This document shows, one piece after another, positions 1 through 64,000 of a stretch of 64,000 nt of DNA. Source of the stretch: a virus; the UHGV virus genome UHGV-0132893; one strand, 5' to 3'. Both the position numbers and the translations under genes were made by a program. The notes under the pieces were generated by a model, which saw only the letters and a list, made by a program, of their open reading frames with translations, made no database searches and had not been told where the DNA came from. Positions within the stretch are counted from its first letter, which is position 1. Every line of letters starts with the position of its first letter.

Positions 1-939
1 TTCTTTAGGAGCTACAAAATCTCTGGGAATGCCAAACATATCATACAGTGGGGCAGCATTATAGTAAACCCACTCATGAAGAAGTTTTGTATTTAAGCCA
101 ACTACAGCACGTCCTTCGGAGAAGATATAATACGACCATTTCTCTTCACTTTCAACTACTTCATCTAAGATTACTTTAATCTCTGGAAGAATTTGTTGAA
201 AAGCTTTCTGCCACTCATCATCTCTTAAAGTTTCTTTTAAAACTTCAATATCAATTTTAGTGTGAAGGATTTCGTCAAGCATAATTTTCTGGACAGCTTG
301 AGCAATACCCTGAAATTTATCTTGAGCATCAAGTGCAAAAGTACATGCAAAGGATGCCATAAAAGATATACCTTCAAGTGCAGTCACTGCAAACAGCCCT
401 TTCAGAATCGCTTTATGGAAGTGTAGAGGGTCTTTGTCCAGAAGTGAATCACGGACATAACTCAGGCGATAGTTTATACCTTCATCCAGTAATTCTTCAA
501 GAACACGATTCACAGTTTTTAATCGGTCTTGTACAGCAACATTCTGGTTAATCTCATCTAAGATTGTTTCAGGGTTTTTAATACATTGCCTTACAATCTC
601 TGAGTAAGTAAGAGCATGTAGGTTTTCAATCTCAGACTGCTTCATAATTGCAGTTGCATAGATGTCATCAGAGATGAATGGTGCAAAGGCGAATGCCAAG
701 CTCTTAGCAACTTGGGTATCTGCTTCCCACTGCCACTTAAGAATCTCAAGCATTACACCTGACATTGATGCTGGCACACTCTCAAAATCAAGACGTGATT
801 GTTCAAAAGGAAACTCATCTTCTGACCAGTCTTGCGCTTTTTGTTGTTTATATAGCTCAAAGATTTTTGGGTAGTGTTTATTAAGTGAGTCAAATGTCTT
901 TCTCTCACCACCTAAAAAGATTGGGTGTTGGTTAATCAT
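1..939 (-). CDS. nrdB: ribonucleotide reductase class I beta subunit (NrdB), 3' end outside window
   Basis: Minus-strand frame from ATG at 939-937 translates MINQHPIFLGGERKTF...LEGISFMASFA...; R2-type diiron protein pattern; frame runs off window start. Confidence 0.8.
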   Translation of the reverse strand, partial: MINQHPIFLGGERKTFDSLNKHYPKIFELYKQQKAQDWSEDEFPFEQSRLDFESVPASMSGVMLEILKWQWEADTQVAKSLAFAFAPFISDDIYATAIMKQSEIENLHALTYSEIVRQCIKNPETILDEINQNVAVQDRLKTVNRVLEELLDEGINYRLSYVRDSLLDKDPLHFHKAILKGLFAVTALEGISFMASFACTFALDAQDKFQGIAQAVQKIMLDEILHTKIDIEVLKETLRDDEWQKAFQQILPEIKVILDEVVESEEKWSYYIFSEGRAVVGLNTKLLHEWVYYNAAPLYDMFGIPRDFVAPKE

Positions 940-1193
940 AGTGTGATTTCTCCTTTCTTTATCATTTCTAAGGCTTGTTTTCGGTCTAGAACTTCCCAAT
1001 TCTCTTTGTTAAACATCTCATAAGGTCTTGCGTAGATTTTACCATCTGCTGTAGAGATGTAAGAGGCTCCAGTGACCCATAAGTCATCATTCTGCTTTAT
1101 CATGATACCTGTGCTGCTCACATAGTACAATGCTTTGCGGGGTTTGTAGAGCAAGTATATTGGTCGCTCATGTTTTTCTATTAAATCTTTCAT
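936..1193 (-). CDS. hypothetical protein between nrdA and nrdB
   Basis: ORF track 936..1277; start moved to internal Met (MKDLIEK) at 1193 with GGAG upstream; stop overlaps nrdB ATG (ATGA). Confidence 0.35.
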   Translation of the reverse strand: MKDLIEKHERPIYLLYKPRKALYYVSSTGIMIKQNDDLWVTGASYISTADGKIYARPYEMFNKENWEVLDRKQALEMIKKGEITL

Positions 1194-1248
1194 GGTCTCT
1201 CCAAAGTTATTTTTAGAGGGTCTTTTACGACCCTCATAGTTGTTAAAA

Positions 1249-3483
1249 CTAAACACCGCAGCCCTCGCAATAAGCATCTTGCAGTGCAGATTTACCTACA
1301 CCAATGCGACTGTTAAGGTAGTACATGGTTTTCATACCTACCGAGTTGGCATAAATCATGTACTTCAAAGCTTGAGCCAATGATACCTTCTTAGCTTTTG
1401 CGTAGTCAACATAGAAATCTGAAGAGATAGCTTGACCAGTGAACTTTTGAACAATTGCATAACAATCAATCAGGTCAAAGGTGTCAATACCCCAAGCAAT
1501 TTCATATACATACTTCAACTCTTCATAATCTGGAACAATAAACAACACGTTACCAGTTGCAGACTTTTTAGTTAAAATAAAGTCACGAATTGGGTACAAG
1601 CCATTTGTCGTATTAGTTGCTAGTGAAGAACTCTCATTAGGCATGTAAGCTTCTAATACAGAGTTTCGGATTCCACCATTTTCTTTGATACGTTGTGCTA
1701 AGTCATCCCAATCATATCGTAGTTTTGCATCATGCTTTTCATCAATCTTCTTATTGGCTGTCTTTGGAGGAACCCAGCCTTCAGGATACTTAGTGAACTG
1801 CATATACTCAGGTACACCACGTTCTTTAGCAAGTCTCAGAGAGGCTTCGTGTAAGTAGTAAGAGTGCATCTCTGCAAGTTCATGAAGCTTTGTCTTACCT
1901 GCTCGTGAAGAGTAGTTCACGTAGTTCTTCGCAAGGTAATGAGCCACATTTGTAAGGCCAATCCCAACAGAACGACGCTTCTGAACATGGTTACGCATCG
2001 ACGGATACGGATAATCCATAAGGTCAATAACGGAGTCAACCATTGCAAGAGCATAATAAGCAACGTCAGCGTATTCATCTTCTGAAATTCTCCCTGCAAC
2101 CAAACTAGCTAGGAAGCAAAGAGCCACCTCACCATCCTCTTTCACAGCATCGTCTCTGTAAAGGTCTGTCTCTTTCTCAAAACCATACACTGGCAACACA
2201 ATTTCCATACAAAGATTTGACATCTTCAATGGTTCTTTAAATGGTGTATGTGTGTTTGCATTGTTAGTGAAGAATGGATACACACGACCTGTAGCATAAC
2301 GCTGTTGAATAAACAGCTTAGCAATTTCACGAGCCTTGACTCGTCTGTGCTTAACTCCTGAATGTACTGCGTGACCAACTGCCATAGCAAACTCATCAGC
2401 AGATGCTGTGTAGAACATGTCATAGAGTTTTGGTGCATCTTTGTAAGAGAATAGCAACCAATCTGTATCATACTGAACACACTGCCAGAAATAATCGTTT
2501 GTGCCGAATGAGTAGTCCATCTCATTAATACGTTTAGAAGGAACCGTTGTAGGGTGCTTCAAACGCAGTAAATCTTCAATCTGCGGGTCTAGAGCAGTGT
2601 AGAAGTTATTAGCTGAACCGCCACGACTCTTCTGTTTGTTTGCCTCTACAGATGAACGTACAAGCTTGTAATAAGGTAGTTTACCCATGTGCTCAATCGT
2701 ATTTTGACGGATACCATCACCAATAGTACGTGTCTCCATCAGCATACCAATACCAGCTTGCTTTGTGGTCATATCATAAGCAACCTTTGCAGCAATACCA
2801 AGAGACTCAGCAGTATCATTTGCCTTAATCAAACAGCATGACGCATAGCCCGATTTAGTTGCTCTTAACCCGTTTAAATAGGGCGTAGGAGCGTTAATCT
2901 TCAGGTCAGATAGGTAAGTGTACAGCTTGATAACATCTTGCAGTCTACGGTGCTTTGGTTGCTTCTCAAAGGCTTTCATAGCCATACCCATGAACATAAA
3001 TTGTGGTGACTCAAACAGTCTTCCCGTTTTAATATCACGGATACCGTACTTGTCTCTGAACTGTTTCAAGACTGCATAACCGTAAGAGATATCTTTTGAG
3101 TGCACGATGTAACCTTGCAGGTATTCAAGCTCTTCCTGTGAATAATCCATCTTCTCCCAAAGTCCTGCTCTCTCCATATTTTTAACGAAGGTAATCAGCG
3201 TAGGAACCTTAGTAAAGCCTCCAAAGGCTTCTTTGTAGATAATACCCAAAAGCAGTCGTCCAGCCATATCTGAGTACTCTTGAGTTTGTTTATCAACACA
3301 AACATCAATCATGGCTTGGTGCATCTCTTTTGTAGTGCAACCCTCATAGACACGTTTCATAGCTTCCATAGTGACTTCTGACCAGATAATTCCACGTTTA
3401 TCTGCCCATGATGCCCACTTATTCAGTCTTTCTGGGTCAAAGCTTACTACTGTACCATTTGATTTTTTAATTGTCTTAATCAT
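1249..3483 (-). CDS. nrdA: ribonucleotide reductase class I alpha subunit (NrdA)
   Basis: 744-aa ORF; N-terminal ATP-cone-like segment (VVSFDPERLNKWASWADKRG), C-terminal CEGCGV cysteines; adjacent to nrdB. Confidence 0.85.
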   Translation of the reverse strand: MIKTIKKSNGTVVSFDPERLNKWASWADKRGIIWSEVTMEAMKRVYEGCTTKEMHQAMIDVCVDKQTQEYSDMAGRLLLGIIYKEAFGGFTKVPTLITFVKNMERAGLWEKMDYSQEELEYLQGYIVHSKDISYGYAVLKQFRDKYGIRDIKTGRLFESPQFMFMGMAMKAFEKQPKHRRLQDVIKLYTYLSDLKINAPTPYLNGLRATKSGYASCCLIKANDTAESLGIAAKVAYDMTTKQAGIGMLMETRTIGDGIRQNTIEHMGKLPYYKLVRSSVEANKQKSRGGSANNFYTALDPQIEDLLRLKHPTTVPSKRINEMDYSFGTNDYFWQCVQYDTDWLLFSYKDAPKLYDMFYTASADEFAMAVGHAVHSGVKHRRVKAREIAKLFIQQRYATGRVYPFFTNNANTHTPFKEPLKMSNLCMEIVLPVYGFEKETDLYRDDAVKEDGEVALCFLASLVAGRISEDEYADVAYYALAMVDSVIDLMDYPYPSMRNHVQKRRSVGIGLTNVAHYLAKNYVNYSSRAGKTKLHELAEMHSYYLHEASLRLAKERGVPEYMQFTKYPEGWVPPKTANKKIDEKHDAKLRYDWDDLAQRIKENGGIRNSVLEAYMPNESSSLATNTTNGLYPIRDFILTKKSATGNVLFIVPDYEELKYVYEIAWGIDTFDLIDCYAIVQKFTGQAISSDFYVDYAKAKKVSLAQALKYMIYANSVGMKTMYYLNSRIGVGKSALQDAYCEGCGV

Positions 3484-3500
3484 TTTCGAATCCTACAGAT

Positions 3501-3524
3501 GAAAAGAGCCTCCGAAGAGGCTCC
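3501..3524 (-). terminator. rho-independent terminator-like hairpin
   Basis: gagcctc-cgaa-gaggctc stem-loop followed by T-run on minus strand, downstream of ORF 3530..3865. Confidence 0.45.
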
Positions 3525-3529
3525 CTAGT

Positions 3530-3865
3530 TTAAATCTTGAAAATTTGCTCATTCTGCCACATATCGTAAAACTTATCACTTACTTTTGTGATAGACGAAG
3601 CGTGCATACAATTTAAGAGCCATGATGGAGTCTTGCTATCCATGATTATTTTGAGCTTTTGTGCGACGTTGCCATCCATATCTGAAACAACATAATTACC
3701 GCGTATTTTACATACAACTTTTCCAAACAAGATTGCACTTCTTCCTCTTCGGTCATCACAGTACATAACTGTGTCTCCGTGTTTAACGTCCCGTCCGAGA
3801 CTGTCAACACCTAATTTAGCACCAGAGATAATGGCATCGTAATCTAACTTCTTTGCTTTAAACAC
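3530..3865 (-). CDS. hypothetical protein
   Basis: 111-aa ORF, tightly packed in minus-strand operon. Confidence 0.4.
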   Translation of the reverse strand: MFKAKKLDYDAIISGAKLGVDSLGRDVKHGDTVMYCDDRRGRSAILFGKVVCKIRGNYVVSDMDGNVAQKLKIIMDSKTPSWLLNCMHASSITKVSDKFYDMWQNEQIFKI

Positions 3866-4190
3866 GGTATTTCTCCAAGTTTCTTTTTAGATATAACCAA
3901 CCGTAGTCAGTCCTTTCTACACCCATAAAAAGTGGAGCCATCACAACTTTACCAAAAGTATTCCTGTGTTGGCAGATTTCAAAAGAATACTCTTTCTCAA
4001 TGTCAATCCCGTATTTGTACAGGACTGCTTTTAAAACTTGTTCATTATCCAGAAGTGTATCTGGAGTCTCACCATACTTTTCAAGTAACGGGTCATTCAT
4101 AAACACCGTCATAGAAATATTGTAGTTTGAGAAGTGGCTCTTCTGAGCCACACCCTCTTTATTAATGTTCTGTGAATCCATTATAACCAA
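3858..4190 (-). CDS. hypothetical protein
   Basis: 110-aa ORF, overlaps neighbours by a few nt. Confidence 0.4.
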   Translation of the reverse strand: MVIMDSQNINKEGVAQKSHFSNYNISMTVFMNDPLLEKYGETPDTLLDNEQVLKAVLYKYGIDIEKEYSFEICQHRNTFGKVVMAPLFMGVERTDYGWLYLKRNLEKYRV

Positions 4191-4917
4191 CCCCTTTTAA
4201 CCAGCACTTCAGGTTATTAGCATCATAATTCAGTTTCGGGTATGAGGTTACATGGAACTGCTCACCATCATAGTAGACAATATCTGCAATCCATAGTCCA
4301 TTCTCTTTACAGAAGTCTTTATCTGCTTTAGAGGTAATTGGATTAACTTCTACAAAACCATCTACACCCAAATCCTTTAAGCTACCTACAATACCTTTGC
4401 AGATAACGCATGTCTCAGATACTACCACAAAAAGTTCTTGGCTTTCAAGCTCTACAATGTATTCACCAAGCTGTACTTTAGGGAGATTTGATTGCTTCAT
4501 AATCTTCCCATCGGCTGCACGGACAATCGCATACCACTCTTTACCATCAACCACTGACATTCGAATAATACACTCTTGACCAGTACGCTTTTCAATGTCT
4601 GCAAGACGTTTTAAAGCTTCTTCATAGTCATCTGTGTACTTCAGGTCATTATTATGGCAAACAGCTTCCATAGCACCGTTGTGGTCATGTTGTGACAGGT
4701 AAATCAAACCGTCAAGAACATATTGCAAATCTACCTGAGCATCCAATGTCTCAATGGGGTCTTTCTCTTCAATTGCTTTTACAAGCTCTTTTGCTTCTTC
4801 AAGCATACACAGAGATTGAGATTTTAAAGATTCCCAATACTCATTACTGTAAGGTTGCTTTTGAGTGTTTCCACAACGAAGGTTCCAGTTTTTTACTGAT
4901 TCTCTTGAGTTAAACAT
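4162..4917 (-). CDS. hypothetical protein (N-terminal MazG-like pattern possible)
   Basis: 251-aa ORF; N-terminal helix-rich EEAKELVKAIEEKD...DAQVDLQYVLDGL segment resembles all-alpha NTP pyrophosphohydrolases; not verified. Confidence 0.4.
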   Translation of the reverse strand: MFNSRESVKNWNLRCGNTQKQPYSNEYWESLKSQSLCMLEEAKELVKAIEEKDPIETLDAQVDLQYVLDGLIYLSQHDHNGAMEAVCHNNDLKYTDDYEEALKRLADIEKRTGQECIIRMSVVDGKEWYAIVRAADGKIMKQSNLPKVQLGEYIVELESQELFVVVSETCVICKGIVGSLKDLGVDGFVEVNPITSKADKDFCKENGLWIADIVYYDGEQFHVTSYPKLNYDANNLKCWLKGVGYNGFTEH

Positions 4918-5156
4918 TCGGACTCCTTAAAATATCTGTTAACTTTTAGCTCTCGTGTTTCAATATATTCTAGATGCTCACGTAGCTCTTGGCGTTTAAG
5001 CATTAGGTGCTGCATTTGTGATTCAACAGCTTCAACTTCTTTAATTATTGATTCTCTAGCATTTGCAAGAATGCGCTCAAGTTCTTCAATCTTACTGTCA
5101 ACTTTTGCTACATGATTCACAGCTTTGCTTTTGTTAAACATTTTATTCTCTCTCAA
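4893..5156 (-). CDS. hypothetical coiled-coil protein
   Basis: 87-aa ORF rich in heptad-like E/K/L residues. Confidence 0.35.
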   Translation of the reverse strand: MRENKMFNKSKAVNHVAKVDSKIEELERILANARESIIKEVEAVESQMQHLMLKRQELREHLEYIETRELKVNRYFKESECLTQENQ

Positions 5157-5162
5157 TAGTTA

Positions 5163-5660
5163 TCAAGCACAATTTGCTTTCATTACCTTATGGATTCTTT
5201 TTTCAGCATCTTCATAAGTTTCTTTAGTAATAAACTTAATTGCTGCAATATTGGCATTGTAGAAGAGTCTGAGCTTCGAGTCAATCCTTTTTGTCATTAC
5301 ATCGAATTTATGTTGAAGGTTTGCTTCACCATAGACTAGGCCACCTTTTGTGTAGTAGGTCTGAATGATGTAAAAGTCAAAAAATTCTTTTCCAAAGCTC
5401 TCAATATCTTTTTTAATATACTCAGAAGAAGTCTCGTAAGTCATCCAATCACTCTCCTTAGTGACTACCTTCTTCCGAGTCTTCCCAGCAACTTTTCTTT
5501 TTGTCACACTGTTAAGCTGTTTCTTTCCGATATAATATTGTCCAGTCTTCTTACAGTGCACTAAATAGACAAAGCCAAAATGTTTAGTGGGGTCAACTTC
5601 CCCACATAAAGATACCCAATGACCGTAGGTGGGGCAATTGCCAAATCCTTTAATCTTCAT
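5163..5660 (-). CDS. GIY-YIG domain nuclease (possible homing endonuclease)
   Basis: FGFVYLVHCKKTGQYYIGKK matches GIY-(10-11)-YIG spacing of GIY-YIG nucleases. Confidence 0.5.
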   Translation of the reverse strand: MKIKGFGNCPTYGHWVSLCGEVDPTKHFGFVYLVHCKKTGQYYIGKKQLNSVTKRKVAGKTRKKVVTKESDWMTYETSSEYIKKDIESFGKEFFDFYIIQTYYTKGGLVYGEANLQHKFDVMTKRIDSKLRLFYNANIAAIKFITKETYEDAEKRIHKVMKANCA

Positions 5661-6690
5661 TCATACACGGCTCCCAATTATATTTCTTGAAAGAGAAATT
5701 GTCTTTTGGATTTCTCTCTTGATATGCTATCCAGAAATGCTGTTCCATTAACTCTAATGGTGTTTTGGTAACAGTCTGTCCATCCCATGACACATAGGTA
5801 TAAGAATCTTTTTTAGCATAAAGTTCATAGATAGCGTCAAGACACTCTTTGTAGGTCTCTTTACCCTCTAAAGCATTCATCACAGCTACTTTACCAGCAC
5901 CTTTTAGGCCGAAGTAGTTGTCTGCATTATCTCCAGCAACAGCCTGATAACACAAGAATTTAAAACCTACGCCAACTGTTTTTGCAGCTTTTGGTTTTGA
6001 TTTGATAGGGCAATCCCAGATATCACCAACATTATTGTCAGCAATAAAAATTAGTGGTGACTTTTCATAAGTCATATCAATACAATAAGTTCCTTCAGCT
6101 TGTCGAAGGTCTTTGTCAATACTCATAAGAGCAGCTTTCTTACCCATCTTTTCAGCTTTAGCGATTACGATTGAATCGGCTTCGAAGCCCCCCTTTAAGA
6201 GCTTAAACTCTGGTCTTGACAGAAGGTATTCACGACAAGCAACTAAGTGTGTTGGTGTGACAGCATCTTTACGGTTGCCTTGATATTGGTGCTCAAGACC
6301 TTTAACGTCTTTATGTTTATGCACACCTTTCTCTGTTAAATAGCCTACCCAAGTTCTCTCTTTCCCAACAACCTTAAGCCATTCCTGAAGCACCTGTTGA
6401 GTAGCCATGATAGCTTCTTTTTCACTCTTAGCTTCTTTCCAAGTCTGTCTTTCCCATTCATCTTCATCAAATGTCAGGCCAAGCTCTTCCACAAGGATTC
6501 TCTGGTCTGCTAACCATCTTGCAGCATCTTTCGCATTATCAAATGGTTCAGATTCTTCTGCTGTGAGTTTATTAACGTATTTATACTTTGCTTTCTCAAC
6601 TACACAAGCACCTTTATAGGCAATGCTGTCAGAGTCAATAAAGACATGTGTAACTGAATCGGGAAGCTTTGTTAATGTGTACTTCTCCAT
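5650..6690 (-). CDS. 5'-3' exonuclease / flap endonuclease (FEN, RNase H-like)
   Basis: N-terminal VFIDSDSIAYKGA (acidic PIN-like motif) and AGDNADNYFGLKGAGKVA (H3TH GDxSDN-like motif). Confidence 0.65.
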   Translation of the reverse strand: MEKYTLTKLPDSVTHVFIDSDSIAYKGACVVEKAKYKYVNKLTAEESEPFDNAKDAARWLADQRILVEELGLTFDEDEWERQTWKEAKSEKEAIMATQQVLQEWLKVVGKERTWVGYLTEKGVHKHKDVKGLEHQYQGNRKDAVTPTHLVACREYLLSRPEFKLLKGGFEADSIVIAKAEKMGKKAALMSIDKDLRQAEGTYCIDMTYEKSPLIFIADNNVGDIWDCPIKSKPKAAKTVGVGFKFLCYQAVAGDNADNYFGLKGAGKVAVMNALEGKETYKECLDAIYELYAKKDSYTYVSWDGQTVTKTPLELMEQHFWIAYQERNPKDNFSFKKYNWEPCMNED

Positions 6691-6705
6691 TATGGCTCTC
6701 CATAT

Positions 6706-6735
6706 GAAAAAGCCCCATACTAAGTACAGGGCTTT
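6706..6735 (-). terminator. rho-independent terminator-like hairpin
   Basis: aagccc...gggctt stem with T-run on minus strand just downstream of ORF 6753..7610. Confidence 0.4.
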
Positions 6736-6752
6736 AAAGTAACTTTTAGAGA

Positions 6753-7610
6753 TTAGTCTTCTGTATCGAAGTCTTCATCTTCTTCGTCATCTGGGTCTGG
6801 CAAGTCTTCATCGTCACCATCATCAGAATCATTCGAAGATTTATGGTCTGTTGCGTCTTCTTCAGTGATTTCACCGTTATCTTCGACACCATCAAGACCA
6901 AGCATAGCCAGTTCATCTTCATCCAGTTCAGGTTCACCGTTAGCACCGTTACCACCAGTGTAAGGTACAAGAGTATCAATGATAAACTGTTCCTGAATAG
7001 GCTTTGTCAAGACATTGTTCTCAAAAGTGTAGAAGTGAGTAGAAAGAATCACACTACCAAAAGAACCGTTACCAACTGCAATATCTGGATGAATTACATC
7101 ATAGTTCTTATCATCTTCATGTTTGTCAGATGCTTGAGCTTTGATTTTCTTCATCGGCTGCTTAACAGCTACACGCTTACCATTTACTTCTTCAATCAGC
7201 ATTACAGGGAATGACTGTTTAGCTGTCCATACAGCACCATCTTTATAAGCTGCTGCACGACTTACTTTCAAGATGTAGTAAGTGTCTGCTTCAAATGGTG
7301 GTTTGCAACCAAACTTCTCTTCGAAGTCATCTGCATCAACTGCTTCAGTGGTAACTTTATCCCAACCTTCTGGGTTTTTCTTAGACTTAGTAAACTCTTT
7401 AAACAGCTTGTTACCATCTTCTGCCAGAATTGAAACGCTGTAGTTACAATCTTTTCCTGGGAATTTCTTATCAATAGACTTACCTTTTCCCGGACGTGGT
7501 GAAGTATTCAGGTAATAAAACCAGACATCTTTCAGCAGGTAACGCAGAGTTTGACGTTCAGTACCATTGTACTTCTCTACCGGAGCTTTCATTTTAACAA
7601 CTTTAGACAT
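6753..7610 (-). CDS. putative single-stranded DNA-binding protein (acidic C-terminal tail)
   Basis: 285-aa ORF ending DDGDDEDLPDPDDEEDEDFDTED; SSB-like acidic tail; in replication gene block. Confidence 0.45.
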   Translation of the reverse strand: MSKVVKMKAPVEKYNGTERQTLRYLLKDVWFYYLNTSPRPGKGKSIDKKFPGKDCNYSVSILAEDGNKLFKEFTKSKKNPEGWDKVTTEAVDADDFEEKFGCKPPFEADTYYILKVSRAAAYKDGAVWTAKQSFPVMLIEEVNGKRVAVKQPMKKIKAQASDKHEDDKNYDVIHPDIAVGNGSFGSVILSTHFYTFENNVLTKPIQEQFIIDTLVPYTGGNGANGEPELDEDELAMLGLDGVEDNGEITEEDATDHKSSNDSDDGDDEDLPDPDDEEDEDFDTED

Positions 7611-7646
7611 TATTTAAACCTCTATCTCAATTTATGAAGAGTACCA

Positions 7647-7675
7647 ATTCTAATTTGTTGATACTCTATTGTCAA
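7647..7675 (-). promoter_or_regulatory. sigma70-type promoter (TTGACA-N17-TAGAAT) for ORF 6753..7610
   Basis: minus strand reads TTGACAatagagtatcaacaaatTAGAAT about 35 nt upstream of ATG at 7610. Confidence 0.5.
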
Positions 7676-7682
7676 ACATTAA

Positions 7683-7832
7683 TTACTGGAAGTTGTGCTT
7701 ATCTTTAGAAGCTGCTTTACGTGCAGTTTTTCCAGTTCTTACACGTTTTTCTTCATAGTATTTTGCTGGTTTTCCAGCAGTGGCTTTTAAAGAGTCCCCA
7801 AAAACTTTTTCAAATGCTTTAGAGTGTTTCAT
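7683..7832 (-). CDS. small basic protein (49 aa), not in ORF track
   Basis: MKHSKAFEKVFGDSLKATAGKPAKYYEEKRVRTGKTARKAASKDKHNFQ; GGAGAA SD 7 nt upstream. Confidence 0.3.
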   Translation of the reverse strand: MKHSKAFEKVFGDSLKATAGKPAKYYEEKRVRTGKTARKAASKDKHNFQ

Positions 7833-8122
7833 GATATTCTCCGATATACTTGATATTCAAACACATTTTCTTTCATTATAAACAGCCAACCAATATTATG
7901 TTCAGGTATAGTAATAGTGACTGTGATAATACTGTGATGGAACTTTTCTTCTACCTCAACACCCCCATCACATTTCATGTAGAGCATTCTATAGAACCTA
8001 TCAATCTTTGTCAAACACTCTTCCTGAAATTTATTTAAACTTTTTTCTTCAAAGAAGGGTGTGAACCCCTCTCTTTTATAACTATCACTCAGTTTCAAAC
8101 GGGCAGTCATCTGCATCCTCAC
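7829..8122 (-). CDS. hypothetical protein
   Basis: 97-aa ORF between primase-helicase and small basic ORF. Confidence 0.35.
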   Translation of the reverse strand: MRMQMTARLKLSDSYKREGFTPFFEEKSLNKFQEECLTKIDRFYRMLYMKCDGGVEVEEKFHHSIITVTITIPEHNIGWLFIMKENVFEYQVYRRIS

Positions 8123-10076
8123 TTAATACAGGTGGAATCGTTGAGCTTTGACGTTGTTCTTCAGTATAGACTCCACCAGTCTCACGGTCAAACACTTCAT
8201 CCTCATAATGTGGCAAAGAGTCATCGTAATGTTCTTCAGCCTCACCAATACCAAACTGTTGACGGATATTTTCTGCTGCACCATCAATGTCAACTCCACA
8301 ACCAGATGCTTTAATGAGACGCCCTGTATCTGGATTGTACCAAGTATGACCAGCAATACCCGTTGACTTACCGTGACGACGACATTTAGTTAACTTGATT
8401 TTTGTCAAGTTTTTCTTAACAGGGTCTGGGTCAACCTTGTTACGCATTAACAAAATATTATTCATGGAAATCTGGAAATACGCACCAGAACCCTTGATAT
8501 CCTCTTCAGAGATATCCCCACCTTCAGAGTTAGCTTTCTGACCACCTGCACTCTTACGAACGTGACATACGTTTACCTGCGCATACTGGTAGCGTTTGCA
8601 ACGACGCAATAGCTCAGACAAAACTTCCTCTTCATCCGTATCTGAACGTGACAGAGCTAACGTGATAGGGTCAAGAATAATAATCTTACAGTCTAAACTG
8701 TTAACAAGATAGTCAACAAATTCCAGCAGGTTATCTTGGTCAATTGCACCTTGATGGTCTACGATGTGGATACGACGACCTTTAGATAGCTCTGCATGTG
8801 CTTCCTTCAATTCATCCCAATCACGTTCGTCATAAGGAATCTCAGAAATCTGCTTGCTGAGGTGGATTGCACAGAGCATCTCCATCAACTCTTCATAGGT
8901 ATCTTCGACCGGAATTACACCAATATTGTAATCGGTATCTTTCCAAGCAGTATAAATCATTTCACGAGTGTATGCTGATTTACCCACTGAAGATGGTGCT
9001 GCCAGAGTTGTAATCTCACCTAAACCATAACCGCCATAAGTCAGCCTGTTCAAATCTCCGAAAGATTCTGGGAAAGGAATCAATGGAATCTGACCACGAT
9101 TCTTCATTGCCTCAAAACCATCTGCGAAGTTCTTGATACCAGCAGGGCAGTAACGGGGCGCATTGTAGATACGCTGCTTAAACCCTTCAAGAACTGTGTC
9201 TTTCTCTTTATAGAACTTTGTCCACCATTCGTTAAGGTCTTTTACACCTTCTGGATACTGGAATAAACGAACCTTCTCAATAGGTAGGATACCAGCAGCC
9301 TCTTTGGTAGCTTTAGCACCTGCTTCATCGTTATCAAAGCACAAGTAAATTTCATCAAATGATGTAATGTACTGATAGTTATCTTTGATAGACTTAATGT
9401 TTGCACCTGACGGAACAGATACGTGACAGTAATTCTTACGACGAGACTTATCTTTAATCGCCAAAGAAGTCATGTAGATTGCTGTCGCACATTCCATCTC
9501 ACCTTCCCAGATGAATAGACGGTTACCACCTTCTGGAGCAATCCATGAGCCGAACATTGCCAGTTCACCTTTAATGTCTCCAACACCACCAGAAAAGTCT
9601 TTTAGCTTACCACGTAGGTGCTCTTTTGGATGGTCTTCTGGGTAACGGTGACGAACACGGTAGCCAACATGTTCTAGCTTACCATCTTCATTACGTTTGT
9701 AAGTTGGATAGAAGTGCGCATCAATTTCACCGTCACTGTCAATGTCAACCTTGATACCTAAGCGTTCAAGGACTTTTGCAGGAATCTTCCTGTCTTTCAA
9801 GTCCATTGCTTCTAGGTTTTCTTTTACATCGTCTAAATCCATTCCACGGAAAGTACGGTTTTTATTGTCTGAACCAGTAGAATAAGTGCTCACGATTTGT
9901 CCTTTATCAAAATCCCACTCTGGGAAACCTTTGTTACAACTAAAGCAAGTCATCGAATAAGAATCATCGTCATGATGATAGATTGAACCAGCATCTGATG
10001 AACCACAACGTGGACATGCACAATGACCAATAAACTGACCAGCCTCTTTCAATTTACGACCTTTAGACATTAGCAC
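8085..10076 (-). CDS. bifunctional DNA primase / DnaB-family helicase (T7 gp4-like)
   Basis: N-terminal Cys4 zinc ribbon (CACPRCG...CFSCNKG), TOPRIM acidic motif (IYLCFDNDEAG), helicase Walker A (AAPSSVGKSAYT). Confidence 0.8.
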   Translation of the reverse strand: MLMSKGRKLKEAGQFIGHCACPRCGSSDAGSIYHHDDDSYSMTCFSCNKGFPEWDFDKGQIVSTYSTGSDNKNRTFRGMDLDDVKENLEAMDLKDRKIPAKVLERLGIKVDIDSDGEIDAHFYPTYKRNEDGKLEHVGYRVRHRYPEDHPKEHLRGKLKDFSGGVGDIKGELAMFGSWIAPEGGNRLFIWEGEMECATAIYMTSLAIKDKSRRKNYCHVSVPSGANIKSIKDNYQYITSFDEIYLCFDNDEAGAKATKEAAGILPIEKVRLFQYPEGVKDLNEWWTKFYKEKDTVLEGFKQRIYNAPRYCPAGIKNFADGFEAMKNRGQIPLIPFPESFGDLNRLTYGGYGLGEITTLAAPSSVGKSAYTREMIYTAWKDTDYNIGVIPVEDTYEELMEMLCAIHLSKQISEIPYDERDWDELKEAHAELSKGRRIHIVDHQGAIDQDNLLEFVDYLVNSLDCKIIILDPITLALSRSDTDEEEVLSELLRRCKRYQYAQVNVCHVRKSAGGQKANSEGGDISEEDIKGSGAYFQISMNNILLMRNKVDPDPVKKNLTKIKLTKCRRHGKSTGIAGHTWYNPDTGRLIKASGCGVDIDGAAENIRQQFGIGEAEEHYDDSLPHYEDEVFDRETGGVYTEEQRQSSTIPPVLSEDADDCPFETE

Positions 10077-10263
10077 CTCTTCGTTGTAGTTCTGCCTTCA
10101 ATCCATTTTCAATCTTGTCCAGTTCATGAATTTCATCTGCAATCTCTTTCCTTCGTGATTCAACTCTCTTAAGACGTTCAATCATTACCTCATTGGAAAG
10201 AGATGAGAGTTCCACTAAACGGTGGTCAATAACTTTAAAATTGTCTTTTACTCTCATCTTCAT
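10063..10263 (-). CDS. hypothetical small protein
   Basis: 66-aa ORF, charged/coiled-coil. Confidence 0.35.
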   Translation of the reverse strand: MKMRVKDNFKVIDHRLVELSSLSNEVMIERLKRVESRRKEIADEIHELDKIENGLKAELQRRGANV

Positions 10264-10271
10264 TCTCTCTT

Positions 10272-11015
10272 TTAAACTTTAATGATGGCTCTTAGCTTGT
10301 TCTCAAGGTCTGCAAGAGTACCATTATTATGAATAATGTCACGCTCATATTTTGTAGAAATCCCATTTTCTGAAACATGTGATGAAACTTTGTCCACATT
10401 GTCTCTTTTTACTTCAATAGTTTGGTGTGCAAATCTACTCAGCCATTCAGCTTCAGAGTCAAATCTTAAATCACTGATTAAGACAAAACCATATTGATTT
10501 CTAAGTGAGCACATTTCATGGAATCTAACCATTCTTTTTTCAAGGTCTTTAGACCAGAACTTGTCGCCCATTACTTTACGGACAACTTCAGTACCCCAAA
10601 TCTGTTGAATTTGTCTTGATGAGAATTTATACTTTTTACTAAATCCCAGACGTGTTAATAGGGTAGGTTTAGCAACCTTCTTAAGCTCCATGATTAATCG
10701 TCCGGTTAACTCTGACATAAGCTTGAAGTCCATATGGTAACGTTCATCTCTGAAGGTGAACTCCATAGCTTCCGTAACTTTAAACATCAGTTCAGGATAT
10801 GATAAGTCAAAAACCTGTGGAGTCTCTTTAGTTTCACCGTACAGGTCATTCCAAGTCAAGTCAAATATCTTTGATGCAGATAGTTTAAGGTTGTCTGCAA
10901 AGGCCATTACTTCAACATTGTAGCCATACTCATCCTCTAAAATGTTCTTCACAATAGAACATGAGGTGTCTTTTCCAGAACGTGCCTTTCCAGTAAAGGC
11001 GATAATATTACTCAT
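10272..11015 (-). CDS. P-loop nucleotide kinase, probable dNMP kinase
   Basis: N-terminal IAFTGKARSGKDT Walker A resembling T4 gp1-type deoxynucleoside monophosphate kinases. Confidence 0.5.
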   Translation of the reverse strand: MSNIIAFTGKARSGKDTSCSIVKNILEDEYGYNVEVMAFADNLKLSASKIFDLTWNDLYGETKETPQVFDLSYPELMFKVTEAMEFTFRDERYHMDFKLMSELTGRLIMELKKVAKPTLLTRLGFSKKYKFSSRQIQQIWGTEVVRKVMGDKFWSKDLEKRMVRFHEMCSLRNQYGFVLISDLRFDSEAEWLSRFAHQTIEVKRDNVDKVSSHVSENGISTKYERDIIHNNGTLADLENKLRAIIKV

Positions 11016-11076
11016 TTTATCTCCATTAATTACTAAAAAGCCCCCAACTAAGGAGGCTTGTAAGATTTATAAAGAC

Positions 11077-11877
11077 TTAGTGCAGTTGCTCAGCAGACTC
11101 TTTTTCAGCCATAGCTGAGATTTGCTTCACAAAATCATCACCGAAGTTAATGCGTAGTTTCTCTTCAATGATTGAAGCACCGATGTTCACCAAAACATCA
11201 TTGATTGCTTGCATACTAACGCCACCAGTCATCTCTTCAATGAACTCAATACTTACACCCATCATCTGTGAAAGTTGGATTAGTGCAACGATATTCATCA
11301 TCGTAGAGATAGCTGGAATCATCAGTGCAACTTTCACCTGAAGAGGTTCTATATCAGCTACAGAGTCATTTTCAACAGCTTCTTCCAAAGACTCTTTAGT
11401 TTGCTGGATAATTTCTTTGATTCGTGGGCTTAACTCTTCTACGCCCCAATCAAGTTTTTCATATCGTGAAAGTTTCTCTTCCATGCGCTTCTCAAGAACT
11501 GCCATAACAGCACTTGTTGATGAGATTAGTGTGTCAATAAGGAAATCAGTATCCTTAGTCAGCAATAGTTCCTTTTCTTCATCTGACATCCTGATATAGT
11601 CATTCTTTTGCATTTCATAAAAAATGAACTCTGCAAGCGCATCAACACCGACTGCAATAGATGCAAGGGCAAGTGTAGTATCTGACAACATCATATTAAC
11701 CTGCTCTGCAAAAGCACCGTTATCAGTTTTATCTTCAGGCAAGTTATAGCTTTTTGGCATAAACTGTTCTGTATAGTTATTTCCACGAAGAATCATAGCC
11801 ATGCTTTCTACAGCATTGATTAAAAATGCTTCATCAATACCTTTTTCTTTAAGCATTTGGTCTACAGTAGTATTCAT
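11077..11877 (-). CDS. hypothetical protein
   Basis: 266-aa ORF. Confidence 0.45.
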   Translation of the reverse strand: MNTTVDQMLKEKGIDEAFLINAVESMAMILRGNNYTEQFMPKSYNLPEDKTDNGAFAEQVNMMLSDTTLALASIAVGVDALAEFIFYEMQKNDYIRMSDEEKELLLTKDTDFLIDTLISSTSAVMAVLEKRMEEKLSRYEKLDWGVEELSPRIKEIIQQTKESLEEAVENDSVADIEPLQVKVALMIPAISTMMNIVALIQLSQMMGVSIEFIEEMTGGVSMQAINDVLVNIGASIIEEKLRINFGDDFVKQISAMAEKESAEQLH

Positions 11878-11878
11878 A

Positions 11879-12301
11879 TTATTTCTCTCTCAGTTGGTTA
11901 AGTTTCTTTCTAGAGCATTTTAAGTTTTCAGATGAAGAAAAGTCAAGTGTCTTTTCAGAACGTGGATAGTAATGCCTGTCCCAAGAAGTTTCAACATCGT
12001 TAATCAGTGATGCTAGATTACACAGGTCTGTACCACTTTGCAACCTCTTTTTAAGAGAATCTAGTAAAGCAACTGTATCTTTAGCTTTACGTCTAGCTAT
12101 AGCAACATCTTTCATGTGCTCGAACACAGAGCATTTTAAGTCATCTTCATAGTCTTCTGATAACTCTATTTCATGTTGTATATCAACCATTCTCCTGTGA
12201 TGGTGAGCATATTCCCGTTGAGCAGCAATGTCAAGTTCTTCCAACTTCTGCAAAGCTCTAACAAAGTCAGCTATGTCTGGGTGAACAAACATTTTCTGCA
12301 T
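11879..12301 (-). CDS. hypothetical protein
   Basis: 140-aa ORF. Confidence 0.45.
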   Translation of the reverse strand: MQKMFVHPDIADFVRALQKLEELDIAAQREYAHHHRRMVDIQHEIELSEDYEDDLKCSVFEHMKDVAIARRKAKDTVALLDSLKKRLQSGTDLCNLASLINDVETSWDRHYYPRSEKTLDFSSSENLKCSRKKLNQLREK

Positions 12302-12475
12302 GTAAGCCTCTTTTAAGTAACTATTAAGTTTTAATCTTTTATCTTAACGTATTCTATACGTTATACTTTAAAGCTTTTTAAAAGCTATTAAATAATCTTT
12401 TAAGAGCTTTAAAGTATCTGTATAGTTAAACTGTTAAGTAACCTTTTAAGTAAAAACCCACTTCGCAAAGATTAA

Positions 12476-12500
12476 CACCTTGTCAAGTACATTGTCAACT
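12476..12500. promoter_or_regulatory. conserved intergenic motif caccTTGTCAAGTACaTTGTCAAC in divergent promoter region
   Basis: near-identical copy at 54560-54585; reverse complement contains TTGACAAGGTG also seen at 15265 and 19410. Confidence 0.4.
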
Positions 12501-12558
12501 TGCTTTTTATAATTTTTTGCAGTAATGTATGAGGTTAATGATTTTAGAGGGAGTAAAA

Positions 12559-15258
12559 ATGGAAAACGTAGATTTTAAAAACTTACATTTAGTTGGTGAT
12601 ACAGAAACTGATGGTTTACTCCTTGAGTTCACTAAAGTTCACGTAATGGCTTTCGCAGACTACAAATCTGACGACGAAGAACCACCAGTATGGGTCTTTA
12701 CTGATGAGCCTATTCTCGGTCACAAGTACACTAAGTACATCAAGGGTGGATTACGTGAAGGTATTGAGTTTGCGTTGAAGGCAAAACGACTTTGTATCCA
12801 TAATGGTCTCGGTTATGACTGGTGGGTTTTCAATCACATTGCACCGGATTTATGGAACTTTGATAACCCAAAATGTAAGCCGTGGAGTAATTTCTTTCAG
12901 GACTCTCTTATCCAGTCTCGTGTTCAGTGGATGGATAGACCAACTCCAAAGGGTTATAAAGGTGCTCATGGTTTGGCTGCATGGGGTGCTCGTGTTGGTG
13001 TTCGTAAGCCAGAGATTGAACATTGGGGTGTGTGGAATGCAGAAATCTTCACTCGTGTTGTAGAAGATATCCGTATTAACGCCAAAACTAAACGGGCACT
13101 TGATAACGAGTATCTCAAGCTTAAGAAGTGTGGTATAGACACTTATGAAACCTACATGCGAGCTAAAGAAACATCTTTCTGGATGAGTCAACAGGCTATC
13201 AATGGTTGGAAAGCTGATAAAGAGCTTATGGAGTTCCATGTAAAGGAACTTGACAAGTTGACTAATGAGCTTGCTTCAGAGGTTGAACCGCATCTGCCAC
13301 CAACTATTAAGACCAAAGGTAAAGTTACTGGAGAAGAGTTTGCAAAGGCTTGGAATGAGTATGTTGAAACATTCGGTCATGCAGATGGGTTGAAGAGAAT
13401 TACCAAGTATCCTAAGACAAAGTACCGTCAGCAGGTACGTAACGGTGAGATGCAGACATACGAAATCAAGCCATTTGGTAAGCCAACTACAAAGATTTTT
13501 AACATTGAAAAGAGAAATTGCTACACCCCAACCAACTCTGTAACTGGTGAAGAGTACAAGGAAGGTTTTGTAGCAATGAAAGATGCTCGTGCAATTTGCA
13601 ATGAGTTGAATGCAAAGATTGGTAAGAAATGCAAAGACTGGAAGCCAGTGAAAACAGTCAAAACTGTGAAGTACTATAACAGTCACGTTGTTAACCACTT
13701 TGGACTTGAGTCAAGTCGCTACACAGGTTTGATTGATGCACCATATACACCAATTGAGTTCGAAGTTTCTCGCATGACTCAGGTAGCAGTTGTTAAAGAC
13801 TACTTGAAATCAGTTGGTTGGATTCCAGATGACTGGAACTACAAGAAAGACTCAGATGGTCGCCCTGTCAAAGTTTGTCGTTTCAAAGACAATAAAAAGA
13901 TGATTACAAAACATCCTAAGTGGCAGGAAATGGTTGAGCGGTGTGGTTTGAGTTATGTTGAACATGAAGGTGTTCAGTACATTGAGCATAACTGGTCCGT
14001 GAAGAAATACACAGATTTGCTTGAACCTTGCTTAATCCGTACTTCACCAAAACTTACTGAATCATCTTATGATACGATTGAAGGTGAGCTTGGACAGAAG
14101 ATTGCTAAGTACTACACTTTGATGCACAGACGCAGAACTATTGAGAACTCAAAGGATGACGAGAAAGGTTGGCTGAACCAGATTCGTCCAGATGGTCGCC
14201 TTAGTGCTGGTGCAATGGTATTTGGTACTTCAACTGGACGTATGACACAATATGGTATTGTAAACGTACCGTCTGGTGCTGCTGTCTATGGGGAACCAAT
14301 GAGGGCAGTGTGGATTTGTGAAGAAGGTACTAATGTTGTCTCTGTAGACATGAACTCAGCCCAGCTAGTTCTCCTTTGTAACTTTATGGGTGACAAAGAC
14401 TTCACCAAAGCGGTAACGCAAGGTAAAGAAGAGATTGAGTTTATTCGTCAAGAAGATGGACGCTATTACTGCAAACATTTTGATGAGTACCTAAACCCAG
14501 AGATTGATAAGTACCTTCGCTATGACTCTGAGAATGACCTGTACGTTGTCTATTCAGGGACTGATGCACATACACTGAACAGTATTTACTTTAGCTTGAA
14601 TGATGAGCAGGACATCTTGACTTGTCGAGCTACTCAGGATGAGAATCTTCTTCATGAGATTAGCAAAGGTCGTAAGAAAGCTAAGAATGGTATCTATGCA
14701 CTGCTGTTCGGTGCAGGTGATGAGAAGTTTGCTAAGACGATTAAAGCTGCGACTACTCAGGAAGGTGCGCTGACTAAACAGACTTACTTTATACGTTTGC
14801 CTAAAATTAAGAAGCTGTTAGATGACTTGGAAGCTGACTACAAAGCAACTAAAAAGGCACTTGAAGAGGTGTTTGGTAAGACTGCTGCAATCTCTAAAGG
14901 GGGTTTTGTGAAGGTTGCTGGAGCTTGGTTGTGGTGTAAATCTCCACATAAGTTGTTGAATTATTTGCTCATGGGTTCGGAAAGTCAGATTCAAAATGAG
15001 GCAATTAACCTTGCTTGCCGTCGTATGATTGACGAAGGTTTGATGAAGTTGAACGGTCGCAAACCAGCTATAGGTGCTCGTTTATTGTGCTCCTATCACG
15101 ACGAGACAAGTTGGGAATGCCCAGAAAGTATGACGGCAGAGGTAAAGGCTGTCACTGATTGGTATTACGGTCAGGCCTCTAAGAACTTAGGACTAAAGAG
15201 TGAAACACTGGTAACTGGTACTGGTAAGGTTGGTAAAAGCTGGCTTGAAGTACACTAA
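12559..15258 (+). CDS. DNA polymerase, family A (Pol I / T7-like) with 3'-5' exonuclease domain
   Basis: Exo I motif LVGDTETDG; motif B RKKAKNGIYALLFGAG; motif C SYHDE; start set at ATG 12559 after GAGGGAG SD (ORF track 12529). Confidence 0.85.
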   Translation: MENVDFKNLHLVGDTETDGLLLEFTKVHVMAFADYKSDDEEPPVWVFTDEPILGHKYTKYIKGGLREGIEFALKAKRLCIHNGLGYDWWVFNHIAPDLWNFDNPKCKPWSNFFQDSLIQSRVQWMDRPTPKGYKGAHGLAAWGARVGVRKPEIEHWGVWNAEIFTRVVEDIRINAKTKRALDNEYLKLKKCGIDTYETYMRAKETSFWMSQQAINGWKADKELMEFHVKELDKLTNELASEVEPHLPPTIKTKGKVTGEEFAKAWNEYVETFGHADGLKRITKYPKTKYRQQVRNGEMQTYEIKPFGKPTTKIFNIEKRNCYTPTNSVTGEEYKEGFVAMKDARAICNELNAKIGKKCKDWKPVKTVKTVKYYNSHVVNHFGLESSRYTGLIDAPYTPIEFEVSRMTQVAVVKDYLKSVGWIPDDWNYKKDSDGRPVKVCRFKDNKKMITKHPKWQEMVERCGLSYVEHEGVQYIEHNWSVKKYTDLLEPCLIRTSPKLTESSYDTIEGELGQKIAKYYTLMHRRRTIENSKDDEKGWLNQIRPDGRLSAGAMVFGTSTGRMTQYGIVNVPSGAAVYGEPMRAVWICEEGTNVVSVDMNSAQLVLLCNFMGDKDFTKAVTQGKEEIEFIRQEDGRYYCKHFDEYLNPEIDKYLRYDSENDLYVVYSGTDAHTLNSIYFSLNDEQDILTCRATQDENLLHEISKGRKKAKNGIYALLFGAGDEKFAKTIKAATTQEGALTKQTYFIRLPKIKKLLDDLEADYKATKKALEEVFGKTAAISKGGFVKVAGAWLWCKSPHKLLNYLLMGSESQIQNEAINLACRRMIDEGLMKLNGRKPAIGARLLCSYHDETSWECPESMTAEVKAVTDWYYGQASKNLGLKSETLVTGTGKVGKSWLEVH

Positions 15259-15264
15259 TTAGTA

Positions 15265-15299
15265 TTGACAAGGTGCTCATGGAAGAGTACCTTATACTG
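15265..15299 (+). promoter_or_regulatory. promoter-like element TTGACAAGGTG-N-TATACT (23-nt spacing)
   Basis: TTGACA at 15265 and TATACT at 15294 upstream of ORF 15320; spacing is non-canonical for sigma70. Confidence 0.3.
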
Positions 15300-15319
15300 T
15301 ATCTTGTATAGGAGGTCTC

Positions 15320-15532
15320 ATGACACTTTCAGACGTTATTCAGCAACTTCACGACAACTGCTATACTCCAGAGTTGATTCAGGAGATGCTTATTGTGGCG
15401 ATGCCTAGTAAGTTCGTAAAAGGTTTTAATAGTGAATCTTTAAGGTCTGCACATATCCTTATTGTTGACGGTAAGATTGCAAGAGACCGTACAGGAGTCC
15501 TTAATGGTGAACGTATTATCATTGACCTCTGA
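15320..15532 (+). CDS. hypothetical protein
   Basis: 70-aa ORF. Confidence 0.4.
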   Translation: MTLSDVIQQLHDNCYTPELIQEMLIVAMPSKFVKGFNSESLRSAHILIVDGKIARDRTGVLNGERIIIDL

Positions 15533-15549
15533 ATATTAGGGATACCAAA

Positions 15550-15705
15550 ATGAAACGCAAAGTAAAATTATTTAGTTTATATGGAAGAGTCGGTAAAGGT
15601 TTTGATTGGCAACTGCTACGTTCGAATGTTAAAAGCAACGAATTAGCACAACTTATTATAGACTATCGACGAACGTACAGAGAAGTAGAACATCGTGAAC
15701 AGTAA
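15550..15705 (+). CDS. hypothetical small basic protein (51 aa), not in ORF track
   Basis: MKRKVKLFSLYGRVGKGF...; AGGGA SD-like upstream. Confidence 0.3.
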   Translation: MKRKVKLFSLYGRVGKGFDWQLLRSNVKSNELAQLIIDYRRTYREVEHREQ

Positions 15706-15718
15706 TAGGAGAAGTATT

Positions 15719-15955
15719 ATGTGGAAAGCAGTAATTGTGCTTGGTGTTATCTTTCTATCTGGCTGTAATCCATCTTACGAGGACAAAAACGCTTCTTATA
15801 GCCTCCCACCAGAGATGCAAGATTGCAAAGTCTATAAGTTAAATGGGGATGCAATAAGCACAGATGTTATTGTTGTCAGATGTCCAAACTCTCAAACAAC
15901 AACATCTTATAGATATGGTAAAAATAGTCAATCACACACTACGGTTATTGAGTGA
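15719..15955 (+). CDS. small lipoprotein (lipobox LSGC)
   Basis: MWKAVIVLGVIFLSGC... signal peptide plus lipobox Cys; AGGAGAA SD; ORF track 15695 start is probably too far upstream. Confidence 0.5.
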   Translation: MWKAVIVLGVIFLSGCNPSYEDKNASYSLPPEMQDCKVYKLNGDAISTDVIVVRCPNSQTTTSYRYGKNSQSHTTVIE

Positions 15956-15965
15956 GGTTTTTACG

Positions 15966-16172
15966 ATGGAAGTCCTAGTAAACTATACCTATTGTTATGA
16001 TGTTGTTCACTCAACTACAACCGTAGCTCAACGTAACCCAATCGTCCCACGAGAGGGTGAGTTGGTTCGAATCGATGGTTGGACTTACACTGTGGAAAGC
16101 ATCATTCATAAGTTTGATGTTGCTGGCGATGTTCAAGTTATTGACGTAGAGATTGGTGGTAAAAGAAAATGA
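15966..16172 (+). CDS. hypothetical protein
   Basis: 68 aa from ATG 15966 (ORF track 15864 overlaps lipoprotein gene). Confidence 0.35.
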   Translation: MEVLVNYTYCYDVVHSTTTVAQRNPIVPREGELVRIDGWTYTVESIIHKFDVAGDVQVIDVEIGGKRK

Positions 16173-16327
16173 AATCCAAGCAAACAATGACAGATGCAAT
16201 CTTCACAGTACACAGTTTCGAAAGGCTGTACATTAAAGATGCAAAAGATACACCAAAATGCGTTGTGCATTTCATTAAAAGGCGTAGTAACATGTCATAT
16301 ATGAAATCTGACAAAGGTAAGAGATAA
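16169..16327 (+). CDS. hypothetical small protein (52 aa), not in ORF track
   Basis: ATGA start/stop overlap with upstream ORF; MKSKQTMTDAIF... Confidence 0.3.
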   Translation: MKSKQTMTDAIFTVHSFERLYIKDAKDTPKCVVHFIKRRSNMSYMKSDKGKR

Positions 16328-16519
16328 ATGAACAAAGAAGATAAGTATAAAAATGCTATACGAACTCCAGATGGAAAGGTTCAATCCTTCATCCTGACAG
16401 TTGGTGGAAAGCCGTTTCGTTGCCACTGCGGAGCAAACTGTTTCCATAAACCAGATAAAAATGACTTAGAACTTTACGCATGTAATGCTTGCAATACTTG
16501 GTATCACTCAGAGGAATAA
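16328..16519 (+). CDS. Cys-rich small protein (zinc-finger-like)
   Basis: CHCGANCFH...CNACNTWYH spacing. Confidence 0.4.
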   Translation: MNKEDKYKNAIRTPDGKVQSFILTVGGKPFRCHCGANCFHKPDKNDLELYACNACNTWYHSEE

Positions 16520-16520
16520 A

Positions 16521-17621
16521 ATGACAACACTGTACAAACAAAATAAAGACGGTTCCTTCAACATCTGGTCATGCGGTGCTATAGGTAACAAAGTTATTAC
16601 AACCTATGGTAAAGAAAATGGCAAGATGATGTTTGAAGAGTATACAGCAGAACCTAAAAACATCGGTAAAAAGAATGAACGTAATGCTGAACAGCAAGCT
16701 CTCTTTGAAGTTGCTGCTAAGTATAAAAAGCAAGTTGACCGTAAAGGTTATGCTTACACGAAAGAGTCTGCACAGAATACTGAGAAGGTAGGTGTACAGC
16801 TTGCTCATGATGCTGCAAAGGTTAGTCATGCAAAGTATTTGATATTTCCTGCTGATGCTCAACCAAAACTTGATGGTGTCCGTTGTAGAATTTCAAGAAA
16901 TAATGACTCAGTTAGTTTCACGGCTTACTCTCGTGAGAATACTGTTTACAACGTCCCAGCAGAACTAATCCCAGATTTGCTTTTGTTGCTTAAATTGCAC
17001 CCACAAGTCGAAGACTTTGATGGTGAGATTTATGCTCACGGTTGGGACTTAGAAGATATTGTGTCTATGATTAAGAATGCTGACAATCCAGACCGACATC
17101 TACTCCAGTTCTACTGGTACGATATCTGTGACAGCACTAAGACGTGGCCTGAGCGTAGAGATATTATTGAGACTTCACCTATTGTTGAGCTTGGGGATAC
17201 CTGTAGAGTGGTTCCTGTACAGACTATCCGTGTAAATTCTTGGGAAGAGTTTGATGAAGCCCATGATAAGTGGGTTGAAGCTAAGTTTGAAGGTGCAATG
17301 TACCGTTCAATCTCTGAAGACTCCTTCTATGAGTGTGGTCACCGTTCATACTTCTTGATTAAGCACAAGAAGATGCACACTGAAGAGTTTAAAGTAACTG
17401 GTGTAAAGACTGATAAACGTGGTCATGGTAAGTTCGTCGTAGAGACTCTTCCTAACGTCTTTGTAGATGTCTCATGGAAGACTACTCATGAGAAGAAACA
17501 GTATCTTGCTGAACATCCTGAAGAGTTTATCGGGAAACCTTTAACTGTTCAGTTCCAGAAGATGACTCGTAAGGGTTCTTTACAGTTCCCTGTTGGGTTA
17601 GTTATTCGAGATTACGAATAA
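16521..17621 (+). CDS. ATP-dependent DNA ligase
   Basis: adenylation motif I KLDGVRC; start set at ATG 16521 after GAGGAA SD (ORF track 16485). Confidence 0.7.
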   Translation: MTTLYKQNKDGSFNIWSCGAIGNKVITTYGKENGKMMFEEYTAEPKNIGKKNERNAEQQALFEVAAKYKKQVDRKGYAYTKESAQNTEKVGVQLAHDAAKVSHAKYLIFPADAQPKLDGVRCRISRNNDSVSFTAYSRENTVYNVPAELIPDLLLLLKLHPQVEDFDGEIYAHGWDLEDIVSMIKNADNPDRHLLQFYWYDICDSTKTWPERRDIIETSPIVELGDTCRVVPVQTIRVNSWEEFDEAHDKWVEAKFEGAMYRSISEDSFYECGHRSYFLIKHKKMHTEEFKVTGVKTDKRGHGKFVVETLPNVFVDVSWKTTHEKKQYLAEHPEEFIGKPLTVQFQKMTRKGSLQFPVGLVIRDYE

Positions 17622-17628
17622 AAAGTTG

Positions 17629-17656
17629 TTGACATAGAAAATTTGGTGAGTATACT
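17629..17656 (+). promoter_or_regulatory. sigma70-type promoter TTGACA-N16-TATACT
   Basis: canonical hexamers and spacing; fires into repeat elements R1/R2 and ORF 18066. Confidence 0.5.
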
Positions 17657-17688
17657 GAGCAGCATAAACCAACGGGTACTCACCAGCA

Positions 17689-17846
17689 TCACTTAAGAGT
17701 CTTCTAAGAGGGTTTTTAAGTGATGTGAGGTATGGTAGTGTTCTGTTCGGTACGGTGTGGCACGGTAATGCTAGGTCTGGTCAGGTCGGGTCAGGTGCGG
17801 TACAGTATGGGTAGTTAGTCTCATCTACATTAAAATGAGACTTACC
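17689..17846. repeat. GGTNN pentamer-array element R1 (5' box, about 16 pentamers, 3' hairpin)
   Basis: ggtat ggtag tgttc ... ggtca ggtcg ggtca periodicity; hairpin agtctcat/atgagact with loop ctacattaaa. Confidence 0.7.
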
Positions 17847-17990
17847 TTTTTAAAAGGTCTTTAAGAGGGTTTTTTAATGAGGTAGGGTAAAGTAATGTTT
17901 GGTCTGGTTTGGTAAGGCGCGGTCTGGTTTGGTAAGGTAAGGTTCGGTATGGTATGGGTGGATGGTAGTAGCCACGTTAAAAATCTACCA
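17847..17990. repeat. GGTNN pentamer-array element R2
   Basis: ggtct ggttt ggtaa ggcgc ggtct ggttt ggtaa ggtaa ...; hairpin tggtag/ctacca. Confidence 0.7.
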
Positions 17991-18047
17991 AGTTTCTAAA
18001 GAGTCTTCTGTTGAGGGTTCTTTACAAACAACTTAACAATCAACTAA

Positions 18048-18653
<606 letters not shown>

Positions 18654-18655
18654 TT

Positions 18656-19096
18656 ATGAATACAAAAGCATTAGCAGCAAAGTTTAGTTACGGTGACACT
18701 GTATCACACTCTGAGATGGACACCTTCTTAGGTATTGTGAAGCCAACTTATCAAGGTGACATTGTTAAGTACGAAGATGAAATGAAGGCTTATGCGCTTA
18801 CACGTCTAAACCGACTTGAGAAGTTTATTGAGAAGCTTCTTAAAGAAGAGAAGATTTATCTGGTTGCTTCAATGGGTGTTGGTTATCGTGTGGTTGAACC
18901 TAAGCATCAAGCAACTATTGCAAAACGTAAAATGTCTGGTAAGATTGGTCGCGCTTTAAAGCAAGCCACTCAAGCGATTGAGAATGTGAACACTATGGCA
19001 CTTAGCCATCAAGAACGCTCACGACTGATTGAACAGCAAAACCATTTAGCTGCTATGAAAGCTAACATTAACAAGCAACGTAGAAAACCTTTCTAA
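18656..19096 (+). CDS. hypothetical protein (cassette gene 2)
   Basis: 146-aa ORF, 2-nt gap from upstream gene. Confidence 0.45.
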   Translation: MNTKALAAKFSYGDTVSHSEMDTFLGIVKPTYQGDIVKYEDEMKAYALTRLNRLEKFIEKLLKEEKIYLVASMGVGYRVVEPKHQATIAKRKMSGKIGRALKQATQAIENVNTMALSHQERSRLIEQQNHLAAMKANINKQRRKPF

Positions 19097-19107
19097 GTTG
19101 ACTAGGT

Positions 19108-19130
19108 AGCCTCTTCGGAGGCTCCTTTTT
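19108..19130 (+). terminator. rho-independent terminator
   Basis: agcctc-ttcg-gaggct stem then cc-TTTTT. Confidence 0.55.
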
Positions 19131-19260
19131 AAAAGGTCTTTAAGAGGGTCTTTTAATAAGGTAAGGCACGGTTATGTCAGGTATGGTACGGTACGGTTAG
19201 GTAAGGTGAGGCGGAGTAAGGTATGGGTAGTTAATCGGAGCTACATTAAAATTCGATTAC
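19126..19260. repeat. GGTNN pentamer-array element R3
   Basis: 5' box like R2, 3' hairpin like R1 with compensatory stem (taatcg/cgatta). Confidence 0.7.
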
Positions 19261-19392
19261 ATCACTTAAGAGTCTTTTAAGAGGGTTTTTAAGTGAGGTG
19301 TGGCACGGTAATGTTAGGTAGGGTCAGGTCAGGTCAGGTGAGGTAAGGTGATGTATGGAAGGATGGCAGTAGCCTTATAAAAAATCTGCCAA
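19261..19392. repeat. GGTNN pentamer-array element R4
   Basis: 5' box like R1, 3' hairpin like R2 with compensatory stem (tggcag/ctgcca). Confidence 0.7.
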
Positions 19393-19482
19393 ATAAGCTA
19401 TAAAATCTGTTGACAAGTCAGGTGTTATAGCTTATTTTTATACTCAATGTAATACAAAATTTAATATAACTTTGAGGTCATT

Positions 19483-19866
19483 ATGAAAAAGATTTTATTA
19501 ACTGCTGCAATGGTTATGGCAATAAATTTACCAGTCAATGCAACAGAACTTCCCAATGTGGACTTATCAGGTGTTCCAGAAGATACTTGCCAGATTGTAA
19601 AAGGTGTTGCTCTAGCTAATGGTGAGTTACTTAAACCAATCTCTGAAGAGTCTTTAACAGAGATGACTGATAAAGTAACTGACTACCAGTATCGTGTTCT
19701 TGCAGAATATTTCCTGCAATCTGCAAACATTAAAGAGAAGCACCCTGATGATATTGATGTACAGGCTATGCTCAATCATCGTATCCAGTTTAAAGAAGAT
19801 TTGATGCAAAAAGCTATGTATGGTGTTGAGTATTTCTTAGAAAACAGAAGCTGCACAGGTATTTGA
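19483..19866 (+). CDS. secreted/periplasmic protein with Sec signal peptide
   Basis: MKKILLTAAMVMAINLPVNA-TELP: n-region, hydrophobic core, VNA cleavage-like site. Confidence 0.5.
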   Translation: MKKILLTAAMVMAINLPVNATELPNVDLSGVPEDTCQIVKGVALANGELLKPISEESLTEMTDKVTDYQYRVLAEYFLQSANIKEKHPDDIDVQAMLNHRIQFKEDLMQKAMYGVEYFLENRSCTGI

Positions 19867-19867
19867 T

Positions 19868-20080
19868 ATGGCTCTTAAAAAGTTACATCCCAGAAGCGGT
19901 TATGGTAAGATAATTGATGATACAGACGGCTTTACAGTCTTTACAGTTATCTGTCAAGATGATTCACAGATTGAAAAGGTTCTTGATGATTATCTTAATG
20001 ATGAACGTGAAAAGGTTAGGGCTACAAACATAGATTCATTGATTGACACTTCACGTAAACGGAAGAAGAAAGATGAATGA
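19868..20080 (+). CDS. hypothetical protein
   Basis: 70-aa ORF. Confidence 0.4.
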   Translation: MALKKLHPRSGYGKIIDDTDGFTVFTVICQDDSQIEKVLDDYLNDEREKVRATNIDSLIDTSRKRKKKDE

Positions 20081-20372
20081 GGTTTTTGACCCTTATGCTC
20101 CACAAGATGATTGGGAGGCTGATAGAGAGGCTGAAATGGAGAGTTATATTTGTCCAATGGATGTAGACGAAATGAGAGACTTCGTTGCACATCGTTTTAA
20201 GAGAGAGATTAAATCCAGAGGTCTTTCTCAAGAGCAAGTCGCTAAAATTTGTGGTATCTCTCAAGCTCGTGTATCCAACATAATCCACCTCACTGGGAAT
20301 GTCTCTCTTGAGTATATGTTGGAAGTGTGTGAAAAATTTGGTGTTAATTTCAATTTAAGGTTGGCAGATTAA
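20073..20372 (+). CDS. putative helix-turn-helix DNA-binding protein
   Basis: LSQEQVAKICGISQARVSNI resembles an HTH; start set at ATG 20073 (ATGAATGA overlap with upstream stop). Confidence 0.45.
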   Translation: MNEVFDPYAPQDDWEADREAEMESYICPMDVDEMRDFVAHRFKREIKSRGLSQEQVAKICGISQARVSNIIHLTGNVSLEYMLEVCEKFGVNFNLRLAD

Positions 20373-20373
20373 T

Positions 20374-20733
20374 ATGAAACGTGAAAACATTATCCACTCT
20401 GAAAACTTCGCATTAGGCTTTTATGGTGCACCTACTCACCTTGAAAAGTACTACGGTGTAAAAATTCTTTCCAATCTCATTATGGCTTACAAAGATGGTA
20501 AGATTAAGCATACTGAGAAGAAACGTGTCATGGGTTATATGGCTGTAGGTTCAGCAATCTCAAATATTAAGCTGGAAACAACTAGCAGCCAGATTGTGAA
20601 AGACCACTTCATCAAAGAACTTTACCACAATCTTGATGGTGTAGATGTTCAGGCTGTTTGGCTGGATGTTGACGGTCACAACTATACAAGTTTCGTTTTC
20701 AAAAACGATGACATTAAGTGTTTGTTCCCTTAA
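20374..20733 (+). CDS. hypothetical protein
   Basis: 119-aa ORF. Confidence 0.45.
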   Translation: MKRENIIHSENFALGFYGAPTHLEKYYGVKILSNLIMAYKDGKIKHTEKKRVMGYMAVGSAISNIKLETTSSQIVKDHFIKELYHNLDGVDVQAVWLDVDGHNYTSFVFKNDDIKCLFP

Positions 20734-20746
20734 TAGGTGATTAACC

Positions 20747-21262
20747 ATGATTGATATCTACTTACAAGATGCTCATGCAGACTTCCTTAAAGTGATGCTT
20801 AAAAAGTTTATGGCTTCACAGGGTGAGAATGAAGCATCTTTTAAAATAGTTACATGTGGCGATGAAGCTGGTTTTGTTGAGATTGAACATGAAGGTACTG
20901 GAAAGATTGTTTGTAAACTACCGGACAGTATGTTCTCTAGTGCATTCTTAACAAAGACTAGCATAAATGTTAAGCTTGTCCCTCAGATTGAAACATACTC
21001 TGGTACAGATTACCCTAAAGGTTTCAAGTCGCTGATGAAGTACTTCTTAGATGACTTTGTGAGTAATCTTCTTCGGGAGGTGAAAGAAAGTCGTACAGTG
21101 TTGACTGTAGAGAACATTGGAGGAACTATCAGGGTTACTTCTGACTGTTTTGTGATGAGCCTCTTCGACTTCGTTCCTAAGAACTTTGATGGTATTCTGG
21201 ATGAAGAAGATGACTGTGTAGACTTTATATTGGTTCTTGAACCAGTTTTTGAGGTTAAATAA
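20747..21262 (+). CDS. hypothetical protein
   Basis: 171-aa ORF. Confidence 0.45.
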   Translation: MIDIYLQDAHADFLKVMLKKFMASQGENEASFKIVTCGDEAGFVEIEHEGTGKIVCKLPDSMFSSAFLTKTSINVKLVPQIETYSGTDYPKGFKSLMKYFLDDFVSNLLREVKESRTVLTVENIGGTIRVTSDCFVMSLFDFVPKNFDGILDEEDDCVDFILVLEPVFEVK

Positions 21263-21523
21263 ATGAAAATTGAACACTGCTATGAGCCTGACGGAACACC
21301 TATCCGATGTCCACATTGTGGGTGTACAGACTTGCAAGGCGAGGTAAGTGAAATAGTCAACGGTCATATCGCTGAAGAGAGTACAAGGTGTACAGAGTGT
21401 AATGAAATCATTGCTTTCTGGGCTTATGGTTCATACCAACCTACACCACACTTAATCTACCATAGCAATAAAGCTGTGAAGAATGTTATCAACTGGTTCA
21501 TTAAGAAAGGGTTTACAAAATGA
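21263..21523 (+). CDS. zinc-ribbon protein
   Basis: CPHCGC ... CTECNE paired CxxC motifs. Confidence 0.45.
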   Translation: MKIEHCYEPDGTPIRCPHCGCTDLQGEVSEIVNGHIAEESTRCTECNEIIAFWAYGSYQPTPHLIYHSNKAVKNVINWFIKKGFTK

Positions 21524-22065
21524 TTAAGCTAATATTTGCAAGTGGTGAAAACGGTGAATTTGGTACACCGACTGGTATGCCGTGGCCTCGACATAAACAG
21601 GACATGCAAGAGTTTAAGAGACTCACTAAAAATAACTTAGTAGTCATGGGTAATGAGACTTTTAAGACTCTGGGTAGTAAACCTTTACCAGAACGTGCAA
21701 ACCTCATCTTAACAAATTCTGTACCATACTTAGGCATAGACTTTGGCAAAGATGATGTAATGTATGCTAAAGCCAGTAAAGAGTCATTTGGAGCATTTTT
21801 GAAGTATCTTGATAGCTCTATTGATGAAGATGTCTTTGTAATTGGTGGTGCAGGTATCCTTGTCAATGCTTTACCGTATGCTAGTGTGGTGTTCCATACT
21901 GTTTTCCATAAAGTTACTGAAGAGGCCACTGTGCATTTACCTTTTGAAAACTTCTTTGAGAAGCTGTATGATAACCGTGTGTTTACAAAGGTACAGTCAA
22001 AACCATCAGAGGATGGTAAAGCAACTTTTGAAATTTATGTTCCACAAGTAAAAGGACACTTTTGA
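21520..22065 (+). CDS. folA: dihydrofolate reductase
   Basis: MIKLIFASGENGEFGTPTGMPWP...LVVMGNETFKTLGSKPLPERANLILT matches DHFR N-terminal pattern. Confidence 0.75.
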   Translation: MIKLIFASGENGEFGTPTGMPWPRHKQDMQEFKRLTKNNLVVMGNETFKTLGSKPLPERANLILTNSVPYLGIDFGKDDVMYAKASKESFGAFLKYLDSSIDEDVFVIGGAGILVNALPYASVVFHTVFHKVTEEATVHLPFENFFEKLYDNRVFTKVQSKPSEDGKATFEIYVPQVKGHF

Positions 22066-22066
22066 T

Positions 22067-22966
22067 ATGTCACAAGCAGATACAAGTTACAAAAATATCC
22101 TGAACCATGTTTTATCCGTTGGTGAACTGCGTACTACAAGAACTGGAGATGTTATCTCTGCTTTTGCTCCACCTCAGTTTCGTTTTGATATGAGGACTGG
22201 TTTCCCGCTCTTAACATCTAAACAGGTGTTTACACGGCAAGTTATTGGGGAGGCTTTATGGTTCCTGAATGGTGAGAATAAGCTGGGTGAACTTCGTTAC
22301 CGTACTTGGGATGAAAATGACGGAGAACGCTGGACTATCTGGTCAGATGATTTTAAACGTTGGTTAAGCTCTAATTATTCTTCTGAACAAGATTGGTTAG
22401 AGGATGCAGGTGGGAGAATCTATGGAGTTCAGTGGAGAAACTTTGAAGGTCATAATGGTTGTGTTGTAGACCAGCTAGAGACCTTAGTAACGAAGATGAA
22501 GGGTGATATCACAGACCGTTACATGCTTGTTAATGCTTGGAATGCAGCAGATATTGCAGCAAACTCAATGGCTTTAGCACCTTGTCATGTTCTGTTTCAG
22601 ATTTATATCACTAATGAGGGTGAAGTTGACTTACAGTGGTATCAACGTTCAGTAGACACCTTTTTAGGACTTCCGTTTAATATTGCGTCTTATGGTTTCA
22701 TCTTAGAAGTTCTTTGTAAGATGACTGGATACACTCCACGGTACTTGATAGGTGTCTTTGGAGATACTCAGATTTATCAGAACCATATGAAACAGGTTTA
22801 TGAACTGATGAACAATGAAGAGTTCCATGCACCTACTTTTGAGATTGGTGTAACACTTAACACACTAAGTGACCTAAAACACCTTACTGCAAGTGATTTT
22901 ATTGGTGGCATTTACAACTACCAACATGCAGGAAAGATTGAAGCACCTCTGTCAGTAGGTAAGTAA
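22067..22966 (+). CDS. thyA: thymidylate synthase
   Basis: active-site ALAPCHVLFQIY and RYMLVNAWNAADI-type motifs. Confidence 0.85.
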   Translation: MSQADTSYKNILNHVLSVGELRTTRTGDVISAFAPPQFRFDMRTGFPLLTSKQVFTRQVIGEALWFLNGENKLGELRYRTWDENDGERWTIWSDDFKRWLSSNYSSEQDWLEDAGGRIYGVQWRNFEGHNGCVVDQLETLVTKMKGDITDRYMLVNAWNAADIAANSMALAPCHVLFQIYITNEGEVDLQWYQRSVDTFLGLPFNIASYGFILEVLCKMTGYTPRYLIGVFGDTQIYQNHMKQVYELMNNEEFHAPTFEIGVTLNTLSDLKHLTASDFIGGIYNYQHAGKIEAPLSVGK

Positions 22967-22968
22967 AA

Positions 22969-23010
22969 ACAAAAAAGGCTCCTTTTTACGGGAGCCTTAA
23001 ATTTTATTTT
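22969..23010. terminator. bidirectional terminator between convergent genes
   Basis: aaggctcc-tttttacg-ggagcctt hairpin flanked by A-run and T-run. Confidence 0.5.
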
Positions 23011-23375
23011 TCAGTATTCTTTGTGTTCTTTTCAGTAATAGCTTGCAAGGCTGATACTGATTGAGCCAGATTGTTCACACTGTCAGAGAATTTATCAAGG
23101 GTTTTGGTAAGTTTTGCGTTTTCACCCTTAACATTCTCTAACTGAACTTTCTGGTTCTCCATCCCTAGCTGAATCAATCTCATGTCAGACTGTAAATCAC
23201 GAATAGCTGAATAGTTACTTTTGGAATAATTATCTAGCTGCTGTAACTTTGTTGTGACAGACACTTCTTGTTTACCACTTGAAACCTGCATCGTGGTATA
23301 CATCCCAATAACACTAAAAATACCAACTACAATTGCACCAATATTATTTTTAAAAGCTTCCTCTAGCCACTTCAT
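23004..23375 (-). CDS. membrane-anchored coiled-coil protein (spanin- or chaperone-like)
   Basis: N-terminal TM helix IGAIVVGIFSVIGMYTT then coiled-coil; immediately downstream of tail fibre genes. Confidence 0.4.
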   Translation of the reverse strand: MKWLEEAFKNNIGAIVVGIFSVIGMYTTMQVSSGKQEVSVTTKLQQLDNYSKSNYSAIRDLQSDMRLIQLGMENQKVQLENVKGENAKLTKTLDKFSDSVNNLAQSVSALQAITEKNTKNTEK

Positions 23376-23570
23376 TTATTTCTCCCCCTTAAAAGCTTTT
23401 TCTAAGTTATCTACGAACTCATCATCAATAGGTGTGTCTGTTTTACTCGCAAGGTATCTTGCAAGCTTAAAGAACACTTTCTCAATCATGTATTCACTTA
23501 GAAGGGATAAAATGAGTTTCCAGAAGAAGCTACCTAGATTTTTTAGAAGAATTGCTAGGATTGTAGGCAT
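23376..23570 (-). CDS. small hydrophobic protein (holin-like candidate)
   Basis: 64 aa with hydrophobic N-terminal half ILAILLKNLGSFFWKLILSLL. Confidence 0.35.
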   Translation of the reverse strand: MPTILAILLKNLGSFFWKLILSLLSEYMIEKVFFKLARYLASKTDTPIDDEFVDNLEKAFKGEK

Positions 23571-23649
23571 TTAATCACCTCATCAGCCAAGATGGTGAGA
23601 ATACCCATAAAGAATATTAACACCATCTTAACAATCAGTCAACAAGGGA

Positions 23650-26199
23650 TTAAGCAGTTCTTACCCAAGCCATTAACTTATAGAACTGGTTAGTAACACT
23701 GAATGCTGAACCAGAACCAGTACCACCTGTTTTACCACTAACTGTGTGGCTGTGAGCACCAATACCAACAGTGTGGCTGTGGTTACCTGTTGTATTCGTT
23801 ACACCAGACCAGTTTCTTGATGCGTTGAAGTTGACAGGGATACCATTAGTAAAGTTATTACCAGTATACCCTTTAGAACCTGCCTGACTACCGAGGTGGA
23901 ATGCACCACTTGCTGTGTAGAATCTGCTAGTGTCACTCCTGAAGTAACCAAATGAACCAGTAATCTCCATAGTACCTCTGTTGTGGTTATGGTTACCAGT
24001 TGTGCTAGAAGTCTTAGTACCATAATCAAATGATGAAGTGGTAGCAGAGAAACTGTGTGTATGTGAAGGTAAGTTACCAACAGATAACGTTACAGAGTCT
24101 GAACCACCAGTTGTAGCAACATCTGAACCGTTTGCTGCTGCAATTCTAATAGTTCTACCAACACCATTATTCAGGTACGTCCAAGTTAACCCAGGAAGTG
24201 CTGTATTAGGGTTAACATTACTGTTAAACCACGTTACAATACCTACTGGATAGATTTTATTCAGGTCTGTAGAGTCACTAATTGCTTCTGCAATCTTCTG
24301 GTCAGTTTCTGCTTTAGTGTATGCACCAATATCTGAAGGGGTTGGTTTTTGCAAACTTGTGTAGTATTTTGCAATTGTACCCTTCACAATACCTTGTGGA
24401 GCATCATCAAATGTTTGTGGGACTTCAAACAACTGCACACTTGCATTGCTAGAAGATTGAACTCTTGATGTTGTACCATTTTGGAACGTACCGACCCTAC
24501 AGTAAATATCGTAAGTGTCGCCAGATGTATTAACATAACCAATATCTGTGACAATGGTATTCTCTGCGATTCTCCAAGCTACAACATTTAAACCTTTTGG
24601 GTTGTTATTTGATGTTCGTAAAATAATCTCACACTTACCTGCTTGATGTGGCATGTTAATATTAAAACCTGACCCACCAAACACTTCAATCACCGCAGTA
24701 GATGCGGATTGCGGCATTACAACAGTAGCAATTTTAGCCCACTTTTCACCGCTTCCATTATTGAAACCAGTACTTCTGATTCTCAGGTATCTACTATCAC
24801 TAGCACTTTGTGTAAAGTATCTAGCATCTAAGTTAGAGAAATCTGAAGGTTGAACTTGTCCAGCAATAGTCAATGTTTTGTTAATGTATGATGTTGTATT
24901 TCCGAGAACCAATTGGGTTCCGGAATAACTGTTATTTAGGGTAACATCATTCGTATCAGCACCACCAACACCAATCCACCATCTTGATACATTAGTAGTG
25001 TCCACACCACGAATATATAATGGTCTATTCTGAGTAGAGTTTTTAACAATCAGACCTTCATTATCCGTAACAACTGTCTGTACACCATTAAAAGTATTCC
25101 TTGCATTAGTTCTTGCAATTGTACTTAATGTTGCTGCCGGAATATATCTAGAGTCAATGTTAGCCCAATCTGAAGGTTGAACTTGTCCAGTGATTCTGAC
25201 ATTTTTATTTGCTGATACTCCAGCAGCATCTAAGACCAAAGAGGTGTTAGTGGTATAGTTGTAGATAGTTACACCAGCACCTGAACTACCTTTACCAAGA
25301 TACCATAAGTTTCCACCTTCATAATCTTTTGCAAGTAGATACAGGGATTCGTTTGCTGATGCACATTGCAGTGTGATAGCAGCAGCATTTGAAATAACAC
25401 TCATAGTCCTAAATGTGTTAGCACCTGTAAAAGTATTATTGCCAGCTAACTGTGCAAATCTCTGATTAGCAACTGTCTGAGTGAAGTATCTAGCATCTAA
25501 GTTAGAGAAATCTGAAGGTTGAACTTGACCAGTGATTGCTAAAGACTTATTAACAGAGACATTACTTGCAACAGTCAAGGCTGAGTTGTATTTGTTATTG
25601 TACAGCTTTACTTCGTCAGAGCCATTACTACCAATACCAACCCACCATCTAGCCGAACCATCTAGGTTTACACCTTCGATATATTGTGCATTATTTGCAT
25701 TTTGGTTTCTAAGGCGAAGTAAGTTAGCATCACCTTGAATATTTTGAGTTCCAGAGAATGTGTTTGTGATAGCAAGTCTTGCGTATCTTGCATCATTCTC
25801 TTCATTAGTCCTCATACCAAGCTCATTAGGACTTGGCTTATTCAGAGTATGATAAACAGTTGCTGACCTTGAAGCATCTGCAATAGTTAGTTTAAGACCA
25901 TTTGCGTTAATTTTAAAAGTCTTTAAAATATCCCCAATAGTAATCTCAGAAGAGCCTGTAGGGTCAAATACAGACTTTCCACCGTAAAGTAACTTGACAA
26001 TACCTAAATCCCCAGTCATAGCGCTTCCAGCAATCTGAACAAACCTTTCTAGTTTGAAGGAAGCTAAGAAGTCTTGATAGGTCATTCTGCGGTCTTCATC
26101 ACCCAACATTTCAGGTCTTTTCTTAACTCTGATGTGCAATAGGTCTTCTGAACGAATTGTGTCGATTGAGTTTAATTGACTCAATTTGTAATCTGCCAT
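23650..26199 (-). CDS. long tail fibre protein with GxHxH C-terminal repeats
   Basis: 849 aa; three internal repeats ITGQVQPSDFSNLDARYFTQ; C-terminal GNHNHN/GNHSHT/GAHSHT motifs. Confidence 0.7.
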   Translation of the reverse strand: MADYKLSQLNSIDTIRSEDLLHIRVKKRPEMLGDEDRRMTYQDFLASFKLERFVQIAGSAMTGDLGIVKLLYGGKSVFDPTGSSEITIGDILKTFKINANGLKLTIADASRSATVYHTLNKPSPNELGMRTNEENDARYARLAITNTFSGTQNIQGDANLLRLRNQNANNAQYIEGVNLDGSARWWVGIGSNGSDEVKLYNNKYNSALTVASNVSVNKSLAITGQVQPSDFSNLDARYFTQTVANQRFAQLAGNNTFTGANTFRTMSVISNAAAITLQCASANESLYLLAKDYEGGNLWYLGKGSSGAGVTIYNYTTNTSLVLDAAGVSANKNVRITGQVQPSDWANIDSRYIPAATLSTIARTNARNTFNGVQTVVTDNEGLIVKNSTQNRPLYIRGVDTTNVSRWWIGVGGADTNDVTLNNSYSGTQLVLGNTTSYINKTLTIAGQVQPSDFSNLDARYFTQSASDSRYLRIRSTGFNNGSGEKWAKIATVVMPQSASTAVIEVFGGSGFNINMPHQAGKCEIILRTSNNNPKGLNVVAWRIAENTIVTDIGYVNTSGDTYDIYCRVGTFQNGTTSRVQSSSNASVQLFEVPQTFDDAPQGIVKGTIAKYYTSLQKPTPSDIGAYTKAETDQKIAEAISDSTDLNKIYPVGIVTWFNSNVNPNTALPGLTWTYLNNGVGRTIRIAAANGSDVATTGGSDSVTLSVGNLPSHTHSFSATTSSFDYGTKTSSTTGNHNHNRGTMEITGSFGYFRSDTSRFYTASGAFHLGSQAGSKGYTGNNFTNGIPVNFNASRNWSGVTNTTGNHSHTVGIGAHSHTVSGKTGGTGSGSAFSVTNQFYKLMAWVRTA

Positions 26200-26245
26200 T
26201 ATGAATTTTCCTCTTAAAAGGGGCTATAAAGCCCCTGTAAAGAAA

Positions 26246-27421
26246 TTAAGCTGTTCTCTGCCACACATACACTACAAAAGATGGCTGCTCAACACTGAAT
26301 GCTTGACCACCACCAACAGAACCAGTTGTCCCTGAGTGTGTATGCTCAGAGCTAGAAACAGTAACAGTGCCTGTATGACTGTGCGAACCAATATTAACAG
26401 TGTGGCTGTGAGCACCAATTGCGACAGTATGACTATGAGCACCAAATGATGCAGTTGTACCTGAGAAGCTATGGGTGTGAGCACCAGCTAAATCAGTATA
26501 CATAGCATTACCAACACCAGCATCAGCAGATGCAGTAATAGCATTTGTGCCACCCCTATCATTACCCCTCATAGGAACTCTATGGTTGTGGTTACCAGCA
26601 TTACTTGTTGTGCCACTAAACGTGTGAGTGTGAGCACCAGCACTATTAGTCGTTTTTGTACCGTAATCAAAAGTTGATGTGCTTTTTGAACCATAATCAA
26701 AACTAGAGATAGATACACTTGCAGAGTGTGTATGACCACCACCTGTTAGGTAGATAGAGTGAGTATGTGCTGGTAAATTATTATTTGTTAATGCTACAGT
26801 CTGAGAACCAAACATTGAACCAACAGGTCTAGAATCTGTATCATAACCAACTAGTGCCCTACCTTTAGAAACTAACTCCCAAGTGCCACCACAAAGCAAG
26901 TAAGTGGATGGGTTAGCAGAGTTAACAGACAGATGAATAGTCCCCACTGGATATGATGCTTGGATAGCTTTGTATAAGTTATTCACTGCTCTCGCTGTAG
27001 CATACTTATCAGCATCTTCATTGTACAGATTGGATGTTGTCCAGTTCTGAACATTACTTAAACCGACCTGTGCTTTCGTTGTGTTATGTGGGTTACTTTT
27101 GTCGTCAATATGTTGCTGAATTAAGTTATTCACTTCCTCTGACGACATAATTTGTAGATTTGCTCTTGCCTCAGCAACATTCACAATGTCTGACAAGTTA
27201 TTAGCTGCAACTAATTGAAGAGAGTTAATAACATTATCAAGACCCACTTGTGATTTAGTTACACCATGAGGATTATTCCTCAGAGATGCGTGAGGTGCTA
27301 ACAACTGCTCAAGCGTACATCTTTTATCCTCAACACCTTGCTTAAGGTGGAAGATATCACTCAAATCAATTGGTAAGGCCGCTTGTGGCAAGGCACTAAT
27401 TTGGATTTCACCTACTGCCAT
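26246..27421 (-). CDS. tail fibre protein with GxHxH repeats
   Basis: 391 aa; GGHTHS, GAHTHTFSG, GNHNHR, GAHSHTVAIGAHSHTVNIGSHSHT; C-terminus similar to the 849-aa fibre. Confidence 0.65.
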   Translation of the reverse strand: MAVGEIQISALPQAALPIDLSDIFHLKQGVEDKRCTLEQLLAPHASLRNNPHGVTKSQVGLDNVINSLQLVAANNLSDIVNVAEARANLQIMSSEEVNNLIQQHIDDKSNPHNTTKAQVGLSNVQNWTTSNLYNEDADKYATARAVNNLYKAIQASYPVGTIHLSVNSANPSTYLLCGGTWELVSKGRALVGYDTDSRPVGSMFGSQTVALTNNNLPAHTHSIYLTGGGHTHSASVSISSFDYGSKSTSTFDYGTKTTNSAGAHTHTFSGTTSNAGNHNHRVPMRGNDRGGTNAITASADAGVGNAMYTDLAGAHTHSFSGTTASFGAHSHTVAIGAHSHTVNIGSHSHTGTVTVSSSEHTHSGTTGSVGGGQAFSVEQPSFVVYVWQRTA

Positions 27422-27423
27422 TA

Positions 27424-27726
27424 TTAAGCTCCTACATATTCATATGTGTAAAGGTTTCTTGTACTTGTTGATGCAGTCCCTGTCTCAGACTTAATGAGGT
27501 TCCAGCCATTAGCCACTAAATCTGGTTGCTCAGTTGCATATGAACGAACTTCACCAACAGTGCCATTTACTTTATTCAGCAGGTAGTTGATAATATAGTT
27601 GAACCACTGTCTACCCATAGGCTCACCCTTTAAAAGACCTGTCTCTTGAACTTCCGGTGGTGGTAAAACTTTTAACTGATTACCATCAGTATCTACTTCG
27701 TTTGTAGACCAATTTAGAACTGCCAT
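27424..27726 (-). CDS. tail fibre / baseplate-associated protein
   Basis: 100-aa ORF between baseplate and fibre genes. Confidence 0.4.
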
Positions 27727-28580
27727 TAAGAATTTCCTTCTTGTTGTGATTTATCTTTTCTGCCTTTGACAATTTGTGCAACCTCAGCCATGATTCCATA
27801 TGCACCACCTGCAATAGCTTCTTTACCAGCAATGAAATAGCCACTATTATTAGACCTATCTACAGTCATATAATCATCGCTCTGTGAGTTTGCTGTTCTG
27901 TCAACCTTAAAGTAACCATCAATAACACCAGCATCTGCAAGACTCCCTACTAGGTTGGACTCCAGAGAGCCACCAGTGTTATTTGTTACCAGACCTCTGT
28001 TAGCATCAGTTACAAACCAGTTCTCTTTATCATCAACAATAGCAAGTGATGAATCAGCAACCTCTACAGGTGTCCAAGCGGTCCCATTTAAAGTAACATC
28101 TCTTAAGATAACAGCGGAACCAGTGGTTGTTGCAGAAATCTTTGACAGTGTATATGCAGCATCAAGAACGCTTTTTCTAGTATTAATACGGATAACGATA
28201 CCACCAGTCTTAGGAGTAATATGCTCAAAAATCTGAGAGAAAGTTGCACCATACAATGTCATAATTGCTTTTTGCAAGAATGTTGGAGTAGTATCAGAAC
28301 GTCTTAGGAAGATTTGGATATAAAGCATAGCTCTGTATGTTTCATCATCAGCACCTAAAGGTCTAGGAACTTTAATCAGTGAGCCAATATTATCAAGTTG
28401 TTGACCTACTGACGTCCTGATATTTCTCTCTGTGTGCATCTGCCAGCAAACATCCTCTAGAGTTTGTAATTCATCAGTGATTGCTTTCAAGATACTTGTG
28501 TAGATAAATTTATCTTTAAACTGTGTTACAGTCCTTTCATCAAGTGTTTTGTAATAAACACTATCAATCTTTTCAAACAT
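27726..28580 (-). CDS. baseplate protein (P2 gpI / Mu gp48-like position)
   Basis: 284 aa; gene order after baseplate J-like protein. Confidence 0.45.
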
Positions 28581-28582
28581 TA

Positions 28583-30051
28583 TTACTCCTTAGTGATGGT
28601 ATACTGGCTGCTTTCCCAAACAGTATATTGGTCACCGTCAACAGTAATTCTTGCTGTAGTATACTGCCCGTCACTAGGTGGAACTGATTGGCTGTTTGAT
28701 AAGGCTACTTTAACCTCATTAATCTCAATACCTTTAATTACGTCATAGATATATCCATAGATTCTGTTAGGGATAACATCATTACCAACCTTAAGAGTTC
28801 TCCCATAAGCATTAATACCTTGTACAATGCTATCTCTGATATCCTCTTCAGGGATTGTCAAGCTTTCTTCGTCATATAATGAGTAAGATACTTTAACAAA
28901 TGCGTATTTTGGTGTTGGTCTGCTAAAGTAAATATTATGTGCTAAACCACCTAAATCATGGGCTGTACCAAAAATTGAGCCGTAAGCTCTAATACCAGCA
29001 GGTTTTGTATCCCAGATTGCTTGAGCAACATTATCATTTTGACCACCAACTACAACAATCTTAAAAGATTTTGGTGGAAGACCTTCTGAGCTTGTCTCTT
29101 CAGTATCATTCTCAACACCTGAAGCATCTGAGACACCTTGAACTCTTTTAACAGCAGCTACAATTGCATCCAAAGTCCCTACACCAGTAACTGCTAAAGA
29201 TTCTAAATATCTCTGTCTAAGTTCTGTGTCAGTTTCTTCGTTTCTACCAGTTGTTAAGTCATACCTGTTATAAATACTGTCAAGACCATCAACAGTTGTC
29301 TCAATCTCAATAAGCGTACCAGCCAAAGCAGGTGTAGCACCAACCTCTTCAGCTACTACATCTGAAATAGTTGTAATTTTTGTAAAGGTTAGAAACGTTG
29401 TTGCAGTGACAACCATAGGGTTTGTTCTTGCAATGATATCACCCTCGTCTTTATAGACTCTTAGTGCGGCTCCATCATTAATGACTTCTGCTTTTGCTAC
29501 AATACCACCATTAATAGCTTCTGCTAATTTTGTTAGCAGCGTGGTGATTGTGTCTAATGAGGTTGGTTTATATGAGAAAATGACGTTATCAATAATAATA
29601 ACATAATCTGCATCAGTTCGTAAAGAGTTAACTTCAAGGATAGCTTCAACACAATATGATGGAGTAAGGGTAATGTTATTAACTGGATAAAAGATGTTTC
29701 CGGCAGTACTTCTTAATCTTGTTGTTGAAGGAATGGTAGCACCAGTCGTTCCAGTAAACTCAACTTGACCTCTTGTTGCCTGAGCAACATATCTGTATAC
29801 CGCATTTAAAGCTGTAATATCATCAAGGTTAAAGCCTTCAGCCTTATCAATTGTACCCCCATCGTAGATTTCTGATAGAATCTCATGAGTATCTGCTAAA
29901 GACCTTGCAATTGAAGCTAGGAAGAGTCCTAATTGGCTATCTTCAGAAACGTCAAGGTTGGGTGAAATATCTCTAAGAAGTCTTGATTTGATATTATCAA
30001 AAATTTCCTGATATCTTAGAGTTTGTAATCCGGTTGTAGTTAATCCTGCCA

Positions 30052-30052
<1 letters not shown>
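28583..30052 (-). CDS. baseplate wedge protein (baseplate J-like position)
   Basis: 489 aa; position and size. Confidence 0.5.
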
Positions 30053-35436
<5,384 letters not shown>

Positions 35437-35437
<1 letters not shown>

Positions 35438-35676
35438 TACATTTTTCCTGCTCTTCTAAGTTCGTTGTAAGCAATTTCCTCTTTATACGACCTCTGAATC
35501 TCAAGAAATTGTCTCAATGATAATAAATCAGAGAATGTCATAGCAAAGAGTTGGTCAAGTGTTTCTTTACACCCTTCCATACCATAAATAGCAAGCACAA
35601 ATTTCATCTCGTCTGCTTCTTCATAGGTTGCCTCTACAGCAGCATCAGTTAGTGGTGTCTGTAGAGTGTTACCCAT
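35437..35676 (-). CDS. tail assembly chaperone, frameshift extension (T-like)
   Basis: 79-aa ORF in -1 frame relative to upstream chaperone; no stop between slippery site and its ATG. Confidence 0.5.
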
Positions 35677-35678
35677 GT

Positions 35679-36077
35679 TTACTGAGAAGTTAGGCTTTTG
35701 AAAATGCTTGCTTCGAAAAAACTTCCGAAGTTTGCCTCCAGCGCAAATGCTAAGTAATCAATAAACTCACCGTAGTTTGCTTGGAAGTACGTATCAATAT
35801 TAAGTGGGAAGTCATCGACAGTTGCCCCTTGAAATAGTAATGTAGCCATTTCTTCAAGGTTAATTTCTTCAATTCTGTCAAAACAAGCTTCAACAAGTTC
35901 TTTAAATGGAACCATTGGAGCTTCTTTCTTGTCTTTATCAGTCAGACTTGACAGCATCTGTGCAAATGTTGGAACAACAATTTTACCCAACTTCATAGAC
36001 ATCTTAATACCATCTCTTGCTCCAAGCAGAACGATATTTACTTTCTTACCATTAATTACTCTAGATTCTGTTTTCAT
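35679..36077 (-). CDS. tail assembly chaperone (G-like)
   Basis: 132 aa between tube and tape measure; contains slippery site near 3' end. Confidence 0.55.
   Translation of the reverse strand: MKTESRVINGKKVNIVLLGARDGIKMSMKLGKIVVPTFAQMLSSLTDKDKKEAPMVPFKELVEACFDRIEEINLEEMATLLFQGATVDDFPLNIDTYFQANYGEFIDYLAFALEANFGSFFEASIFKSLTSQ
35714..35720 (-). promoter_or_regulatory. -1 programmed ribosomal frameshift slippery heptamer U UUU UUC
   Basis: mRNA ...GGA AGU UUU UUC GAA...; -1 slip reads through into ORF 35437..35676. Confidence 0.5.
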
Positions 36078-36099
36078 TGTGATTCCTTAATACTTTTAA

Positions 36100-36140
36100 A
36101 AGAAACAAAAAAGGGGAAGACCTTTTAAAGTCTCCCCCTT
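36100..36140 (-). terminator. terminator-like hairpin after tail tube gene
   Basis: aagggga...tcccctt stem with T-run on minus strand. Confidence 0.4.
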
Positions 36141-36150
36141 GTAGGATTTA

Positions 36151-36597
36151 TTAAACACTTGACGCTGGAATTGTAGAAGTGTAGTCTAGCTTCTCACAAC
36201 CAAAAATCCAAGTTTTAGAGTTCTGGTCACGACCAAGTTCAATCTGAGGTAATTCCTGCAACCAAGCATTAATACCAGTTGCCAGAACAGAGCCTGATGG
36301 GTCGTAGATTACGAAGTTAGAAGAGATATCTTCTTCAAGTTCCATATTGTCTTGTTTAGCTTGAATTGCAGAAAGCATCTGGTTAGAGAGAGAAGTCTGC
36401 ATTAGCTCAATCTCAATAGTACCTGTCTTGTCTGCATTTCTTGTCAGAGCAACTTGACCACCCGCACCTACAACTGGTGTCACAAGTGGTGATGTTCTCT
36501 GTAGACGTAAGAATGAGTCTGGGGCAAAGCCTTCAATGGCAATACCATTCCAGCTACACACAACGTCTTTAGGGGAATATTGCTGATACATAGCCAT
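36151..36597 (-). CDS. tail tube protein
   Basis: 148 aa directly downstream of sheath gene. Confidence 0.5.
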   Translation of the reverse strand: MAMYQQYSPKDVVCSWNGIAIEGFAPDSFLRLQRTSPLVTPVVGAGGQVALTRNADKTGTIEIELMQTSLSNQMLSAIQAKQDNMELEEDISSNFVIYDPSGSVLATGINAWLQELPQIELGRDQNSKTWIFGCEKLDYTSTIPASSV

Positions 36598-36612
36598 TCC
36601 AATTTACCTCTA

Positions 36613-37965
36613 TTATTCGTAAGCCACTGTACCTTTCAAGTCAACATCCAAGATAGCCCCTGCTAAGATACCTGAGAAGGTAACGTCTTTCAGGATACGA
36701 GCTTTCTTGTCTGCCAAAGCAACTTGAGAGGCTTTAGGAACATTAACTGTGTAAGATGACAGGAAGTTTCTGTTGACTGCTCTTTGCAGAGAGGTTTCAA
36801 TGACTTGACGAATACGGGTAATACCAGTATCATCATAAGTAATCTTACCACCCTTCTGGTTAATTAGCAAGTCTCTCAGAGAAGTTTTCAGGTCTGATTC
36901 TAACCAGTCAACACCACGGATGATATCAATCCATTCCCCACCAGAAGTAATCCCTCTACGAACCACTGGAACACCACCATCAAGGTCAATAAAGTTACAG
37001 TGACGTGCATCTAAAGCTGACTTCTGAATACTTGTCAGAGGTCTCTGATTAGATGGCTGTAGAGAAGCAGCTACACCAGTTAACTGTGCGTTACCCCAAG
37101 CAATTGAACCTGCATCATAAGGAGCACCATAAGCAATGTATGCCATTTCTGGATAATCTTCTGCTGCTGTGTGATGCCACAAGCAAACTGTACGAGTGTA
37201 CTTATTCTTAGCAAGTTGTGCTGGAACATCATTTGCACTGGATAATTCTGTACCTTGTAGGGCTGTTACATCAGAGTTAGCTGTAAAGAAAATCTTCTTA
37301 CGAGCTTGAATCTCAGAAGCCATTGCTAAGACAAACTGTTGAGTTCTGTCTTCTGCTGCAATGAAATACCAGTCAGTTGAATAAGCCTCAATAGCTGCCA
37401 GAGCAGTCGATGCTGTGTCAGCAGTTGTACTTGCAATTGACACTGTTTGTGCTGTAGTGGTAACCTTCACGAAGTCATTGTCACCCGCTTTGGTGATTAC
37501 CATTGTTGCTGAACCACCAGCACCAGTTACATTGACGGTAACAAGGTCTTTTACAGAAGGCTCTGCTTCAATCTGAGTTTTAAGCTGCTGTAGCACCTTC
37601 TCAGCAGTATCTTCTGACTGTGAAGTGTACTGGAATGGCTGAGAAACTCCACCGCTCACAGCTACAGTTAAAGAATAGTCGGTGCTCTCAGTAACCTCAT
37701 CAGGAATTGATACAGTGTACTGCATAGCACGTCTACCAATATAAAGCTGAGTTACTTTAGGAGTCTGACTCCAAAGTTGTTTAGCAGCCTTATATGCAGC
37801 AGAGTTTTCATCGAAATCTTCAGCAACTTCAGTTAAGGAAGTGTAACCACGGACTCTTTCTTCAAAGTTATCTGTTGAAGCTAAAAATAGTGGTAGCCCA
37901 AAACCTTCTCTTGTAGTTCCTGCGGTGTTCAATGTAATATCTACATTAACAATTGGATTCCACAT
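36613..37965 (-). CDS. contractile tail sheath protein
   Basis: 450 aa, position upstream of tube/chaperones/tape measure. Confidence 0.55.
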   Translation of the reverse strand: MWNPIVNVDITLNTAGTTREGFGLPLFLASTDNFEERVRGYTSLTEVAEDFDENSAAYKAAKQLWSQTPKVTQLYIGRRAMQYTVSIPDEVTESTDYSLTVAVSGGVSQPFQYTSQSEDTAEKVLQQLKTQIEAEPSVKDLVTVNVTGAGGSATMVITKAGDNDFVKVTTTAQTVSIASTTADTASTALAAIEAYSTDWYFIAAEDRTQQFVLAMASEIQARKKIFFTANSDVTALQGTELSSANDVPAQLAKNKYTRTVCLWHHTAAEDYPEMAYIAYGAPYDAGSIAWGNAQLTGVAASLQPSNQRPLTSIQKSALDARHCNFIDLDGGVPVVRRGITSGGEWIDIIRGVDWLESDLKTSLRDLLINQKGGKITYDDTGITRIRQVIETSLQRAVNRNFLSSYTVNVPKASQVALADKKARILKDVTFSGILAGAILDVDLKGTVAYE

Positions 37966-38565
37966 TTATTTTACCCCTTTGGAGTCTACATCTAGATGGA
38001 TAGTATATTCTGGTGGCTCTTGTCCTTCTTCGTAAACTAATTCACCATCAACAATGACACGTTCAATAATTCCCCCACGTTCATCTTTCAGGACTGAATT
38101 TTTTACAAGAGTTACAACAAGAGGCGCAGAATTTTCGAAATCTGTATTGAGATAGGTATAGTCATTCGGGATAGCTCCAGTGTCTAAAACTGTAGCTCCT
38201 GTCTCTTCAAGAATTAAATCTCTGACTGAACTCATCTCTAATCGTTGTTTAAGCTCAAGCATAATACTGTGAGCACCTTTACCATTTACCGTAATTAATA
38301 CTGGAATCTGAAAAGCAATTCTGTAGCAAACTACATCATCCTCAACAAACTTATCAAGAACCCAACCATAAGGTGTTGCAGCATCTTGACAATATACGGT
38401 AATAAATGGCTGGTCAGGTTTTAAACCTTTGTCATTTGAGTTATCAGAAGGGTAAGCTCTAATTACATTTGGTCTATTATTTTTATCACGAGCTAGTCTG
38501 TGACCAATAACATCCACTAAGGTTCTAACTAGACCTTTTTCAAGTTCTGCTGTTTCTAACTGCAT
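37966..38565 (-). CDS. neck / tail completion protein
   Basis: 199 aa; position between capsid and sheath genes. Confidence 0.35.
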   Translation of the reverse strand: MQLETAELEKGLVRTLVDVIGHRLARDKNNRPNVIRAYPSDNSNDKGLKPDQPFITVYCQDAATPYGWVLDKFVEDDVVCYRIAFQIPVLITVNGKGAHSIMLELKQRLEMSSVRDLILEETGATVLDTGAIPNDYTYLNTDFENSAPLVVTLVKNSVLKDERGGIIERVIVDGELVYEEGQEPPEYTIHLDVDSKGVK

Positions 38566-38941
38566 TCATTTTATCCCTTCTAATAATGATATATTCATAA
38601 TGGGACGTATGGGCTAATTGCTGTGACCAATCCATAGTCATAAATACTTCATACTCATGACCATCAATCATAACAATGTCAGACTCATTCCACTCTACAT
38701 CATCTGAAGTTCTAAGTTTATATGTAGTATACAGGATTCTTGTATCGGTAAGCCTGATACCTTCCGGTAAAGCAATCTGTGTACCGTTCTTTACAGAGCC
38801 TTTGATATATGGCTGGATATTACCTTTGCAGTTAACCTCTACAATATCTTGTGAAGCTACCCAATCACCATCATCATTGTAATAACCGTCTTCAGAGACT
38901 TTACGCTTTACTACAAAGCTGTGTCTGTTTAAGAGTCTCAT
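38540..38941 (-). CDS. neck / head-tail joining protein
   Basis: 133 aa; position. Confidence 0.35.
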   Translation of the reverse strand: MRLLNRHSFVVKRKVSEDGYYNDDGDWVASQDIVEVNCKGNIQPYIKGSVKNGTQIALPEGIRLTDTRILYTTYKLRTSDDVEWNESDIVMIDGHEYEVFMTMDWSQQLAHTSHYEYIIIRRDKMNAVRNSRT

Positions 38942-39420
38942 TTCTTAATACCCTTCTTAGTAGAAATTTTATAAGCAAGGTTATCCCTTAAGTCACCTGT
39001 CTCAACAAGAGGTGCATTAAAGCCTTTTTTCTTGACTGTGGAAGGTGCGTTAGGAGGGAGGATAGCAGAATTACCAAAACCTCTTTTAATTGCCTTTTGA
39101 GCATTCTTTGCAAATGCTTCTAGGGTATTTGAAGGGTCTGTGTTGAGACTGCTAAGTTGCTTATAGAGATTCTTCTTAGTCTGCTCTAACAAGGTCTGTC
39201 TGTTTAGCATCATAGTGATTTCAAACAACCTACGATATACTTTACCAGAAGCTGAAGGAACCCCAATAACTTCTTGTAAATACATTAAAGCAGGATAAGA
39301 AAAACCAGAGCTATGTTGACCTTGTTCTTGAAAATACCCAACTTGAGCATTAGCCGTTTGCAAGTTCTTCATAGCCCCGACTAATTTTGCTCTAGCGGGG
39401 TGAATAACCCTTTTAACCAT
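38938..39420 (-). CDS. head-tail connector protein
   Basis: 160 aa; position. Confidence 0.35.
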   Translation of the reverse strand: MVKRVIHPARAKLVGAMKNLQTANAQVGYFQEQGQHSSGFSYPALMYLQEVIGVPSASGKVYRRLFEITMMLNRQTLLEQTKKNLYKQLSSLNTDPSNTLEAFAKNAQKAIKRGFGNSAILPPNAPSTVKKKGFNAPLVETGDLRDNLAYKISTKKGIKK

Positions 39421-39869
39421 TATTCATCTCGCTCGATAATAAATACGCCATTAACACGGTTGCAGTAATCTCTGCCTTCGTATCTGGCAGCATCACCATA
39501 TTCTGTGTATTTCTTGACAGAGCAAGGATTCTGACGACGCATATCAATATCGCACTGGTTAATACCACCTGCATAGGGTAGTCCTGAAACAGAGCTTTTA
39601 ACAAGGTCATCATAAACAGCTTTCAGAGATTTGAATCTGGAAGAGTTACGTAAATAAACACCACCAACCTTCTCATCTCCCATCTTGGCTACTTGAAAGA
39701 GTAAATATTTAAGAGCTTTGATGGCTGCTTTCTTTTCATCCTTTCCAGATTCTAGATAGAACCACTCTAGCACAGACTGTTCAATAAGAATTTCATCATT
39801 ATTGGTGTCTGTGCAGAGGATTCTTACTCTATCAAGAGGGTTATTGGCTGGGTCGCCTGTATAACACAT
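39420..39869 (-). CDS. head completion / adaptor protein
   Basis: 149 aa; position. Confidence 0.35.
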   Translation of the reverse strand: MCYTGDPANNPLDRVRILCTDTNNDEILIEQSVLEWFYLESGKDEKKAAIKALKYLLFQVAKMGDEKVGGVYLRNSSRFKSLKAVYDDLVKSSVSGLPYAGGINQCDIDMRRQNPCSVKKYTEYGDAARYEGRDYCNRVNGVFIIERDE

Positions 39870-39890
39870 TCATAACCCTCCTTAAGAATA

Positions 39891-40997
39891 TTATTCGTCT
39901 TTAGCGTCAGAACGAACGTCTACCAGCAACTGAGGACGAGTACAGTATGGCAGCATGTAAGAGTGAGCTTCGAAGTCAATACCTTCATCACGGTCTTTTT
40001 CGTATTCGAATACATACAGTTCCTGACCAAGTGTATTTGCGTAACCCATCTTAGGGCATGGGCCATAAGCCACTTCGAAGATGTTGTTTGCTTCACCCAG
40101 CATAGAAACGTTAGGGAAAGCGTGTCCTACACCAACCTCTGCACCAGCACCATCAATGCTCACCAGAGTATGAACCTTACCACGCTTGTCTTTGAACTTA
40201 CCGTTGTACTGGACAAACTTAACACCACCGTAGTAGAAAGTGTTCATGTGAGCCTGAACGCCGTCAGTACCACCAGTTCTTAGAGAACCAGTAATCTGTT
40301 GCCAAGCCAGTGGGGTCTGCTGTGCAAGATAGGCATCACGAATCTTAGGGTGTTTAACCAGTTTGCTGAAGAATAAGCGGTCAACAACTACGTGAATTTC
40401 TTCACCGTTGATTACAGTGCCAGTCTTAGCTTCGTCTTCCATGTGCATACGCAGTTCTTCAATAGCAGCGTCAATGTCAGCATTAGGGTTGTCAAGGTCG
40501 AAGTAAACAGTCTTCTTCTCAACGTCGAACTGCTTGTACAGGTCAGCATACAGAGTACCACGAGCATCAACAACTTTACCCTTCAGAGCTTGCATAAACA
40601 GGAACTCACGAGTAATATCGAACTTGGTACGAATCTTCATCAGCTTCTTAGCACGTACTACAGCTTCAGTAGTCAGTTCGTTTGCAGTTCCTGGCTGACG
40701 TACACCCTGAATCTCATCAGGAGTAATGCTTTCAACTTCTTTGAAGTACATCATTGGGAAGCTGATTTGACGAACACGCTCAGGTGCGCTAGTCTCTGCT
40801 TTACGGCTATCGCGGTCTACCGCATCAAGCAAGCTAACATCCCAATCAGTCAAGTCCATAAGGAAAGTAGTTTGGGTGATTGGTGCTGAACGGAACAGAC
40901 CTAAGTTGGAAATATACCCATAAGTATTTGGGATAGACTGGACTTCACCAGTCAGGTCAGCAAGGAAAAATCTGCTTTTTTCAGAATTAGTTAACAT
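39891..40997 (-). CDS. major capsid protein
   Basis: 368 aa directly downstream of protease-scaffold and decoration-like gene. Confidence 0.65.
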   Translation of the reverse strand: MLTNSEKSRFFLADLTGEVQSIPNTYGYISNLGLFRSAPITQTTFLMDLTDWDVSLLDAVDRDSRKAETSAPERVRQISFPMMYFKEVESITPDEIQGVRQPGTANELTTEAVVRAKKLMKIRTKFDITREFLFMQALKGKVVDARGTLYADLYKQFDVEKKTVYFDLDNPNADIDAAIEELRMHMEDEAKTGTVINGEEIHVVVDRLFFSKLVKHPKIRDAYLAQQTPLAWQQITGSLRTGGTDGVQAHMNTFYYGGVKFVQYNGKFKDKRGKVHTLVSIDGAGAEVGVGHAFPNVSMLGEANNIFEVAYGPCPKMGYANTLGQELYVFEYEKDRDEGIDFEAHSYMLPYCTRPQLLVDVRSDAKDE

Positions 40998-41030
40998 TGT
41001 AAAATTCTCCAGAATGTCTTATTATTGTTA

Positions 41031-41408
41031 TTACAGGCCAGTTGGTACGAAATCAATACCTTTAGCAGCCAGAGCTGTCTTGACGGCAGCAGCATCAACG
41101 CTCGCTTCAAGAGTAAGCAGGTCTTTCAGTTCTGCATCACGGTGGATACCTACCACTTTCAACTGACCATGATAAGACAGTTGCAGGTCTGCGTAGAAAT
41201 TAACGATACATACAGAGTCTGCTTGGGCTTCTTCTCCAGCTTGTACCTTAGTACCATCTGCTTTCAGAACTTCACCTACACGGTATTCTGTTGAAGCAAC
41301 TGGAGTGTACTCTTTACGAGAGTGGCCTGTTGGGGTAATCTGTTCCCAAAGAATGATATCATTCAGAGGTTCTCTGTTACCTAACTTAGTAAAACCTTGA
41401 TATGCCAT
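41031..41408 (-). CDS. head decoration / accessory protein
   Basis: 125 aa between protease-scaffold and capsid gene. Confidence 0.35.
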   Translation of the reverse strand: MAYQGFTKLGNREPLNDIILWEQITPTGHSRKEYTPVASTEYRVGEVLKADGTKVQAGEEAQADSVCIVNFYADLQLSYHGQLKVVGIHRDAELKDLLTLEASVDAAAVKTALAAKGIDFVPTGL

Positions 41409-41419
41409 TATTGTGTTCC

Positions 41420-42766
41420 TTATTTGATAAGAGATTTTAGAGCATTCTGGAGAGCCAGTTTGCGTTGTTCAGCGGTGTCTTCGGAAGCATTCTTAGCTGG
41501 TTCTTTTTCTTCTTCAACCAAATCAGCTTCACCGTTATTACCCATTTCTTCCATAGCATTAGAATGCTCAAGAACAGCACCAGCAGTTTCTTTCAGCTTG
41601 GTAATTTCTGATTCTTTTTCTTCCATTGCAGAAGCATGGGACGCGATAGTTTCATTAAGTTTCTGGTTAGCACCTTCCATAGCATTCATAAACAGAACAC
41701 TCAGAGGGTTATCAAGACCAGCACCTAAAATAGTCGTTGCAGCTTCTTTTGCATCAAATCCAAAAGCTTCAGCAGAAGCAGAAATCTTATTAGTCAAATC
41801 TGACAAAGCAGCTTCCTGTTCTTTGGCTTTCATTTGAGCAACCTGAAGACGCAAAGCCTCTAGTTCTTGCTTTTCTTGTTCAGTCATTTCTTCACCTGAA
41901 TTGTTAACGTTTAAACTTACAGGAGCCTCTTCAGAACCTTGTAAGTAATTTAAGAAATCATCTTGAGACATGATTGAGTTAATTAAACCAAGTTCAAGAG
42001 CTTCCTGAGCAGAATAAACATTCGCCTCAGTATTCTTTACAGCTTCTTCAGAGATATTACGAGATTCAGCTACAAAACCTGTAAAGGTTGCGTAGGTATC
42101 ATTAATTCTCTTTTGAAGTCTTTCTTTGCTTTCTTCTGAGAGTGCTTGGAATGGTGAACCCATACCTTTAAACTCACCAGCTTTGATGACGTTAATTGTT
42201 ACGCCATTCTTTTCAAATGCCTTAGTTAATTCCTGATGAACCATGATTACACCAATAGAACCAACATCTGCATCTGGTGATGCAATAATTTCTTCAGCAG
42301 AAGATGCAAGAGCGTATGCAGCGGAACAAGCGAACTCATCTACATAAGCAATAATTTTCTTTTGGCCTCTTGAAGCCATAATGTGACGTGCTAATTCAAA
42401 GCAACCTGAAGCTTCACCACCACCAGAATCAATATGCAGAACAATAGTCTTGATTGACTCATCTGCTAAAGCTTCGTCAAAGCCTCTACGTAAACCCTCA
42501 TAAGAGCTTAATCCACCTGTACACATTGCATCAATGAACGTCATACGATGAGTTAAACCACCCATAATAGGGATAATAGCAATGTCATCTTTTACTTTTA
42601 AAAGACTTCTTGCGTCACCTTTGGGTTTATCAAAGTTTACTGCTGCTTGGACATCACCCAGCAATCTGTTATTCACATAAGTTGCTGCTGAGTGAGCTAA
42701 TGATTCAGTGGCTAGTAAAGGTTGGTTGAATAATCTATCAGCAAGTCTGAAGATATTCGAACTCAT
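41420..42766 (-). CDS. prohead serine protease (S49/ClpP-like) fused to scaffolding domain
   Basis: IVLHIDSGGGEASG and IAYVDEFACSAAYALA (S49 signatures); C-terminal coiled-coil Q/E/A-rich region. Confidence 0.7.
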   Translation of the reverse strand: MSSNIFRLADRLFNQPLLATESLAHSAATYVNNRLLGDVQAAVNFDKPKGDARSLLKVKDDIAIIPIMGGLTHRMTFIDAMCTGGLSSYEGLRRGFDEALADESIKTIVLHIDSGGGEASGCFELARHIMASRGQKKIIAYVDEFACSAAYALASSAEEIIASPDADVGSIGVIMVHQELTKAFEKNGVTINVIKAGEFKGMGSPFQALSEESKERLQKRINDTYATFTGFVAESRNISEEAVKNTEANVYSAQEALELGLINSIMSQDDFLNYLQGSEEAPVSLNVNNSGEEMTEQEKQELEALRLQVAQMKAKEQEAALSDLTNKISASAEAFGFDAKEAATTILGAGLDNPLSVLFMNAMEGANQKLNETIASHASAMEEKESEITKLKETAGAVLEHSNAMEEMGNNGEADLVEEEKEPAKNASEDTAEQRKLALQNALKSLIK

Positions 42767-42777
42767 TTTTACTCACC

Positions 42778-43110
42778 CTATTTGTTTAAATCTACAGAGA
42801 CTGAAGAGATAACATAAATACCTTCTTCAGCAAAGAATTGAGGTTTGCTAAGAGCACCAGTTGCCACGCATTTATCGTTAGCATCCCACAAGCTATAGTG
42901 TGAGACCGTTGCAGAAGCTGGAACAGTAATATTAACTGTGTCTTCTGAGGCAATTAAGCCGTTATCCGGTTCAGAAAAATAAATAGCCACTGGCTGAGTA
43001 ACCTTATTTGCTGTAGGGTCTGCCGTTGGGTCTACATTGTGTAAAATAATAGTCGTTGGGGTTAGCGTGGCGAGGATTTTATTCTTACCATCAATAGTTA
43101 ATGTTCCCAT
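42778..43110 (-). CDS. hypothetical head-module protein
   Basis: 110 aa. Confidence 0.4.
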   Translation of the reverse strand: MGTLTIDGKNKILATLTPTTIILHNVDPTADPTANKVTQPVAIYFSEPDNGLIASEDTVNITVPASATVSHYSLWDANDKCVATGALSKPQFFAEEGIYVISSVSVDLNK

Positions 43111-43610
43111 TAATTAAACCTTACTTTTTGTTTAAGGACTGTTGAATGGTTACCAGATTCATCTACCACATTTACAATCATATCATATACTTTGCCTTTG
43201 ACAAGTACTTTGTAATCATTTTGTGAAAAAATGTATTCAAGTCTGTTTGTTTCTTTATTAACTGTCATTGGAGATTGAAATGCAGTGTCGAGGGTAATGA
43301 AAGCGGCTTCAATGCTATTAACATTGATACGTTTATTCTCGCAGTTATATAACTTTACACCCAAAAGGCATGAACTGTCAAATGGAATTTTAACAATTTC
43401 ACTACAATTTCCTGAAATAAACGGTTTTCCACTCATTGGAGCATCAAGTAACCTGCAAATAGTGAAAACGTCAGAGGTTTCACCATCACTTACATAACCT
43501 GAAAGGCTGACCCTTGAGCCAGCCTCTACAGATAATTTGTCAGTGATAATAAGAACACCTCTATACGAATGCACTCGTGTAGCATTTGAAATAGAGATAA
43601 CTTCAGCCAT
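43110..43610 (-). CDS. hypothetical head-module protein
   Basis: 166 aa. Confidence 0.4.
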   Translation of the reverse strand: MAEVISISNATRVHSYRGVLIITDKLSVEAGSRVSLSGYVSDGETSDVFTICRLLDAPMSGKPFISGNCSEIVKIPFDSSCLLGVKLYNCENKRINVNSIEAAFITLDTAFQSPMTVNKETNRLEYIFSQNDYKVLVKGKVYDMIVNVVDESGNHSTVLKQKVRFN

Positions 43611-45085
43611 TATTTATTTGCCTTATTTGCTGTGCTTGGGTCTTTCGCTGAAGGTGTCTTTGCAGTACCTTCTCCAGCGGTCTTATAACCATCTCCTGAA
43701 CGGCTTTGGCTATTTGGAGAAAGCTTTTCAGATACTGGCTGAGACTCATCAGCAGGAGGAAGACCAATATGCTCTCTAAGTTTGTTAGATAGCTCTTTGT
43801 CAACTTCCAAAGCACCTACTGCAACAGTCTTCTGAATATAAGAACCAATTGCTTCAAGGTCTGGAGTTTCGATATCATCGTAAGTGATTTGTACATGTTC
43901 TTCATCATCCCACATATTAAGGGCGTAAGTCTGTGCAACTAAATCACGGTTAATTACGTTCTTAATCTGCTTAAGCAGAATGTCTACTGACATTGCCAGT
44001 AAGCTTGTCTTAGAATCTGCAAGAGAGAATGAACCATATTTTGACTGGCCCATAGCAAGAACATCTGACATAAATGCCATCATAATCTGCTTGGAATATC
44101 TGTCAATAATAGAGCCTGTATCATACGCTTTAGCACCCTGTCTAGAAACTAATGAGAACTCAAAAATATCCTCTTTAGTATCTGGGTCGATATATCTAGG
44201 CCAGATTAAACCTGCTCTGTCATTAGCAATCATATCATTAACAACAGTTTTGCAGTATTGTACGAAAGCTTTCTTTTCAGGTTCTGCATTTTCATCCAAA
44301 TAATCTGGTGGTAAACCAATCTTTGGCATACCTACCAAGTCTCTTGAAACACCAACAGCTTCGTACTCTTCAATCTGAACTTTATACTTCCACGGTACAT
44401 AAGCATTAAGTAATGGTGAACGACCTTCTGGGTTTCCATATTCATCGTCATACTTAAACAGCATGAATTTAGCTCGTGGAAGTTTTCTTGTTAGTGGTCT
44501 TTCTCCGAGATTAATTGCTCCAGCAATATGTGAAACATTTCTCAGATTCTGCCTAACACCTGTAACTTTTCTAAAGTCTTCGTCAAAATACCACTTGTCA
44601 AGTGTTGATTGGTTTCTAATTGGTAATTTAGCCCATCCAATTAGACCATCATCAAATTTAGACTGGTACTTTCCTTTTTTACCCTGACGCTTCTTATAAA
44701 CTTTCTCGTTAACACAGAACCCATAAGTACAGAATGACATTACAGAATTAATAAAATCTGCCCAATCATGCTCCATGTCATCCATTAAAGAATTAAAGAA
44801 GTCTGCTCTTTCAAGCATTTTAGGGTCTTGCTCTTTTCCCTTTGGAGGTACGAATCTCCAGTTGACTTTTCTGACAAACATCTTAATAATATTTACAGAT
44901 GCTGCTACAGCAGGGTCACGCATCATTAATTGGAAAGTTTTAATACTTTCAGGGAACCTTAGTGCCTGACGAGGTTCTTCATAGATTCTTCCATTCTTAA
45001 CCTTCAGACCCAAAGAACCTACTTCACCCATTCTAAATGGTGGTAAGCTTTCTTGTGTTTCTGTAATATCTGCCATTCTTCTCAC
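43610..45085 (-). CDS. portal protein
   Basis: 491 aa immediately downstream of large terminase; acidic/basic C-terminus. Confidence 0.6.
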   Translation of the reverse strand: MRRMADITETQESLPPFRMGEVGSLGLKVKNGRIYEEPRQALRFPESIKTFQLMMRDPAVAASVNIIKMFVRKVNWRFVPPKGKEQDPKMLERADFFNSLMDDMEHDWADFINSVMSFCTYGFCVNEKVYKKRQGKKGKYQSKFDDGLIGWAKLPIRNQSTLDKWYFDEDFRKVTGVRQNLRNVSHIAGAINLGERPLTRKLPRAKFMLFKYDDEYGNPEGRSPLLNAYVPWKYKVQIEEYEAVGVSRDLVGMPKIGLPPDYLDENAEPEKKAFVQYCKTVVNDMIANDRAGLIWPRYIDPDTKEDIFEFSLVSRQGAKAYDTGSIIDRYSKQIMMAFMSDVLAMGQSKYGSFSLADSKTSLLAMSVDILLKQIKNVINRDLVAQTYALNMWDDEEHVQITYDDIETPDLEAIGSYIQKTVAVGALEVDKELSNKLREHIGLPPADESQPVSEKLSPNSQSRSGDGYKTAGEGTAKTPSAKDPSTANKANK

Positions 45086-45092
45086 CTAGCTA

Positions 45093-46709
45093 TCAACGTC
45101 TAAGCCCCTCATATGGGTTTCCTCTCACTAAGTCTGTGTGAGCACCCATTGATGGTGGCTTGAATAATTTAACTTCGTTAAGACTGTTGAAAGCATCACT
45201 GGTAGCATCCACTTGGTCATCTTTAGTTTTACCATCACCACAAAAGCCTTCAAGCTCTTGAAAATAAGCTTCATTCCAACTACCTCTCAAGACTTTTACA
45301 AGTCCGGCTTCAGAAGCAGCAGAAAACCCCGCAAATCGGGTAACTTTATCTTTATTTGTTGGTTTAGCTCTTGCACGATAACCTTTCTCGGCAAGTTTCC
45401 TGATGAGGGATGTTGCGTAGGATTTACCAGCAGCGCCTGGGTCTTGAGGGATAAAAATACCAGTTCGCTTACCGTCACTTTCAGCAGTCAAATTAATTTG
45501 TGTTTCGACTCCAGAGGGTCTATCTCTAAATCTTACTACATCAATGATATAATAGCAACCGTCTTTTTTAGATTTACCCATCTTAACACCTGCTGTCCAG
45601 TCTGGGTTAGGGTTAATCTCAGATGGTAAAGTTGCTGCTAAGTCCCATGCTCTGACATCGAATACATCTTCTGGGAGTGAATCAACAATTTCACACCATT
45701 GTCTTTGCCAATAGTTTGAACCTTCTGCACGAGCCTTCCAGTTACCGAAACGAAGTCTTGCAACGTTTACAGGGGTGTTGTTTTCCAACTTACCACGATA
45801 TTTAGGTTCTAAGAAGTCAAGAATTGGGTTATCATCAATCGTACCAGAGATGAATGTATATGTTTGAGGAATCTCAAGAGGAAACATTTCAAGAATCTTG
45901 TCTCTCTCCCAATCAGAAACCATCACACCATCGTTCATTACATACCAACGAATACGACCACACTTTTCAGGGTCTGGATAACCTTCTTCATCTAAGAATG
46001 GCTCTACCCAATCGTAAATAAAGTGGTCTCTGTCTGGGTTCATAGAAATCTTCATGTATGAATCACCTTCAGCACCAGAACGTAGACGGGTTTGTAGGTA
46101 TGAAATCTGTGAAGCAGAGAAGTGTGTACCTTCGTCAAAGTAAATAGCTGAGTATTCAATACCCTGATGACCTTCAGCGTGCTTTTCAAGTTCTAGGTAG
46201 GTAAACTTGATAGTTGCCCCAGAAGGGAATGTGATAGTCATTTTCTGCTCGTGAGGAATCCCACCAAACTTACCAAATAGTTTCTTTGCAGCAGGCCATA
46301 AACCACCTTGTAGCTGTGTTGTATTTCGACGGAAATATACAGCATTATAGTTAGGGTCTTCAATAAATCTTAAAGAGTCCATTAACAATGCAGCAGTTTT
46401 ACCAGCACCAGCAGCACCACCATAAAGAACCAAGTCAGCATTAGTGTTTAAAAAGACCTCTTGAGAACCCGGCTGAGGGGCTACATAATTCTTATCAGTC
46501 ATCAATTTAAAGATAAGGCGAACTTGGTCTGGTGTGTATCTTAATAAAGTCAGAATTTGAGTTGGAAGGAATTTAGAGGGGTCTTTACCGAATGATTTGA
46601 TAATTTCTTTTACTTCATCAGAAAGCCCCAACTCTCCAGCTAGGACTTTCCTAACATCTTCCACTCGCTTCTGCTTAACAGCATTTAAGTCCATTAAGCG
46701 CCTCCGCAA
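45093..46709 (-). CDS. terminase large subunit
   Basis: Walker A LYGGAAGAGKTAAL; C-terminal nuclease-like acidic residues; 538 aa. Confidence 0.8.
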   Translation of the reverse strand: MRRRLMDLNAVKQKRVEDVRKVLAGELGLSDEVKEIIKSFGKDPSKFLPTQILTLLRYTPDQVRLIFKLMTDKNYVAPQPGSQEVFLNTNADLVLYGGAAGAGKTAALLMDSLRFIEDPNYNAVYFRRNTTQLQGGLWPAAKKLFGKFGGIPHEQKMTITFPSGATIKFTYLELEKHAEGHQGIEYSAIYFDEGTHFSASQISYLQTRLRSGAEGDSYMKISMNPDRDHFIYDWVEPFLDEEGYPDPEKCGRIRWYVMNDGVMVSDWERDKILEMFPLEIPQTYTFISGTIDDNPILDFLEPKYRGKLENNTPVNVARLRFGNWKARAEGSNYWQRQWCEIVDSLPEDVFDVRAWDLAATLPSEINPNPDWTAGVKMGKSKKDGCYYIIDVVRFRDRPSGVETQINLTAESDGKRTGIFIPQDPGAAGKSYATSLIRKLAEKGYRARAKPTNKDKVTRFAGFSAASEAGLVKVLRGSWNEAYFQELEGFCGDGKTKDDQVDATSDAFNSLNEVKLFKPPSMGAHTDLVRGNPYEGLRR

Positions 46710-46715
46710 ATAGAA

Positions 46716-46916
46716 TTATTCAGAGTCTGTAGCAGTCTCTTCTTTCTTAACTTCGAACTTTGCATCAACAGCATCAAGAAGTGCATCCATAGATGCTTCT
46801 TTAATATCAATACCTGTTGCTACAGATAATCTGTCTGCAATTGCCATGATAGTATTCTGCATAAATTCTAGCTTCTTATTAGCTTCATAAAGTTCTTTAT
46901 AAACGGTCTCGCTCAT
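46716..46916 (-). CDS. hypothetical small protein upstream of terminase
   Basis: 66 aa; too small for a typical small terminase. Confidence 0.4.
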   Translation of the reverse strand: MSETVYKELYEANKKLEFMQNTIMAIADRLSVATGIDIKEASMDALLDAVDAKFEVKKEETATDSE

Positions 46917-46951
46917 TATGTTTTCTCCAAATAGTTAACCATGTTTCCCCT

Positions 46952-46977
46952 TAAAAAAGACGGTACAGAGACCGTCA
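46952..46977 (-). terminator. rho-independent terminator separating tRNA array from late operon
   Basis: gacggt-ctctgt-accgtc hairpin followed by TTTTTT on minus strand. Confidence 0.5.
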
Positions 46978-47144
46978 AGGAGAAACCACAATGTACGTCA
47001 GAGACATACTGTATAAGACTTCTTATAAAGTATAACTCTGTAAAAAAGCCCTGTCTAAAAATACTCTTCGGTAGCGAAAGGAAGAATACTTATAGCAGGG
47101 CATTATTATTATTTTAATTGAGAGAGAGAGAGAGTAAAATAACT

Positions 47145-47220
47145 TGGAGAATCCGAAGGGACTCGAACCCTTATAAACCTGTTTTGCAGACAGGCACATA
47201 GCCATTTCTGTCACGGATTC
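47145..47220 (-). tRNA. tRNA-Cys (GCA)
   Basis: TGG (CCA) start on plus strand, T-arm aaggg-actcgaa-ccctt, anticodon arm cctgt-tttgcag-acagg. Confidence 0.6.
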
Positions 47221-47224
47221 AAAT

Positions 47225-47317
47225 TGGAGGAAGATACCAGACTTGAACTGGTACACCGATTTCTCAGCTACTGGCAGTTTAGCAAACTGCTCCCTTACCT
47301 TTTAGGGTTAATCTTCC
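47225..47317 (-). tRNA. tRNA-Ser (GCU), long variable arm
   Basis: T-arm accag-acttgaa-ctggt; anticodon arm gcagt-ttagcaa-actgc; acceptor ggaagat/atcttcc. Confidence 0.6.
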
Positions 47318-47319
47318 AT

Positions 47320-48054
47320 TTATTTCTGTAATGCGTTCTTCATTTCTGGTGTTGCAATAGTGTCAATTACACCAGTTTTACAAGCATCATCAAACCAGTC
47401 TGGTAAGATACCTGCTAAGAACCCATTGATATTCGTTTTAAGGTACTCTGCAATAAGAGAAGCTTCTTCTTCAATCATCTGCACAACTTCATCTGCATAA
47501 GCTGTAATCTTTGAGATACCTTCATTAATCTTACTAACAGCTTGGTTAGCTAAATCAGAAATAGTATCAAGACCTTTGTCAATAGCGTCTTGTAAGTCAC
47601 TTAATACATCATTAACACCGTCTAGTGCACTGTTAATCGTATCAATAGCTTTTTGGCCATACTCTGTAGCAACACCCATAATACCACTAAATGGTGTACA
47701 ACCAACTTGTTCACCTGCTGCACCCATAACATTAGAATAGCCTTTTGCTACCTGCATACGTGATGAGAACTCATCAATGGACTTTTGACCGTAATCTGTC
47801 AGTGTTTTGGTAGTTGATGTAGTGCTTGTCAGACTCGTGGTAAAGCTGTTAAGCAGAACTGTTGTAAGTCCAGCAGCAACAAGCTTATCCTTTACTGTAG
47901 GGTCTGATACAGAGCTAATAGAGCTTACAAGTGATGTAGAGGCAGCTACGGTTCCACCGAGAACTGCTGCACCAGTAATAAGGGGGTTAGAAAACCCTTT
48001 ACCAGTTTTTAAGAGATTGAAAATCTCCTTACCTTGTTCTGTCATCTCTTTCAT
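47320..48054 (-). CDS. hypothetical protein (Ser/Thr-rich N-terminus, helical C-terminus)
   Basis: ORF track 47320..48117 overlaps a tRNA; start moved to internal Met at 48054. Confidence 0.45.
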   Translation of the reverse strand: MKEMTEQGKEIFNLLKTGKGFSNPLITGAAVLGGTVAASTSLVSSISSVSDPTVKDKLVAAGLTTVLLNSFTTSLTSTTSTTKTLTDYGQKSIDEFSSRMQVAKGYSNVMGAAGEQVGCTPFSGIMGVATEYGQKAIDTINSALDGVNDVLSDLQDAIDKGLDTISDLANQAVSKINEGISKITAYADEVVQMIEEEASLIAEYLKTNINGFLAGILPDWFDDACKTGVIDTIATPEMKNALQK

Positions 48055-48070
48055 TAAGCACCTTTGAAAT

Positions 48071-48147
48071 TGGTAGTCCAGTGGGATTTGAACCCTCTTC
48101 TCATGTTTTTCAGACACGCGCTTTAACCATATAAGCTACTTGGACTA
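48071..48147 (-). tRNA. tRNA, tentatively Phe (GAA)
   Basis: T-loop atttgaa, acceptor tagtcca/tggacta; anticodon loop ttttcag with 4/5-bp stem. Confidence 0.5.
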
Positions 48148-48152
48148 TAAAT

Positions 48153-48228
48153 TGGGGTGACCTACGGGATTTGAACCCGTATAGACCATGTTCACAGCAT
48201 GGGTCATTACCATTTATGATAAGGCCAC
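48153..48228 (-). tRNA. tRNA-His (GUG)
   Basis: T-arm acggg-atttgaa-cccgt; anticodon arm ccatg-ttcacag-catgg. Confidence 0.6.
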
Positions 48229-48259
48229 ATTTAAGGACTCTCGTAAGAATCCTTAGAAG

Positions 48260-48335
48260 TGGCAGCGGCATAAGGATTTGAACCTTAATAGGACAGCTTC
48301 AGAGACTGCTGCATTGCCAGTTATGCTATACCGCT
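48260..48335 (-). tRNA. tRNA, anticodon not resolved
   Basis: T-arm taagg-atttgaa-cctta, D-stem gcat/atgc, acceptor agcggca/(t)accgct. Confidence 0.5.
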
Positions 48336-48340
48336 AAATT

Positions 48341-48418
48341 TGGTACTCCATATCGGATTCGAACCGATACATAACACAGATTTTAAGTCTGGCCTCTCTG
48401 CCAATTGGAGTAATGGAG
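48341..48418 (-). tRNA. tRNA, anticodon tentative (loop reads UAA but no long variable arm)
   Basis: T-arm atcgg-attcgaa-ccgat; loop caga-ttttaag-tctg. Confidence 0.45.
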
Positions 48419-48421
48419 CAT

Positions 48422-48497
48422 TGGCGGGGGATGTTGGAATTGAACCAACTTCTTCGATTTCAAAGACCGAGGTTTTAACCTTGTAAACTAATCCCCT
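48422..48497 (-). tRNA. tRNA-Gln (UUG)
   Basis: T-arm gttgg-aattgaa-ccaac; anticodon loop ttcaaag; acceptor gggggat/atcccct. Confidence 0.55.
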
Positions 48498-48505
48498 TTA
48501 AATCT

Positions 48506-49063
48506 TTACTTTCTTAGTGGATGAATAAAGAATGCCAACATAACTCTTTCCCTTGAGAATGCTCTTTCTTTTGGAACAACACTTTTGAGTTTCCATCCAA
48601 CATAAATTCTCCAGTAGAATTGTTTACCAAAGATTTTAATTGATGGAATAAAAGCGAATAATCCCCAAGCATTACTGTTCCACATTAGGAGATAACCAGT
48701 CTGATTATCTTCAGGGTTAGAACTTACGTTGATATTACCTTTCCACTTAGTAACATCTTTTACATCTCTTCCTAACACATGGTAAGAGAAGTTATAAGCT
48801 TTGTTTCTCCAGAGCCATCCAACTCTCTGCATGTAGACACCAAGCTTACCAATCTTTCTAATCTTAGCCCATCGTTTGATATGACCTGCATCACCATCAA
48901 TTGGGTTGTCATAAGTCTCCATCCATCTGAACCCGAAAGGTAAGTGTCCTTTCTTCTCACTGTAGAATGGAACTACAAAAGGTGCTAAGATAACTGCTAA
49001 GATTGCTGCAAATGGTTCTAACAAAGCTAAGAAAATCCATGAAGCATACTTTAAGTATCTCAT
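48506..49063 (-). CDS. membrane protein embedded in tRNA array
   Basis: 185 aa; N-terminal hydrophobic helix WIFLALLEPFAAILAVILAPFVVPF. Confidence 0.45.
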   Translation of the reverse strand: MRYLKYASWIFLALLEPFAAILAVILAPFVVPFYSEKKGHLPFGFRWMETYDNPIDGDAGHIKRWAKIRKIGKLGVYMQRVGWLWRNKAYNFSYHVLGRDVKDVTKWKGNINVSSNPEDNQTGYLLMWNSNAWGLFAFIPSIKIFGKQFYWRIYVGWKLKSVVPKERAFSRERVMLAFFIHPLRK

Positions 49064-49302
49064 TGTCTAATCCTCGTAAGGAGGTAAATGTTATTATTCG
49101 TTTCTAAACCTTCTGGTAAAACTGTCTCAAAAATAACACTCTTCAGATGTCTACCACCAAAACAATCACGTATAAATCTTTCTACTCTAGCGGGGTCACA
49201 TAAGTATCCCACTTTTAAGAAAATGTGGTGTTCAACACCAATGACCCTGACAAACTCAATACTCTCACAGTTTTCATGTTCAACTACTGTTAATGTTTGC
49301 AT
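49060..49302 (-). CDS. hypothetical protein embedded in tRNA array
   Basis: 80-aa ORF coupled to downstream ORF. Confidence 0.4.
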   Translation of the reverse strand: MQTLTVVEHENCESIEFVRVIGVEHHIFLKVGYLCDPARVERFIRDCFGGRHLKSVIFETVLPEGLETNNNIYLLTRIRQ

Positions 49303-49319
49303 AGTATCACCTGTTTATC

Positions 49320-49395
49320 TGGCGCAGGATAAGGGATTCGAACCCCTATTAACAGCTTCGTAGACTGTTGCTCTTTCCATTTGAACTAATCCTGC
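49320..49395 (-). tRNA. tRNA-Arg (ACG)
   Basis: T-loop attcgaa; anticodon loop ttcgtag; acceptor gcaggat/atcctgc. Confidence 0.55.
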
Positions 49396-49401
49396 AAAAA
49401 T

Positions 49402-49480
49402 TGGTGTTCCAAGACGGATTCGAACCGTCACTAATACAAGGTTTGAGCTTGCATCCTCTGCCAATTGGGATACTGGAACA
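49402..49480 (-). tRNA. tRNA, anticodon tentative (loop reads CAA)
   Basis: T-arm gacgg-attcgaa-ccgtc; D-stem atcc/ggat; loop caag-gtttgag-cttg. Confidence 0.45.
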
Positions 49481-49555
49481 TGGTACTCACTAAAGGACTT
49501 GAACCTTTTTCTTCATCTTGTAAGGGTGATGTTTTACCATATAAACTAAGCGAGT
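49481..49555 (-). tRNA. tRNA-Val (UAC)
   Basis: T-arm aaagg-acttgaa-ccttt; anticodon arm tcatc-ttgtaag-ggtga. Confidence 0.6.
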
Positions 49556-49650
49556 ATGAAAGAGGTCTGGAGTTGTGCCGCTAACTCAACTCCGTGGTAT
49601 TTGTTACGGTCTTCAGTTGACTCAAAGCGGTCTTTCACTTGACCTCTTAA
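49556..49650 (-). ncRNA. tRNA-like / structured element lacking canonical T-loop
   Basis: 8-bp terminal complement aagaggtc...gacctctt and 7-bp internal stem ggagttg/caactcc; no GTTCGAAT-type T-loop. Confidence 0.3.
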
Positions 49651-49651
49651 T

Positions 49652-49727
49652 TGGTGCTCCCACAAGGACTCGAACCCTGATAAGTTGCTTACAAGGCAAC
49701 CGTAATAACCAATTATACGATAGGAGC
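49652..49727 (-). tRNA. tRNA-Thr (UGU)
   Basis: T-loop actcgaa; anticodon arm gttgc-ttacaag-gcaac. Confidence 0.6.
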
Positions 49728-49734
49728 ATTAATT

Positions 49735-49809
49735 TGGAGCATCCAGAGGGAATCGAACCCTCAACCTCAGTTTGGAAGACTGTAATTTTCCCGTTTAAAC
49801 TATGGATGC
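49735..49809 (-). tRNA. tRNA-Gly (UCC)
   Basis: T-arm gaggg-aatcgaa-ccctc; anticodon loop ttggaag; acceptor gcatcca/tggatgc. Confidence 0.55.
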
Positions 49810-49815
49810 ACTAAT

Positions 49816-49891
49816 TGGTGGAGTCACCGAGAATTGAACTCGGTTCCCAAGTTTGCAAAACTCGAGTTTTAACCATATAAACTATGACCCC
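49816..49891 (-). tRNA. tRNA-Ala (UGC)
   Basis: T-arm ccgag-aattgaa-ctcgg; anticodon loop ttgcaaa. Confidence 0.55.
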
Positions 49892-49897
49892 ATTGTT

Positions 49898-49973
49898 TGG
49901 TACAGGTGGAGGGAATTGAACCCATCGTCTTACTGATTAAGAGTCAGCCGCATAACCATTTTGCTACACCTGC
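49898..49973 (-). tRNA. tRNA-Lys (CUU), paralog of 51228..51303
   Basis: T-loop aattgaa; anticodon loop ctga-ttaagag-tcag; near-identical acceptor/T regions to Lys(UUU) copy. Confidence 0.5.
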
Positions 49974-49980
49974 ATTAATT

Positions 49981-50058
49981 TGGTAGGAGACAAGGGATTC
50001 GAACCCTCAAACACCAACTTCTAAGGATGGTAGGTTTACCAATTACCATCAATCTCCC
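49981..50058 (-). tRNA. tRNA, anticodon tentative (loop reads UAG)
   Basis: T-arm aaggg-attcgaa-ccctc; loop ccaac-ttctaag-gatgg. Confidence 0.45.
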
Positions 50059-50316
50059 ATTAAATCTTTTTAGAGAACTTCTAAGAACCTAAGCAACAAG
50101 GTTCCACAACAAGCTGTAATAACCTTAGAAGCCCTCTAAAAAGACCTAAAAAGGTCTTTGCATAGTCTTGTTTAATCCGGTGACTAGAACCTTTGGAGAG
50201 CTTGATATTATCTCTTCTCCGTGACACCTACTAGGTGTTTTATCAGTGTGTACGACAATACACGAGGGATACCAAAGCAACATCCGAATGAAGCTTGGCT
50301 TTAAAATCTTATTAGG

Positions 50317-50404
50317 CGGTAAGTAAAGGAGTCGAACCCTCACCGTATCTCTACAGTGGCAACTGTTTTCAAGACAGTTTGGCTACCATTAGCCGCTACC
50401 TACC
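50317..50404 (-). tRNA. tRNA-Ser (UGA), long variable arm, CCA apparently not encoded
   Basis: anticodon arm aactg-tttcaag-acagt; ~20-nt variable region; weak T-stem. Confidence 0.45.
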
Positions 50405-50417
50405 CCTAATAAGACTT

Positions 50418-50500
50418 TGGCATGGGACGGAGGAGTTGAACCCCTTTGAAACGGTTTTGGAGGCCGTTGCTCATGCCTTAGAGTCTTAACATCGTCCCAT
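50418..50500 (-). tRNA. tRNA-Trp (CCA), unusually long D region
   Basis: T-loop agttgaa; anticodon arm acggt-tttggag-gccgt; acceptor atgggac/gtcccat. Confidence 0.5.
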
Positions 50501-50643
50501 ACTATAATTCGAAGCTTACCGTATTATCTCAACACTGTAAAGCCCCTTCTCAGATTATTTACATGTTCTGGAAAACATGAGATACAGACCACCTCCCTAC
50601 AGGAAGACCCTCTAAGGTCGTCTAAGTAATCTGCTAACTAAAT

Positions 50644-50720
50644 TGGCACACCCTACAGGATTCGAACCTGTAACTAACGATTTAGAAGACCGTTGCTCTA
50701 TCCAATTGAACTAAGGGTGC
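50644..50720 (-). tRNA. tRNA-Arg (UCU)
   Basis: T-arm acagg-attcgaa-cctgt; anticodon loop ttagaag. Confidence 0.55.
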
Positions 50721-50995
50721 ATTAACATTTTAAAGGGTACTTATTGCATTTAAGCCAAGCCCCATAAGGGATACCCTTTAGAATGTTGCCCACCTTATTA
50801 ATCATACCGTGGGCGAGTACGCCAAATTCTTTGATGAGGGATTGGAAGACCTCACTGGTGTTTAGCCTATCAAGCTACTGCCAGAAAAACATTGTCGTTT
50901 GCATTTATTTTAAATTTGCAAAATAGACGCTACGCAACGAAAACTAAGGTTACTATAAAGTAGTCACATCTCAATGTCAACAACTTTATTGAAAT

Positions 50996-51071
50996 TGGTA
51001 CTGGTAGGTGGAATCGAACCACCGATGTTCCCTTATCAGGGGAGTGTTATAACCTTCTTAACTATACCAGC
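50996..51071 (-). tRNA. tRNA-Ile (GAU)
   Basis: T-arm ggtgg-aatcgaa-ccacc; anticodon arm ttccc-ttatcag-gggag. Confidence 0.6.
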
Positions 51072-51072
51072 T

Positions 51073-51149
51073 TGGAGGTTCAGATGGGAATCGAACCCAC
51101 ATTCATAGGGCTTATGAGACCCTTGCATTACCTTATCTGCGACTGAACC
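51073..51149 (-). tRNA. tRNA-Met (CAU)
   Basis: T-loop aatcgaa; anticodon loop ttatgag; acceptor ggttcag/ctgaacc. Confidence 0.55.
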
Positions 51150-51227
51150 AGAATAAGTACCCTAGTTAGAGAAACTGTTGAGTGGGTGTTTCCAGCCGCG
51201 CAGGTGTTTCTCAGTTAAGGGTGAATT

Positions 51228-51303
51228 TGGTAGAAGTGGAGGGATTCGAACCCATCGCCTGTCAGATTAAAAGTCTGCCGCATCACCATTCTGCTACACT
51301 TCC
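51228..51303 (-). tRNA. tRNA-Lys (UUU)
   Basis: T-loop attcgaa; anticodon loop caga-ttaaaag-tctg. Confidence 0.55.
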
Positions 51304-51306
51304 ATT

Positions 51307-51449
51307 AAATTATCTTTGTAGATAAGCTACCCAGACTTGCTTAAGGTCTGTAGCGATGTGCCTTTTGGGTTTAAATCTAGAATTTACCCTTCACCCTTTG
51401 TGGTCGCATACTCACAGGTAAGCTTAATAACTTATCTACAAAGATAATT
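51307..51449. repeat. 19-bp perfect inverted repeat (aattatctttgtagataag / cttatctacaaagataatt) flanking 105 bp
   Basis: exact reverse complements at 51307-51325 and 51431-51449. Confidence 0.7.
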
Positions 51450-51730
51450 ACCAGACCGTTGTTTATCATCTTAAGTGCTACCATTACACCAACTCGACAT
51501 CTGCCGAGTGAAGGAATCGAACCTTCGCCTTTTCTTTACCGGAGAAATAGATTGTTTAAGTTTTGCTGTAAACGGTCTTCTGTAAATTTGTTGAGCCAGA
51601 CCAAGTTTTAAATTTTCAAAATTAAATTGGCTTGAAATTTCATACATTCTTGCTGTATTTGGTCTTCTGCTCCTTTAAAGAATACTCGTAAGAACTCTTT
51701 AAGGGAGGAGCTAAATAGCCCTCTCAAAAT

Positions 51731-51807
51731 TGGCGGCTACGATGAGACTTGAACTCACATCATCTCCCGTGACAGGGGAGTATTTTCTCCAGTTAAACTA
51801 CATAGCC
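51731..51807 (-). tRNA. tRNA-Asp (GUC)
   Basis: T-loop acttgaa; anticodon arm ctccc-gtgacag-gggag. Confidence 0.6.
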
Positions 51808-51812
51808 TTTAT

Positions 51813-51901
51813 TGGTGTGCCGTGTAGGAGTCGAACCTACCGAGTCTCAATGACAAGGGATTTACAGTCCCCACCGCTACCATCTACGGGATAACGACAC
51901 A
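51813..51901 (-). tRNA. tRNA-Tyr (GUA), long variable arm
   Basis: T-arm gtagg-agtcgaa-cctac; anticodon loop ggga-tttacag-tccc; ~15-nt variable arm. Confidence 0.6.
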
Positions 51902-51908
51902 TTTAATT

Positions 51909-51985
51909 TGGCGGTTAGTCAGGGATTCGAACCCTGTGCCATTCGCTTAACAGGCGACCGCACATACCTTATGTGCTTCCTAACC
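51909..51985 (-). tRNA. tRNA-Asn (GUU)
   Basis: T-arm caggg-attcgaa-ccctg; anticodon loop ttaacag. Confidence 0.55.
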
Positions 51986-52068
51986 ATGTTTAGTATTACC
52001 AGACCGTATCTTTCAATTTTTCCGCTAAAAATTTAATGAGTATTGCTGTAAACGGTCTTCTGTAAATT

Positions 52069-52145
52069 TGGAGGCGGGTGCAGGAGTCGAACCTGCCGAT
52101 ACCATGCTAATGAGACATGTGAGACGCCCTTTCTCTATACCCGCA
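52069..52145 (-). tRNA. tRNA with CAU anticodon (second copy: Met or Ile2)
   Basis: T-arm gcagg-agtcgaa-cctgc; D-stem gaga/tctc; anticodon loop taatgag. Confidence 0.55.
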
Positions 52146-52236
52146 ATTCTTAATGACCAGACCAAATCTCTTCTTTGTCCGATTTACCTTCAGATGAATA
52201 AGATTAAGTTTGCTGTAATTGGTCTTCTGTCAAAAC

Positions 52237-52314
52237 TGGCGTTCCAGAAGGGATTTGAACCCTCAAATATCCACTTTGAAAGAGTGGTGACTTTACCATT
52301 TTGTCCACTGGAAC
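52237..52314 (-). tRNA. tRNA-Glu (UUC)
   Basis: T-loop atttgaa; anticodon arm ccact-ttgaaag-agtgg; acceptor gttccag/ctggaac. Confidence 0.6.
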
Positions 52315-52321
52315 ATTAATT

Positions 52322-52398
52322 TGGTCTCTGTTGGAGGACTTGAACCTCCGGCCTTACCGCCCCAAACGGAACGCTCTACCAAGCTGAGCTAAACAGAG
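52322..52398 (-). tRNA. tRNA-Pro (UGG)
   Basis: T-arm ggagg-acttgaa-cctcc; anticodon loop ccccaaa; acceptor ctctgtt/aacagag. Confidence 0.6.
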
Positions 52399-52563
52399 AT
52401 AAACTTTTCAAACTCTATGTAACCACTTTAACATTATTTTTTAGTAGTTGTCAAGAACTTTTTTAAAATATTTTTCAGTATCTTAGAAAAGCTCTCATTT
52501 CGTTTCTATGTAGAACATATTAAAGGGTATTAAACACATTGTCAATACCCTTTTTAAAACTTT

Positions 52564-53979
52564 TTACCAGATGTAACGGTCAATCATTACTGCTTTGAGC
52601 ATTACGCTGATTGGGTCAAACTTCTCACCACCAAGCAGAGCTTTTAAAGTGGCTGGAGAGAAACCTGATACCATTGCTACACCGTTGTCCTTAACAGATA
52701 CTTCGCAAGTACCATTACGGTTTGCTAAGTACCAGAATACCAGTTGTGGCATCTCATATCCAGCTTTTTTGTACTTACTGCGAATTTCTTCAAAGTTTGT
52801 ACGACCATTTGCACCATCAACCTGATTGAACTCCATATCAGAGAAGATGATAAGCTTACTTGGCATATCTTTCTGAGTCAAGTTGTTTCTCTTACCTGTC
52901 TCAAGAATACGGTCAAAAGCTGCTTGTAAGTTAGTTGAGCCATATTCAACATGACGCATCACCTGACGATGACGGTTTTTCAAATCACCACTCAGTTCAA
53001 TGAAATGAGGGTTTGTTGAATAGACCATTAACTCGTCCTTAAAGCATCCTGTGTTGCGTTCTGCTACATACAAGGCAAGAGATACACCAATATCAAGAGC
53101 AGTGATTGAACCAAGATTTACCCAAGACATCGAGCTTGAGACATCAGTCATACATAAGATGTTTTCACCTTCTGCCATCCAGTTTGGTAGTGCTTTCCAC
53201 TGCTCATTCGCAACATCTGCATTACCATACTTGATAGACTTAATCACATCGTATGGGTAAACAGCACCAGCGTTAATCTTAGTCTCACCTTTTGATAAGG
53301 ACTCAATGTAAGCTTTGTAGCGTTCTCCATCTTTACGGTTAAAGAGTTTTTGGTAACGTGCAGCAGCGAGTGAAGGAATCTTGCTGTAGTCAATCTTACC
53401 GAACTCATTAGCAGAGATTTTTTGCTCAACCGTATCAGAAAGTGCAGACAACAGTGTGCGGTACTCTTTCTCACTCAAGTTGGAAAACTTGCAGAAACGT
53501 TTTACAAACTGTTTGTGTCGTGGTTTTACTCGTGGTAACCACTTGGCTGCTAAACCTGCTGTTTCAGGGTCTAGTAATGCTGCTTCTAAATGCTTAAAGG
53601 CATCTGTCTCAAAACGAGTACCTACAAAGATTTTGAAGTCATCAAAACGACCAAGTTCTGCAATCTTATCCATAATACGAAGAACCTGTGTAGGCTCTAA
53701 AACTTTGTCTTCGATTGCTTGAAGTAAAACAGTTCTGAAGGCTTTACGCTCACCCATACCTTCTCGTACATCTCGCATATGCAGCAAAATACGAACTGCA
53801 ACATCAACATCTTCACGCAAAGCTTTGTAGAACAAGTCTGGTAAGATTTCTACATTGCTACGGCTTGAACCAGCAGCTTTGTAAAAGTCTACAAGAGCAG
53901 ACATTGATGAAGTATGGTTTACAGCACCATTTTCAGTTCGACCTGCATGAAGGTGCGCATGTTTAAATAATTCGCTCAT
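52564..53979 (-). CDS. von Willebrand factor A (vWA) domain protein
   Basis: C-terminal half has MIDAS DxSxS motif (MTDVSSSM); 471 aa; adjacent to tRNA array. Confidence 0.6.
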   Translation of the reverse strand: MSELFKHAHLHAGRTENGAVNHTSSMSALVDFYKAAGSSRSNVEILPDLFYKALREDVDVAVRILLHMRDVREGMGERKAFRTVLLQAIEDKVLEPTQVLRIMDKIAELGRFDDFKIFVGTRFETDAFKHLEAALLDPETAGLAAKWLPRVKPRHKQFVKRFCKFSNLSEKEYRTLLSALSDTVEQKISANEFGKIDYSKIPSLAAARYQKLFNRKDGERYKAYIESLSKGETKINAGAVYPYDVIKSIKYGNADVANEQWKALPNWMAEGENILCMTDVSSSMSWVNLGSITALDIGVSLALYVAERNTGCFKDELMVYSTNPHFIELSGDLKNRHRQVMRHVEYGSTNLQAAFDRILETGKRNNLTQKDMPSKLIIFSDMEFNQVDGANGRTNFEEIRSKYKKAGYEMPQLVFWYLANRNGTCEVSVKDNGVAMVSGFSPATLKALLGGEKFDPISVMLKAVMIDRYIW

Positions 53980-54060
53980 ATTTTACTCTCTTCTCTCATT
54001 TGTTGGTTGATGTGACAGACTTTATAGCAACTTTGTAGAGTCTGTCAACACCTTTTAAAA

Positions 54061-54432
54061 TTATTTTTTGAGAGTCGCTACAGCAGAGAACGTTGGTTTG
54101 TTATCTGTCTGAGGTTGACCACCGTTATCAGGGGTCTTCTTAGTGTCTGCTGCAATTGCTTTCATCTCACCTGCTGAGTGAGTCATGATAGTTTTACCAG
54201 CTTCCATCATCGACTTCAGGTTTACATCGTCAGTCGTTAAACCGAACTCTGCAAGCTTAGCAGCGTCCCTTGTAACAATCGCCTCAAACAACTTTGCAGC
54301 AAACTCAGCAGAATTATCAATGGTTAGTTGAGCTTTTACGAGAGAGCTTTTGTTACGTGAGCCTTTCGGTCTTCCAGATGGGTTTCCAGACTGGCCTTTT
54401 TTAAACTGGCCTTTGTTTGTTCTGTTTTTCAT
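54061..54432 (-). CDS. hypothetical basic protein with GNPSGRPKG motif
   Basis: 123 aa; N-terminal KGQSGNPSGRPKGSRNK. Confidence 0.45.
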   Translation of the reverse strand: MKNRTNKGQFKKGQSGNPSGRPKGSRNKSSLVKAQLTIDNSAEFAAKLFEAIVTRDAAKLAEFGLTTDDVNLKSMMEAGKTIMTHSAGEMKAIAADTKKTPDNGGQPQTDNKPTFSAVATLKK

Positions 54433-54682
54433 TGGTATGCCTCTTATAAGACCTCTTAAAAGGCTTTTAAGATAAAAGATAGATATCCAGAAAGATATCT
54501 GTTTAAATAGCCTTTTTAGAGGAACCTTTTAAGTTATCTTCTAAGTATTTATAAGCCTACACCTTGTCAAGTACTTTGTCAACAACTTTTTTTAACTTGC
54601 AATAGTTCTTGACTTGTTGTATGGATTACTGTACCATCTTACTTAAAGCTGTAGGTCTGCCTTGTTCTACAAAGGAGACTTA

Positions 54683-54844
54683 ATGAGAAAATCAAATAAA
54701 CCGAAGAAAGGTAAGAATACCAATCACTGTAAGGAATCAAAAAGGGTAGAGTTAATCTACTATTCATCCTCTGAAATTGGTCTGTACCTGTTCTTTCAAA
54801 ATTACAGAAGACAAGAGGATTATCTATGTGTAGTTCCCAATTAG
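54683..54844 (+). CDS. hypothetical small basic protein
   Basis: ORF track 54662; ATG 54683 follows AAGGAGA SD. Confidence 0.3.
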   Translation: MRKSNKPKKGKNTNHCKESKRVELIYYSSSEIGLYLFFQNYRRQEDYLCVVPN

Positions 54845-55059
54845 AAATCGCAGATATTATAGATTTATATCAAACTGCAAAGAGTCATGGCTATATAACC
54901 TCAATTGGAAAGAATAGTCACTATGATGCTTTGACTGGAATGTATTTCAGGGCAATGGCTCAATCTAGTGAACAACACTTAATGGTTTCTTCCAGTGAGT
55001 TTACTTCGTTTCTCTATTGCAGCAAAATTATAAATCGCAGGAGAACTGAAAAATGTTAA
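54826..55059 (+). CDS. hypothetical protein
   Basis: 77-aa ORF. Confidence 0.3.
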   Translation: MCSSQLEIADIIDLYQTAKSHGYITSIGKNSHYDALTGMYFRAMAQSSEQHLMVSSSEFTSFLYCSKIINRRRTEKC

Positions 55060-55643
55060 CAGTAAGTTTTAATTACAATAGTGATGGCTCTGTATCAATT
55101 AATTCACCATATGCAAATGACCTACTTAAAGAGTTAGTCAATCAGTGTGATAGAGGTCTTCACTATGTTCAAAATTCTTTTAAACAGAAGACTATTGCTA
55201 ATAACTTGATGCGTGTAACAGTAACGGCATCGAATCCAAATTATGACTTTGATAGTGAAAGTCCGTATTCATTAGTTGCGCTTGGAGAGAGCAGCCAATT
55301 CAAACTTGTTTGCCACGACTCAGAAACATTCCTTAAGGTATTTTCCAACCTTATCCATAATAATAAGTACAGCTACGTTGATGGTAGTGTAAATTTCTAT
55401 CCAGCAAACTATACATGTTTGTTGGTTGATAATATGAGAAAAAGTAAGCAAGAGCCTACGGAAATTTCATTTGATGTGAACTCTAGTCCAGACGCAGAAA
55501 CAAGTAAGAACTTTGATATGAGTTACGCATTGTCACTCAGTAAGAAATCCGAGTTCATTGATTATGTCAATGGATTTGGTTTTAAGTTTGATGAGAGTAT
55601 GAATCTTAAAAAACTTAAGAACCTACTTAAGACCAAAGCTTAA
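55053..55643 (+). CDS. hypothetical protein
   Basis: 196-aa ORF. Confidence 0.45.
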   Translation: MLTVSFNYNSDGSVSINSPYANDLLKELVNQCDRGLHYVQNSFKQKTIANNLMRVTVTASNPNYDFDSESPYSLVALGESSQFKLVCHDSETFLKVFSNLIHNNKYSYVDGSVNFYPANYTCLLVDNMRKSKQEPTEISFDVNSSPDAETSKNFDMSYALSLSKKSEFIDYVNGFGFKFDESMNLKKLKNLLKTKA

Positions 55644-55690
55644 GTGTGAATAGGGGCTTATGCCCCTTTAACTATTTATAAGGATATTTA

Positions 55691-56062
55691 ATGAAAGCTA
55701 AGAGTGCAAAAGACTTTTATTGCTTCCTACAATCCTATATCAATTCCGTGCAAAATGGTGAAAGGTACAACCTTAATGATGTTATCCCAACACCTTTGAC
55801 ATGGAGACTCAGTAAATGGCCTGAAGAAGATATTACACCAACAATCGAACAATGCACCTACAAACCCGAAATCAATATTCCAGACTCTGAGAATCTATTA
55901 TATCCAATGTTCCATATTGTTGGTCTTGGAAGATTCCTTATGGATATCCAGTATGTAATTGGTAAAGGTTATAAGGTTAAAGGTATTGTTGTTGGTGATG
56001 TATCTCCGAATCGCAAAGGTTATTTTAGACTAAACGCACATTTAGAGGCTGAAAAGAAATGA
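55691..56062 (+). CDS. hypothetical protein, paralog of N-terminal domain of next gene
   Basis: shares KDF..F...I..V..G.RY...WPE.DI...YKP...LLY...F.MD.QY.I..G pattern with ORF 56059. Confidence 0.45.
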   Translation: MKAKSAKDFYCFLQSYINSVQNGERYNLNDVIPTPLTWRLSKWPEEDITPTIEQCTYKPEINIPDSENLLYPMFHIVGLGRFLMDIQYVIGKGYKVKGIVVGDVSPNRKGYFRLNAHLEAEKK

Positions 56063-56943
56063 TTAAAGCAAAGACTTACCCAGACTTCAAAGAGTTTGTG
56101 AAGGGCTTCATTGCAAACGTAAAGGCTGGTAAGAGGTATGATTTTAGAACATATCAAGAGGCTATTTTACCACTTACCTATAGCTCGTATTGGCCTGAAG
56201 CTGATATTGCAGAAGTTGAGAAGTTTGACTATAAACCAGACTATAAAGTTCCTTTTAGTGATGAACTCCTTTACAGTGTTGGTGCACAGATGAGAACTGC
56301 TGATTTCTTCATGGATTTGCAGTATGCAATCATCAATGGTAAAGATGTTGACACTATTTACTGTGAATGGTTGGCAAGAGTTAAGCCGTTCTCAATGTTG
56401 AATGCTAAGCTGAAGGATGCTATCAAGCCACCAGCAATTACTCAGCAACCAACAGGTCAAACAGTCAATGAGGGTGGCACACTTACCCTAAGCATTCTAG
56501 CAACTAACGCCACTGGGTATCAGTGGAAGAAGGATGGTGAGGATATCCCTAGTGCCAATTCTGCAACTTACACAAAACAGTCAGTAGCACCTTCTGATGC
56601 TGGTTCATACACTTGTGTTGTATCTGGAGAGGGTGGAACAAGTGTTACCTCAGATGCAGCAACAGTGACTGTGAATGCACTTCCAGTAATCACTCAACAG
56701 CCAACCAATCAAGAAATCACTGAAGGTGAAACCTTAACGCTGAATGTTGTGGCAACAGGTGCGACAGGTTACCAGTGGAAGAAAGGTGAGGAAGACATCC
56801 TCGATGCAACTACTGCAACTTACACCAAAGAAGGTGCAACCGCTGCTGATTCAGGAAGCTACACCTGTGTAGTGACTGGTGCAGGTGGTTCTGTAACGTC
56901 TAATGCTGCAACAGTTACTGTTAACCCAGCAGGGGAGGCATAA
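56059..56943 (+). CDS. protein with two tandem Ig-like domains
   Basis: two ~85-aa repeats (ITQQPT...TGYQWKK...SGSYTCVV...ATVTVN), immunoglobulin-like signature. Confidence 0.55.
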   Translation: MIKAKTYPDFKEFVKGFIANVKAGKRYDFRTYQEAILPLTYSSYWPEADIAEVEKFDYKPDYKVPFSDELLYSVGAQMRTADFFMDLQYAIINGKDVDTIYCEWLARVKPFSMLNAKLKDAIKPPAITQQPTGQTVNEGGTLTLSILATNATGYQWKKDGEDIPSANSATYTKQSVAPSDAGSYTCVVSGEGGTSVTSDAATVTVNALPVITQQPTNQEITEGETLTLNVVATGATGYQWKKGEEDILDATTATYTKEGATAADSGSYTCVVTGAGGSVTSNAATVTVNPAGEA

Positions 56944-57407
56944 TGCAACTCTCAAGAAAAGGTTTAGAAGCTATTAAGTTCTTCGAAGGTCTGGAGTTAG
57001 AGGCTTACGAAGACTCTGCCGGAATCCCAACAATCGGGTATGGTACAATCCGTATTGACGGAAAACCTGTTAAGATGGGAATGAAAATCACCGCTGAACA
57101 AGCTGAACAGTATCTTCTCGCGGATGTTGAGAAGTTTGTTGCAGCAGTGAACAAAGCTATCAAGGTTCCAACTACTCAGAATGAGTTCGATGCACTTGTA
57201 AGTGAAACATACAACATCGGTATCACAGCTATGCAGGATTCCACATTTATCAAGCGCCACAATGCTGGTAATAAGGTAGGTTGTGCAGAAGCTATGCAGT
57301 GGTGGAACAAGGTTACAGTCAAAGGTAAGAAGGTCACTTCAAACGGTCTGAAAAACAGACGTAGAATGGAAGCTGACATTTATCTTGACAGTGTATACCC
57401 AAAGTAA
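56943..57407 (+). CDS. endolysin, GH24 lysozyme (T4 lysozyme / lambda R family)
   Basis: FEGLELEAYEDSAGIPTIGYGT catalytic E/D/T pattern. Confidence 0.8.
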   Translation: MQLSRKGLEAIKFFEGLELEAYEDSAGIPTIGYGTIRIDGKPVKMGMKITAEQAEQYLLADVEKFVAAVNKAIKVPTTQNEFDALVSETYNIGITAMQDSTFIKRHNAGNKVGCAEAMQWWNKVTVKGKKVTSNGLKNRRRMEADIYLDSVYPK

Positions 57408-57416
57408 TATCTTCAT

Positions 57417-57440
57417 AGGCTCCTTCGGGAGCCTTTTTTA
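57417..57440 (+). terminator. rho-independent terminator after lysozyme
   Basis: aggctcc-ttcg-ggagcct then TTTTTT. Confidence 0.55.
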
Positions 57441-57458
57441 TTTTCTAAGGAGAAAACT

Positions 57459-57857
57459 ATGAAACTTTGGGCTAGTGACTTTGGAACTTTTAAGTACACT
57501 CGTAATGGCTCGCTTGTACGCATTGTCGGGAACAATGTGGTTTCAAGAGGTGACAAGGTATATACACGGTTTACTGTAGAGCTTGTTGAGCTGTCACCTA
57601 TTGAGTCTGTGAACAATGGCCTGTTCAAGTTTGAGACTTACAATGTCAACGAACATGGACAATTCAACCCTCTTGGTGAAAGTGGACTTGATATTATTTC
57701 AGAGCACCCATTGACAAAAGAGCAACTCGCAAGTTATTATAAAACTGTTCTGGAAAGGCAGTTAGCAACACATGAACAAGAAGCTAACTATCATTTACAA
57801 CATTGCGAAGCTTTAAGAGCAAAAATAGAACAAGCAGAGAGAGGTTTTTATGAATAA
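57459..57857 (+). CDS. hypothetical protein (3' third lies in tandem repeat copy 1)
   Basis: 132-aa ORF. Confidence 0.45.
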   Translation: MKLWASDFGTFKYTRNGSLVRIVGNNVVSRGDKVYTRFTVELVELSPIESVNNGLFKFETYNVNEHGQFNPLGESGLDIISEHPLTKEQLASYYKTVLERQLATHEQEANYHLQHCEALRAKIEQAERGFYE

Positions 57858-58493
57858 AGAGATTCAAGTAAAAGTTGACACCTTTGGCCATGATGGTCGA
57901 GAAGATGCTGGACTTGCTGACGCAGTGATTTTTGAGTGTAATGGAAATATTAGTCTTCGCTTTACAGGCTCAGGTAGCACCCTTCGCAGAATGCGAGATG
58001 ATGCAGATGGTTGCCCTGTATTTGGCTGGTATGACATGGAGTTTCCTCTTTACGCCATCCATTATCCAGATGGTGGAGAAGACTGGACAACTCAATCAAT
58101 CCGCGATGAGCTTAATGGCATTCCAGTTGAGCAAGAAGAGCAAGAGCCTGTTGAACTCACATTCACTTTTATCAAAGAAGAGAAAGTTGGTGATTTGTCT
58201 GTAACTGAAGCAATTCAAGTCTCACAGGTTATTCGTTAATGAGTAAAGTACAGGTTGTTTTCCCTATTTGTGACTTCTCACTAGAGCGTGAACTTGACCT
58301 GTACGAAGAAATTACTGACGAAATCATCTGGTCTGTTGTAGAAGAGGCTATCAAGAAACTGTATGGTGGCCTCTTAAACCCATCAAGTAAAAAGCTCAAT
58401 ACTAAACAAGTAGCTGATACGTACACTTCATACGATGCCTACAACAAACCTTTTGAGAATACCTGCTTTGACCTTATGGTAGGCAATAATAAA
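57645..58493. repeat. 849-bp tandem direct repeat, copy 1
   Basis: identical to 58494-59342; bounded by 6-bp microhomology gtcaac. Confidence 0.75.
57850..58239 (+). CDS. hypothetical acidic protein (copy 1 of duplicated gene)
   Basis: 129 aa, identical to ORF 58699..59088. Confidence 0.45.
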   Translation: MNKEIQVKVDTFGHDGREDAGLADAVIFECNGNISLRFTGSGSTLRRMRDDADGCPVFGWYDMEFPLYAIHYPDGGEDWTTQSIRDELNGIPVEQEEQEPVELTFTFIKEEKVGDLSVTEAIQVSQVIR

Positions 58494-58706
58494 GTCAACG
58501 AACATGGACAATTCAACCCTCTTGGTGAAAGTGGACTTGATATTATTTCAGAGCACCCATTGACAAAAGAGCAACTCGCAAGTTATTATAAAACTGTTCT
58601 GGAAAGGCAGTTAGCAACACATGAACAAGAAGCTAACTATCATTTACAACATTGCGAAGCTTTAAGAGCAAAAATAGAACAAGCAGAGAGAGGTTTTTAT
58701 GAATAA
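58239..58706 (+). CDS. chimeric ORF created by the tandem duplication
   Basis: N-terminal 85 aa identical to ORF 59088..59381, C-terminal ~68 aa identical to end of ORF 57459..57857. Confidence 0.4.
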   Translation: MSKVQVVFPICDFSLERELDLYEEITDEIIWSVVEEAIKKLYGGLLNPSSKKLNTKQVADTYTSYDAYNKPFENTCFDLMVGNNKVNEHGQFNPLGESGLDIISEHPLTKEQLASYYKTVLERQLATHEQEANYHLQHCEALRAKIEQAERGFYE

Positions 58707-59342
58707 AGAGATTCAAGTAAAAGTTGACACCTTTGGCCATGATGGTCGAGAAGATGCTGGACTTGCTGACGCAGTGATTTTTGAGTGTAATGGAAATATT
58801 AGTCTTCGCTTTACAGGCTCAGGTAGCACCCTTCGCAGAATGCGAGATGATGCAGATGGTTGCCCTGTATTTGGCTGGTATGACATGGAGTTTCCTCTTT
58901 ACGCCATCCATTATCCAGATGGTGGAGAAGACTGGACAACTCAATCAATCCGCGATGAGCTTAATGGCATTCCAGTTGAGCAAGAAGAGCAAGAGCCTGT
59001 TGAACTCACATTCACTTTTATCAAAGAAGAGAAAGTTGGTGATTTGTCTGTAACTGAAGCAATTCAAGTCTCACAGGTTATTCGTTAATGAGTAAAGTAC
59101 AGGTTGTTTTCCCTATTTGTGACTTCTCACTAGAGCGTGAACTTGACCTGTACGAAGAAATTACTGACGAAATCATCTGGTCTGTTGTAGAAGAGGCTAT
59201 CAAGAAACTGTATGGTGGCCTCTTAAACCCATCAAGTAAAAAGCTCAATACTAAACAAGTAGCTGATACGTACACTTCATACGATGCCTACAACAAACCT
59301 TTTGAGAATACCTGCTTTGACCTTATGGTAGGCAATAATAAA
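58494..59342. repeat. 849-bp tandem direct repeat, copy 2
   Basis: identical to 57645-58493. Confidence 0.75.
58699..59088 (+). CDS. hypothetical acidic protein (copy 2)
   Basis: identical to ORF 57850..58239. Confidence 0.45.
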   Translation: MNKEIQVKVDTFGHDGREDAGLADAVIFECNGNISLRFTGSGSTLRRMRDDADGCPVFGWYDMEFPLYAIHYPDGGEDWTTQSIRDELNGIPVEQEEQEPVELTFTFIKEEKVGDLSVTEAIQVSQVIR

Positions 59343-59381
59343 GTCAACTATTTCTTCGTCAGGGAGTTTAACGATGAGTAA
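59088..59381 (+). CDS. hypothetical protein (5' part in repeat copy 2)
   Basis: 97-aa ORF. Confidence 0.45.
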   Translation: MSKVQVVFPICDFSLERELDLYEEITDEIIWSVVEEAIKKLYGGLLNPSSKKLNTKQVADTYTSYDAYNKPFENTCFDLMVGNNKVNYFFVREFNDE

Positions 59382-59718
59382 GCTCCATGTCACAGTGTAC
59401 AAAAACTTCTCAGATATTAAAGAGTCTTTAACCAATAAGCTTGACATGCAACGGAAAAGACTCTTTTTAATGTATGACATTGATAACTACAACCACCCTA
59501 GAGAGTTTAACTACAAGGATGGTACAAAGGTTGTTGAATTTGAAGATTCTGTAACAGTGTATGTCAAACATGACTTACCAGCAAAGTACATAGGGATGTT
59601 AGAGTATTACATATTTAAGCATACAGGTATGCGTGGTGAGTCTGTCAAGATATCTTCTATAGAAGTTTTTGAGAAACCTAACACACAACTTAAAAAGTAT
59701 TTAATGAGGAAACTATAA
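59374..59718 (+). CDS. hypothetical protein
   Basis: 114-aa ORF. Confidence 0.45.
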   Translation: MSKLHVTVYKNFSDIKESLTNKLDMQRKRLFLMYDIDNYNHPREFNYKDGTKVVEFEDSVTVYVKHDLPAKYIGMLEYYIFKHTGMRGESVKISSIEVFEKPNTQLKKYLMRKL

Positions 59719-60299
59719 TGTCAGAAGAACATGAGCACATCCAACCAGAAGTTACATTAGTCAAACATTTCGGGAATGTAGAAGGCTGTGTAGCACTTTT
59801 TCAGACCAACATTAACTCTCCAGTCAAACTGTGCAAATTGACGATAAACACCAACAACATCAGTGTATGTGTGAATGAAGAAGTTCAATACTTCAAATTC
59901 AATGACAAAGAGGTCGATGCTGCACTATTGAAATATAGAGCAAATCTTGAAAAAGATATTGACCATAAAGAGGTGGTGAGTCTCTTTGCAGACCTTCATA
60001 AGCTTCTTGATAAGGTTGAAAAAAGAACATACTACATGAATAATGGTTCTATCATTACCACTATGATTTCGCCATGTATCTCTGAGCCAATCTTCACAGA
60101 TGACGGTGCTTACTACATTGTAGCTTCAGCGGTATCTGATTGGTGGTTAAAGAACAACGCCCTTAAAACAGTGATTGATGCTATCAGAGAGCACATTCCG
60201 ACATTCAGCCCGTGGAAGGGTAAAGGTGATGAATTTATCGCACTATTGAGTGAAGAGAGCAATAAGCGCAGTGCATTACTGCCTAAAAAATACTCTTGA
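59718..60299 (+). CDS. hypothetical protein
   Basis: 193-aa ORF. Confidence 0.45.
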   Translation: MSEEHEHIQPEVTLVKHFGNVEGCVALFQTNINSPVKLCKLTINTNNISVCVNEEVQYFKFNDKEVDAALLKYRANLEKDIDHKEVVSLFADLHKLLDKVEKRTYYMNNGSIITTMISPCISEPIFTDDGAYYIVASAVSDWWLKNNALKTVIDAIREHIPTFSPWKGKGDEFIALLSEESNKRSALLPKKYS

Positions 60300-60382
60300 C
60301 CGAATATACAACATTAACTATGATGGGAGCTATCGAGAGGTAGTTCCCTTTTTAGTTTCTTGAGAAGATACGTGGTGAAAGA

Positions 60383-60601
60383 ATGAAAAAACTAACTACA
60401 GTTGAAGATTACTACAAACTGTCCCTATTAGAGCAGTATCGTAGAAGTCAGAACATCAGAAAATGCTATGGTAGACATACTGAAGGTGATTTTTACCATT
60501 GTTACAATGCAGATTTAAAAGGTGTAACACCTAGAGGGAAAGTCCTGCAAAGACTTGTTGACCTTGAGTGGAACAAACGATTGAGAGGGATTGAAAAATG
60601 A
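60383..60601 (+). CDS. hypothetical protein
   Basis: 72-aa ORF. Confidence 0.4.
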   Translation: MKKLTTVEDYYKLSLLEQYRRSQNIRKCYGRHTEGDFYHCYNADLKGVTPRGKVLQRLVDLEWNKRLRGIEK

Positions 60602-61101
60602 TTTACGAAGAAAGATATAAGATAGATTATCAGGACACTCGCCATCATACTTCTTTGAAAGTAACCAAACCAAATGGAGATACTGGTATCATAGCACATT
60701 TCGGTGGTGATTATTGGTATGGTACAGGTTGCTTTGAAGGCTACACTCAAGAATACTTGAAAGCTTTCTACAGAGACTTTACAAATGACTACAACAGGGT
60801 TGTTGACGAAAAGAATAAGTGCATTAAGCATGAACACCATGCTAGAGGATGCCTAAGTATTGTTATGGTACTGGCGTTCTTCTTAGCAATGCTACTGGCA
60901 GTATCAGCAATTAGCTGCATAGCTCAAGATTTGACAATTACACAGATTACTGCAAAGGTATATGATGTTTGGTACTTGTATGCTGTCCCTTTAGTTGGTA
61001 TCATCATCTCACTAATGAGATTCAGAGTTCATAAGAAACGACTTAAGGACTCTGAGGTTAAACTTGAAGAGGTAAGTAAAGAATGCAACCTACAATTATA
61101 G
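60598..61101 (+). CDS. membrane protein (two predicted TM helices)
   Basis: LSIVMVLAFFLAMLLAVSAISCIA and YAVPLVGIIISLM hydrophobic segments. Confidence 0.45.
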   Translation: MIYEERYKIDYQDTRHHTSLKVTKPNGDTGIIAHFGGDYWYGTGCFEGYTQEYLKAFYRDFTNDYNRVVDEKNKCIKHEHHARGCLSIVMVLAFFLAMLLAVSAISCIAQDLTITQITAKVYDVWYLYAVPLVGIIISLMRFRVHKKRLKDSEVKLEEVSKECNLQL

Positions 61102-61177
61102 CTGTATGTGTTCGTTTTGCAATCGCTGAAATGATTAACAAGGCAATCTTGAAAGATGCTTATGGAGAAACTAAGTA

Positions 61178-61402
61178 ATGACTAAGACACCTGTACCAAT
61201 TTTTGGATTTCCATCTATTGAAGAGTTCAAAGTCTATCTTGACAAAAACTTCTACAATGAGCAGCCTGTTACTTTACTGAAGAGTGACTTATCAGAGCTT
61301 CTTGATATGGTTATTAAGGCAACTTCTGAGAAGGAGCCTGAGCAGAAAGCTGAGAAGAAGACTAGTAAGAAATCCGACAAGAAGACTGAAAAGTCTGAGT
61401 AA
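61178..61402 (+). CDS. hypothetical protein with Lys-rich C-terminus
   Basis: 74-aa ORF. Confidence 0.4.
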   Translation: MTKTPVPIFGFPSIEEFKVYLDKNFYNEQPVTLLKSDLSELLDMVIKATSEKEPEQKAEKKTSKKSDKKTEKSE

Positions 61403-61456
61403 TAACTTGAGGGGTTACTTGATAGCCCCTTTGTAGAAACTTAGAAGGTAGAGAAT

Positions 61457-61885
61457 ATGCAAATCATAGCTGGTCAAGAACTTGACATCGTAGATGCAAA
61501 AACACAGGAGTACATCGCAACAGTGAAGGTTATAGGAGTCAGGGAGTGGAATACTGAATACCCAATTCAATGCCTTGTGCTGGAGAAGTTTAAAGCTAAT
61601 GGTGTACACTTTTACCACGGTGACTACATCAGCTTTAACAAAGATGGTTACTGGCATGGTAGTGACCACCCTCAAGCAAATGAGTTTGATATGCGTCTAG
61701 CAATACCACAAAAAGATAACCAACAAAACGTAAAAGATATCCTTGTAGAAGCCTATGAAGAAGGTATAATAGATGTTGTGCATGATGTTGAAAAAGCTTT
61801 AAAGCTTGTTATGCCACATTTAGAGTCTGGAAAGCTGACTTTAGAGATGCTTAATAGGGTTATTCGGAGAGCTTATGAAAATTAA
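61457..61885 (+). CDS. hypothetical protein
   Basis: 142-aa ORF. Confidence 0.45.
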   Translation: MQIIAGQELDIVDAKTQEYIATVKVIGVREWNTEYPIQCLVLEKFKANGVHFYHGDYISFNKDGYWHGSDHPQANEFDMRLAIPQKDNQQNVKDILVEAYEEGIIDVVHDVEKALKLVMPHLESGKLTLEMLNRVIRRAYEN

Positions 61886-62339
61886 AGAAGTAGTGCAAAG
61901 AGCAATGCTTGACAATTCTACTAAAGATGAGATGTACACAGAAATTTGTGATAAGTTGAACTGCTCAAGACATGCTGCTAAGGTTCTTGTACATTGTTTT
62001 ATTTGGGAATGCTCAGAAGCTTATATGAAACACGTAGCTTTTGAGAGTTCTCATTTACTCGGTGATGCAAAAATAGGTGTAGCACTAAAAGAGCCTGAGA
62101 TGAAAACAGTACCTAAAGTTGGTAATGTGTATAAACTAAAAAATTTTATTACAGGCGAGATTGTTGCAGAAGGTGAAGTGCAACAGGTTTATCATGATGG
62201 TAAATATCTGTTTAAGATATTCGAGTATGATAGTCGTTACAGACACTTATGTGGGATTACATTTTTAGTTTCAGAAGATGACCTCATCAAGAACAATAGT
62301 AATAAATTCGCAGTACCAGAATATCAAGTTTTACGATAA
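61875..62339 (+). CDS. hypothetical protein
   Basis: 154-aa ORF. Confidence 0.45.
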   Translation: MKIKEVVQRAMLDNSTKDEMYTEICDKLNCSRHAAKVLVHCFIWECSEAYMKHVAFESSHLLGDAKIGVALKEPEMKTVPKVGNVYKLKNFITGEIVAEGEVQQVYHDGKYLFKIFEYDSRYRHLCGITFLVSEDDLIKNNSNKFAVPEYQVLR

Positions 62340-62352
62340 TGGTGTGATAGAT

Positions 62353-62901
62353 ATGGAAAAAGATAACTTAAAAGAAGTTGAAGGTAACTACTTAGTACTT
62401 GACTGGAAGGATGTTCGGGAAGCACTCTCCGAAGAAAATCTTGACTGGTTCGAACAAATTATCTTTGCAGTACGGCATAACCGAGAAGTTGAAAATGGTA
62501 AAGAGCCACTTGAAGGAATCTTTGTAGAAAGGTCTTATCCATTCTATGAAGACACTTTGCAGAAAGTTAAGATGTACTTTAAACAGAAGAACCGTAAAGT
62601 GGTCACTATGGTATCTCTTGGTGGACAGAGTATGTCTGTGATGGAAGATATCAACCCTAAGAGACCGAGTAAAGGCGTTTGTATAAAAATCACAGGTCAT
62701 GAAGAGTATATCTCAGTAGATGACTTTAGAGCATTCTGTAGTGGTTCTTGTGTCTTTAATGGTTTTCACTATGATATCCGAGTGTACCCAATCAAGGGAG
62801 ATGATATCATGATGCAGGTATTCGATAATAACAATGGATTTACTCATTTTTATCAGACAACCAAGTCATCATTGAAAACAGTTCTGGAAACACTGATTTA
62901 A
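62353..62901 (+). CDS. hypothetical protein
   Basis: ORF track 62278..62901; internal ATG 62353 avoids 61-nt overlap with upstream gene. Confidence 0.4.
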   Translation: MEKDNLKEVEGNYLVLDWKDVREALSEENLDWFEQIIFAVRHNREVENGKEPLEGIFVERSYPFYEDTLQKVKMYFKQKNRKVVTMVSLGGQSMSVMEDINPKRPSKGVCIKITGHEEYISVDDFRAFCSGSCVFNGFHYDIRVYPIKGDDIMMQVFDNNNGFTHFYQTTKSSLKTVLETLI

Positions 62902-62911
62902 AATATCTTAA

Positions 62912-62937
62912 GAGCCTCCTTAATCGGGGGCTTTTTA
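62912..62937 (+). terminator. terminator-like hairpin
   Basis: gagcctcc...gggggct imperfect stem followed by TTTTT. Confidence 0.35.
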
Positions 62938-62949
62938 ATTTTTATAAAA

Positions 62950-64000
62950 TTTATCGGTTGTCCCAACCGCTGGGTCACCATCATATGTGAATAAAATATC
63001 TACCCTTCTTAACAACCTTCTTAATCTTACTCTCTATATAGTTATATAGTACTATATAGTATCTTAGTATCTATCTAGTGGTCTTAATAGCCCCTCTGTA
63101 TAGCCCTTCTAAACACTCTTCTAACAAGCCTTCTTAACAACCTATACAATCACCTTAACCATCTCTCTACACCCTCTTAGAAGCTCCTATACACCTCTTA
63201 ATCTCTAGGTTAGCTATGTTACCCTCTATAGGTGTTCACTAGGCACTACTAAGCCTCTATATAGACTGTTTTAACAAACTTAACAGGAATATCTTTACAG
63301 ACCTTATCTCACAAGGTCTAACACGGTACTAACAAGGTATCTTATAAGCCTGTTTCTACCTGTATTTTTAAAAGACTGTCTAGGTAATTATTCAGAATTT
63401 TAAAATTTTTATAAAATAGGACTATCAAGTCATTTTTTAGGGTCTTTGAAGGGACTGAAAAATATCTGTAGAAGATGTATATCTGCTTGGTAGCCCTTAA
63501 CAGCCCTGTAACATCCCCTTTGCAAAATTTTAAAATATCCTTAACAATCTCTTAACAACTCTCTCAAGCTCTTAACAACTCTTCAAAAGTCTTAACAGAT
63601 TCTTAACAGAACTAACAAGGCTGTAACAGTTTTCTAACAAGTGCTGAATAGTCTTTACAGAATCTTAACAGATAACTAACGAGAGCTAACAAGTTAATTT
63701 TAAAGAGTTATTTTGTAGGGATAATTAACAAGTTCCTAACAAGTGTTTAATCTTTTTAACAAGCTATTAACATGGTCACTATCTCTTTTCTTATCGTTCC
63801 CTTTCCCTCTTAGTGATTCTCTAAATAGCCCTCTTAAAAGCTCTCTATAGCTCCTTGTAAGCTCTTTTAAGTCTCTTCCTAGTAATTACACCCCAACTAT
63901 ACAGACACCTCTTTATAGGGCTTTACAGAGGCTTTAAAGGCTATGCTAAAGACTCTTACAAGGCTTTTACGTGGTCTTAACAGAGATTTAACAAGGGGCT
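62950..64000. repeat. ORF-free array of short motifs: about 25 copies of CTTAACA(A/G)/CTAACAAG, plus TATATAGT and CTCTATAG copies
   Basis: e.g. cttaacaact at 63552 and 63571, cttaacagat at 63590; tatatagt x3 at 63036-63060; plus strand G-poor; no ORF >60 aa. Confidence 0.7.

What the first reader, a model, noticed from the sequence alone, without database searches (positions are those of the whole stretch)
51307..51449. Perfect 19-bp inverted repeat enclosing 105 bp next to tRNA-Lys
aattatctttgtagataag (51307-51325) is the exact reverse complement of cttatctacaaagataatt (51431-51449). A 19-bp perfect inverted repeat is unlikely by chance at this AT content. The enclosed 105 bp has no ORF and no tRNA signature. 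Possibilities are a long-stem small RNA, a miniature inverted-repeat insertion, or a nuclease or processing site.
Basis: seen in the sequence. Interest (0 to 1): 0.5.

Follow-up and report, generated by a model that had tools for sequence, protein, structure and literature searches.

The report
Structured RNA before phage tRNA-Lys
The inverted repeat is the long closing stem of a conserved, undescribed 142-nt folded RNA that always sits just before the tRNA-Lys(UUU) gene in FelixO1-like phages, downstream of a Ro60-like protein gene, so it may be a new Y-RNA-type partner of that protein.

Summary
The repeat is real; the first arm is 51308-51326, one base off. It is far beyond chance: 19 bp perfect against 11-14 bp in shuffles. 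It is neither a mobile insertion nor a DNA palindrome. It is helix P1 (24 bp including G-U pairs) of a 142-nt structured RNA on the minus strand, the strand of the 26-tRNA array. P1 ends 4 nt before tRNA-Lys(UUU). Six sequence versions, from Felixouna-, Susp- and Mooglevirus, Yersinia phage P778 and two or three metagenomic relatives, share one architecture. This comprises P1, an arm capped by UUCUAGA, a hairpin P5 with the 9-nt loop CYUWWGCAA, and a 5-bp pseudoknot. Across the three versions counted, 14 of 35 pairs changed on both sides and 98.5% of cells pair. A covariance model built from one version finds four others. No Rfam family matches. The operon starts with a 471-aa protein whose predicted fold matches Ro60. 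It also contains four units made of a closing stem plus an ACAGCAA box; one encloses a circularly permuted tRNA, laid out like YrlA Y RNAs. My best reading is a Y-RNA-like partner of the phage Ro60 (about 0.4). The main rival is a cis-acting leader or processing domain for tRNA-Lys. Function is untested.

The parts
51308..51449 (-). Whole structured RNA element (142 nt, type A version): P1, pseudoknot, P3-P4 arm and P5
   Evidence: The minus-strand fold is -48.3 kcal/mol, z = -5.3. Model R1, built only from type B sequences, hits 51305-51457(-) at 65 bits, E 1e-16.
51426..51449 (-). P1 5' strand (AAUUAUCUUUGUAGAUAAGUUAUU).
   Evidence: 24 pairs including 3 G-U. 9 of the 24 pairs changed on both sides across versions A, B and C.
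51308..51331 (-). P1 3' strand (GGUAGCUUAUCUACAAAGAUAAUU).
   Evidence: Same evidence as the 5' strand. The strand ends 4 nt (UAAU, 51304-51307) before tRNA-Lys position +1.
51419..51423 (-). Pseudoknot 5' strand, GCUUA, in the junction after P1
   Evidence: It pairs with UAAGC in the P5 loop. Types B and C have GCUAA pairing with UUAGC, so the middle pair switches A-U to U-A (12 versus 10 sequences). This helix was not part of the model. L145 also has GCUUA with UAAGC.
51353..51407 (-). P3 (GCGA 51404-51407 / UCGC 51353-51356), enclosing P4
   Evidence: RNAalifold on type A. The equivalent 7-bp P3 in type B has two pairs with compensatory changes. The type A P3 itself never varies.
51367..51389 (-). 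P4 hairpin with apex UUCUAGA (51376-51382)
   Evidence: AUUCUAGAU is the only core sequence shared by types A and B. A-to-G changes in phage EC6 keep the pairing as G-U.
51332..51350 (-). P5 hairpin: CAGAC (51346-51350), loop CUUAAGCAA (51337-51345), GUCUG (51332-51336). It abuts the P1 3' strand.
   Evidence: 4 of 6 pairs changed on both sides. The loop reads C(C/U)U(A/U)(A/U)GCAA in all six versions.
51228..51303 (-). tRNA-Lys(UUU), the constant downstream neighbour
   Evidence: ARAGORN and Rfam. P1 ends within about 7 nt of tRNA-Lys(ttt) in the window, P778, L145, L146 and L147.
51453..51578 (-). Context: a Y-RNA-like unit. An 8-bp closing stem (AGACCGUU / AACGGUCU) and an ACAGCAA box enclose a circularly permuted tRNA, in the order anticodon-like arm, T arm, closed acceptor hairpin, D arm.
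   Evidence: The minimum-free-energy fold recovers this layout. The acceptor hairpin covaries across genera. The T-AS-D core was found by pattern at 51474-51526. Unit consensus.
52564..53979 (-). Context: 471-aa Ro60-like protein (Pfam DUF2828 + DUF7788), first gene of the operon
   Evidence: Pfam. The AlphaFold2 model has pLDDT 88. The top 10 Foldseek PDB hits are all Ro60/TROVE, E about 1e-8, TM 0.50-0.66. Mycobacteriophage homologs are annotated 'Ro-like RNA binding protein'.

Best explanation
The inverted repeat is helix P1 of a 142-nt structured non-coding RNA, transcribed from the minus strand as part of the phage's Ro60-plus-tRNA operon. Shown: the RNA folds into a 24-bp closing stem and a compact core. 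The core has an extended arm (P3-P4) capped by UUCUAGA, and a hairpin (P5) stacked next to the P1 3' strand. The 9-nt P5 loop pairs with the junction after P1 to form a pseudoknot. The order of helices is that of a cloverleaf, with the loop-junction contact where the D and T loops meet in a tRNA. Inferred: RNase P cleavage at tRNA-Lys(UUU) position +1, 4 nt after P1, creates the element's 3' end and releases it as a stable RNA of about 145-150 nt. Inferred, and my preferred function: it is a Y-RNA-like partner of the phage Ro60 ortholog encoded 1.1 kb upstream. P5 presents a helix, then 5 nt, then GCAA. This is the geometry of the ACAGCAA box that follows the closing stem in the Y-like units found next to Ro60-like genes in many unrelated phages. 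On this reading P5 and P1 would dock the protein, and the pseudoknotted core would act as the effector or tether module, as in known two-module Y RNAs. Confidence that this is a selected, structured RNA on the minus strand is about 0.9. Confidence that it works with Ro60 is about 0.4.
For: Structure: counts on 22 sequences of versions A, B and C give 98.5% of cells paired against 28-44% with slid partners. 14 of 35 pairs changed on both sides, and 0 of 500 shuffles reach that. A model built from type B alone finds type A (65 bits), P778 (35 bits), L145 (38 bits) and L146 (21.5 bits), all full length. Strand: conserved G-U pairs, and sense scores of 181-192 bits against 21-24 bits antisense; all 26 tRNAs are on the same strand. 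Selection: between the window and DR094 the upstream 291 nt are 98.6% identical while the core is 45.6% identical, yet the architecture is kept. Ro60 context: the 471-aa ORF has a Ro60 fold. Bas63 gp130, its ortholog, was called Ro60-like and its authors suspected Y RNAs among the neighbouring 'tRNA' genes. Known YrlA RNAs lie within 4 kb of Ro60 on the same strand, and phage phiLo Ro60 binds two adjacent Y-like RNAs. T-AS-D cores occur 26 times on the Ro-gene strand against 3 on the other in 85 loci. RF02553 YrlA hits two such modules in L071 below threshold. Units with a closing stem and ACAGCAA box recur in Faith1, S13, L071, L138, P778 and four times in the window. The spacing from helix to GCAA is 5 nt in all six P5 loops and 3-5 nt (mode 5) in 13 units.
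Against: There is no expression, RNA-end or binding data. The element lacks the published Ro-binding signatures: type A has no CGAA or GNCGAA motif, and P1 has no bulged helix (sequence). RF02553 does not match the element or the neighbouring permuted-tRNA unit even at E <= 10. The element is confined to one phage lineage and is absent from 75 more distant Ro60-like loci, so co-occurrence with Ro60 is not independent evidence. Its only constant neighbour is tRNA-Lys(UUU). L146 and L147 have no Y-like unit next to it. gp130 alone, expressed from a plasmid or from T7, counters the ppl defence, so that activity does not need phage RNAs. The similarity between P5 and the ACAGCAA box was noticed after the fact, and the same loop bases are also claimed by the pseudoknot. 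SP116 lacks the element and is a deposited, presumably viable phage.
Confidence: 0.42

Rival explanations
1. It is a cis-acting leader domain of the tRNA-Lys(UUU) precursor. The folded 5' leader, with a 24-bp duplex that RNase III could cut and that ends 0-7 nt from the RNase P site, controls the processing, stability or yield of the phage tRNA-Lys(UUU). It could also insulate that tRNA from upstream RNAs. It would have no role with Ro60 and no function after release.
For: All six versions lie directly 5' of tRNA-Lys(ttt), even though the upstream neighbour differs: a Y-like unit in the window and L145, tRNA-Ala plus 66-108 nt in L146 and L147, and about 520 nt in P778. A second long hairpin (more than 27 bp, z = -6.3) sits directly 5' of tRNA-Leu(tag) at 50055-50160. 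Other phages flank tRNAs with long stems (L071, L077). P1 keeps a length of 21-25 bp, which by general knowledge is about the minimum RNase III substrate.
Against: A processing stem does not need a conserved pseudoknot, a covarying P3 and P5, or invariant loops. The adjacency may simply be inherited gene order among related phages. The other 25 tRNAs in the array do without such a leader.
Confidence: 0.3
2. It is a trans-acting tRNA-shaped decoy or regulator that works independently of Ro60. For example, it could mimic a tRNA or a tRNA-Lys anticodon arm to divert host tRNA-targeting defence nucleases or tRNA-binding enzymes.
For: The helix order matches a cloverleaf, with a loop-junction contact at the place of the D-T interaction. 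P4 can present a 7-nt loop, UUCUAGA. The two-allele pattern with sharp boundaries is what an arms-race locus could show. The link to tRNA-Lys(UUU), a known target of anticodon nucleases (general knowledge), is suggestive.
Against: tRNA models do not match. The 'acceptor' is 24 bp with no free CCA end. No defence system is known to be countered. The resemblance is topological only.
Confidence: 0.15
3. It is a miniature inverted-repeat transposable element or other mobile insertion with 19-22-bp terminal inverted repeats.
For: Terminal inverted repeats enclose about 100 nt with no conserved ORF.
Against: There is one copy in the window and none in 5,426 E. coli genomes. No target-site duplication is present: the flanks are GGU and UAAU. 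It is at the same site in about 250 phage records and in relatives whose Ro60-like proteins are 53-63% identical. The arms covary to keep pairing, including G-U pairs, which DNA transposase sites would not do. The only absence (SP116) is a T-arm to T-arm recombination that also removes most of tRNA-Lys.
Confidence: 0.02
4. It is a DNA-level palindrome: a cruciform, protein-binding site, or replication or recombination signal.
For: A perfect 19-bp repeat could extrude a cruciform. The plus-strand fold is also stable (-43 kcal/mol, z = -4.6).
Against: Three to four conserved G-U pairs per P1 become A-C mismatches on the other strand, and the antisense model score is about 160 bits lower. The interior helices and the pseudoknot also covary.
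Confidence: 0.03

Closest known systems
Bacterial and phage Y RNAs (YrlA, Rfam RF02553; YrlB; Thermus phage phiLo Yrl1 and Yrl2)
   Same: It is encoded on the same strand and within 4 kb (here 1.1 kb) of a Ro60 ortholog. The 5' and 3' parts form a long stem that closes a large structured module. It lies next to a tRNA-like RNA. The size is 100-150 nt.
   Different: It has no T or D arm, no GNCGAA or CGAA motif, and no bulged helix in P1. RF02553 does not match. The core is a pseudoknotted four-helix junction. It is embedded in a tRNA operon and fixed to tRNA-Lys(UUU). The associated protein belongs to the divergent DUF2828 branch of Ro60 (11-17% identity to the solved Ro60 structures).
Phage T4 stable RNAs species 1 and 2 (rnaC, rnaD) in the T4 tRNA cluster (from my own knowledge, not checked here)
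   Same: These are stable RNAs of about 120-140 nt, of unknown function, co-transcribed with phage tRNAs and released by the tRNA-processing enzymes.
   Different: No sequence or structural relationship was tested. T4 has no adjacent Ro60-like gene, to my knowledge.
RNase III processing stems (phage T7 early mRNA sites, rRNA operon stems; general knowledge)
   Same: A duplex of 21-25 bp, AU-rich and nearly perfect, lying between functional RNAs in one transcript.
   Different: Those stems enclose either the functional RNA itself or a small internal loop. Here the stem closes a conserved, covarying core with a pseudoknot.
tRNA and tRNA-like structures
   Same: Four helices in cloverleaf order. 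The hairpin next to the 3' strand of the closing stem contacts the segment after the 5' strand, as T and D loops do. It lies in a tRNA array.
   Different: The closing stem is 24 bp rather than 7. The contact is a 5-bp Watson-Crick pseudoknot. No conserved tRNA nucleotides are present. ARAGORN and RF00005 are negative.
Miniature inverted-repeat transposable elements
   Same: Short terminal inverted repeats around a non-coding interior.
   Different: It is single-copy and fixed in position, has no target-site duplication, and shows RNA-type covariation.

Membership tests
Y RNA (Ro60-associated RNA, general definition) | Bound by a Ro60 ortholog | not testable with these tools
   Needs RIP, CLIP or gel-shift experiments with the 471-aa protein (Bas63 gp130 ortholog).
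Y RNA (Ro60-associated RNA, general definition) | Encoded near a Ro60 ortholog on the same strand (within 4 kb in Chen et al. 2014) | tested here: met
   The Ro60-fold ORF is at 52564-53979(-). The element starts at 51449(-), 1,115 nt downstream.
Y RNA (Ro60-associated RNA, general definition) | 5' and 3' parts pair into a long stem that closes a large loop or second module | tested here: met
   P1 has 24 bp with covariation and closes a core of about 94 nt. The RNA ends themselves are not mapped.
Y RNA (Ro60-associated RNA, general definition) | Ro-binding signature: GGUCCGA bulged helix (animals), or GNCGAAN0-1G / CGAA near the 5' side (bacteria, phage phiLo) | tested here: not met
   Type A has no CGAA. 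Type B has GCCGAUG, with GCCGAAG only in Sf13 and Sf19. P1 is perfect in type A. A possible substitute, helix + 5 nt + GCAA as in the ACAGCAA box, is a post-hoc observation.
YrlA (Rfam RF02553) | Match to the covariance model; T and D stem-loops separated by a closed acceptor-like stem | tested here: not met
   RF02553 gives no hit on 51290-51740 at E <= 10, and the element has no T or D arm. The neighbouring unit (51453-51578) has the V/T/AS/D layout but also fails the model. L071 modules score 39 and 30 bits against a gathering score of 69.
Miniature inverted-repeat transposable element | Terminal inverted repeats | tested here: met
   19 nt perfect, 22 nt at 95%.
Miniature inverted-repeat transposable element | Multiple dispersed copies, target-site duplication, and empty sites that end at the repeat | tested here: not met
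   Single copy. Absent from E. coli genomes. The flanks GGU and UAAU are not duplicated. The SP116 deletion ends in T-arms.
RNase III processing site | Duplex of about 20 bp or more | tested here: met
   P1 is 21-25 bp in all versions.
RNase III processing site | Cleavage by RNase III in vivo or in vitro | not testable with these tools
   Needs a comparison of rnc and wild-type hosts, or an in vitro assay.
tRNA | Cloverleaf with conserved D and T loop nucleotides, detected by ARAGORN or RF00005 | tested here: not met
   There is no call at 51304-51455.
Intrinsic terminator | GC-rich hairpin followed by a U run | tested here: not met
   The terminator scan reports no site at the element on the minus strand. 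P1 is AU-rich and is followed by UAAUGG.
Known self-cleaving ribozymes, riboswitches and other curated RNA families | Match to any of 4,227 Rfam models | tested here: not met
   The only overlap is a chance-level 11.9-bit hit to CssrB.

The most novel reading that the evidence does not exclude
The element is a new class of Ro60-associated RNA. It would be a tRNA-shaped, pseudoknotted module with a 24-bp stem, produced together with the phage tRNA-Lys(UUU). With the phage Ro60 ortholog and the neighbouring permuted-tRNA Y RNA, it would form an anti-defence RNP that protects or matures phage tRNAs against host nucleases. Its two sharply bounded alleles (types A and B) would then reflect an arms race with host defences.
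Probability: 0.15. Interest if true: 0.8.

Novelty: new variant of a known kind. Interest (0 to 1): 0.55.

Why it matters
FelixO1-like phages are widely used typing, biocontrol and model phages (for example Bas63 of the BASEL collection), yet this RNA is either unannotated or mis-annotated as a 36-aa protein (bas63_0138). If it partners the Ro60-like protein, which in Bas63 counters the ppl defence, it gives a genetically tractable E. coli system for a long-open question: what Ro60 and Y RNAs do in bacteria and phages. The context also suggests that the large DUF2828 protein family (710 phage records) consists of Ro60 orthologs. These appear to have their own RNA partners, marked by a closing stem and an ACAGCAA box rather than the published CGAA motif. 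Even on the ordinary reading (a processing leader), it shows that phage 'tRNA arrays' hold conserved structured RNAs that tRNA finders and Rfam miss.

Tried and rejected
1. Rfam, at both 7 kb and 451 nt scale with permissive thresholds, found no family for the element.

2. An exact-pattern scan of IMG/VR with the 5' flank gave only Ounavirinae copies plus chance hits in coding genes.

3. A signature scan (loop motif plus long stem) and model R1 over 75 distant Ro60-like loci found no further homologs. The family is therefore lineage-restricted.

4. tmRNA or tag-peptide idea: candidate short frames starting with GCN differ between types and are broken by indels, and ARAGORN finds no tmRNA. Rejected.

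5. The idea that the element is the 3' domain of the neighbouring Y-like unit: rejected, because L146 and L147 carry the element without that unit.

6. The idea that the D3 repeat is a sigma-70 promoter: only one weak match, 9 of 12. The repeat is better explained as the 5' half of Y-like units.

7. The single-sequence AlphaFold model of the 471-aa protein was unusable (pLDDT 47), and a sequence search of the PDB found nothing. Only the alignment-based model worked.

8. Supplements of the Y RNA and PhageMaP papers are not held, and two Y RNA reviews are not held. I therefore could not obtain published YrlA alignments or Bas63 fitness scores for g137 and g138.

9. The loose scan for the ACAGCAA unit (6-bp stems) has a high background: 176 and 81 hits on the two strands, against 51-98 and 37-69 for scrambled motifs. 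Only the stringent instances are convincing.

Full report
**Observation.** The window is a Felixounavirus, 99.8% identical over the tested region to Escherichia phage vB_EcoM-Ro111lw. It carries 26 tRNA genes, all on the minus strand, between 47145 and 52398. The reported repeat exists. The repeat extends to 22 nt with one mismatch. As RNA with G-U pairs it reaches 24 bp. It is the longest perfect inverted repeat in the window with arms up to 300 nt apart, whereas 30 composition-matched random sequences reached only 11-14 nt. The arm occurs nowhere else in the window, even allowing 3 mismatches.

**It is RNA, on the tRNA strand.** About 190 Felixounavirus records carry a near-identical copy, which I call type A. 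About 60 records carry a second version, type B. These are Suspvirus, Mooglevirus and some Felixounavirus. Type B sits at the same place, between tRNA-Asp and tRNA-Lys(UUU), and has the same ends but a different interior.

RNAalifold gives the same architecture for both types:
- P1, a closing stem of 22-24 bp.
- A weakly supported 5' hairpin.
- An arm, P3-P4, capped by the shared sequence AUUCUAGAU.
- A hairpin, P5, that abuts the P1 3' strand and has the 9-nt loop CUU(U/A)AGCAA.

I built a covariance model from type B sequences only. It finds type A in the window at 65 bits (E 1e-16). It also finds a third version in Yersinia phage vB_YenM_P778 at 35 bits, with an entirely different P1 sequence. 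Further versions appear in two metagenomic relatives: L145 at 38 bits and L146 at 21.5 bits. L147 shows the same layout by folding.

On a 22-sequence alignment of versions A, B and C, 98.5% of cells in P1, P5 and a proposed pseudoknot form standard pairs. With partners slid by 1-3 columns the figure is 28-44%. Fourteen of 35 pairs changed on both sides, and 0 of 500 shuffles reach that. The alignment was fitted to P1 and P5, which favours them, but the pseudoknot was not in the model. It pairs GCUAA (types B and C) or GCUUA (type A and L145), just after the P1 5' strand, with UUAGC or UAAGC in the P5 loop. This is a clean A-U to U-A switch, though it represents few independent events.

Conserved G-U pairs in P1 would be A-C mismatches on the plus strand. 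Antisense model scores are 21-24 bits against 181-192 bits for sense. Small indels among near-identical phages, and the replaced core in type B, exclude the 35-36-aa ORFs that some records annotate here.

**It is not a mobile element.** The element is single-copy and absent from 5,426 complete E. coli genomes. It has no target-site duplication and is fixed in position across genera. The one phage lacking it, Salmonella phage SP116, has a deletion running from the T arm of the upstream tRNA-like RNA to the T arm of tRNA-Lys. That is recombination between two T-arm sequences, not excision at the repeat.

A different polymorphism exists. Between the window and DR094 (both Felixounavirus), the 291 nt upstream are 98.6% identical while the element core is only 45.6% identical. 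The element therefore exists as two alleles with sharp boundaries.

**Context: the Ro60-like gene.** The gene just upstream of the tRNA array (52564-53979, minus strand, 471 aa) matches Pfam DUF2828 and DUF7788. A sequence search of the PDB found nothing. An AlphaFold2 model built from 43 homologs (pLDDT 88) has Ro60/TROVE structures as its ten best PDB matches, at E about 1e-8 and TM 0.50-0.66. These include the Ro60 of Thermus phage phiLo. Homologs occur in 710 phage records and are annotated 'Ro-like RNA binding protein' in mycobacteriophages.

The PhageMaP preprint noted that the Bas63 ortholog gp130 resembles Ro60 and counters the ppl defence. Its authors guessed that some neighbouring 'tRNA' genes might be Y RNAs. 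Known YrlA Y RNAs lie within 4 kb of Ro60 on the same strand. They consist of a terminal stem plus V, T, acceptor-like and D stem-loops in that order. Phage phiLo Ro60 binds two adjacent Y-like RNAs and host PNPase.

**Context: the neighbouring Y-like units.** Immediately upstream of the element, at 51453-51578 on the minus strand, is an RNA with the YrlA layout. An 8-bp closing stem (AGACCGUU / AACGGUCU) encloses a circularly permuted tRNA: an anticodon-like arm, a T arm, a closed acceptor hairpin that covaries between genera, and a D arm. It does not match Rfam's YrlA model, so I call it YrlA-like in layout only.

The same T-AS-D order occurs next to Ro60-like genes in many unrelated phages, 26 times on the gene's strand against 3 on the other. 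Two such modules in L071 hit RF02553 below its threshold.

These modules share a previously unremarked signature: the closing-stem 5' strand, then 1-2 nt, then ACAGCAA, then an insert, then the closing-stem 3' strand, then GU. This is seen in Faith1 (three units), Cronobacter phage S13, L071 (four), L138, P778, and four times in the window at 52159-52225, 52001-52058, 51598-51665 and 51453-51578. ACAGCAA occupies the position of YrlA's proposed Ro-binding motif in the RF02553 consensus.

**What the element most likely does.** It is not simply the 3' domain of the neighbouring unit, because L146 and L147 carry it without that unit. Its one constant neighbour is tRNA-Lys(UUU), whose 5' end lies within about 7 nt of P1 in every version. 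RNase P cleavage there should therefore define the element's 3' end; this is inferred.

Two readings compete. The first is that it is a Y-RNA-like partner of the phage Ro60. In its favour are the operon context, the long terminal stem closing a second module, and the P5 loop. That loop presents a helix, 5 nt, then GCAA in all six versions. The ACAGCAA units have a spacing of 3-5 nt with a mode of 5. Against it: the published Ro-binding motifs are absent, the distribution is lineage-restricted, and gp130 alone suffices against ppl.

The second reading is that it is a cis-acting leader or processing domain for tRNA-Lys(UUU). This is supported by the strict adjacency and by a second long hairpin directly 5' of tRNA-Leu(tag). 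It is weakened by the elaborate, covarying core. A Ro60-independent tRNA-shaped decoy gets about 0.15, and the DNA-level and mobile-element readings together about 0.05.

**Novelty.** No Rfam family, GenBank annotation or paper I could search describes this RNA. It is best filed as a new variant of a known kind: a structured stable RNA in a phage Ro60/tRNA operon and a candidate Y RNA. Its architecture differs from that of YrlA. Bas63 carries type A at MZ501086 82902-83054, where a 36-aa 'hypothetical protein' (bas63_0138) is annotated inside it. The hypothesis can therefore be tested directly in an established genetic system.

Noticed in passing
window 52564-53979 (-): A 471-aa protein (Pfam DUF2828 + DUF7788) has a predicted fold matching Ro60/TROVE + vWA. 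Its top 10 PDB hits are all Ro60, although sequence searches of the PDB find nothing. The family occurs in 710 phage records. This suggests DUF2828 as a whole is a divergent Ro60 branch.
   Followed up: yes
window 51453-51578 (-): A circularly permuted tRNA lies inside an 8-bp closing stem, in the order anticodon-like arm, T arm, acceptor hairpin closed by AGAU, D arm. The acceptor hairpin covaries between genera, and in Mooglevirus it encodes G-CCA before the loop. Some GenBank records call part of it tRNA-Thr, tRNA-OTHER or a pseudo-tRNA. The layout is that of YrlA, but RF02553 does not match.
   Followed up: partly
window 52159-52225, 52001-52058, 51598-51665, 51453-51578 (all -); also L061 3948-4204, L063 4654-4788, L071 3730-4670, L138 6402-6515, L060 5644-5709: A recurrent unit consists of a closing-stem 5' strand, 1-2 nt, ACAGCAA, a variable insert, the closing-stem 3' strand, then GU. 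It is found next to Ro60-like genes in phages of Escherichia, Yersinia, Cronobacter, Mycobacterium and uncultured hosts, with different stem sequences. It is a candidate Ro-binding module of a DUF2828-type Y RNA family. My loose scan has a high background, so a proper model search is needed.
   Followed up: partly
window 50055-50160 (-): A second very long hairpin (more than 27 bp, -40.8 kcal/mol, z = -6.3) lies directly 5' of tRNA-Leu(tag). It is conserved in other Felixounaviruses (for example L064 8640-8729) and produced a spurious sub-threshold Rfam MIR473 hit.
   Followed up: partly
window 51308-51449 versus L001 (DR094) and relatives: The element exists as two alleles (types A and B) with sharp boundaries. 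The flanks are 98.6% identical but the core only 45.6% identical between two Felixounaviruses. Type B is more conserved between genera (93%) than its flanks (88%). This points to cassette exchange or diversifying selection.
   Followed up: partly
L144 (Salmonella phage SP116) 1486-1721: A natural deletion joins the T arm of the permuted tRNA-like RNA to the T arm of tRNA-Lys. It removes the D arm, the acceptor hairpin, the whole element and the 5' two-thirds of tRNA-Lys. This is an example of recombination between T-arm sequences within a tRNA array.
   Followed up: yes
L063 (Cronobacter phage S13) 4395-4515 and 4525-4637: Two 'tRNAs' of 121 and 113 nt lie right after the Ro60-like gene. Each matches RF00005 end to end but carries an insert of about 45 nt containing GCAAACUGAYAAGUUUGUAUUCAGCA in the anticodon region. 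ARAGORN calls neither.
   Followed up: no
L071 1245-1402: A 158-nt RNA has a closing stem of about 28 bp and CGAA at the 5' start of its internal loop, which is the published Y-RNA-like pattern. It lies next to a stem enclosing an orphan T arm, 3.6 kb upstream of a Ro60-like gene.
   Followed up: no
window 51680-51730 (-): A conserved 13-bp hairpin (CUCCCUUAAAGAG ... UUCUUUAAAGGAG) directly follows tRNA-Asp, preceded by a smaller GC-rich hairpin. It is nearly invariant across Ounavirinae in alignment A1.
   Followed up: no
L149 (Bas63, MZ501086) 2549-2701 and 2713-2823: The annotated hypothetical proteins bas63_0137 (50 aa) and bas63_0138 (36 aa), on the strand opposite the tRNAs, overlap the permuted tRNA-like unit and the element. 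They are probably mis-annotations. Any knockout phenotypes reported for them would really concern the RNAs.
   Followed up: partly
window 12363-12417 and 19391-19437: Two other inverted repeats turned up in the window-wide scan: a 27-nt near-palindrome with 1 nt between the arms, and 19-nt arms 9 nt apart. They look like hairpins or terminators.
   Followed up: no
window 50870-51054 (-): A sub-threshold Rfam hit to permuted tmRNA (29 bits against a cut-off of 47) overlaps tRNA-Ile and the spacer after it. ARAGORN reports no tmRNA.
   Followed up: no

What the first reader, a model, noticed from the sequence alone, without database searches (positions are those of the whole stretch)
52564..53979. 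vWA-domain protein directly flanking the tRNA array
The 471-aa protein has a clear MIDAS motif (DVSSS in MTDVSSSMSW) in its C-terminal half, so a vWA fold is well supported. Its ~280-aa N-terminal region is unassigned. Ro60/Rsr-type RNA-binding proteins combine an N-terminal TROVE domain with a C-terminal vWA domain and are encoded next to tRNA-like Y RNAs in bacteria and some phages, so the position beside a tRNA array and unusual structured spacers makes an RNA-surveillance role worth testing. This is a hypothesis from domain order and context, not demonstrated homology.
Basis: inference. Interest (0 to 1): 0.55.

Follow-up and report, generated by a model that had tools for sequence, protein, structure and literature searches.

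The report
Phage Ro60-like protein with partner RNAs
This Felix O1-type phage gene encodes a divergent relative of the RNA-binding ring protein Ro60, already noted for a near-identical phage, and it sits beside a previously undescribed family of small structured RNAs that travels with this protein across very different phages and bacteria.

Summary
The ORF (52564-53979, minus strand, 471 aa), its DVSSS MIDAS motif and its position 166 nt from a 26-tRNA array are all confirmed.

**Prior work.** The idea is not new. A 2024 preprint reports that the 98%-identical Bas63 gp130 resembles Ro60, lies upstream of the tRNAs, and counters the Ppl defence.

**New here.** Four unannotated RNAs in the tRNA spacers (units A-D, 51443-52238) share a covarying 7-bp terminal stem followed by UUACAGCAA. 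Unit D also contains a circularly permuted tRNA-like fold.
- Covariance models find this RNA family next to the protein gene in 43 of 78 divergent viral loci (median distance 55 nt) and in 39 of 80 bacterial loci. Every hit is on the gene's strand.
- The family is absent beside classical Ro60 genes.
- It also occurs without the gene nearby, and gp130 works without it against Ppl.

**Unresolved.** The short form matches the defining design of Dictyostelium Class I RNAs.

The parts
52564..53979 (-). Gene for a 471-aa Ro60-like protein (Pfam DUF2828 + DUF7788; PHROG 850). It is the ortholog of Bas63 gp130.
   Evidence: ORF; Pfam and PHROG assignments; 98.1% identity to bas63_0130 with the same synteny; fold matches to Ro60.
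53185..53979 (-). N-terminal all-helical domain (residues ~1-265). It has a HEAT-repeat, TROVE-like fold and many invariant Arg/Lys residues (R40, R69, R72, R78, R111, K146, R150, R208).
52660..53172 (-). vWA domain (residues ~270-440) with a complete MIDAS: D279, S281, S283 (coordinates 53131-53145), T349 and D381. It is followed by C-terminal helices (442-464) that correspond to the ring-closing helix of Ro60.
   Evidence: The phiLo Ro60 domain layout and its MIDAS residues D322/S324/T391/D416 are from PMC12135203.
54019..54048 (-). Sigma-70-type promoter (TTGACA-18-TAAAGT) just upstream of the gene.
   Evidence: Consensus scan and direct reading of the sequence. This is a consensus match only.
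52425..52545 (-). Two further sigma-70-type promoters (52517-52545 and 52425-52454) between the stop codon and tRNA-Pro. They face the tRNA and small-RNA array.
   Evidence: These are consensus matches only.
52149..52238 (-). Unit A, a short-form RNA: stem AGACCAA/UUGGUCU, motif UUACAGCAA, and an extra lower stem UGAC/GUCA.
   Evidence: Fold; motif; R2 47.9 bits; R3 41.4 bits.
51991..52071 (-). Unit B, a short-form RNA: stem AGACCGU/ACGGUCU, motif UUACAGCAA, and a lower stem UUAC/GUAA.
   Evidence: R2 54.3 bits; R3 49.8 bits.
51590..51672 (-). Unit C, a short-form RNA: stem AGACCAA/UUGGUCU, motif AUACAGCAA, and a lower stem GAGC/GCUC.
   Evidence: Fold z-score -2.7; motif with one mismatch; R3 38.9 bits.
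51443..51591 (-). Unit D, a long-form RNA. It has the same terminal stem and UUACAGCAA motif, enclosing a circularly permuted tRNA-like fold: anticodon/variable-like hairpin 51531-51547, T arm 51510-51526, closed acceptor-like hairpin 51492-51509, D arm 51474-51490.
   Evidence: Fold. RNAalifold on 11 variants shows compensatory changes in the acceptor-like hairpin. The strict T-AS-D scanner gives a single hit in the whole window. The Rfam tRNA model aligns the 5' part. R1 scores 177.5 bits and R2 136.6 bits.
47145..52398 (-). Array of 26 tRNA genes on the same strand as the gene. Units A-D are interspersed in it.
   Evidence: ARAGORN; Rfam.

Best explanation
**What it is.** The gene encodes a ring-shaped Ro60-type RNA-binding protein of a large, divergent clade (Pfam DUF2828 + DUF7788). 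The clade keeps the Ro60 architecture, a HEAT-repeat TROVE-like ring closed by a MIDAS-containing vWA domain, but has lost recognisable TROVE sequence similarity.

**How it most likely works.**
- Like Ro60 with Y RNAs, it most likely forms ribonucleoprotein particles with small RNAs encoded beside it on the same strand.
- In this phage these are four unannotated RNAs in the tRNA spacers (units A-D).
- The shared module is a 7-bp terminal stem that always starts (A/G)G, immediately followed by single-stranded WWWCAGCAA, with a trailing G after the 3' strand. This module is the probable protein-binding site.
- The variable interior would provide the effector end. In unit D the interior is a permuted tRNA-like fold with a closed acceptor stem, as in bacterial YrlA. 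It could recruit or mislead host tRNA- or RNA-handling enzymes.
- The particle is expressed from host-type promoters and serves the phage against host defence or RNA decay.

**What is shown and what is inferred.**
- Shown here: the fold relationship, the RNA structures with their covariation, and the gene-RNA linkage.
- Shown by others: the near-identical gp130 counters the Ppl defence.
- Inferred: that the protein binds these RNAs, and what the particle does.
For: **Protein fold**
- Model quality: pLDDT 89.2.
- Foldseek: the top 10 matches are all full-length Ro60 structures.
- vWA_Ro60 Pfam hits in 13 of 62 members.
- hhalign to classical phage Ro60 is colinear over residues 190-450, P 1.1e-4.
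- MIDAS residues are invariant.

**RNA in the window**
- The motif occurs 4 times against 0.31 expected, all on the gene's strand.
- The four units share a common fold, with compensatory differences between the copies.

**RNA family**
- 25 diverse members: 94.7% of cells paired against 61% in shuffles and about 40% when partners are slid; 30 of 32 pairs show compensatory changes.
- Short form: the stem is 99.2% paired and G5-C57 is invariant.

**Linkage, starting from the protein**
- All 45 hits of the long-form covariance model (R2) and all 54 hits of the short-form model (R3) are on the gene's strand.
- 43 of 78 viral loci are positive. The nearest unit is within 100 nt in 26 loci, and the median distance is 55 nt.
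- 19 positive loci have no tRNA gene at all.
- The result is replicated in bacterial assemblies: 39 of 80 loci, with 65 of 65 hits on the gene's strand.
- Units are also present beside the gene in Mycobacterium phage Faith1 (60.2 bits), Listeria phage LMSP-25 and Campylobacter phage CP81.

**Specificity**
- No short-form hit lies beside four classical TROVE phage genes.
- Only the units themselves are hit in the 64-kb window.

**Linkage, starting from the RNA**
- The Ro60-like protein is the most frequent neighbour (21 of 80 loci, all on the same strand).

**Precedent**
- Classical Ro60 genes have YrlA within 4 kb on the same strand (PMC4201824).
- Phage phiLo Ro60 binds adjacent Y-like RNAs and host PNPase (PMC12135203).
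- Bas63 gp130 counters Ppl (PMC11482910).
Against: - There is no binding data.
- gp130 alone, from a plasmid or inserted into T7, restores plating on a Ppl host. So at least that activity needs none of these RNAs, or it uses host RNAs.
- In 59 of 80 RNA-selected loci no family member lies within the stretch of DNA I held. At least 18 of those have more than 3 kb on both sides. They nevertheless carry strong members of the RNA family. So the RNA can exist far from the gene, or without it.
- 35 of 78 protein-selected viral loci gave no hit.
- Pfam TROVE is not matched, and residues 1-190 have no detectable sequence similarity to Ro60.
- The YrlA motif GNCGAA is not conserved in unit D, and unit D does not hit Rfam YrlA.
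- Ring closure and the central cavity could not be inspected.
Confidence: 0.6

Rival explanations
1. The protein works alone as a protein-level inhibitor. It uses its vWA/MIDAS face or its helical domain to bind and block the Ppl defence protein or another host factor. The neighbouring RNAs are functionally independent residents of the tRNA region, for example decoys for tRNA-targeting nucleases or processing elements.
For: - gp130 alone rescues T7 on a Ppl host, and even raises plating above the no-defence control.
- The RNA family is often found without the gene nearby.
Against: - The linkage is too tight and too widespread for coincidence. Every one of about 160 model hits in protein-selected loci is on the gene's strand, with a median distance of 55 nt. 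This holds in phages of four bacterial phyla and in bacterial assemblies.
- The linkage also holds in 19 loci that have no tRNA genes.
- The whole-protein fold is that of an RNA-binding ring, not only a vWA domain.
Confidence: 0.2
2. The units are cis-acting parts of the gene's own transcript, that is leader or trailer elements through which the protein autoregulates its mRNA or through which the transcript is processed. They would not be free small RNAs acting in trans.
For: - Many units lie within 10-100 nt of the start or stop codon.
- In bacterial loci they are mostly just upstream of the start.
- No intrinsic terminator separates the gene from the array in the window.
Against: - Units occur on either side of the gene (16 loci upstream, 27 downstream).
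- They occur in tandem sets of 2-6, up to 3 kb away, and in loci without the gene.
- In the window they lie beyond two promoters and two tRNA genes.
- The long form contains a complete tRNA-like fold, as trans-acting YrlA RNAs do (PMC4201824).
Confidence: 0.12
3. The resemblance to Ro60 is only a shared domain order (helical repeats plus vWA) reached independently. On this view the protein has no RNA-related role.
For: - There is no TROVE sequence match.
- The PDB profile search gives only E about 1 to Ro60.
- Sequence identity in the structural alignments is 10-17%.
Against: - Ro60-specific vWA profile hits occur in 13 of 62 members.
- hhalign gives a colinear alignment that runs from the last HEAT helices into the vWA domain.
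- The genomic habit is the same as for Ro60: tRNA-like RNAs alongside, and RtcB nearby in Listeria phage LMSP-25.
Confidence: 0.05

Closest known systems
Bas63 (Escherichia phage JohannRWettstein) gp130, a counter-defence protein against Ppl (PhageMaP preprint, PMC11482910)
   Same: It is the ortholog: 98.1% identical, with the same neighbours (small ORF upstream, tRNA-Pro downstream). The authors already noted 'high structural similarity to Ro60' and suggested that Y RNAs hide among the downstream tRNA genes.
   Different: Nothing differs at the protein level. The preprint did not identify the RNAs. The candidates found here are not annotated tRNAs but four spacer elements. Two of them lie under CDSs annotated on the opposite strand (bas63_0137 and bas63_0138), which are probably spurious.
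Ro60 / Rsr with Y RNAs: Xenopus and human Ro60, Deinococcus Rsr-Yrn1-PNPase (RYPER), Salmonella Rsr-YrlA/YrlB
   Same: - Overall fold: a HEAT ring plus a MIDAS vWA domain.
- Partner RNAs encoded nearby on the same strand.
- One RNA with a tRNA-like module whose acceptor stem is closed, plus smaller RNAs without that module.
- Proximity to RNA-repair genes in some genomes (RtcB in Listeria phage LMSP-25).
   Different: - It is about 65 residues shorter.
- It has no Pfam TROVE match, and residues 1-190 are unalignable by sequence.
- The RNA has WWWCAGCAA just inside a sequence-variable stem, instead of GGUCCGA or GNCGAA within the stem.
phiRo60 of Thermus phage phiLo with Yrl1/Yrl2 (PMC12135203; PDB 9l5y, 9kop)
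   Same: It is a phage-encoded Ro60 of similar size (502 aa) with the same domain layout and MIDAS residues. Its partner RNAs are in the adjacent non-coding DNA, and it is proposed to interfere with host RNA decay. It is a top structural match.
   Different: phiRo60 is annotated as a TROVE-domain protein in its PDB entry (9l5y) and uses CGAA-motif RNAs. Sequence identity to the window protein in the structural alignment is about 15%.
YrlA RNA (Rfam RF02553; Chen et al. 2014, PMC4201824)
   Same: Unit D and the long forms elsewhere have the same order of elements: variable-like hairpin, T arm, closed acceptor-like hairpin, D arm, all enclosed by a terminal stem. Several long forms beside family members score 29-39 bits on RF02553. 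That is as much as the published ET08 phage YrlA at 37.4 bits. The long-form covariance model R2 matches the tRNA-like core of the ET08 YrlA.
   Different: The terminal module differs: there is no conserved GNCGAA. Unit D itself gives no RF02553 hit even at E<=10, and none of the hits reaches the 69-bit gathering score.
Dictyostelid Class I RNAs (Rfam RF01414; Kjellin et al. 2021, PMC7919456)
   Same: The design is the same feature by feature:
- They start with ..AG, and the G is invariant and pairs with the C of a 3' CUG(U).
- They have a 6-7-bp terminal stem conserved in structure but not in sequence.
- The motif (CC)UUACAGCAA directly follows the 5' strand.
- The interior is variable and A/U-rich, and the total length is about 60 nt.
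- There are several paralogs per genome.

RF01414 is the best Rfam family for units A and B and for a Listeria phage unit, in end-to-end alignments.
   Different: The scores are 19-23 bits, below the 41.5-bit gathering score and below the authors' 25-bit candidate threshold. Class I RNAs are eukaryotic, transcribed from DUSE promoters, and were reported as unique to Dictyostelia. No protein link has been shown.

Membership tests
Pfam DUF2828 (PF11443) + DUF7788 (PF25043); PHROG 850 | Profile match above the curated cut-off | tested here: met
   PF25043 scores 146.5 bits (cut-off 27.1) and PF11443 scores 102.4 bits (cut-off 29). phrog_850 matches over the full length at E 2.4e-183. All 62 aligned homologs carry both domains.
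Ro60 / TROVE proteins | TROVE domain (PF05731) recognisable by sequence profile | tested here: not met
   There is no PF05731 hit for the window protein at E<=1, nor for any of 62 family members at E<=10. Four classical phage Ro60 proteins used as controls score 133-168 bits. hhalign leaves residues 1-190 unaligned.
Ro60 / TROVE proteins | Whole-protein fold: helical-repeat domain plus vWA domain superimposable on solved Ro60 structures | tested here: met
Ro60 / TROVE proteins | Ro60-type vWA domain with a complete MIDAS | tested here: met
   D279, S281, S283, T349 and D381 are invariant. PF25045 (vWA_Ro60) is hit by 13 of 62 members (best E 4.7e-4), though not by the window protein itself. 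The hhalign alignment includes the MIDAS.
Ro60 / TROVE proteins | Closed ring with a basic central cavity and an outer Y-RNA-binding surface | not testable with these tools
   The model's coordinates cannot be inspected. The only available facts are that the alignment to Ro60 spans 395 residues and that many Arg/Lys residues are invariant in the helical domain.
Ro60 / TROVE proteins | Binds Y RNAs and/or misfolded RNAs | not testable with these tools
   This needs an experiment. The only functional data are the gp130 anti-Ppl phenotype.
Ro60 / TROVE proteins | Candidate partner RNA encoded within a few kb on the same strand | tested here: met
   Units A-D lie 326-1121 nt downstream on the same strand. 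At family level, 43 of 78 viral loci and 39 of 80 bacterial loci are positive, with no hit on the opposite strand.
YrlA RNA (RF02553) | tRNA-like domain: T arm, closed acceptor-like stem-loop, D arm (plus or minus a variable arm) enclosed by a terminal stem | tested here: met
   This holds for unit D. There is covariation in the acceptor-like hairpin, with three different stem sequences.
YrlA RNA (RF02553) | GNCGAAN0-1G motif near the 5' end | tested here: not met
   The only such sequence is GGCGAAG, which overlaps the T stem. It reads GGAGAAG or AGAGAAG in orthologs. The conserved 5' motif is WWWCAGCAA instead.
YrlA RNA (RF02553) | Covariance-model score at or above the gathering score (69 bits) | tested here: not met
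   Unit D gives no hit at E<=10 in a 191-nt search. Relatives elsewhere score 29-39 bits. The published ET08 YrlA itself scores only 37.4 bits.
Dictyostelid Class I RNA (RF01414) | Short terminal stem conserved in structure but not sequence, with an invariant 5' G paired to the C of a 3' CUG(U) | tested here: met
   The stem is 7 bp and 99.2% paired, 6 of 7 pairs covary, and G5-C57 is invariant in 17 units. The 3' tail is CUGG in the window and CUGU/CUGA elsewhere.
Dictyostelid Class I RNA (RF01414) | 11-nt motif CCUUACAGCAA adjacent to the 5' strand of the stem | tested here: inconclusive
   Nine of the eleven positions are present in the same place: UUACAGCAA in units A, B and D, AUACAGCAA in unit C. 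The CAGCAA part is invariant in all 17 units. The leading CC is replaced by the end of a stem that is one pair longer.
Dictyostelid Class I RNA (RF01414) | Covariance-model score at or above 41.5 bits (Rfam), or 25-32 bits (the authors' thresholds) | tested here: not met
   The scores are 19.7 bits (unit A), 19.3 bits (unit B), 12.8 bits (unit D) and 23.1 bits (Listeria phage unit).

The most novel reading that the evidence does not exclude
The short RNAs beside this phage gene and the abundant Class I RNAs of Dictyostelium are the same kind of molecule. Class I RNAs have been of unknown function since 2004 and are thought to be unique to social amoebae. On this reading both are the 'Y RNAs' of the DUF2828-type Ro60-like protein family, which Pfam, as I recall it, also lists from eukaryotes.

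The reading predicts that dictyostelids encode a DUF2828/DUF7788 protein that binds Class I RNAs through the terminal stem and the UUACAGCAA motif. The obvious candidate is DDB_G0281243. It is the protein of unknown function that was pulled down with Class I RNA DdR-21 and is conserved in all Dictyostelia.

My evidence neither shows nor excludes this. The design match is complete. The covariance scores are sub-threshold. I could not retrieve any Dictyostelium protein.
Probability: 0.3. Interest if true: 0.9.

Novelty: new variant of a known kind. Interest (0 to 1): 0.66.

Why it matters
**The protein.** The protein itself is not news. Its near-identical ortholog has been called Ro60-like and shown to defeat a bacterial defence.

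**Scale of the clade.** This Ro60-like clade is much larger than the classical phage one: 710 phage records against 358, more than 2,600 protein clusters, and hundreds of bacterial loci. It is mostly annotated as 'hypothetical' or 'DUF'.

**The RNA.** Its likely RNA partner had not been identified. The RNA family defined here comes in a short stem-plus-CAGCAA form and a long tRNA-like form. It gives a concrete, testable answer to the preprint's guess that 'some tRNA genes are Y RNAs'. It supplies covariance models to annotate these RNAs in phage genomes. It also flags ORFs drawn over them as probably spurious.

**If the protein and RNAs form a particle.** It would be a second, widespread Ro-Y system used by phages. 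It would offer a handle on what tRNA mimicry does during infection and on how Ppl is countered.

**If the Dictyostelium resemblance is real.** An orphan class of abundant eukaryotic RNAs would gain a candidate protein partner and a mechanism.

Tried and rejected
- **Sequence searches against solved structures.** phmmer found nothing. The family profile gave only E about 1 to Ro60. This was a hint, not evidence.
- **Filing unit D as YrlA.** Rejected: there is no Rfam hit, and the apparent GGCGAAG motif is not conserved.
- **Unit D as a remnant of two tandem tRNAs**, the false-positive class warned of by Chen et al. Rejected: the acceptor-like strands pair with each other and covary in three sequence versions, and no ARAGORN tRNA overlaps any such module.
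- **The upstream 123-aa ORF (54061-54432) as a general partner.** Rejected: it is found only in Ounavirinae-like relatives, in a PHROG of unknown function.
- **A hand-written stem-plus-motif detector.** It was too noisy (49 same-strand, 21 opposite, about 8 in shuffles) and it missed units A-C. I replaced it with covariance models.
- **MAFFT alignment of the short units.** It shifted the 3' strand by one column in six rows. I replaced it with a gapless alignment in which only the centre of the variable interior is trimmed.
- **Exclusive adjacency of RNA and gene.** Rejected by the reverse test.
- **Eukaryotic homologs.** The 2011 pull-down paper (Avesson et al.) is not held. Literature searches for DDB_G0281243, DUF2828 and related identifiers returned nothing useful.
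Full report
**Observation**

The ORF at 52564-53979 on the minus strand encodes 471 aa and contains CMTDVSSSMSW. ARAGORN finds 26 tRNA genes at 47145-52398, all on that strand, and the nearest ends 166 nt after the stop codon. The window is 97% identical to Felix O1-like phages (Felixounavirus).

**What the protein is**

Pfam assigns DUF7788 (residues 275-455, 146.5 bits) and DUF2828 (102.4 bits), not TROVE or VWA. PHROGs places the whole protein in phrog_850, labelled 'RNA-binding protein'. NCBIfam has nothing.

The family is large:
- at least 2631 protein clusters, all with the same two Pfam domains;
- 710 phage records, from phages of Escherichia, Salmonella, Vibrio, Campylobacter, Listeria, Staphylococcus, Enterococcus, Bacillus and Mycobacterium;
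- at least 453 stretches in bacterial assemblies.

In a 62-member alignment the MIDAS residues D279, S281, S283, T349 and D381 are invariant, as are many Arg/Lys residues in the helical half.

Sequence searches against solved structures are uninformative. phmmer finds nothing. The family profile finds Ro60 only at E about 1, at the MIDAS stretch.

The fold comparison is decisive.
- An AlphaFold2 model from the alignment has pLDDT 89.2 and pTM 0.88.
- Its ten best Foldseek matches in the PDB are all full-length Ro60 structures: Xenopus, human, Deinococcus Rsr and Thermus phage phiLo. They score E 2.5e-8 to 1.5e-6 with TM up to 0.65. Isolated vWA domains follow only at E>=2e-3.

So the N-terminal helical domain also superimposes on the TROVE ring. 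The domain layout parallels that published for phiLo Ro60: HEAT 25-306, vWFA 316-477, a closing C-terminal helix, and MIDAS residues D322/S324/T391/D416.

At sequence level the relationship is faint.
- None of the 62 members hits Pfam TROVE, even at E<=10.
- 13 members hit the Ro60-specific vWA model PF25045, and 35 hit VWA_2.
- hhalign against four verified classical phage Ro60 proteins aligns residues 190-450 colinearly with 265-538, at P 1.1e-4 and probability 57%.

I therefore treat the protein as a Ro60-fold homolog of a distinct clade, not as a member of Pfam TROVE.

**Prior knowledge**

The PhageMaP preprint (PMC11482910) states several things about Bas63 gp130:
- Some of those tRNA genes might be Y RNAs.
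- Deleting gene 130 makes Bas63 sensitive to the Ppl defence.
- gp130 alone, from a plasmid or inserted into T7, rescues T7 on a Ppl host.

bas63_0130 is 98.1% identical to the window protein and has the same neighbours.

Classical Ro60 (33-40% identical to human Ro60) occurs in a different set of 358 phage records, mostly actinophages such as ET08 and Bxz1. Those are the phages in which YrlA RNAs were described (PMC4201824). Both clades carry the annotation 'Ro-like RNA binding protein' in actinophage genome records.

**The RNAs**

Reading the spacers on the tRNA strand shows a motif, AGAAGACCNWTTACAGCAA. It occurs four times against 0.31 expected, only on this strand and only within 51563-52228. 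Each copy is followed 40-110 nt later by GGTCTGG.

All four units fold into the same closing structure:
- a 4-bp lower stem that differs between copies by compensatory changes (UUAC/GUAA, UGAC/GUCA, GAGC/GCUC);
- an AGA/G internal loop;
- an upper stem AGACCnn/nnGGUCU;
- single-stranded UUACAGCAA directly after the upper stem.

Unit D (51443-51591) encloses four hairpins. The Rfam tRNA model aligns the first two, plus the following strand, as anticodon arm, variable loop, T arm and 3' acceptor strand. They are followed by the 5' acceptor strand and a D arm. Unit D is therefore a circularly permuted tRNA-like fold with a closed acceptor stem, which is the architecture of YrlA.

Thirteen distinct variants from related phages keep the T and D arms invariant. 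The acceptor-like hairpin appears in three unrelated but always complementary versions: ACTCG/CGAGT, ACACG/CGTGT and CCCTTC/GAAGGG.

The YrlA motif GNCGAA is not conserved. Unit D does not hit Rfam YrlA even with permissive filters.

**Is the RNA tied to the protein family?**

I fetched 75 viral loci encoding relatives at 38-47% identity.
- tRNA genes lie within 5 kb in 24 of 76 loci, always on the gene's strand.
- A strict scanner for T arm, closed hairpin and D arm found 14 modules on the gene's strand, 1 on the other strand, 0 in shuffles, and only unit D in the whole window.
- None overlaps an ARAGORN tRNA.
- Every one sits inside the same larger design as unit D: a terminal stem of different sequence in each locus, then (U)UYCAGCAA, and after the 3' strand UG(N)UAA.

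Rfam's YrlA model picks up several of them at 29-39 bits. That is the level reached by the published ET08 YrlA, 37.4 bits. It fits only the tRNA-like core.

A covariance model built from the Felix-type unit D gave 63 hits at E<=1, all on the gene's strand. On 25 diverse hits, 94.7% of cells pair, against 61% in shuffles and about 40% with slid partners, and 30 of 32 pairs show compensatory changes. That alignment was fitted by the model, so it leans towards the structure, but the margin is large.

The rebuilt long-form model (R2) gave 45 hits at E<=0.01, all on the gene's strand. The alignment defines the signature and shows short (76-90 nt) and long (113-176 nt) forms.

Seventeen short units fit one exact register:
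- a 7-bp stem starting (A/G)G;
- a 9-nt WWWCAGCAA;
- a variable A/U-rich interior;
- the complementary strand;
- then G.

In a gapless alignment the stem is 99.2% paired, 6 of 7 pairs covary and G5-C57 is invariant. This is partly circular, because I picked the 3' strand by complementarity. A short-form model (R3) gave 54 hits at E<=0.1, all on the gene's strand.

Combining both models:
- 43 of 78 loci have at least one unit;
- the nearest unit is within 100 nt of the gene in 26 loci and within 500 nt in 40;
- the median distance is 55 nt;
- 16 are upstream and 27 downstream.

Nineteen positive loci contain no tRNA gene, so the units follow the protein gene, not the tRNAs.

The pair is also seen in three annotated phage genomes:
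- Mycobacterium phage Faith1: 60.2 bits, 93 nt downstream of the gene;
- Listeria phage LMSP-25: three tandem short units just upstream, with RtcB 1.3 kb downstream;
- Campylobacter phage CP81.

It is replicated in bacterial assemblies: 39 of 80 loci, with all 65 hits on the gene's strand, mostly just upstream of the start. The short-form model finds nothing beside four classical TROVE genes. The long-form model matches only the tRNA-like core there.

**Limits of the linkage**

I also started from the RNA alone, with the pattern TTTCAGCAA...GGTTCGANTCC. It gave at least 120 viral stretches against about 20 that I estimate by chance.
- Only 21 of 80 loci contain the protein gene in the DNA held. 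All 21 have it on the same strand, mostly within 1.1 kb.
- Nearly all 80 carry strong family members, often several.
- At least 18 of the negative loci have more than 3 kb on both sides.

So the RNA family is widespread, and the gene can be distant or absent. The protein is nevertheless its most frequent neighbour. The next most frequent are a DSP/PTP-type phosphatase, metallophosphoesterases and an AAA_33 P-loop kinase, which together resemble an RNA-end-healing set.

The anti-Ppl activity of gp130 needs none of these RNAs.

**Context in the window**

- A sigma-70-type promoter (TTGACA-18-TAAAGT) precedes the gene.
- Two more such promoters lie between its stop codon and tRNA-Pro.
- No convincing terminator separates them.
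- The upstream 123-aa ORF is confined to close relatives.

**Mechanism proposed**

The protein is a Ro60-like ring. It binds the stem-plus-CAGCAA module of the neighbouring RNAs, as Ro60 binds the Y RNA stem. The variable or tRNA-like interior would engage host tRNA- or RNA-handling factors, as Y RNA tethers PNPase to Rsr and as phiLo Ro60 and its Yrl RNAs bind and attenuate host PNPase. The outcome favours the phage against defence or RNA decay.

- Shown: the fold, the RNA structure and covariation, the linkage, and (by others) the Ppl phenotype.
- Inferred: the binding, the RNA's stability, and the target.

**An unexpected resemblance**

Among 4227 Rfam families, the best end-to-end match for units A and B and for a Listeria phage unit is the Dictyostelium Class I RNA model, at 19.7, 19.3 and 23.1 bits. 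These are below its 41.5-bit threshold.

The published definition of Class I RNAs is:
- start AAG and end CUGU, with the invariant G pairing with the C;
- a 6-bp stem conserved in structure only;
- CCUUACAGCAA next to the 5' strand;
- a variable remainder, about 60 nt in all, with many paralogs.

The phage short form meets this point by point. Those RNAs are reported as unique to Dictyostelia and their function is unknown. One of the four proteins pulled down with DdR-21, DDB_G0281243, has no known function. From my own knowledge of Pfam, DUF2828 also occurs in eukaryotes, and the only literature hits for it are plant and tardigrade papers. I could not retrieve any Dictyostelium protein. This remains a lead with a cheap decisive test.

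**Verdict**

- The added value is the partner-RNA family.
- I rate the whole as a new variant of a known kind (a Ro60-Y RNA system). Confidence is about 0.9 that the protein has the Ro60 fold, and about 0.6 that it works with these RNAs.

Noticed in passing
window 52069-52145 (-): ARAGORN calls this tRNA-Met (CAT), and it is annotated as such in Bas63. It gets no Rfam tRNA match, only 15.9 bits on tRNA-Sec. It has an atypical D arm and sits exactly between units A and B.
   Followed up: partly
L001 (Bas63) 5430-5582 and 5594-5704; window about 51459-51647: The annotated hypothetical CDSs bas63_0137 and bas63_0138 lie on the opposite strand, directly over units D and C. The window has matching 50-aa and 58-aa ORFs. 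Given the RNA covariation, these ORFs are probably spurious.
   Followed up: partly
window 50054-50153, 50424-50498, 50870-51054 (-): Other long spacers of the tRNA array give weak Rfam hits: a hairpin, a tRNA-Sec-like match at 23 bits, and a permuted-tmRNA-like match at 29 bits. They may hold further structured RNAs. None matched the covariance models built here.
   Followed up: no
window 52522-52553 (-): A 12-bp hairpin lies immediately after the stop codon and overlaps the -35 box of the next sigma-70-type promoter. It could couple termination or processing of the gene's transcript to initiation of the RNA array.
   Followed up: no
L235 (Listeria phage LMSP-25) 1428-1979 and 5808-7019: A ROOL RNA match (88.5 bits, just under the 99.1-bit threshold) lies about 1 kb upstream of the family member, and an RtcB 'tRNA-splicing ligase' lies 1.3 kb downstream. 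The RtcB echoes the Salmonella rsr-yrlBA-rtcBA operon.
   Followed up: no
L113 (Gordonia phage Sixama) 3468-3889 and 4374-4472: A phage-encoded tmRNA (88 bits), a YrlA-like RNA (46.8 bits) and four tRNA genes directly follow a classical Ro60 gene. So classical phage Ro60 genes also sit in tRNA-rich regions.
   Followed up: no
L114-L193 (RNA-selected viral loci): The recurrent protein neighbours of the RNA family, besides the Ro60-like protein, are a DSP/PTP-type Cys phosphatase (15 loci), metallophosphoesterases (12 and 6 loci), an AAA_33 P-loop kinase (11 loci) and GIY-YIG/HNH endonucleases. The first three resemble RNA-end-healing enzymes.
   Followed up: partly
L051 10696-10922: A group I intron (71.5 bits, above threshold) lies a few kb from a family member in an uncultivated phage contig.
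   Followed up: no
L002 (Yersinia phage vB_YenM_P778) 1-1068: This Felix-like relative encodes TerD-like and TerC tellurium-resistance proteins and a radical SAM protein a few kb from the conserved block of lysis genes, the Ro-like gene and the RNA array.
   Followed up: no

What the first reader, a model, noticed from the sequence alone, without database searches (positions are those of the whole stretch)
57645..59348. Perfect 849-bp tandem duplication bounded by 6-bp microhomology, creating a chimeric ORF
57645-58493 and 58494-59342 appear identical (verified at both junctions and across the duplicated ORFs 57850..58239 and 58699..59088, which translate identically). The unit is bounded by gtcaac at 57645, 58494 and 59343. 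This leaves ORF A (57459..57857), B (57850..58239), a new in-frame chimera (58239..58706: N-terminus of the downstream gene fused to the C-terminus of ORF A), B' (58699..59088) and the intact downstream gene (59088..59381). Zero divergence over 849 bp implies a very recent microhomology-mediated duplication, ongoing homogenisation, or an assembly artefact. If real, it is a snapshot of gene birth in a phage accessory region.
Basis: seen in the sequence. Interest (0 to 1): 0.6.

Follow-up and report, generated by a model that had tools for sequence, protein, structure and literature searches.

The report
Fresh tandem duplication in gut phage
A Felix-O1-like E. coli phage assembled from a metagenome carries a brand-new 849-base head-to-tail duplication that doubles one small gene of unknown function and fuses pieces of its two neighbours; the duplication is real, but it is an ordinary, well-known kind of phage mutation caught very early.

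Summary
The genome is a Felixounavirus taken from a short-read SPAdes metagenome contig (ENA ERZ1744657 NODE_22). None of about 250 phage records, about 40 related metagenomic contigs or three large contig collections has the junction. The chimeric protein is unique among 5.8 billion proteins. A single-copy contig (ERZ857340 NODE_4373, also in IMG/VR) is 100% identical to the collapsed window over 36,154 nt, so the duplication is the only difference found.

It is not a SPAdes-only artefact. In an independent MEGAHIT k=141 assembly, one contig ends at 57785 (left edge + 141 - 1) and another starts at 59208 (right edge - 141 + 1). It is also not the terminal repeat, which lies about 4 kb downstream.

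"Zero divergence" says nothing about age, because both copies come from one collapsed graph edge. Copy number and population frequency are unknown. The anatomy matches the microhomology-mediated segmental duplications known from T4. The function of the doubled gene B is unknown, and "gene birth" is not shown. This is a new member of a known kind, of modest interest.

The parts
57385..57413 (+). sigma-70-like promoter candidate upstream of ORF A (TTGACA-17-TATCTT), the probable start of the A-E transcription unit
   Evidence: Consensus scan. The homologous site is annotated as a promoter in phage ASO1B. Bioinformatic only.
57417..57434 (+). terminator-like hairpin after the endolysin gene
57459..57857 (+). 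ORF A (132 aa, PHROG 4266, unknown function); intact
   Evidence: AF2 model: beta domain 11-44, low-confidence segment 52-76, long helix 87-127.
57645..57650 (+). left microhomology GTCAAC (codons V63-N64 of A)
   Evidence: Already present at this site in single-copy relatives.
57645..58493 (+). duplication unit, copy 1 (849 nt: 3' part of A, all of B, 5' part of C)
57711..57740 (+). promoter-like site inside the unit (TTGACA-18-TATTAT, 11 of 12), upstream of B; duplicated at 58560-58589
   Evidence: Consensus match only, and not annotated in ASO1B.
57850..58239 (+). ORF B (129 aa, PHROG 4348, unknown function), the only gene duplicated whole
58239..58706 (+). chimeric ORF (155 aa): C residues 1-87 fused in frame to A residues 65-132
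   Evidence: The exact protein is on one contig only, and the architecture is unique among 5.8 billion proteins.
58494..58499 (+). novel junction: the single retained copy of GTCAAC between the two units
   Evidence: Absent from all collections searched.
58494..59342 (+). duplication unit, copy 2
58699..59088 (+). ORF B' (identical second copy of B), with the same overlapping start/stop context as B
59088..59381 (+). ORF C (97 aa, PHROG 4385, unknown function); intact
59343..59348 (+). right microhomology GTCAAC (codons V86-N87 of C)
59374..60299 (+). ORFs D (114 aa) and E (193 aa), the rest of the operon; unaffected
60325..60348 (+). terminator-like hairpin that ends the A-E unit
   Evidence: The homologous site is annotated as a terminator in ASO1B.

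Best explanation
This is a genuine, very recent tandem duplication of 849 bp in the DNA of a Felixounavirus (FelixO1-like E. coli myovirus) that was blooming in one metagenome sample. In the single-copy parent, the hexamer GTCAAC occurs in ORF A and again 849 nt downstream in ORF C. During replication or recombination of concatemeric phage DNA, either a nascent end or a broken end paired at the wrong GTCAAC, or two sister copies recombined unequally there (inferred). That joined the C-side sequence to the A-side sequence and kept one hexamer at the junction.

The result is A - B - (C1-87::A65-132) - B' - C inside one five-gene operon. All overlapping start/stop signals are preserved, so the main expected effect is about a two-fold dose of gene B plus one new chimeric protein (inferred). 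No gene is lost and the genome grows by about 1%. It is most probably a transient polymorphism, neutral or mildly dosage-selected, carried by all or a sizeable part of that phage population. The true copy number and frequency are not known.
For: Shown:
- The repeat and the 6-nt overlap are exact. Such an overlap is unlikely for a blunt join (P = 0.0023).
- GTCAAC pre-exists at both sites, exactly 849 nt apart, in single-copy relatives.
- All of about 250 Felixounavirus records cover the 1923-nt region in 1074 nt, and none spans the junction.
- About 40 metagenomic or genomic contigs all have single-copy A-B-C.
- The junction is absent from IMG/VR, JGI metagenomes, GTDB genomes, complete E. coli genomes and plasmids. 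The positive control found 12 native sites in IMG/VR.
- The chimera is unique.
- A single-copy contig (ERZ857340 NODE_4373 = IMGVR_UViG_3300045988_004123) has 0 mismatches to the collapsed window over 14,008 + 7,863 + 14,283 nt.
- In the independent MEGAHIT k=141 assembly ERZ857176, contig k141_4589 is 100% identical to the window and ends at 57785 = 57645+141-1. Contig k141_3463 is 100% identical and starts at 59208 = 59348-141+1, and its first 141 nt are exactly the shared repeat k-mer.
- A third assembly's scaffold is 100% identical over 43 kb and ends, by coordinate arithmetic, at 57699 = 57645+55-1.
- The anatomy is the one described for T4 dmd-tifA segmental amplifications: 6-10 bp microhomologies that normally flank the segment, with one copy kept between repeats (PMC9391042).
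- Contig length minus 849 is 87,041, against 87,052 for a near-clonal single-copy contig. Felixounavirus records range up to 92.6 kb, so there is no packaging problem.
Against: No reads were available, so junction-spanning read counts, depth over the unit, copy number (2 or more) and the fraction of genomes carrying it are all unknown. The three assemblies that show the branch could be re-assemblies of one read set, so independent samples are not demonstrated. The identity of the two copies comes from the assembly method and is not independent evidence. A high-frequency in-vitro chimera would give the same assembly graph. The molecular route (slippage or template switching versus unequal recombination) cannot be told apart from sequence.
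Confidence: 0.78

Rival explanations
1. Adaptive 'genomic accordion': the duplication (possibly more than 2 copies) was selected because more of protein B, or the chimera, helps the phage overcome a host factor such as a defence system in the E. coli strain of that sample.
For: B is the only gene duplicated whole, and all its expression signals are preserved. The branch survived the pruning steps of two assemblers. By my recollection of MEGAHIT defaults (disconnect ratio 0.1, low-local ratio 0.2) this implies the junction is roughly 10-20% or more of local depth. An 849-bp tandem repeat should be lost quickly by homologous recombination unless it is new or selected (established knowledge). Near-clonal single-copy contigs (ERZ1743271, ERZ1744768) differ from the window over 8-18 kb almost only by a derived non-synonymous change in the same gene, B P100S. 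The operon has a host-type promoter and lies about 4-6 kb from a genome end, a typical place for early host-takeover genes. T4 amplifies tifA in exactly this way.
Confidence: 0.12
2. The junction is an in-vitro chimera (template switching at GTCAAC during library PCR or whole-genome amplification) that reached high frequency, so the phage genomes themselves are single copy.
For: In-vitro template switching also uses microhomology. The contig has very high coverage (cov 927), which lets rare junctions enter a graph. All evidence for the junction comes from assemblies that may share one library.
Against: Chimeric reads are scattered and individually rare, yet here a single junction survived the low-coverage pruning of two different assemblers. 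No other aberrant repeat or inverted repeat appears in 64 kb of the same contig. The sample appears to be a bulk stool shotgun metagenome: the record name GIBS16-1_SAMN04436737, and Gibson et al. 2016 = PRJNA301903. I could not read its methods.
Confidence: 0.07
3. An assembler-specific artefact: SPAdes walked a loop that does not exist in the reads.
For: The contig comes from a short-read de Bruijn assembler. The repeat (849 nt) is longer than usual inserts, so SPAdes cannot count copies.
Against: Six bases of homology are far below any k, so the junction k-mers must be in the reads. MEGAHIT (k=141) independently isolates the same unit with breaks at 57785 and 59208, exact to the base. Samples without the junction assemble straight through.
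Confidence: 0.02
4. The repeat is the phage's direct terminal repeat, written twice when a linear genome was circularised or rotated.
For: Felixounaviruses package with direct terminal repeats: 581 bp in Pr103Blw (PMC8303462).
Against: The homologue of that DTR maps to window ~63,489-64,079 and the contig ends at 64,055, about 4.1 kb downstream of the duplication. It is a different sequence and a different length. Relatives have this segment once, internally. A DTR join would not be expected to show a 6-nt overlap.
Confidence: 0.01

Closest known systems
Microhomology-mediated segmental (tandem) amplification in phage T4, e.g. the dmd-tifA locus (Srikant, Guegler & Laub 2022, PMC9391042; earlier T4 work is cited there)
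   Same: A head-to-tail repeat of a small multi-gene segment in a lytic E. coli myovirus. The boundaries lie at short microhomologies (6-10 bp in T4, 6 bp here) that pre-exist on both sides in the parent, and one copy is retained at each junction. The flanking genes are cut and fused. A small gene is duplicated whole together with its expression signals.
   Different: The T4 cases were selected in the laboratory, reach several copies, have a known beneficiary (TifA against ToxN), and force compensatory deletions because T4 packages by the headful. Here there is a single natural event seen in a metagenome. Two copies are written but the true number is unknown. The function of the duplicated gene is unknown, no compensating deletion is apparent, and the phage packages by DTR, so about 1% extra DNA should be tolerated.
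Poxvirus 'genomic accordion' (K3L amplification; Elde et al. 2012, as cited in PMC9391042)
   Same: A transient tandem gene amplification in a large dsDNA virus as a fast dosage response. Here a clone-mate lineage also carries a point change in the same gene.
   Different: There is no evidence here of copy-number variation, of selection, or of a causal link between the duplication and the P100S polymorphism.
Homing-endonuclease-promoted amplification of anti-defence loci in T6 (SegB; PMC13096335, abstract seen)
   Same: Segmental amplification of small accessory loci in a T-even-like phage.
   Different: No homing endonuclease gene or cleavage site is evident next to this unit. That mechanism was not tested here.

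Membership tests
Microhomology-mediated tandem segmental duplication of phage DNA (T4 dmd-tifA type) | Contiguous segment repeated head to tail in direct orientation | tested here: met
   849-nt units at 57645-58493 and 58494-59342, 100% identical
Microhomology-mediated tandem segmental duplication of phage DNA (T4 dmd-tifA type) | Short microhomology present at both boundaries in the single-copy parent, with one copy left at the junction | tested here: met
   GTCAAC at 57645, 58494 and 59343. It is present at both sites, 849 nt apart, in single-copy relatives and clone-mates. P = 0.0023 for a blunt join.
Microhomology-mediated tandem segmental duplication of phage DNA (T4 dmd-tifA type) | A single-copy parental state can be demonstrated | tested here: met
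   ERZ857340 NODE_4373 / IMGVR_UViG_3300045988_004123: 0 mismatches over 36,154 nt apart from the duplication
Microhomology-mediated tandem segmental duplication of phage DNA (T4 dmd-tifA type) | Raised read depth over the unit, or cross-repeat PCR or long-read product | not testable with these tools
   No reads are available. The indirect support is graph break points at both boundaries in an independent assembly.
Adaptive gene amplification ('genomic accordion') | The amplified gene gives a fitness benefit, and copy number varies with selection | not testable with these tools
   B has no recognisable function. Copy number is unknown.
Adaptive gene amplification ('genomic accordion') | Compensatory deletions elsewhere (headful phages) | tested here: not met
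   87,890 - 849 = 87,041 against 87,052 for a near-clonal single-copy contig. This is based on contig lengths only and is not expected for a DTR-packaging phage.
Direct terminal repeat of the phage genome | Lies at the physical genome ends and is shared by relatives at that place | tested here: not met
   The DTR homologue is at window ~63,489-64,079. Relatives hold the 849-nt segment once.
Assembler-only artefact | The junction is supported by one assembler's path only | tested here: not met
   MEGAHIT k141 contigs end at 57785 and start at 59208, exactly one k-mer inside each boundary
Genus Felixounavirus (identity of the host genome) | High nucleotide identity and synteny with FelixO1-like phages | tested here: met
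   94-97% identity over 3.4 kb to many Felixounavirus records, with the same gene order
D-alanyl-D-alanine carboxypeptidase (label given to ORF B in some records) | Match to a peptidase family or fold | tested here: not met

The most novel reading that the evidence does not exclude
A natural 'genomic accordion' caught in a human-gut phage bloom. Gene B, a conserved early-type Felixounavirus gene of unknown function, is under strong host-imposed selection in this cohort. One clone answers with a tandem duplication (dosage) and clone-mates with a P100S substitution, which would make B a candidate counter-defence or host-takeover factor.
Probability: 0.1. Interest if true: 0.6.

Novelty: new member of a known kind. 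Interest (0 to 1): 0.3.

Why it matters
Tandem segmental duplications at microhomologies are a known fast route of phage adaptation, but they have mostly been seen in laboratory evolution. Here one is caught in a natural population alongside its otherwise identical single-copy clone-mate. That gives a clean before/after pair and points to one conserved gene of unknown function (B) as worth testing.

There is also a practical lesson. A perfect repeat in a short-read contig says nothing about age or copy number. The positions where independent assemblies break, one k-mer inside each boundary, can be used to verify such a junction without access to reads.

Tried and rejected
- **Tandem Repeats Finder** did not report the repeat, because its period limit is 500.
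- **Junction searches**, both exact and degenerate, found nothing in IMG/VR, JGI metagenomes and GTDB genomes. The 200-nt junction query found nothing in phage, E. coli and plasmid collections.
- **Function of A, B, C, D and E:** Pfam, NCBIfam and PDB sequence searches found nothing significant. PHROGs placed them only in families of unknown function.
- **A chimera model was abandoned**, because MAFFT forced A's N-terminal half onto C's.
- **Fetching the sister contig with conserved proteins** returned another representative or unrelated short contigs. IMG/VR seed searches worked instead.
- **The Gibson 2016 paper is not held**, so library preparation is unverified.
- **A Felixounavirus challenge-evolution paper** held nothing on duplications.
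- **Rejected explanations:** mis-joined DTR, SPAdes-only artefact, and homogenisation of an old duplication, since all relatives lack it.

Full report
**1. The observation**

Reading the sequence and comparing it with itself at offset 849 shows one uninterrupted run of 855 matches (57645-58499). So 57645-58493 and 58494-59342 are identical, and GTCAAC stands at 57645, 58494 and 59343.

- A, 57459-57857
- B, 57850-58239
- an in-frame chimera, 58239-58706 (C residues 1-87 + A residues 65-132)
- B', 58699-59088
- C, 59088-59381

Nothing comparable exists elsewhere in the window. There is no other long exact direct repeat and no inverted repeat of 40 nt or more. In this sequence a random blunt tandem join would show 6 nt or more of overlap with P = 0.0023, so the microhomology is real. 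It is not exceptional, though. 150 other pairs of 6-9 nt flank B within the same operon.

**2. What genome this is**

The region is 94-97% identical to many Felixounavirus (FelixO1-like, E. coli/Salmonella/Shigella) myovirus genomes. Gene order is Ig-domain tail/decoration protein, endolysin, then five small genes A-B-C-D-E of unknown function.

A host-type promoter is predicted, and annotated in phage ASO1B, just upstream of A. A terminator follows E. The duplication is therefore internal to one transcription unit. A, B and C belong to PHROGs 4266, 4348 and 4385 (unknown function) and are present in essentially all relatives.

**3. Source and what that implies**

The exact chimeric protein is on record on a single contig, ENA ERZ1744657 NODE_22_length_87890_cov_927, which has SPAdes-style naming. 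The window is bases 23836-87835 of that contig.

In a de Bruijn-graph assembly of short reads, a repeat longer than the insert is one edge traversed twice. The 100% identity of the copies is therefore a product of the method and says nothing about age. The number of traversals (2) is also not a measurement. What the contig does require is junction k-mers in the reads, because 6 nt of homology is far below any k.

**4. Is the junction real?**

An independent assembly, ERZ857176 (MEGAHIT, k141 contig names), holds two contigs 100% identical to the window.
- k141_4589 (32,399 nt) ends at window 57785 = 57645+141-1.
- k141_3463 (53,935 nt) starts at 59208 = 59348-141+1. Its first 141 nt are exactly the last 141 nt of the repeated run, after which it follows the exit path. 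It has 0 mismatches over 4,793 nt.

These are the positions at which unitigs must stop if the graph branches at both duplication boundaries.

A third assembly's scaffold (GIBS16-1_SAMN04436737 scaffold_24) is 100% identical to the window over 43 kb. By coordinate arithmetic it ends at 57699 = 57645+55-1. This is inferred, not read.

Samples without the junction assemble straight through A-B-C. So the junction is in the reads and is not a SPAdes invention. Whether these assemblies share one read set I cannot tell.

**5. Uniqueness and recency**

- All of about 250 phage records cover the 1923-nt A-to-C query in 1074-1083 nt. None spans a 200-nt junction probe.
- About 40 metagenomic or genomic contigs carrying identical A, C, E, Ig-protein or the 142-aa protein all have single-copy A-B-C.
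- Exact and degenerate junction patterns are absent from IMG/VR, JGI metagenomes and GTDB genomes, while the native site is found 12 times in IMG/VR.
- Nothing was found in complete E. coli genomes or plasmids.
- A homology search with the chimera finds only itself at full length. All other hits are 97-aa C or 132-aa A proteins.
- Most tellingly, the single-copy contig ERZ857340 NODE_4373_length_73051 (= IMGVR_UViG_3300045988_004123) shows 0 mismatches to the collapsed window over 14,008 + 7,863 + 14,283 = 36,154 nt. The duplication is the only difference found.

Other near-clonal single-copy contigs (ERZ1743271 NODE_1, ERZ1744768 NODE_1) differ by a derived C-to-T change at 58147 (B Pro100Ser), plus one more site in 18 kb. 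GTCAAC is already present at both sites, 849 nt apart, in these and other relatives.

The same strain recurs in runs SRR3132329 and SRR3132044 and in the GIBS16-1 record. The name suggests the Gibson et al. 2016 preterm-infant gut cohort (PRJNA301903). This link is an inference from names.

**6. Rivals excluded**

Felixounaviruses package with direct terminal repeats, 581 bp in Pr103Blw (PMC8303462). That DTR's homologue lies at window ~63,489-64,079, and the contig ends at 64,055. This is about 4.1 kb from the duplication, so a mis-joined DTR is excluded.

An in-vitro chimera remains possible but unlikely. It would have to be a single junction frequent enough to survive pruning in two assemblers, with no other aberrant join in 64 kb.

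**7. Mechanism and consequences**

The anatomy is that of T4 segmental amplifications. Those have boundaries at 6-10 bp microhomologies that normally flank the locus, with one copy left between repeats, and are ascribed to recombination between the microhomologies (PMC9391042). I infer the same here: mispairing of a nascent or broken end, or unequal exchange between sister or concatemer copies, at GTCAAC.

As with any tandem duplication, A and C each stay intact once. B is doubled with its native overlapping start (ATGAATAA). The chimera keeps C's start context, and because 849 is a multiple of 3 it reads through to A's stop, so translational coupling into B' is preserved. In-frame fusion is a 1-in-3 chance.

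In the A model the breakpoint (V63/N64) lies in a low-confidence segment (52-76), between an N-terminal beta domain and a confident long helix 87-127. The chimera is therefore nearly all of C plus A's linker and helix. Whether it folds or acts is unknown.

B is a beta-rich protein with a length-variable acidic linker and has no family or fold match. The 'D-alanyl-D-alanine carboxypeptidase' label in some records is unsupported.

The genome grows by about 1%. Contig lengths (87,890-849 = 87,041 against 87,052) show no compensating deletion. Relatives reach 92.6 kb, so packaging should tolerate the extra DNA.

**8. Verdict**

This is a real, very young, microhomology-mediated tandem duplication present in at least a notable part of one natural phage population. 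It is a new instance of a well-known kind of event.

Selection for B dosage (a natural 'accordion') is possible. It is hinted at by the persistence of an unstable repeat and by the P100S polymorphism in the same gene. However, P100 lies in a variable linker and the function of B is unknown, so I give that reading about 10%. 'Gene birth' is not shown.

Noticed in passing
window 56059-56943 (294-aa Ig-domain protein upstream of the endolysin); relatives in L004-L047: The orthologue varies stepwise in length among relatives (84 fragment, then 210, 294, 377/378 and 460/461 aa). The steps of about 83 aa suggest gain and loss of whole Ig-like domains. This is a second, older example of tandem repeat-number change right next to the duplication.
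   Followed up: no
window 58120-58150 (ORF B residues ~94-100) and orthologues in L012, L019: B has an acidic Glu/Gln-rich linker of variable length (B is 126-140 aa among relatives, e.g. an EEQEEQEEQEER insertion). The P100S polymorphism of the clone-mates sits at its end.
   Followed up: partly
window 58147 (= 58996 in copy 2); L011, L032 versus L047, L063: Near-clonal single-copy contigs carry either C (Pro100, like the window) or T (Ser100). Two contigs of almost the same length (73,051 and 73,057 nt) from different submissions differ at this site, so it may be polymorphic within one sample.
   Followed up: partly
L056 (GCA_041893985.1 ABUOUX010000001.1), locus 1-632: A and B are fused into one 260-aa ORF by a frameshift just before B's start codon (…AEREVFMNKEIQ… instead of …AERGFYE*). 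This could be real or a homopolymer sequencing error.
   Followed up: partly
window 63489-64000 (continues to ~64079 beyond the window): This is the homologue of the 581-bp direct terminal repeat annotated in phage Pr103Blw. The source contig ends at window coordinate 64055, about 24 nt short of the homologous physical end, and other assemblies also break there. So the contig seems to stop at the true genome terminus. Short tandem repeats lie nearby (63033-63079, 63545-63597).
   Followed up: partly
window 17688-19359: There are four copies of a ~99-nt element. Each is a terminator-like hairpin (CCTTTTTAAAAGG...) followed by a run of 5-nt-periodic GGTNN repeats (GGTAAGGTAAGGCGCGGT...). TRF also reports them as 25-nt periods at 17900-17957 and 19160-19207.
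   Followed up: no
L024, L028, L029, L030, L032, L047 (several ENA, Logan and IMG/VR records): The same phage strain, with 0-3 differences per 15-20 kb, turns up in many assemblies. These include runs SRR3132329 and SRR3132044 and a record named GIBS16-1_SAMN04436737. This suggests one clone persisting or spreading within a single infant-gut cohort.
   Followed up: partly
L031, L046, L051, L055-L057 (NCBI GCA_ bacterial assemblies): Near-complete Felixounavirus genomes (69-89 kb contigs) sit inside E. coli isolate assemblies, although these phages are strictly lytic. That points to carrier-state infection or contamination of the sequenced cultures.
   Followed up: no

Follow-up and report, generated by a model that had tools for sequence, protein, structure and literature searches.

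A helically phased TGTTA repeat array at the genome ends of Felix O1-like phages and its possible recognition by host ArcA~P

Results

Genomic setting of the array

The window analysed here is a 64,000-nt stretch of viral DNA (UHGV virus genome UHGV-0132893), which by its sequence is a Felixounavirus (Felix O1-like myovirus); the region at its right end is 93–96% identical to more than 200 Felixounavirus records. This region makes up the left two-thirds of a gap of ~1.65 kb, homologous to the Felix O1 interval between ORF24 and ORF23, and the gene clusters on either side are convergent, with small, hypothetical genes flanking the region. The last gene of the + strand cluster (62278–62901) is followed by an intrinsic terminator directly ahead of the array, as an earlier note on this DNA had described. 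The absence of any ORF of at least 60 aa, recorded in the same note, was confirmed across 62902–64000, where the longest ORFs are of 31 and 35 aa; the longest in the corresponding gap of phage KEP3 is of 53 aa. The phage also encodes the anaerobic reductase NrdD/NrdG. The features of the region are as follows (DTR, direct terminal repeat).

62910–62935, + strand: intrinsic terminator, a ten-pair stem and then a T-run, closing the + strand gene cluster
62936–63488, no strand: unique non-coding left flank of the predicted concatemer junction, between the last + strand gene and the terminal repeat
63034–63079, + strand: short tandem array, TATATAGT three times, period 8–10 bp
63351–63488, no strand: A+T-rich spacer of 138 bp (73% A+T) just outside the left DTR boundary, with zero TAACA cores
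63480–63495, no strand: conserved left DTR boundary, TATCTGCTT/GGTAGCC, the slash marking the predicted physical end between 63488 and 63489
63489–64000, no strand: first 512 bp of a short DTR of ~580 bp, assigned by homology to the Pr103Blw DTR and the HP1 repeat_region
63497–63514, − strand: terminus-proximal TGTTA pair with 11-bp spacing, starting 8 bp in from the left end, toward which it points
63530–63773, − strand: dense array of 14 TGTTA cores (TAACA on the + strand), mostly 11-bp pairs, the pairs 20–21 bp apart
63790–63975, + strand: degenerate 10–12-bp periodic units, e.g. CTCTTAAAAG, CTCTATAG, CTTGTAAG and CTTTACAG, from Tandem Repeats Finder and the sequence
63977–64000, − strand: beginning of the cluster at the right end, with its first two forward repeats plus one base of the next

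The left flank carries seven TAACA copies on the + strand with a periodicity of ~11 bp. Within it, the three direct TATATAGT copies that had been noticed before were found at 63035, 63043 and 63053, and the counterpart of this stretch in phage mio is annotated only as 'repeat_region'. Other contents of the gap were considered and rejected. Annotations of small coding genes differ between records, and indels of 1, 11 and 22 bp break the ORFs; an Rfam scan of the whole KEP3 gap gave two sub-threshold chance matches (best E-value 0.33); sigma-70-like promoter sites numbered 5 vs. 4.4 in shuffles.

Counts, strand bias and phasing of the motif

In 62902–64000 the TAACA core has 25 copies on the + strand vs. 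one on the − strand, with 1.7 copies expected per strand. CTTAACA is present in 11 copies, all on the + strand (0.23 expected), and CTAACAAG in six (0.03 expected), and these counts bear out a strand-specific motif that is far more frequent than by chance. The number of about 25 copies given in the earlier note holds for the 5-nt core; the longer motifs named there, CTTAACA(A/G) or CTAACAAG, account for 17 sites. Such a motif cluster is unique within the 64-kb window.

The phasing at the helical turn that had been proposed is also seen. Among the 24 gaps between successive TAACA copies, nine are of exactly 11 bp, a number reached in 0 of 20,000 random placements, four are of 20–21 bp, two of 9 bp and one of 13 bp. 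Autocorrelation of the array peaks at lags 11, 21–22 and 31–32, and Tandem Repeats Finder returned periods of 10–12 and 20. The degenerate units at 63790–63975 represent weaker forms of the motif within the DTR.

Some details of the earlier description required correction. Exact CTCTATAG sites are found at 63224 and 63843 only, and those placed near 63030 and 63253 read CTCTATATAG. The plus strand had been called strongly C/T-rich, which overstates its composition: pyrimidines make up 56% (60% in 62950–63350) and this is not the extreme of the window. The real strand asymmetry is a depletion of G (12.8% vs. 21.9% C), with GC skew down to −0.45. Nor does the array end where the window does, since relatives carry ~560 bp more; the composite gap assembled from the window and its KEP3 continuation contains 29 cores plus five inverted ones.

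The terminal repeat and the DNA ends

Comparison with relatives supports the reading of the region as a non-coding genome-end region that would include most of a DTR of ~580 bp. The ends of virion DNA probably fall in this gap, with the DTR, as placed by homology, extending from 63489 to 68 bp past the window. The earlier note had offered an iteron-type origin, a parS-like site, a packaging signal and a phage terminal region as possible readings. The position at or near a genome terminus suggested there agrees with the DTR boundaries of relatives, which map to 63488/63489 and to 68 bp beyond the window end; the reason then given, an array running up to the edge of the window, was a coincidence.

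Phage Pr103Blw has an annotated 581-bp DTR obtained with PhageTerm, which maps to window position 63489 through the equivalent of 64068. It is exactly identical at both ends of the record. The 570-bp repeat_region of HP1 is homologous to the DTR of the window. At the left boundary junction the Pr103Blw record has its right end and the EcSzw_1 record starts with its first base, and the record end of Erwinia phage vEam_W_28 falls within 2 nt of it. The right terminus is record position 1 in Ro111lw, H12 and HP1, and the boundary-to-boundary interval in seven relatives is 569–614 bp.

Short DTRs have been reported from PhageTerm analysis for Pr103Blw, H12 and Kolesnikvirus, and for UAB_Phi87 a 608-bp DTR was determined by Bal31 digestion and run-off sequencing. 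Our computed interval for UAB_Phi87 is 614 bp, and the Bal31-sensitive SpeI fragments are the two that adjoin this gap; the predicted fragment sizes (4431 and 2751 bp) agree approximately with those reported (4322 and 2819 bp), being off by 68–109 bp. The boundaries thus coincide with ends determined physically (PhageTerm, Bal31, run-off sequencing) in relatives.

Repeats are found beside both ends. At the left end, HP1 has the same arrangement of the terminus-proximal pair as the window. At the right end, relatives have four forward repeats and then three inverted repeats that abut the terminus. Read inward, both DNA ends start with CCCTTAACA-N-TTAACA, and their local alignment score is 13–15 vs. 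7 ± 1.6 in shuffles.

Conservation in relatives

The array is kept in four genera of the Ounavirinae, including cases in which overall identity has disappeared. Conservation is 97.5% in core columns vs. 88.4% in spacer columns (p = 3e-12). DTR lengths are 569/570, 580/581, 590/591 and 614 bp, and indels of 11 and 22 bp give a variation in steps of ~11 bp. When IMG/VR was scanned for four TGTTA repeats spaced by 11 bp, at least 120 loci were obtained, 13 of them from Ounavirinae. Most of the others were perfect 11-bp microsatellites in A+T-rich contigs, which makes the scan uninformative on how general such arrays are.

Resemblance to ArcA~P sites

Read on the − strand, the array consists of TGTTA at 11 bp centre-to-centre, which is the architecture published for sites of the phosphorylated response regulator ArcA~P (a TGTTA core, 11-bp centre-to-centre distance and further repeats at 11 or 22 bp), a likeness that the earlier note does not mention. 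The window carries 25 direct TGTTA repeats on one strand; exact 11-bp spacing is frequent, and the distances between pairs are 20–21 bp, not 22 bp.

For scoring we used a matrix built from 115 ChIP-seq ArcA boxes, which themselves score 9.6–21.5 bits (median 15.7). In 62902–64000 there are 15, 9 and 6 boxes at thresholds of at least 9, 12 and 15 bits, vs. 1.7, 0.38 and 0.07 in dinucleotide shuffles, and the other 62.9 kb of the window hold five boxes of at least 15 bits, both strands taken together. Boxes in the window score 10–18.8 bits, within the range of the training set, and the terminal boxes of relatives 22.5–23.4 bits. The following matches were found in the dense array and at the right end, all on the − strand.

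63530–63547, − strand: ArcA-box match in the dense array, 15.3 bits
63541–63558, − strand: ArcA-box match in the dense array, 18.8 bits
63592–63609, − strand: ArcA-box match in the dense array, 14.6 bits
63623–63640, − strand: ArcA-box match in the dense array, 15.9 bits
63665–63682, − strand: ArcA-box match in the dense array, 13.0 bits
63725–63742, − strand: ArcA-box match in the dense array, 15.0 bits
63756–63773, − strand: ArcA-box match in the dense array, 17.7 bits
63977–63994, − strand: right-end ArcA box, 17.9 bits

The terminus-proximal pair at 63497–63514 scores 10.3 bits. The right-end continuation, TTGTTAAGAAATTGTTAAGAAAATGTTAAGGGGGC up to the terminus, was read from KEP3, Pr103Blw and other relatives, and its triple repeat gives 22.5 and 22.7 bits, beyond the best training site (21.5 bits). 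Matches to the matrix in the spacer 63351–63488 are A/T-only sequences without a TGTTA core. Each of the four genera has 12–16 boxes of at least 12 bits, and the terminal junction of phage T7 has zero. In Kolesnikvirus all 16 boxes lie within the DTR and each points to the nearer end.

The agreement with ArcA preferences is incomplete. About one-third of the sites read TGTTAG, and a G at this position is rare in the ChIP-seq repeats (−2.95 bits). In published ArcA footprints, repeats with 12-bp spacing were unbound. A search for an ArcA- or CreB-like phage protein (phmmer --max, full-length and C-terminal-domain queries, run on six-frame ORFs from the window and from the complete Bas63 genome), which is insensitive to remote winged-helix folds, gave no match below E = 0.4. 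Other motifs of the OmpR/PhoB family, namely those of OmpR (10-bp spacing), PhoP (TGTTTA) and PmrA (YTTAAK), presumably fit the array less well.

Discussion

The DTRs of Ounavirinae (Pr103Blw, 581 bp; UAB_Phi87, 608 bp; HP1, 570 bp) are homologous to the sequence described here, with the same boundaries and the same position between homologues of Felix O1 ORF24 and ORF23. Reports on them give length and position only; none of the searchable papers describes an internal array, its phasing, its orientation toward the ends or a similarity to ArcA sites, and an ArcA link to this array was found in no paper of the searchable literature.

A likeness exists with phage T7, where a strand-specific short motif in near-helical phase also surrounds a short DTR. 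In the non-coding junction of T7 (NC_001604, checked directly) there are 13 CCTAAAG copies on one strand in 13-bp steps, located left of, inside and right of the 160-bp terminal repeat. The two differ in motif and step (CCTAAAG at 13 bp vs. TAACA at 11 bp), T7 has no inverted copies at the cut site, its best score with the ArcA matrix is 10.8 bits, which is no match, and it has a recognised small terminase (gp18), whereas none is recognisable here. We know of no settled function for the T7 arrays.

Short repeats also flank the terminase cleavage site in lambda (cosB R sites with IHF), P1 (pac hexamers with IHF) and SPP1 (pacL/pacR). Those phages have cohesive ends or headful DNA, three to seven elements and known binding proteins. 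Here, two cut sites ~580 bp apart would each be flanked by repeats, and by analogy a host factor that bends DNA or oligomerises on it may help. The ArcA~P sites on the E. coli chromosome likewise combine TGTTA at 11 bp with extra repeats one or two turns away, and the scores found here are within or above their ChIP-seq range. Chromosomal sites have 2–5 direct repeats, however, and the phage gap has about 25–30 in 1.1–1.7 kb with no promoter overlap; it further differs in lying in a phage terminal repeat, in being oriented to the ends, in its frequent TGTTAG variants and in the 20–21-bp distance of its pairs, and binding to it is a prediction.

With moderate confidence we interpret the region as a concatemer junction whose array would bind a phased protein lattice, with ArcA~P as the best candidate for the binder. 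The location, array statistics, conservation, homology-placed termini and matrix match are as described above; from these we predict protein binding, ArcA as the probable binder and an effect of binding. The packaged linear DNA would end in the ~580-bp direct repeat at both ends, the concatemer being cut at both DTR boundaries during packaging. At least 25 direct copies of the 5-bp core, mainly in pairs exactly 11 bp apart and so placed on one face of the helix, with the copies nearest each DNA end pointing outward, could serve to assemble a phased, cooperative lattice on each terminal repeat. Such a lattice would mark and organise the DNA termini, whether to allow cutting and packaging, to protect the ends or to control replication. 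The host response regulator ArcA~P, active under low oxygen, is the best candidate because its published site architecture and its position weight matrix fit the array. It is possible, and we put this forward only tentatively, that Felix O1-like phages load the host anaerobic regulator onto both genome ends.

Each repeat of ~580 bp would then offer about 10 dimer sites, with a triple site that is better than consensus lying 6 bp from the DNA tip. The lattice could have one or more roles: as a 'small terminase' or architectural factor of host origin it could set the position of both cuts, it could cap the linear ends against RecBCD, or it could bring the two ends together for recombination; one study attributed no RecBCD inhibitor to the relative Bas63. 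Accumulating genome copies might also titrate ArcA~P and thereby de-repress host respiratory carbon-oxidation genes in the low-oxygen gut.

A phage protein of equal specificity would leave an identical sequence picture, and on the rival reading closest to ours, which we consider on the unlikely side, the array is read at this same location by a phage packaging protein and its likeness to ArcA sites is coincidental or convergent. Candidates would be a small-terminase-like factor or the large terminase through its N-terminal extension, wrapping the phased sites and setting the places of both cuts. In lambda cosB, SPP1 pac and P1 pac, repeated elements that bind terminase generally adjoin the cleavage site, and the repeats here lie 6–9 bp from both cut sites and point outward; the analogous T7 array, the TGTTAG variants and the pair spacing that depart from ArcA preferences, and the efficient packaging of the phage under aerobic conditions argue in the same direction. 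Aerobic laboratory culture, a condition of low ArcA~P, supports good growth of these phages, so ArcA cannot be strictly required. The ORF of the large terminase (TerL) has ~80 residues before the Walker A motif, some of them ahead of the likely start codon. No small terminase, however, can be recognised: for the five ORFs that precede the large terminase, Pfam and PHROG gave nothing informative, with matches to DUF or unknown-function families only, a 66-aa ORF being acidic and a 77-aa ORF unlike a real gene, and the Felix O1 paper likewise found none. Moreover, the independent ArcA matrix matches flanking and spacer positions as well as the core and at the terminus scores higher than on every chromosomal training site, and the motif is unchanged in four genera whose hosts share ArcA.

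We regard it as improbable that the terminal region holds an iteron-type origin or replication-control element, with an initiator or regulator bound to the repeats beside the A+T-rich 63351–63488. Helically phased direct repeats adjoin this stretch, much as in iteron origins and partition sites, and the ArcA-type boxes would suit replication control, as ArcA~P can block the opening of oriC; we found no literature on mapping of the origin of these phages. Yet there is no adjacent Rep-type initiator gene, the genes on both sides run toward the region, the one DnaA-box-like site is no more than chance would give and the units are 5-bp cores at 11 bp instead of 17–22-bp iterons. The confinement of the Kolesnikvirus array to the DTR and its orientation by both ends mean that an end-related function fits better than a single unwinding site. 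The origin put forward in the earlier note is therefore not supported, and neither is its parS-like site: the repeats are direct and lack the palindromic form of parS, there is no ParB gene next to them, and the annotation of the complete Bas63 genome includes no partition gene. That the periodicity has no dedicated binder, being a structural or neutral by-product of slippage, or that small RNAs or peptides are encoded, appears highly improbable. Unit number does vary in 11-bp steps, indicating that slippage occurs, and the gap has small ORFs annotated in certain GenBank entries. Against this, the cores are significantly more conserved than the spacers, the array persists in four genera despite the loss of overall identity and its orientation is tied to the termini, and there is no match to an Rfam family, promoter-like sites are at chance and the small ORFs are inconsistent and broken by indels.

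Returning to a protein lattice on the terminal repeats, with ArcA~P as its candidate component, we note that, to our knowledge, the choice of cut sites and the duplication of the repeat in phages with exact short repeats are little understood except in T7. The absence of a recognisable small terminase makes the Felix O1-like phages a further puzzle. The region supplies a conserved cis-element, outward-pointing and 11-bp-phased TGTTA repeats that abut both ends, and together with a specific, purchasable candidate in ArcA~P this makes the question directly testable. We know of no earlier case of a two-component response regulator at phage genome termini, and this would be the first, if true. Binding by ArcA would couple the maturation of the phage genome, or the protection of its ends, to the oxygen status of the host, a link that is relevant because these phages are gut-derived and widely used in Salmonella and E. 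coli typing and biocontrol. If ArcA does not bind, the array would still be the obvious bait for the missing DNA-recognition factor.

A noncoding gap between convergent gene clusters

From the stop codon at 62901 to the window end the longest ORF has 35 aa. This region (62902-64000) shares 93–96% identity with over 200 Felixounavirus genomes, from Felix O1-like myoviruses infecting E. coli, Salmonella or Shigella. As annotated in the relatives, it corresponds to the left part of a gap of approximately 1.65 kb (1,655 bp in KEP3, 1,662 bp in Bas63) separating two convergent gene clusters; in Felix O1 it lies between ORF24 and ORF23. The array described below runs about 560 bp past the window end. 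The base bias reported in the earlier note exists, but "C/T-rich" is not the right name for it; pyrimidines make up just 56%, and the bias is more aptly called G depletion (G 12.8% vs. C 21.9%).

Features of the region (DTR, short direct terminal repeat; boundaries from alignment of the Pr103Blw DTR to the window)
62910-62935, + strand: intrinsic terminator, ends the upstream + strand gene cluster
63488/63489: left DTR boundary, between …TATCTGCTT and GGTAGCCCTTAACAG…
63530-63773: dense block of 14 DTR cores (TAACA), 11-bp pairs spaced 20–21 bp
68 bp beyond the window end: right DTR boundary, between …TGTTAAGAAATTGTTAAGAAAATGTTAAGGGGGC and TAGCATTTACG…

A strand-specific, helically phased motif

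The region contains 11 copies of CTTAACA, exclusively on the + strand, vs. 0.23 expected from the remaining window, and six of CTAACAAG vs. 0.03. The common core TAACA was found 25 times on the + strand and once on the − strand (1.7 expected per strand). This strand-specific enrichment is real. The "about 25 copies" counted earlier hold for the 5-nt core alone, whereas the 8-mers originally given match 17 sites. Gaps between consecutive cores are 11 bp (nine cases), 20–21 bp (four), 9 bp (two) and 13 bp (one), and nine 11-bp gaps were reached in none of 20,000 random placements. Autocorrelation over the entire region showed maxima at lags 11, 21–22 and 31–32, and Tandem Repeats Finder, an independent method, also returned periods of 10–12 and 20. 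No other stretch of the 64-kb window carries at least five YTAACAR sites per 500 bp.

Genome termini

A search with the entire gap of the closest relative revealed numerous GenBank records that begin or finish within it. In Pr103Blw a 581-bp "short direct terminal repeat" is annotated, obtained by PhageTerm according to its paper and present in two identical copies. The right terminus is nucleotide 1 in Ro111lw, in Mooglevirus HP1, which has a 570-bp repeat_region, and in H12, whose record was opened precisely there following PhageTerm analysis. The left boundary is nucleotide 1 of Suspvirus EcSzw_1 and, to within 2 nt, the end of Erwinia Kolesnikvirus vEam_W_28; short DTRs were likewise indicated by PhageTerm for Kolesnikvirus. 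For UAB_Phi87, a 608-bp DTR was reported from Bal31 digestion and run-off sequencing, and we find the conserved boundary sequences 614 bp apart. Its Bal31-sensitive SpeI fragments (4322 and 2819 bp) are those adjoining the gap, for which we predict 4431 and 2751 bp, an approximate but not exact agreement.

The earlier guess of a nearby terminus was correct: judged by homology, the window very probably contains the left DTR boundary, the right one lying beyond its end. It is established by homology that the concatemer would be cut at both boundaries, leaving one copy of the array at each virion end. Two independent short-read contigs from the Logan and ENA assemblies, both carrying the 207-aa flanking gene, also end near the inferred right terminus (L026 6 nt before it, L024 35 nt after), in keeping with coverage or assembly breaking off at a physical DNA end.

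Array layout and conservation

A composite of the window and its KEP3 continuation has seven cores in the left unique flank, plus 19 forward ones within the DTR. At the DTR's right end four forward copies are followed by three inverted ones, every step being 11 bp, and the final inverted copy stops 6 bp short of the terminus. Read inward 5′–3′, both virion ends start with CCCTTAACA-N4-6-(T)TAACA (local alignment score 13–15 vs. 7 ± 1.6 in shuffles).

Across eleven aligned DTRs, representing three genera, conservation was 97.5% in core columns, 83% of which were invariant, vs. 88.4% and 49% for non-core columns (p = 3e-12). DTR lengths (569/570, 580/581, 590/591 and 614 bp) differ by 11- and 22-bp indels. 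In Erwinia phages some 120 bp of BLAST similarity remain, at the left boundary; nevertheless, their DTR is full of identical cores. This pattern in the aligned sequences points to selection for both the cores and their helical phase, as would be expected of a phased array of protein-binding sites.

A 22-bp insert with one TAACA core, GGGATTGGTAACAATACCAATT, occurs at two different DTR positions in UAB_Phi87 and PC79-13, which belong to different genera, suggesting that repeat units relocate or are duplicated in modules of 22 bp. The unique flank right of the DTR in Erwinia Kolesnikvirus (fetched loci L017, 2456-3021, and L015, reverse complement) is filled by a second, distinct array of (C/T)TTAGAAG units in steps of about 10–12 bp. 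Felixounaviruses have CTTTATAG/CTTATAAG-like units in their place, and a duplicated ACGTAACTTT immediately outside the right terminus.

ArcA-type signature and candidate binders

On the − strand the motif reads as TGTTA(A) direct repeats, 11 bp centre-to-centre. According to Park et al., an ArcA~P site consists of 10-bp elements in direct repeat at the same spacing, 5′-TGTTA-3′ being their most conserved core, with further elements at 11 or 22 bp and two to five elements per chromosomal site; 12-bp spacing leaves a site unbound. We scanned with an 18-bp matrix from 115 of the 128 published ChIP-seq boxes of Park et al., whose training scores, taken without cross-validation, were 9.6–21.5 bits (median 15.7). 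The region holds 15, 9 and 6 boxes at 9, 12 and 15 bits, respectively, vs. 1.7, 0.38 and 0.07 in dinucleotide shuffles; the remaining 62.9 kb has five of at least 15 bits, both strands combined. Scores of 22.5 and 22.7 bits (23.4 in HP1), exceeding all training sites, were obtained for the triple repeat adjoining the right terminus. At a threshold of 12 bits, the homologous region has 12–16 boxes in each of four genera and the T7 junction has none. In Kolesnikvirus 16 boxes reach 11 bits, all of them inside the DTR, on the − strand in its left half and the + strand in its right half, so that every box points to the nearer end. By every sequence criterion tested, the array appears to fit an ArcA site.

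Unrelated, non-Ounavirinae viral contigs of IMG/VR (L119, L120, L036, L076, L105, L034) likewise carry imperfect arrays with at least four TGTTA at 11 bp, in some cases close to an end of the fetched stretch; the other matches of that scan were mostly plain 11-bp microsatellites.

A cooperative protein lattice may assemble on the phased sites. Most plausibly it would position or license both cuts, or protect the DNA ends, because the outermost predicted high-affinity sites, 6–9 bp away from each cut, are oriented outward. On the sequence evidence we give host ArcA~P about an even chance of being the binder. Six-frame translation of a complete Felixounavirus genome gave no detectable ArcA- or CreB-like protein, in a search with limited sensitivity for winged-helix proteins. 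Bas63 encodes the anaerobic ribonucleotide reductase NrdD/NrdG besides aerobic NrdAB and thus is equipped for low-oxygen hosts. Against ArcA, 10 of 29 forward sites are TGTTAG, ending in a base that ChIP sites strongly avoid, and pairs are spaced 20–21 bp instead of 22 bp. Felix O1-like phages also grow aerobically, when ArcA~P is scarce.

A phage packaging factor yet to be named is a possible but less probable binder. A small terminase was not recognisable in the five ORFs upstream of the large terminase, which gave only DUF7217, DUF7338 and unknown PHROG families. A replication origin or replication-control element is improbable, and still more so is a region with no binder, or one acting through an RNA or peptide product. 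The iteron-origin and parS options of the earlier note failed their tests.

Other features of the window and relatives

The large terminase ORF (45093-46916; likely start MDLNAVKQK, some 75–80 residues before the Walker A motif) is preceded by a 66-aa acidic ORF. A perfect tandem duplication at 57645-59348 (849-bp period, 6-bp junction microhomology) copies a 129-aa gene (57850-58239 = 58699-59088) and yields a chimeric 155-aa ORF (58239-58706) from the N-terminus of a 97-aa ORF and the C-terminus of a 132-aa ORF. The unit is single in fjerdesal, Felix O1 and UAB_Phi87; the duplication is either a recent microhomology-mediated event or an assembly artefact. GATC is absent from 1-64000 (about 205 expected) and from every phage locus among the fetched L001-L026, a set that covers the Erwinia phage loci and all 87 kb of the Bas63 genome. 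The palindromes ATGCAT, GAATTC, CTGCAG and CAGCTG are likewise missing, indicating strong avoidance of restriction or Dam sites. In Bas63 (46630-51054; 1630-6054 of locus L023) NrdD is split by a homing endonuclease and accompanied by NrdG; with NrdAB and the NAD-salvage enzymes also encoded, this set indicates adaptation to low-oxygen hosts.

Relation to known systems

The nearest architectural analogue, checked on the T7 sequence, is the T7 concatemer junction, where 13 CCTAAAG heptamers on a single strand, in 13-bp steps, are located left of, inside and right of a 160-bp terminal repeat. Its motif and spacing are different and it has no inverted copies, which places our region outside the T7 array sequence family. 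The DTR of Felix O1-like phages is already known and annotated, and the identity of the region is ordinary. The array itself is a real observation, and no description of it inside the DTR was found in the literature searched. What is new is its internal organisation together with the ArcA-type signature, which may be regarded as a testable variant.
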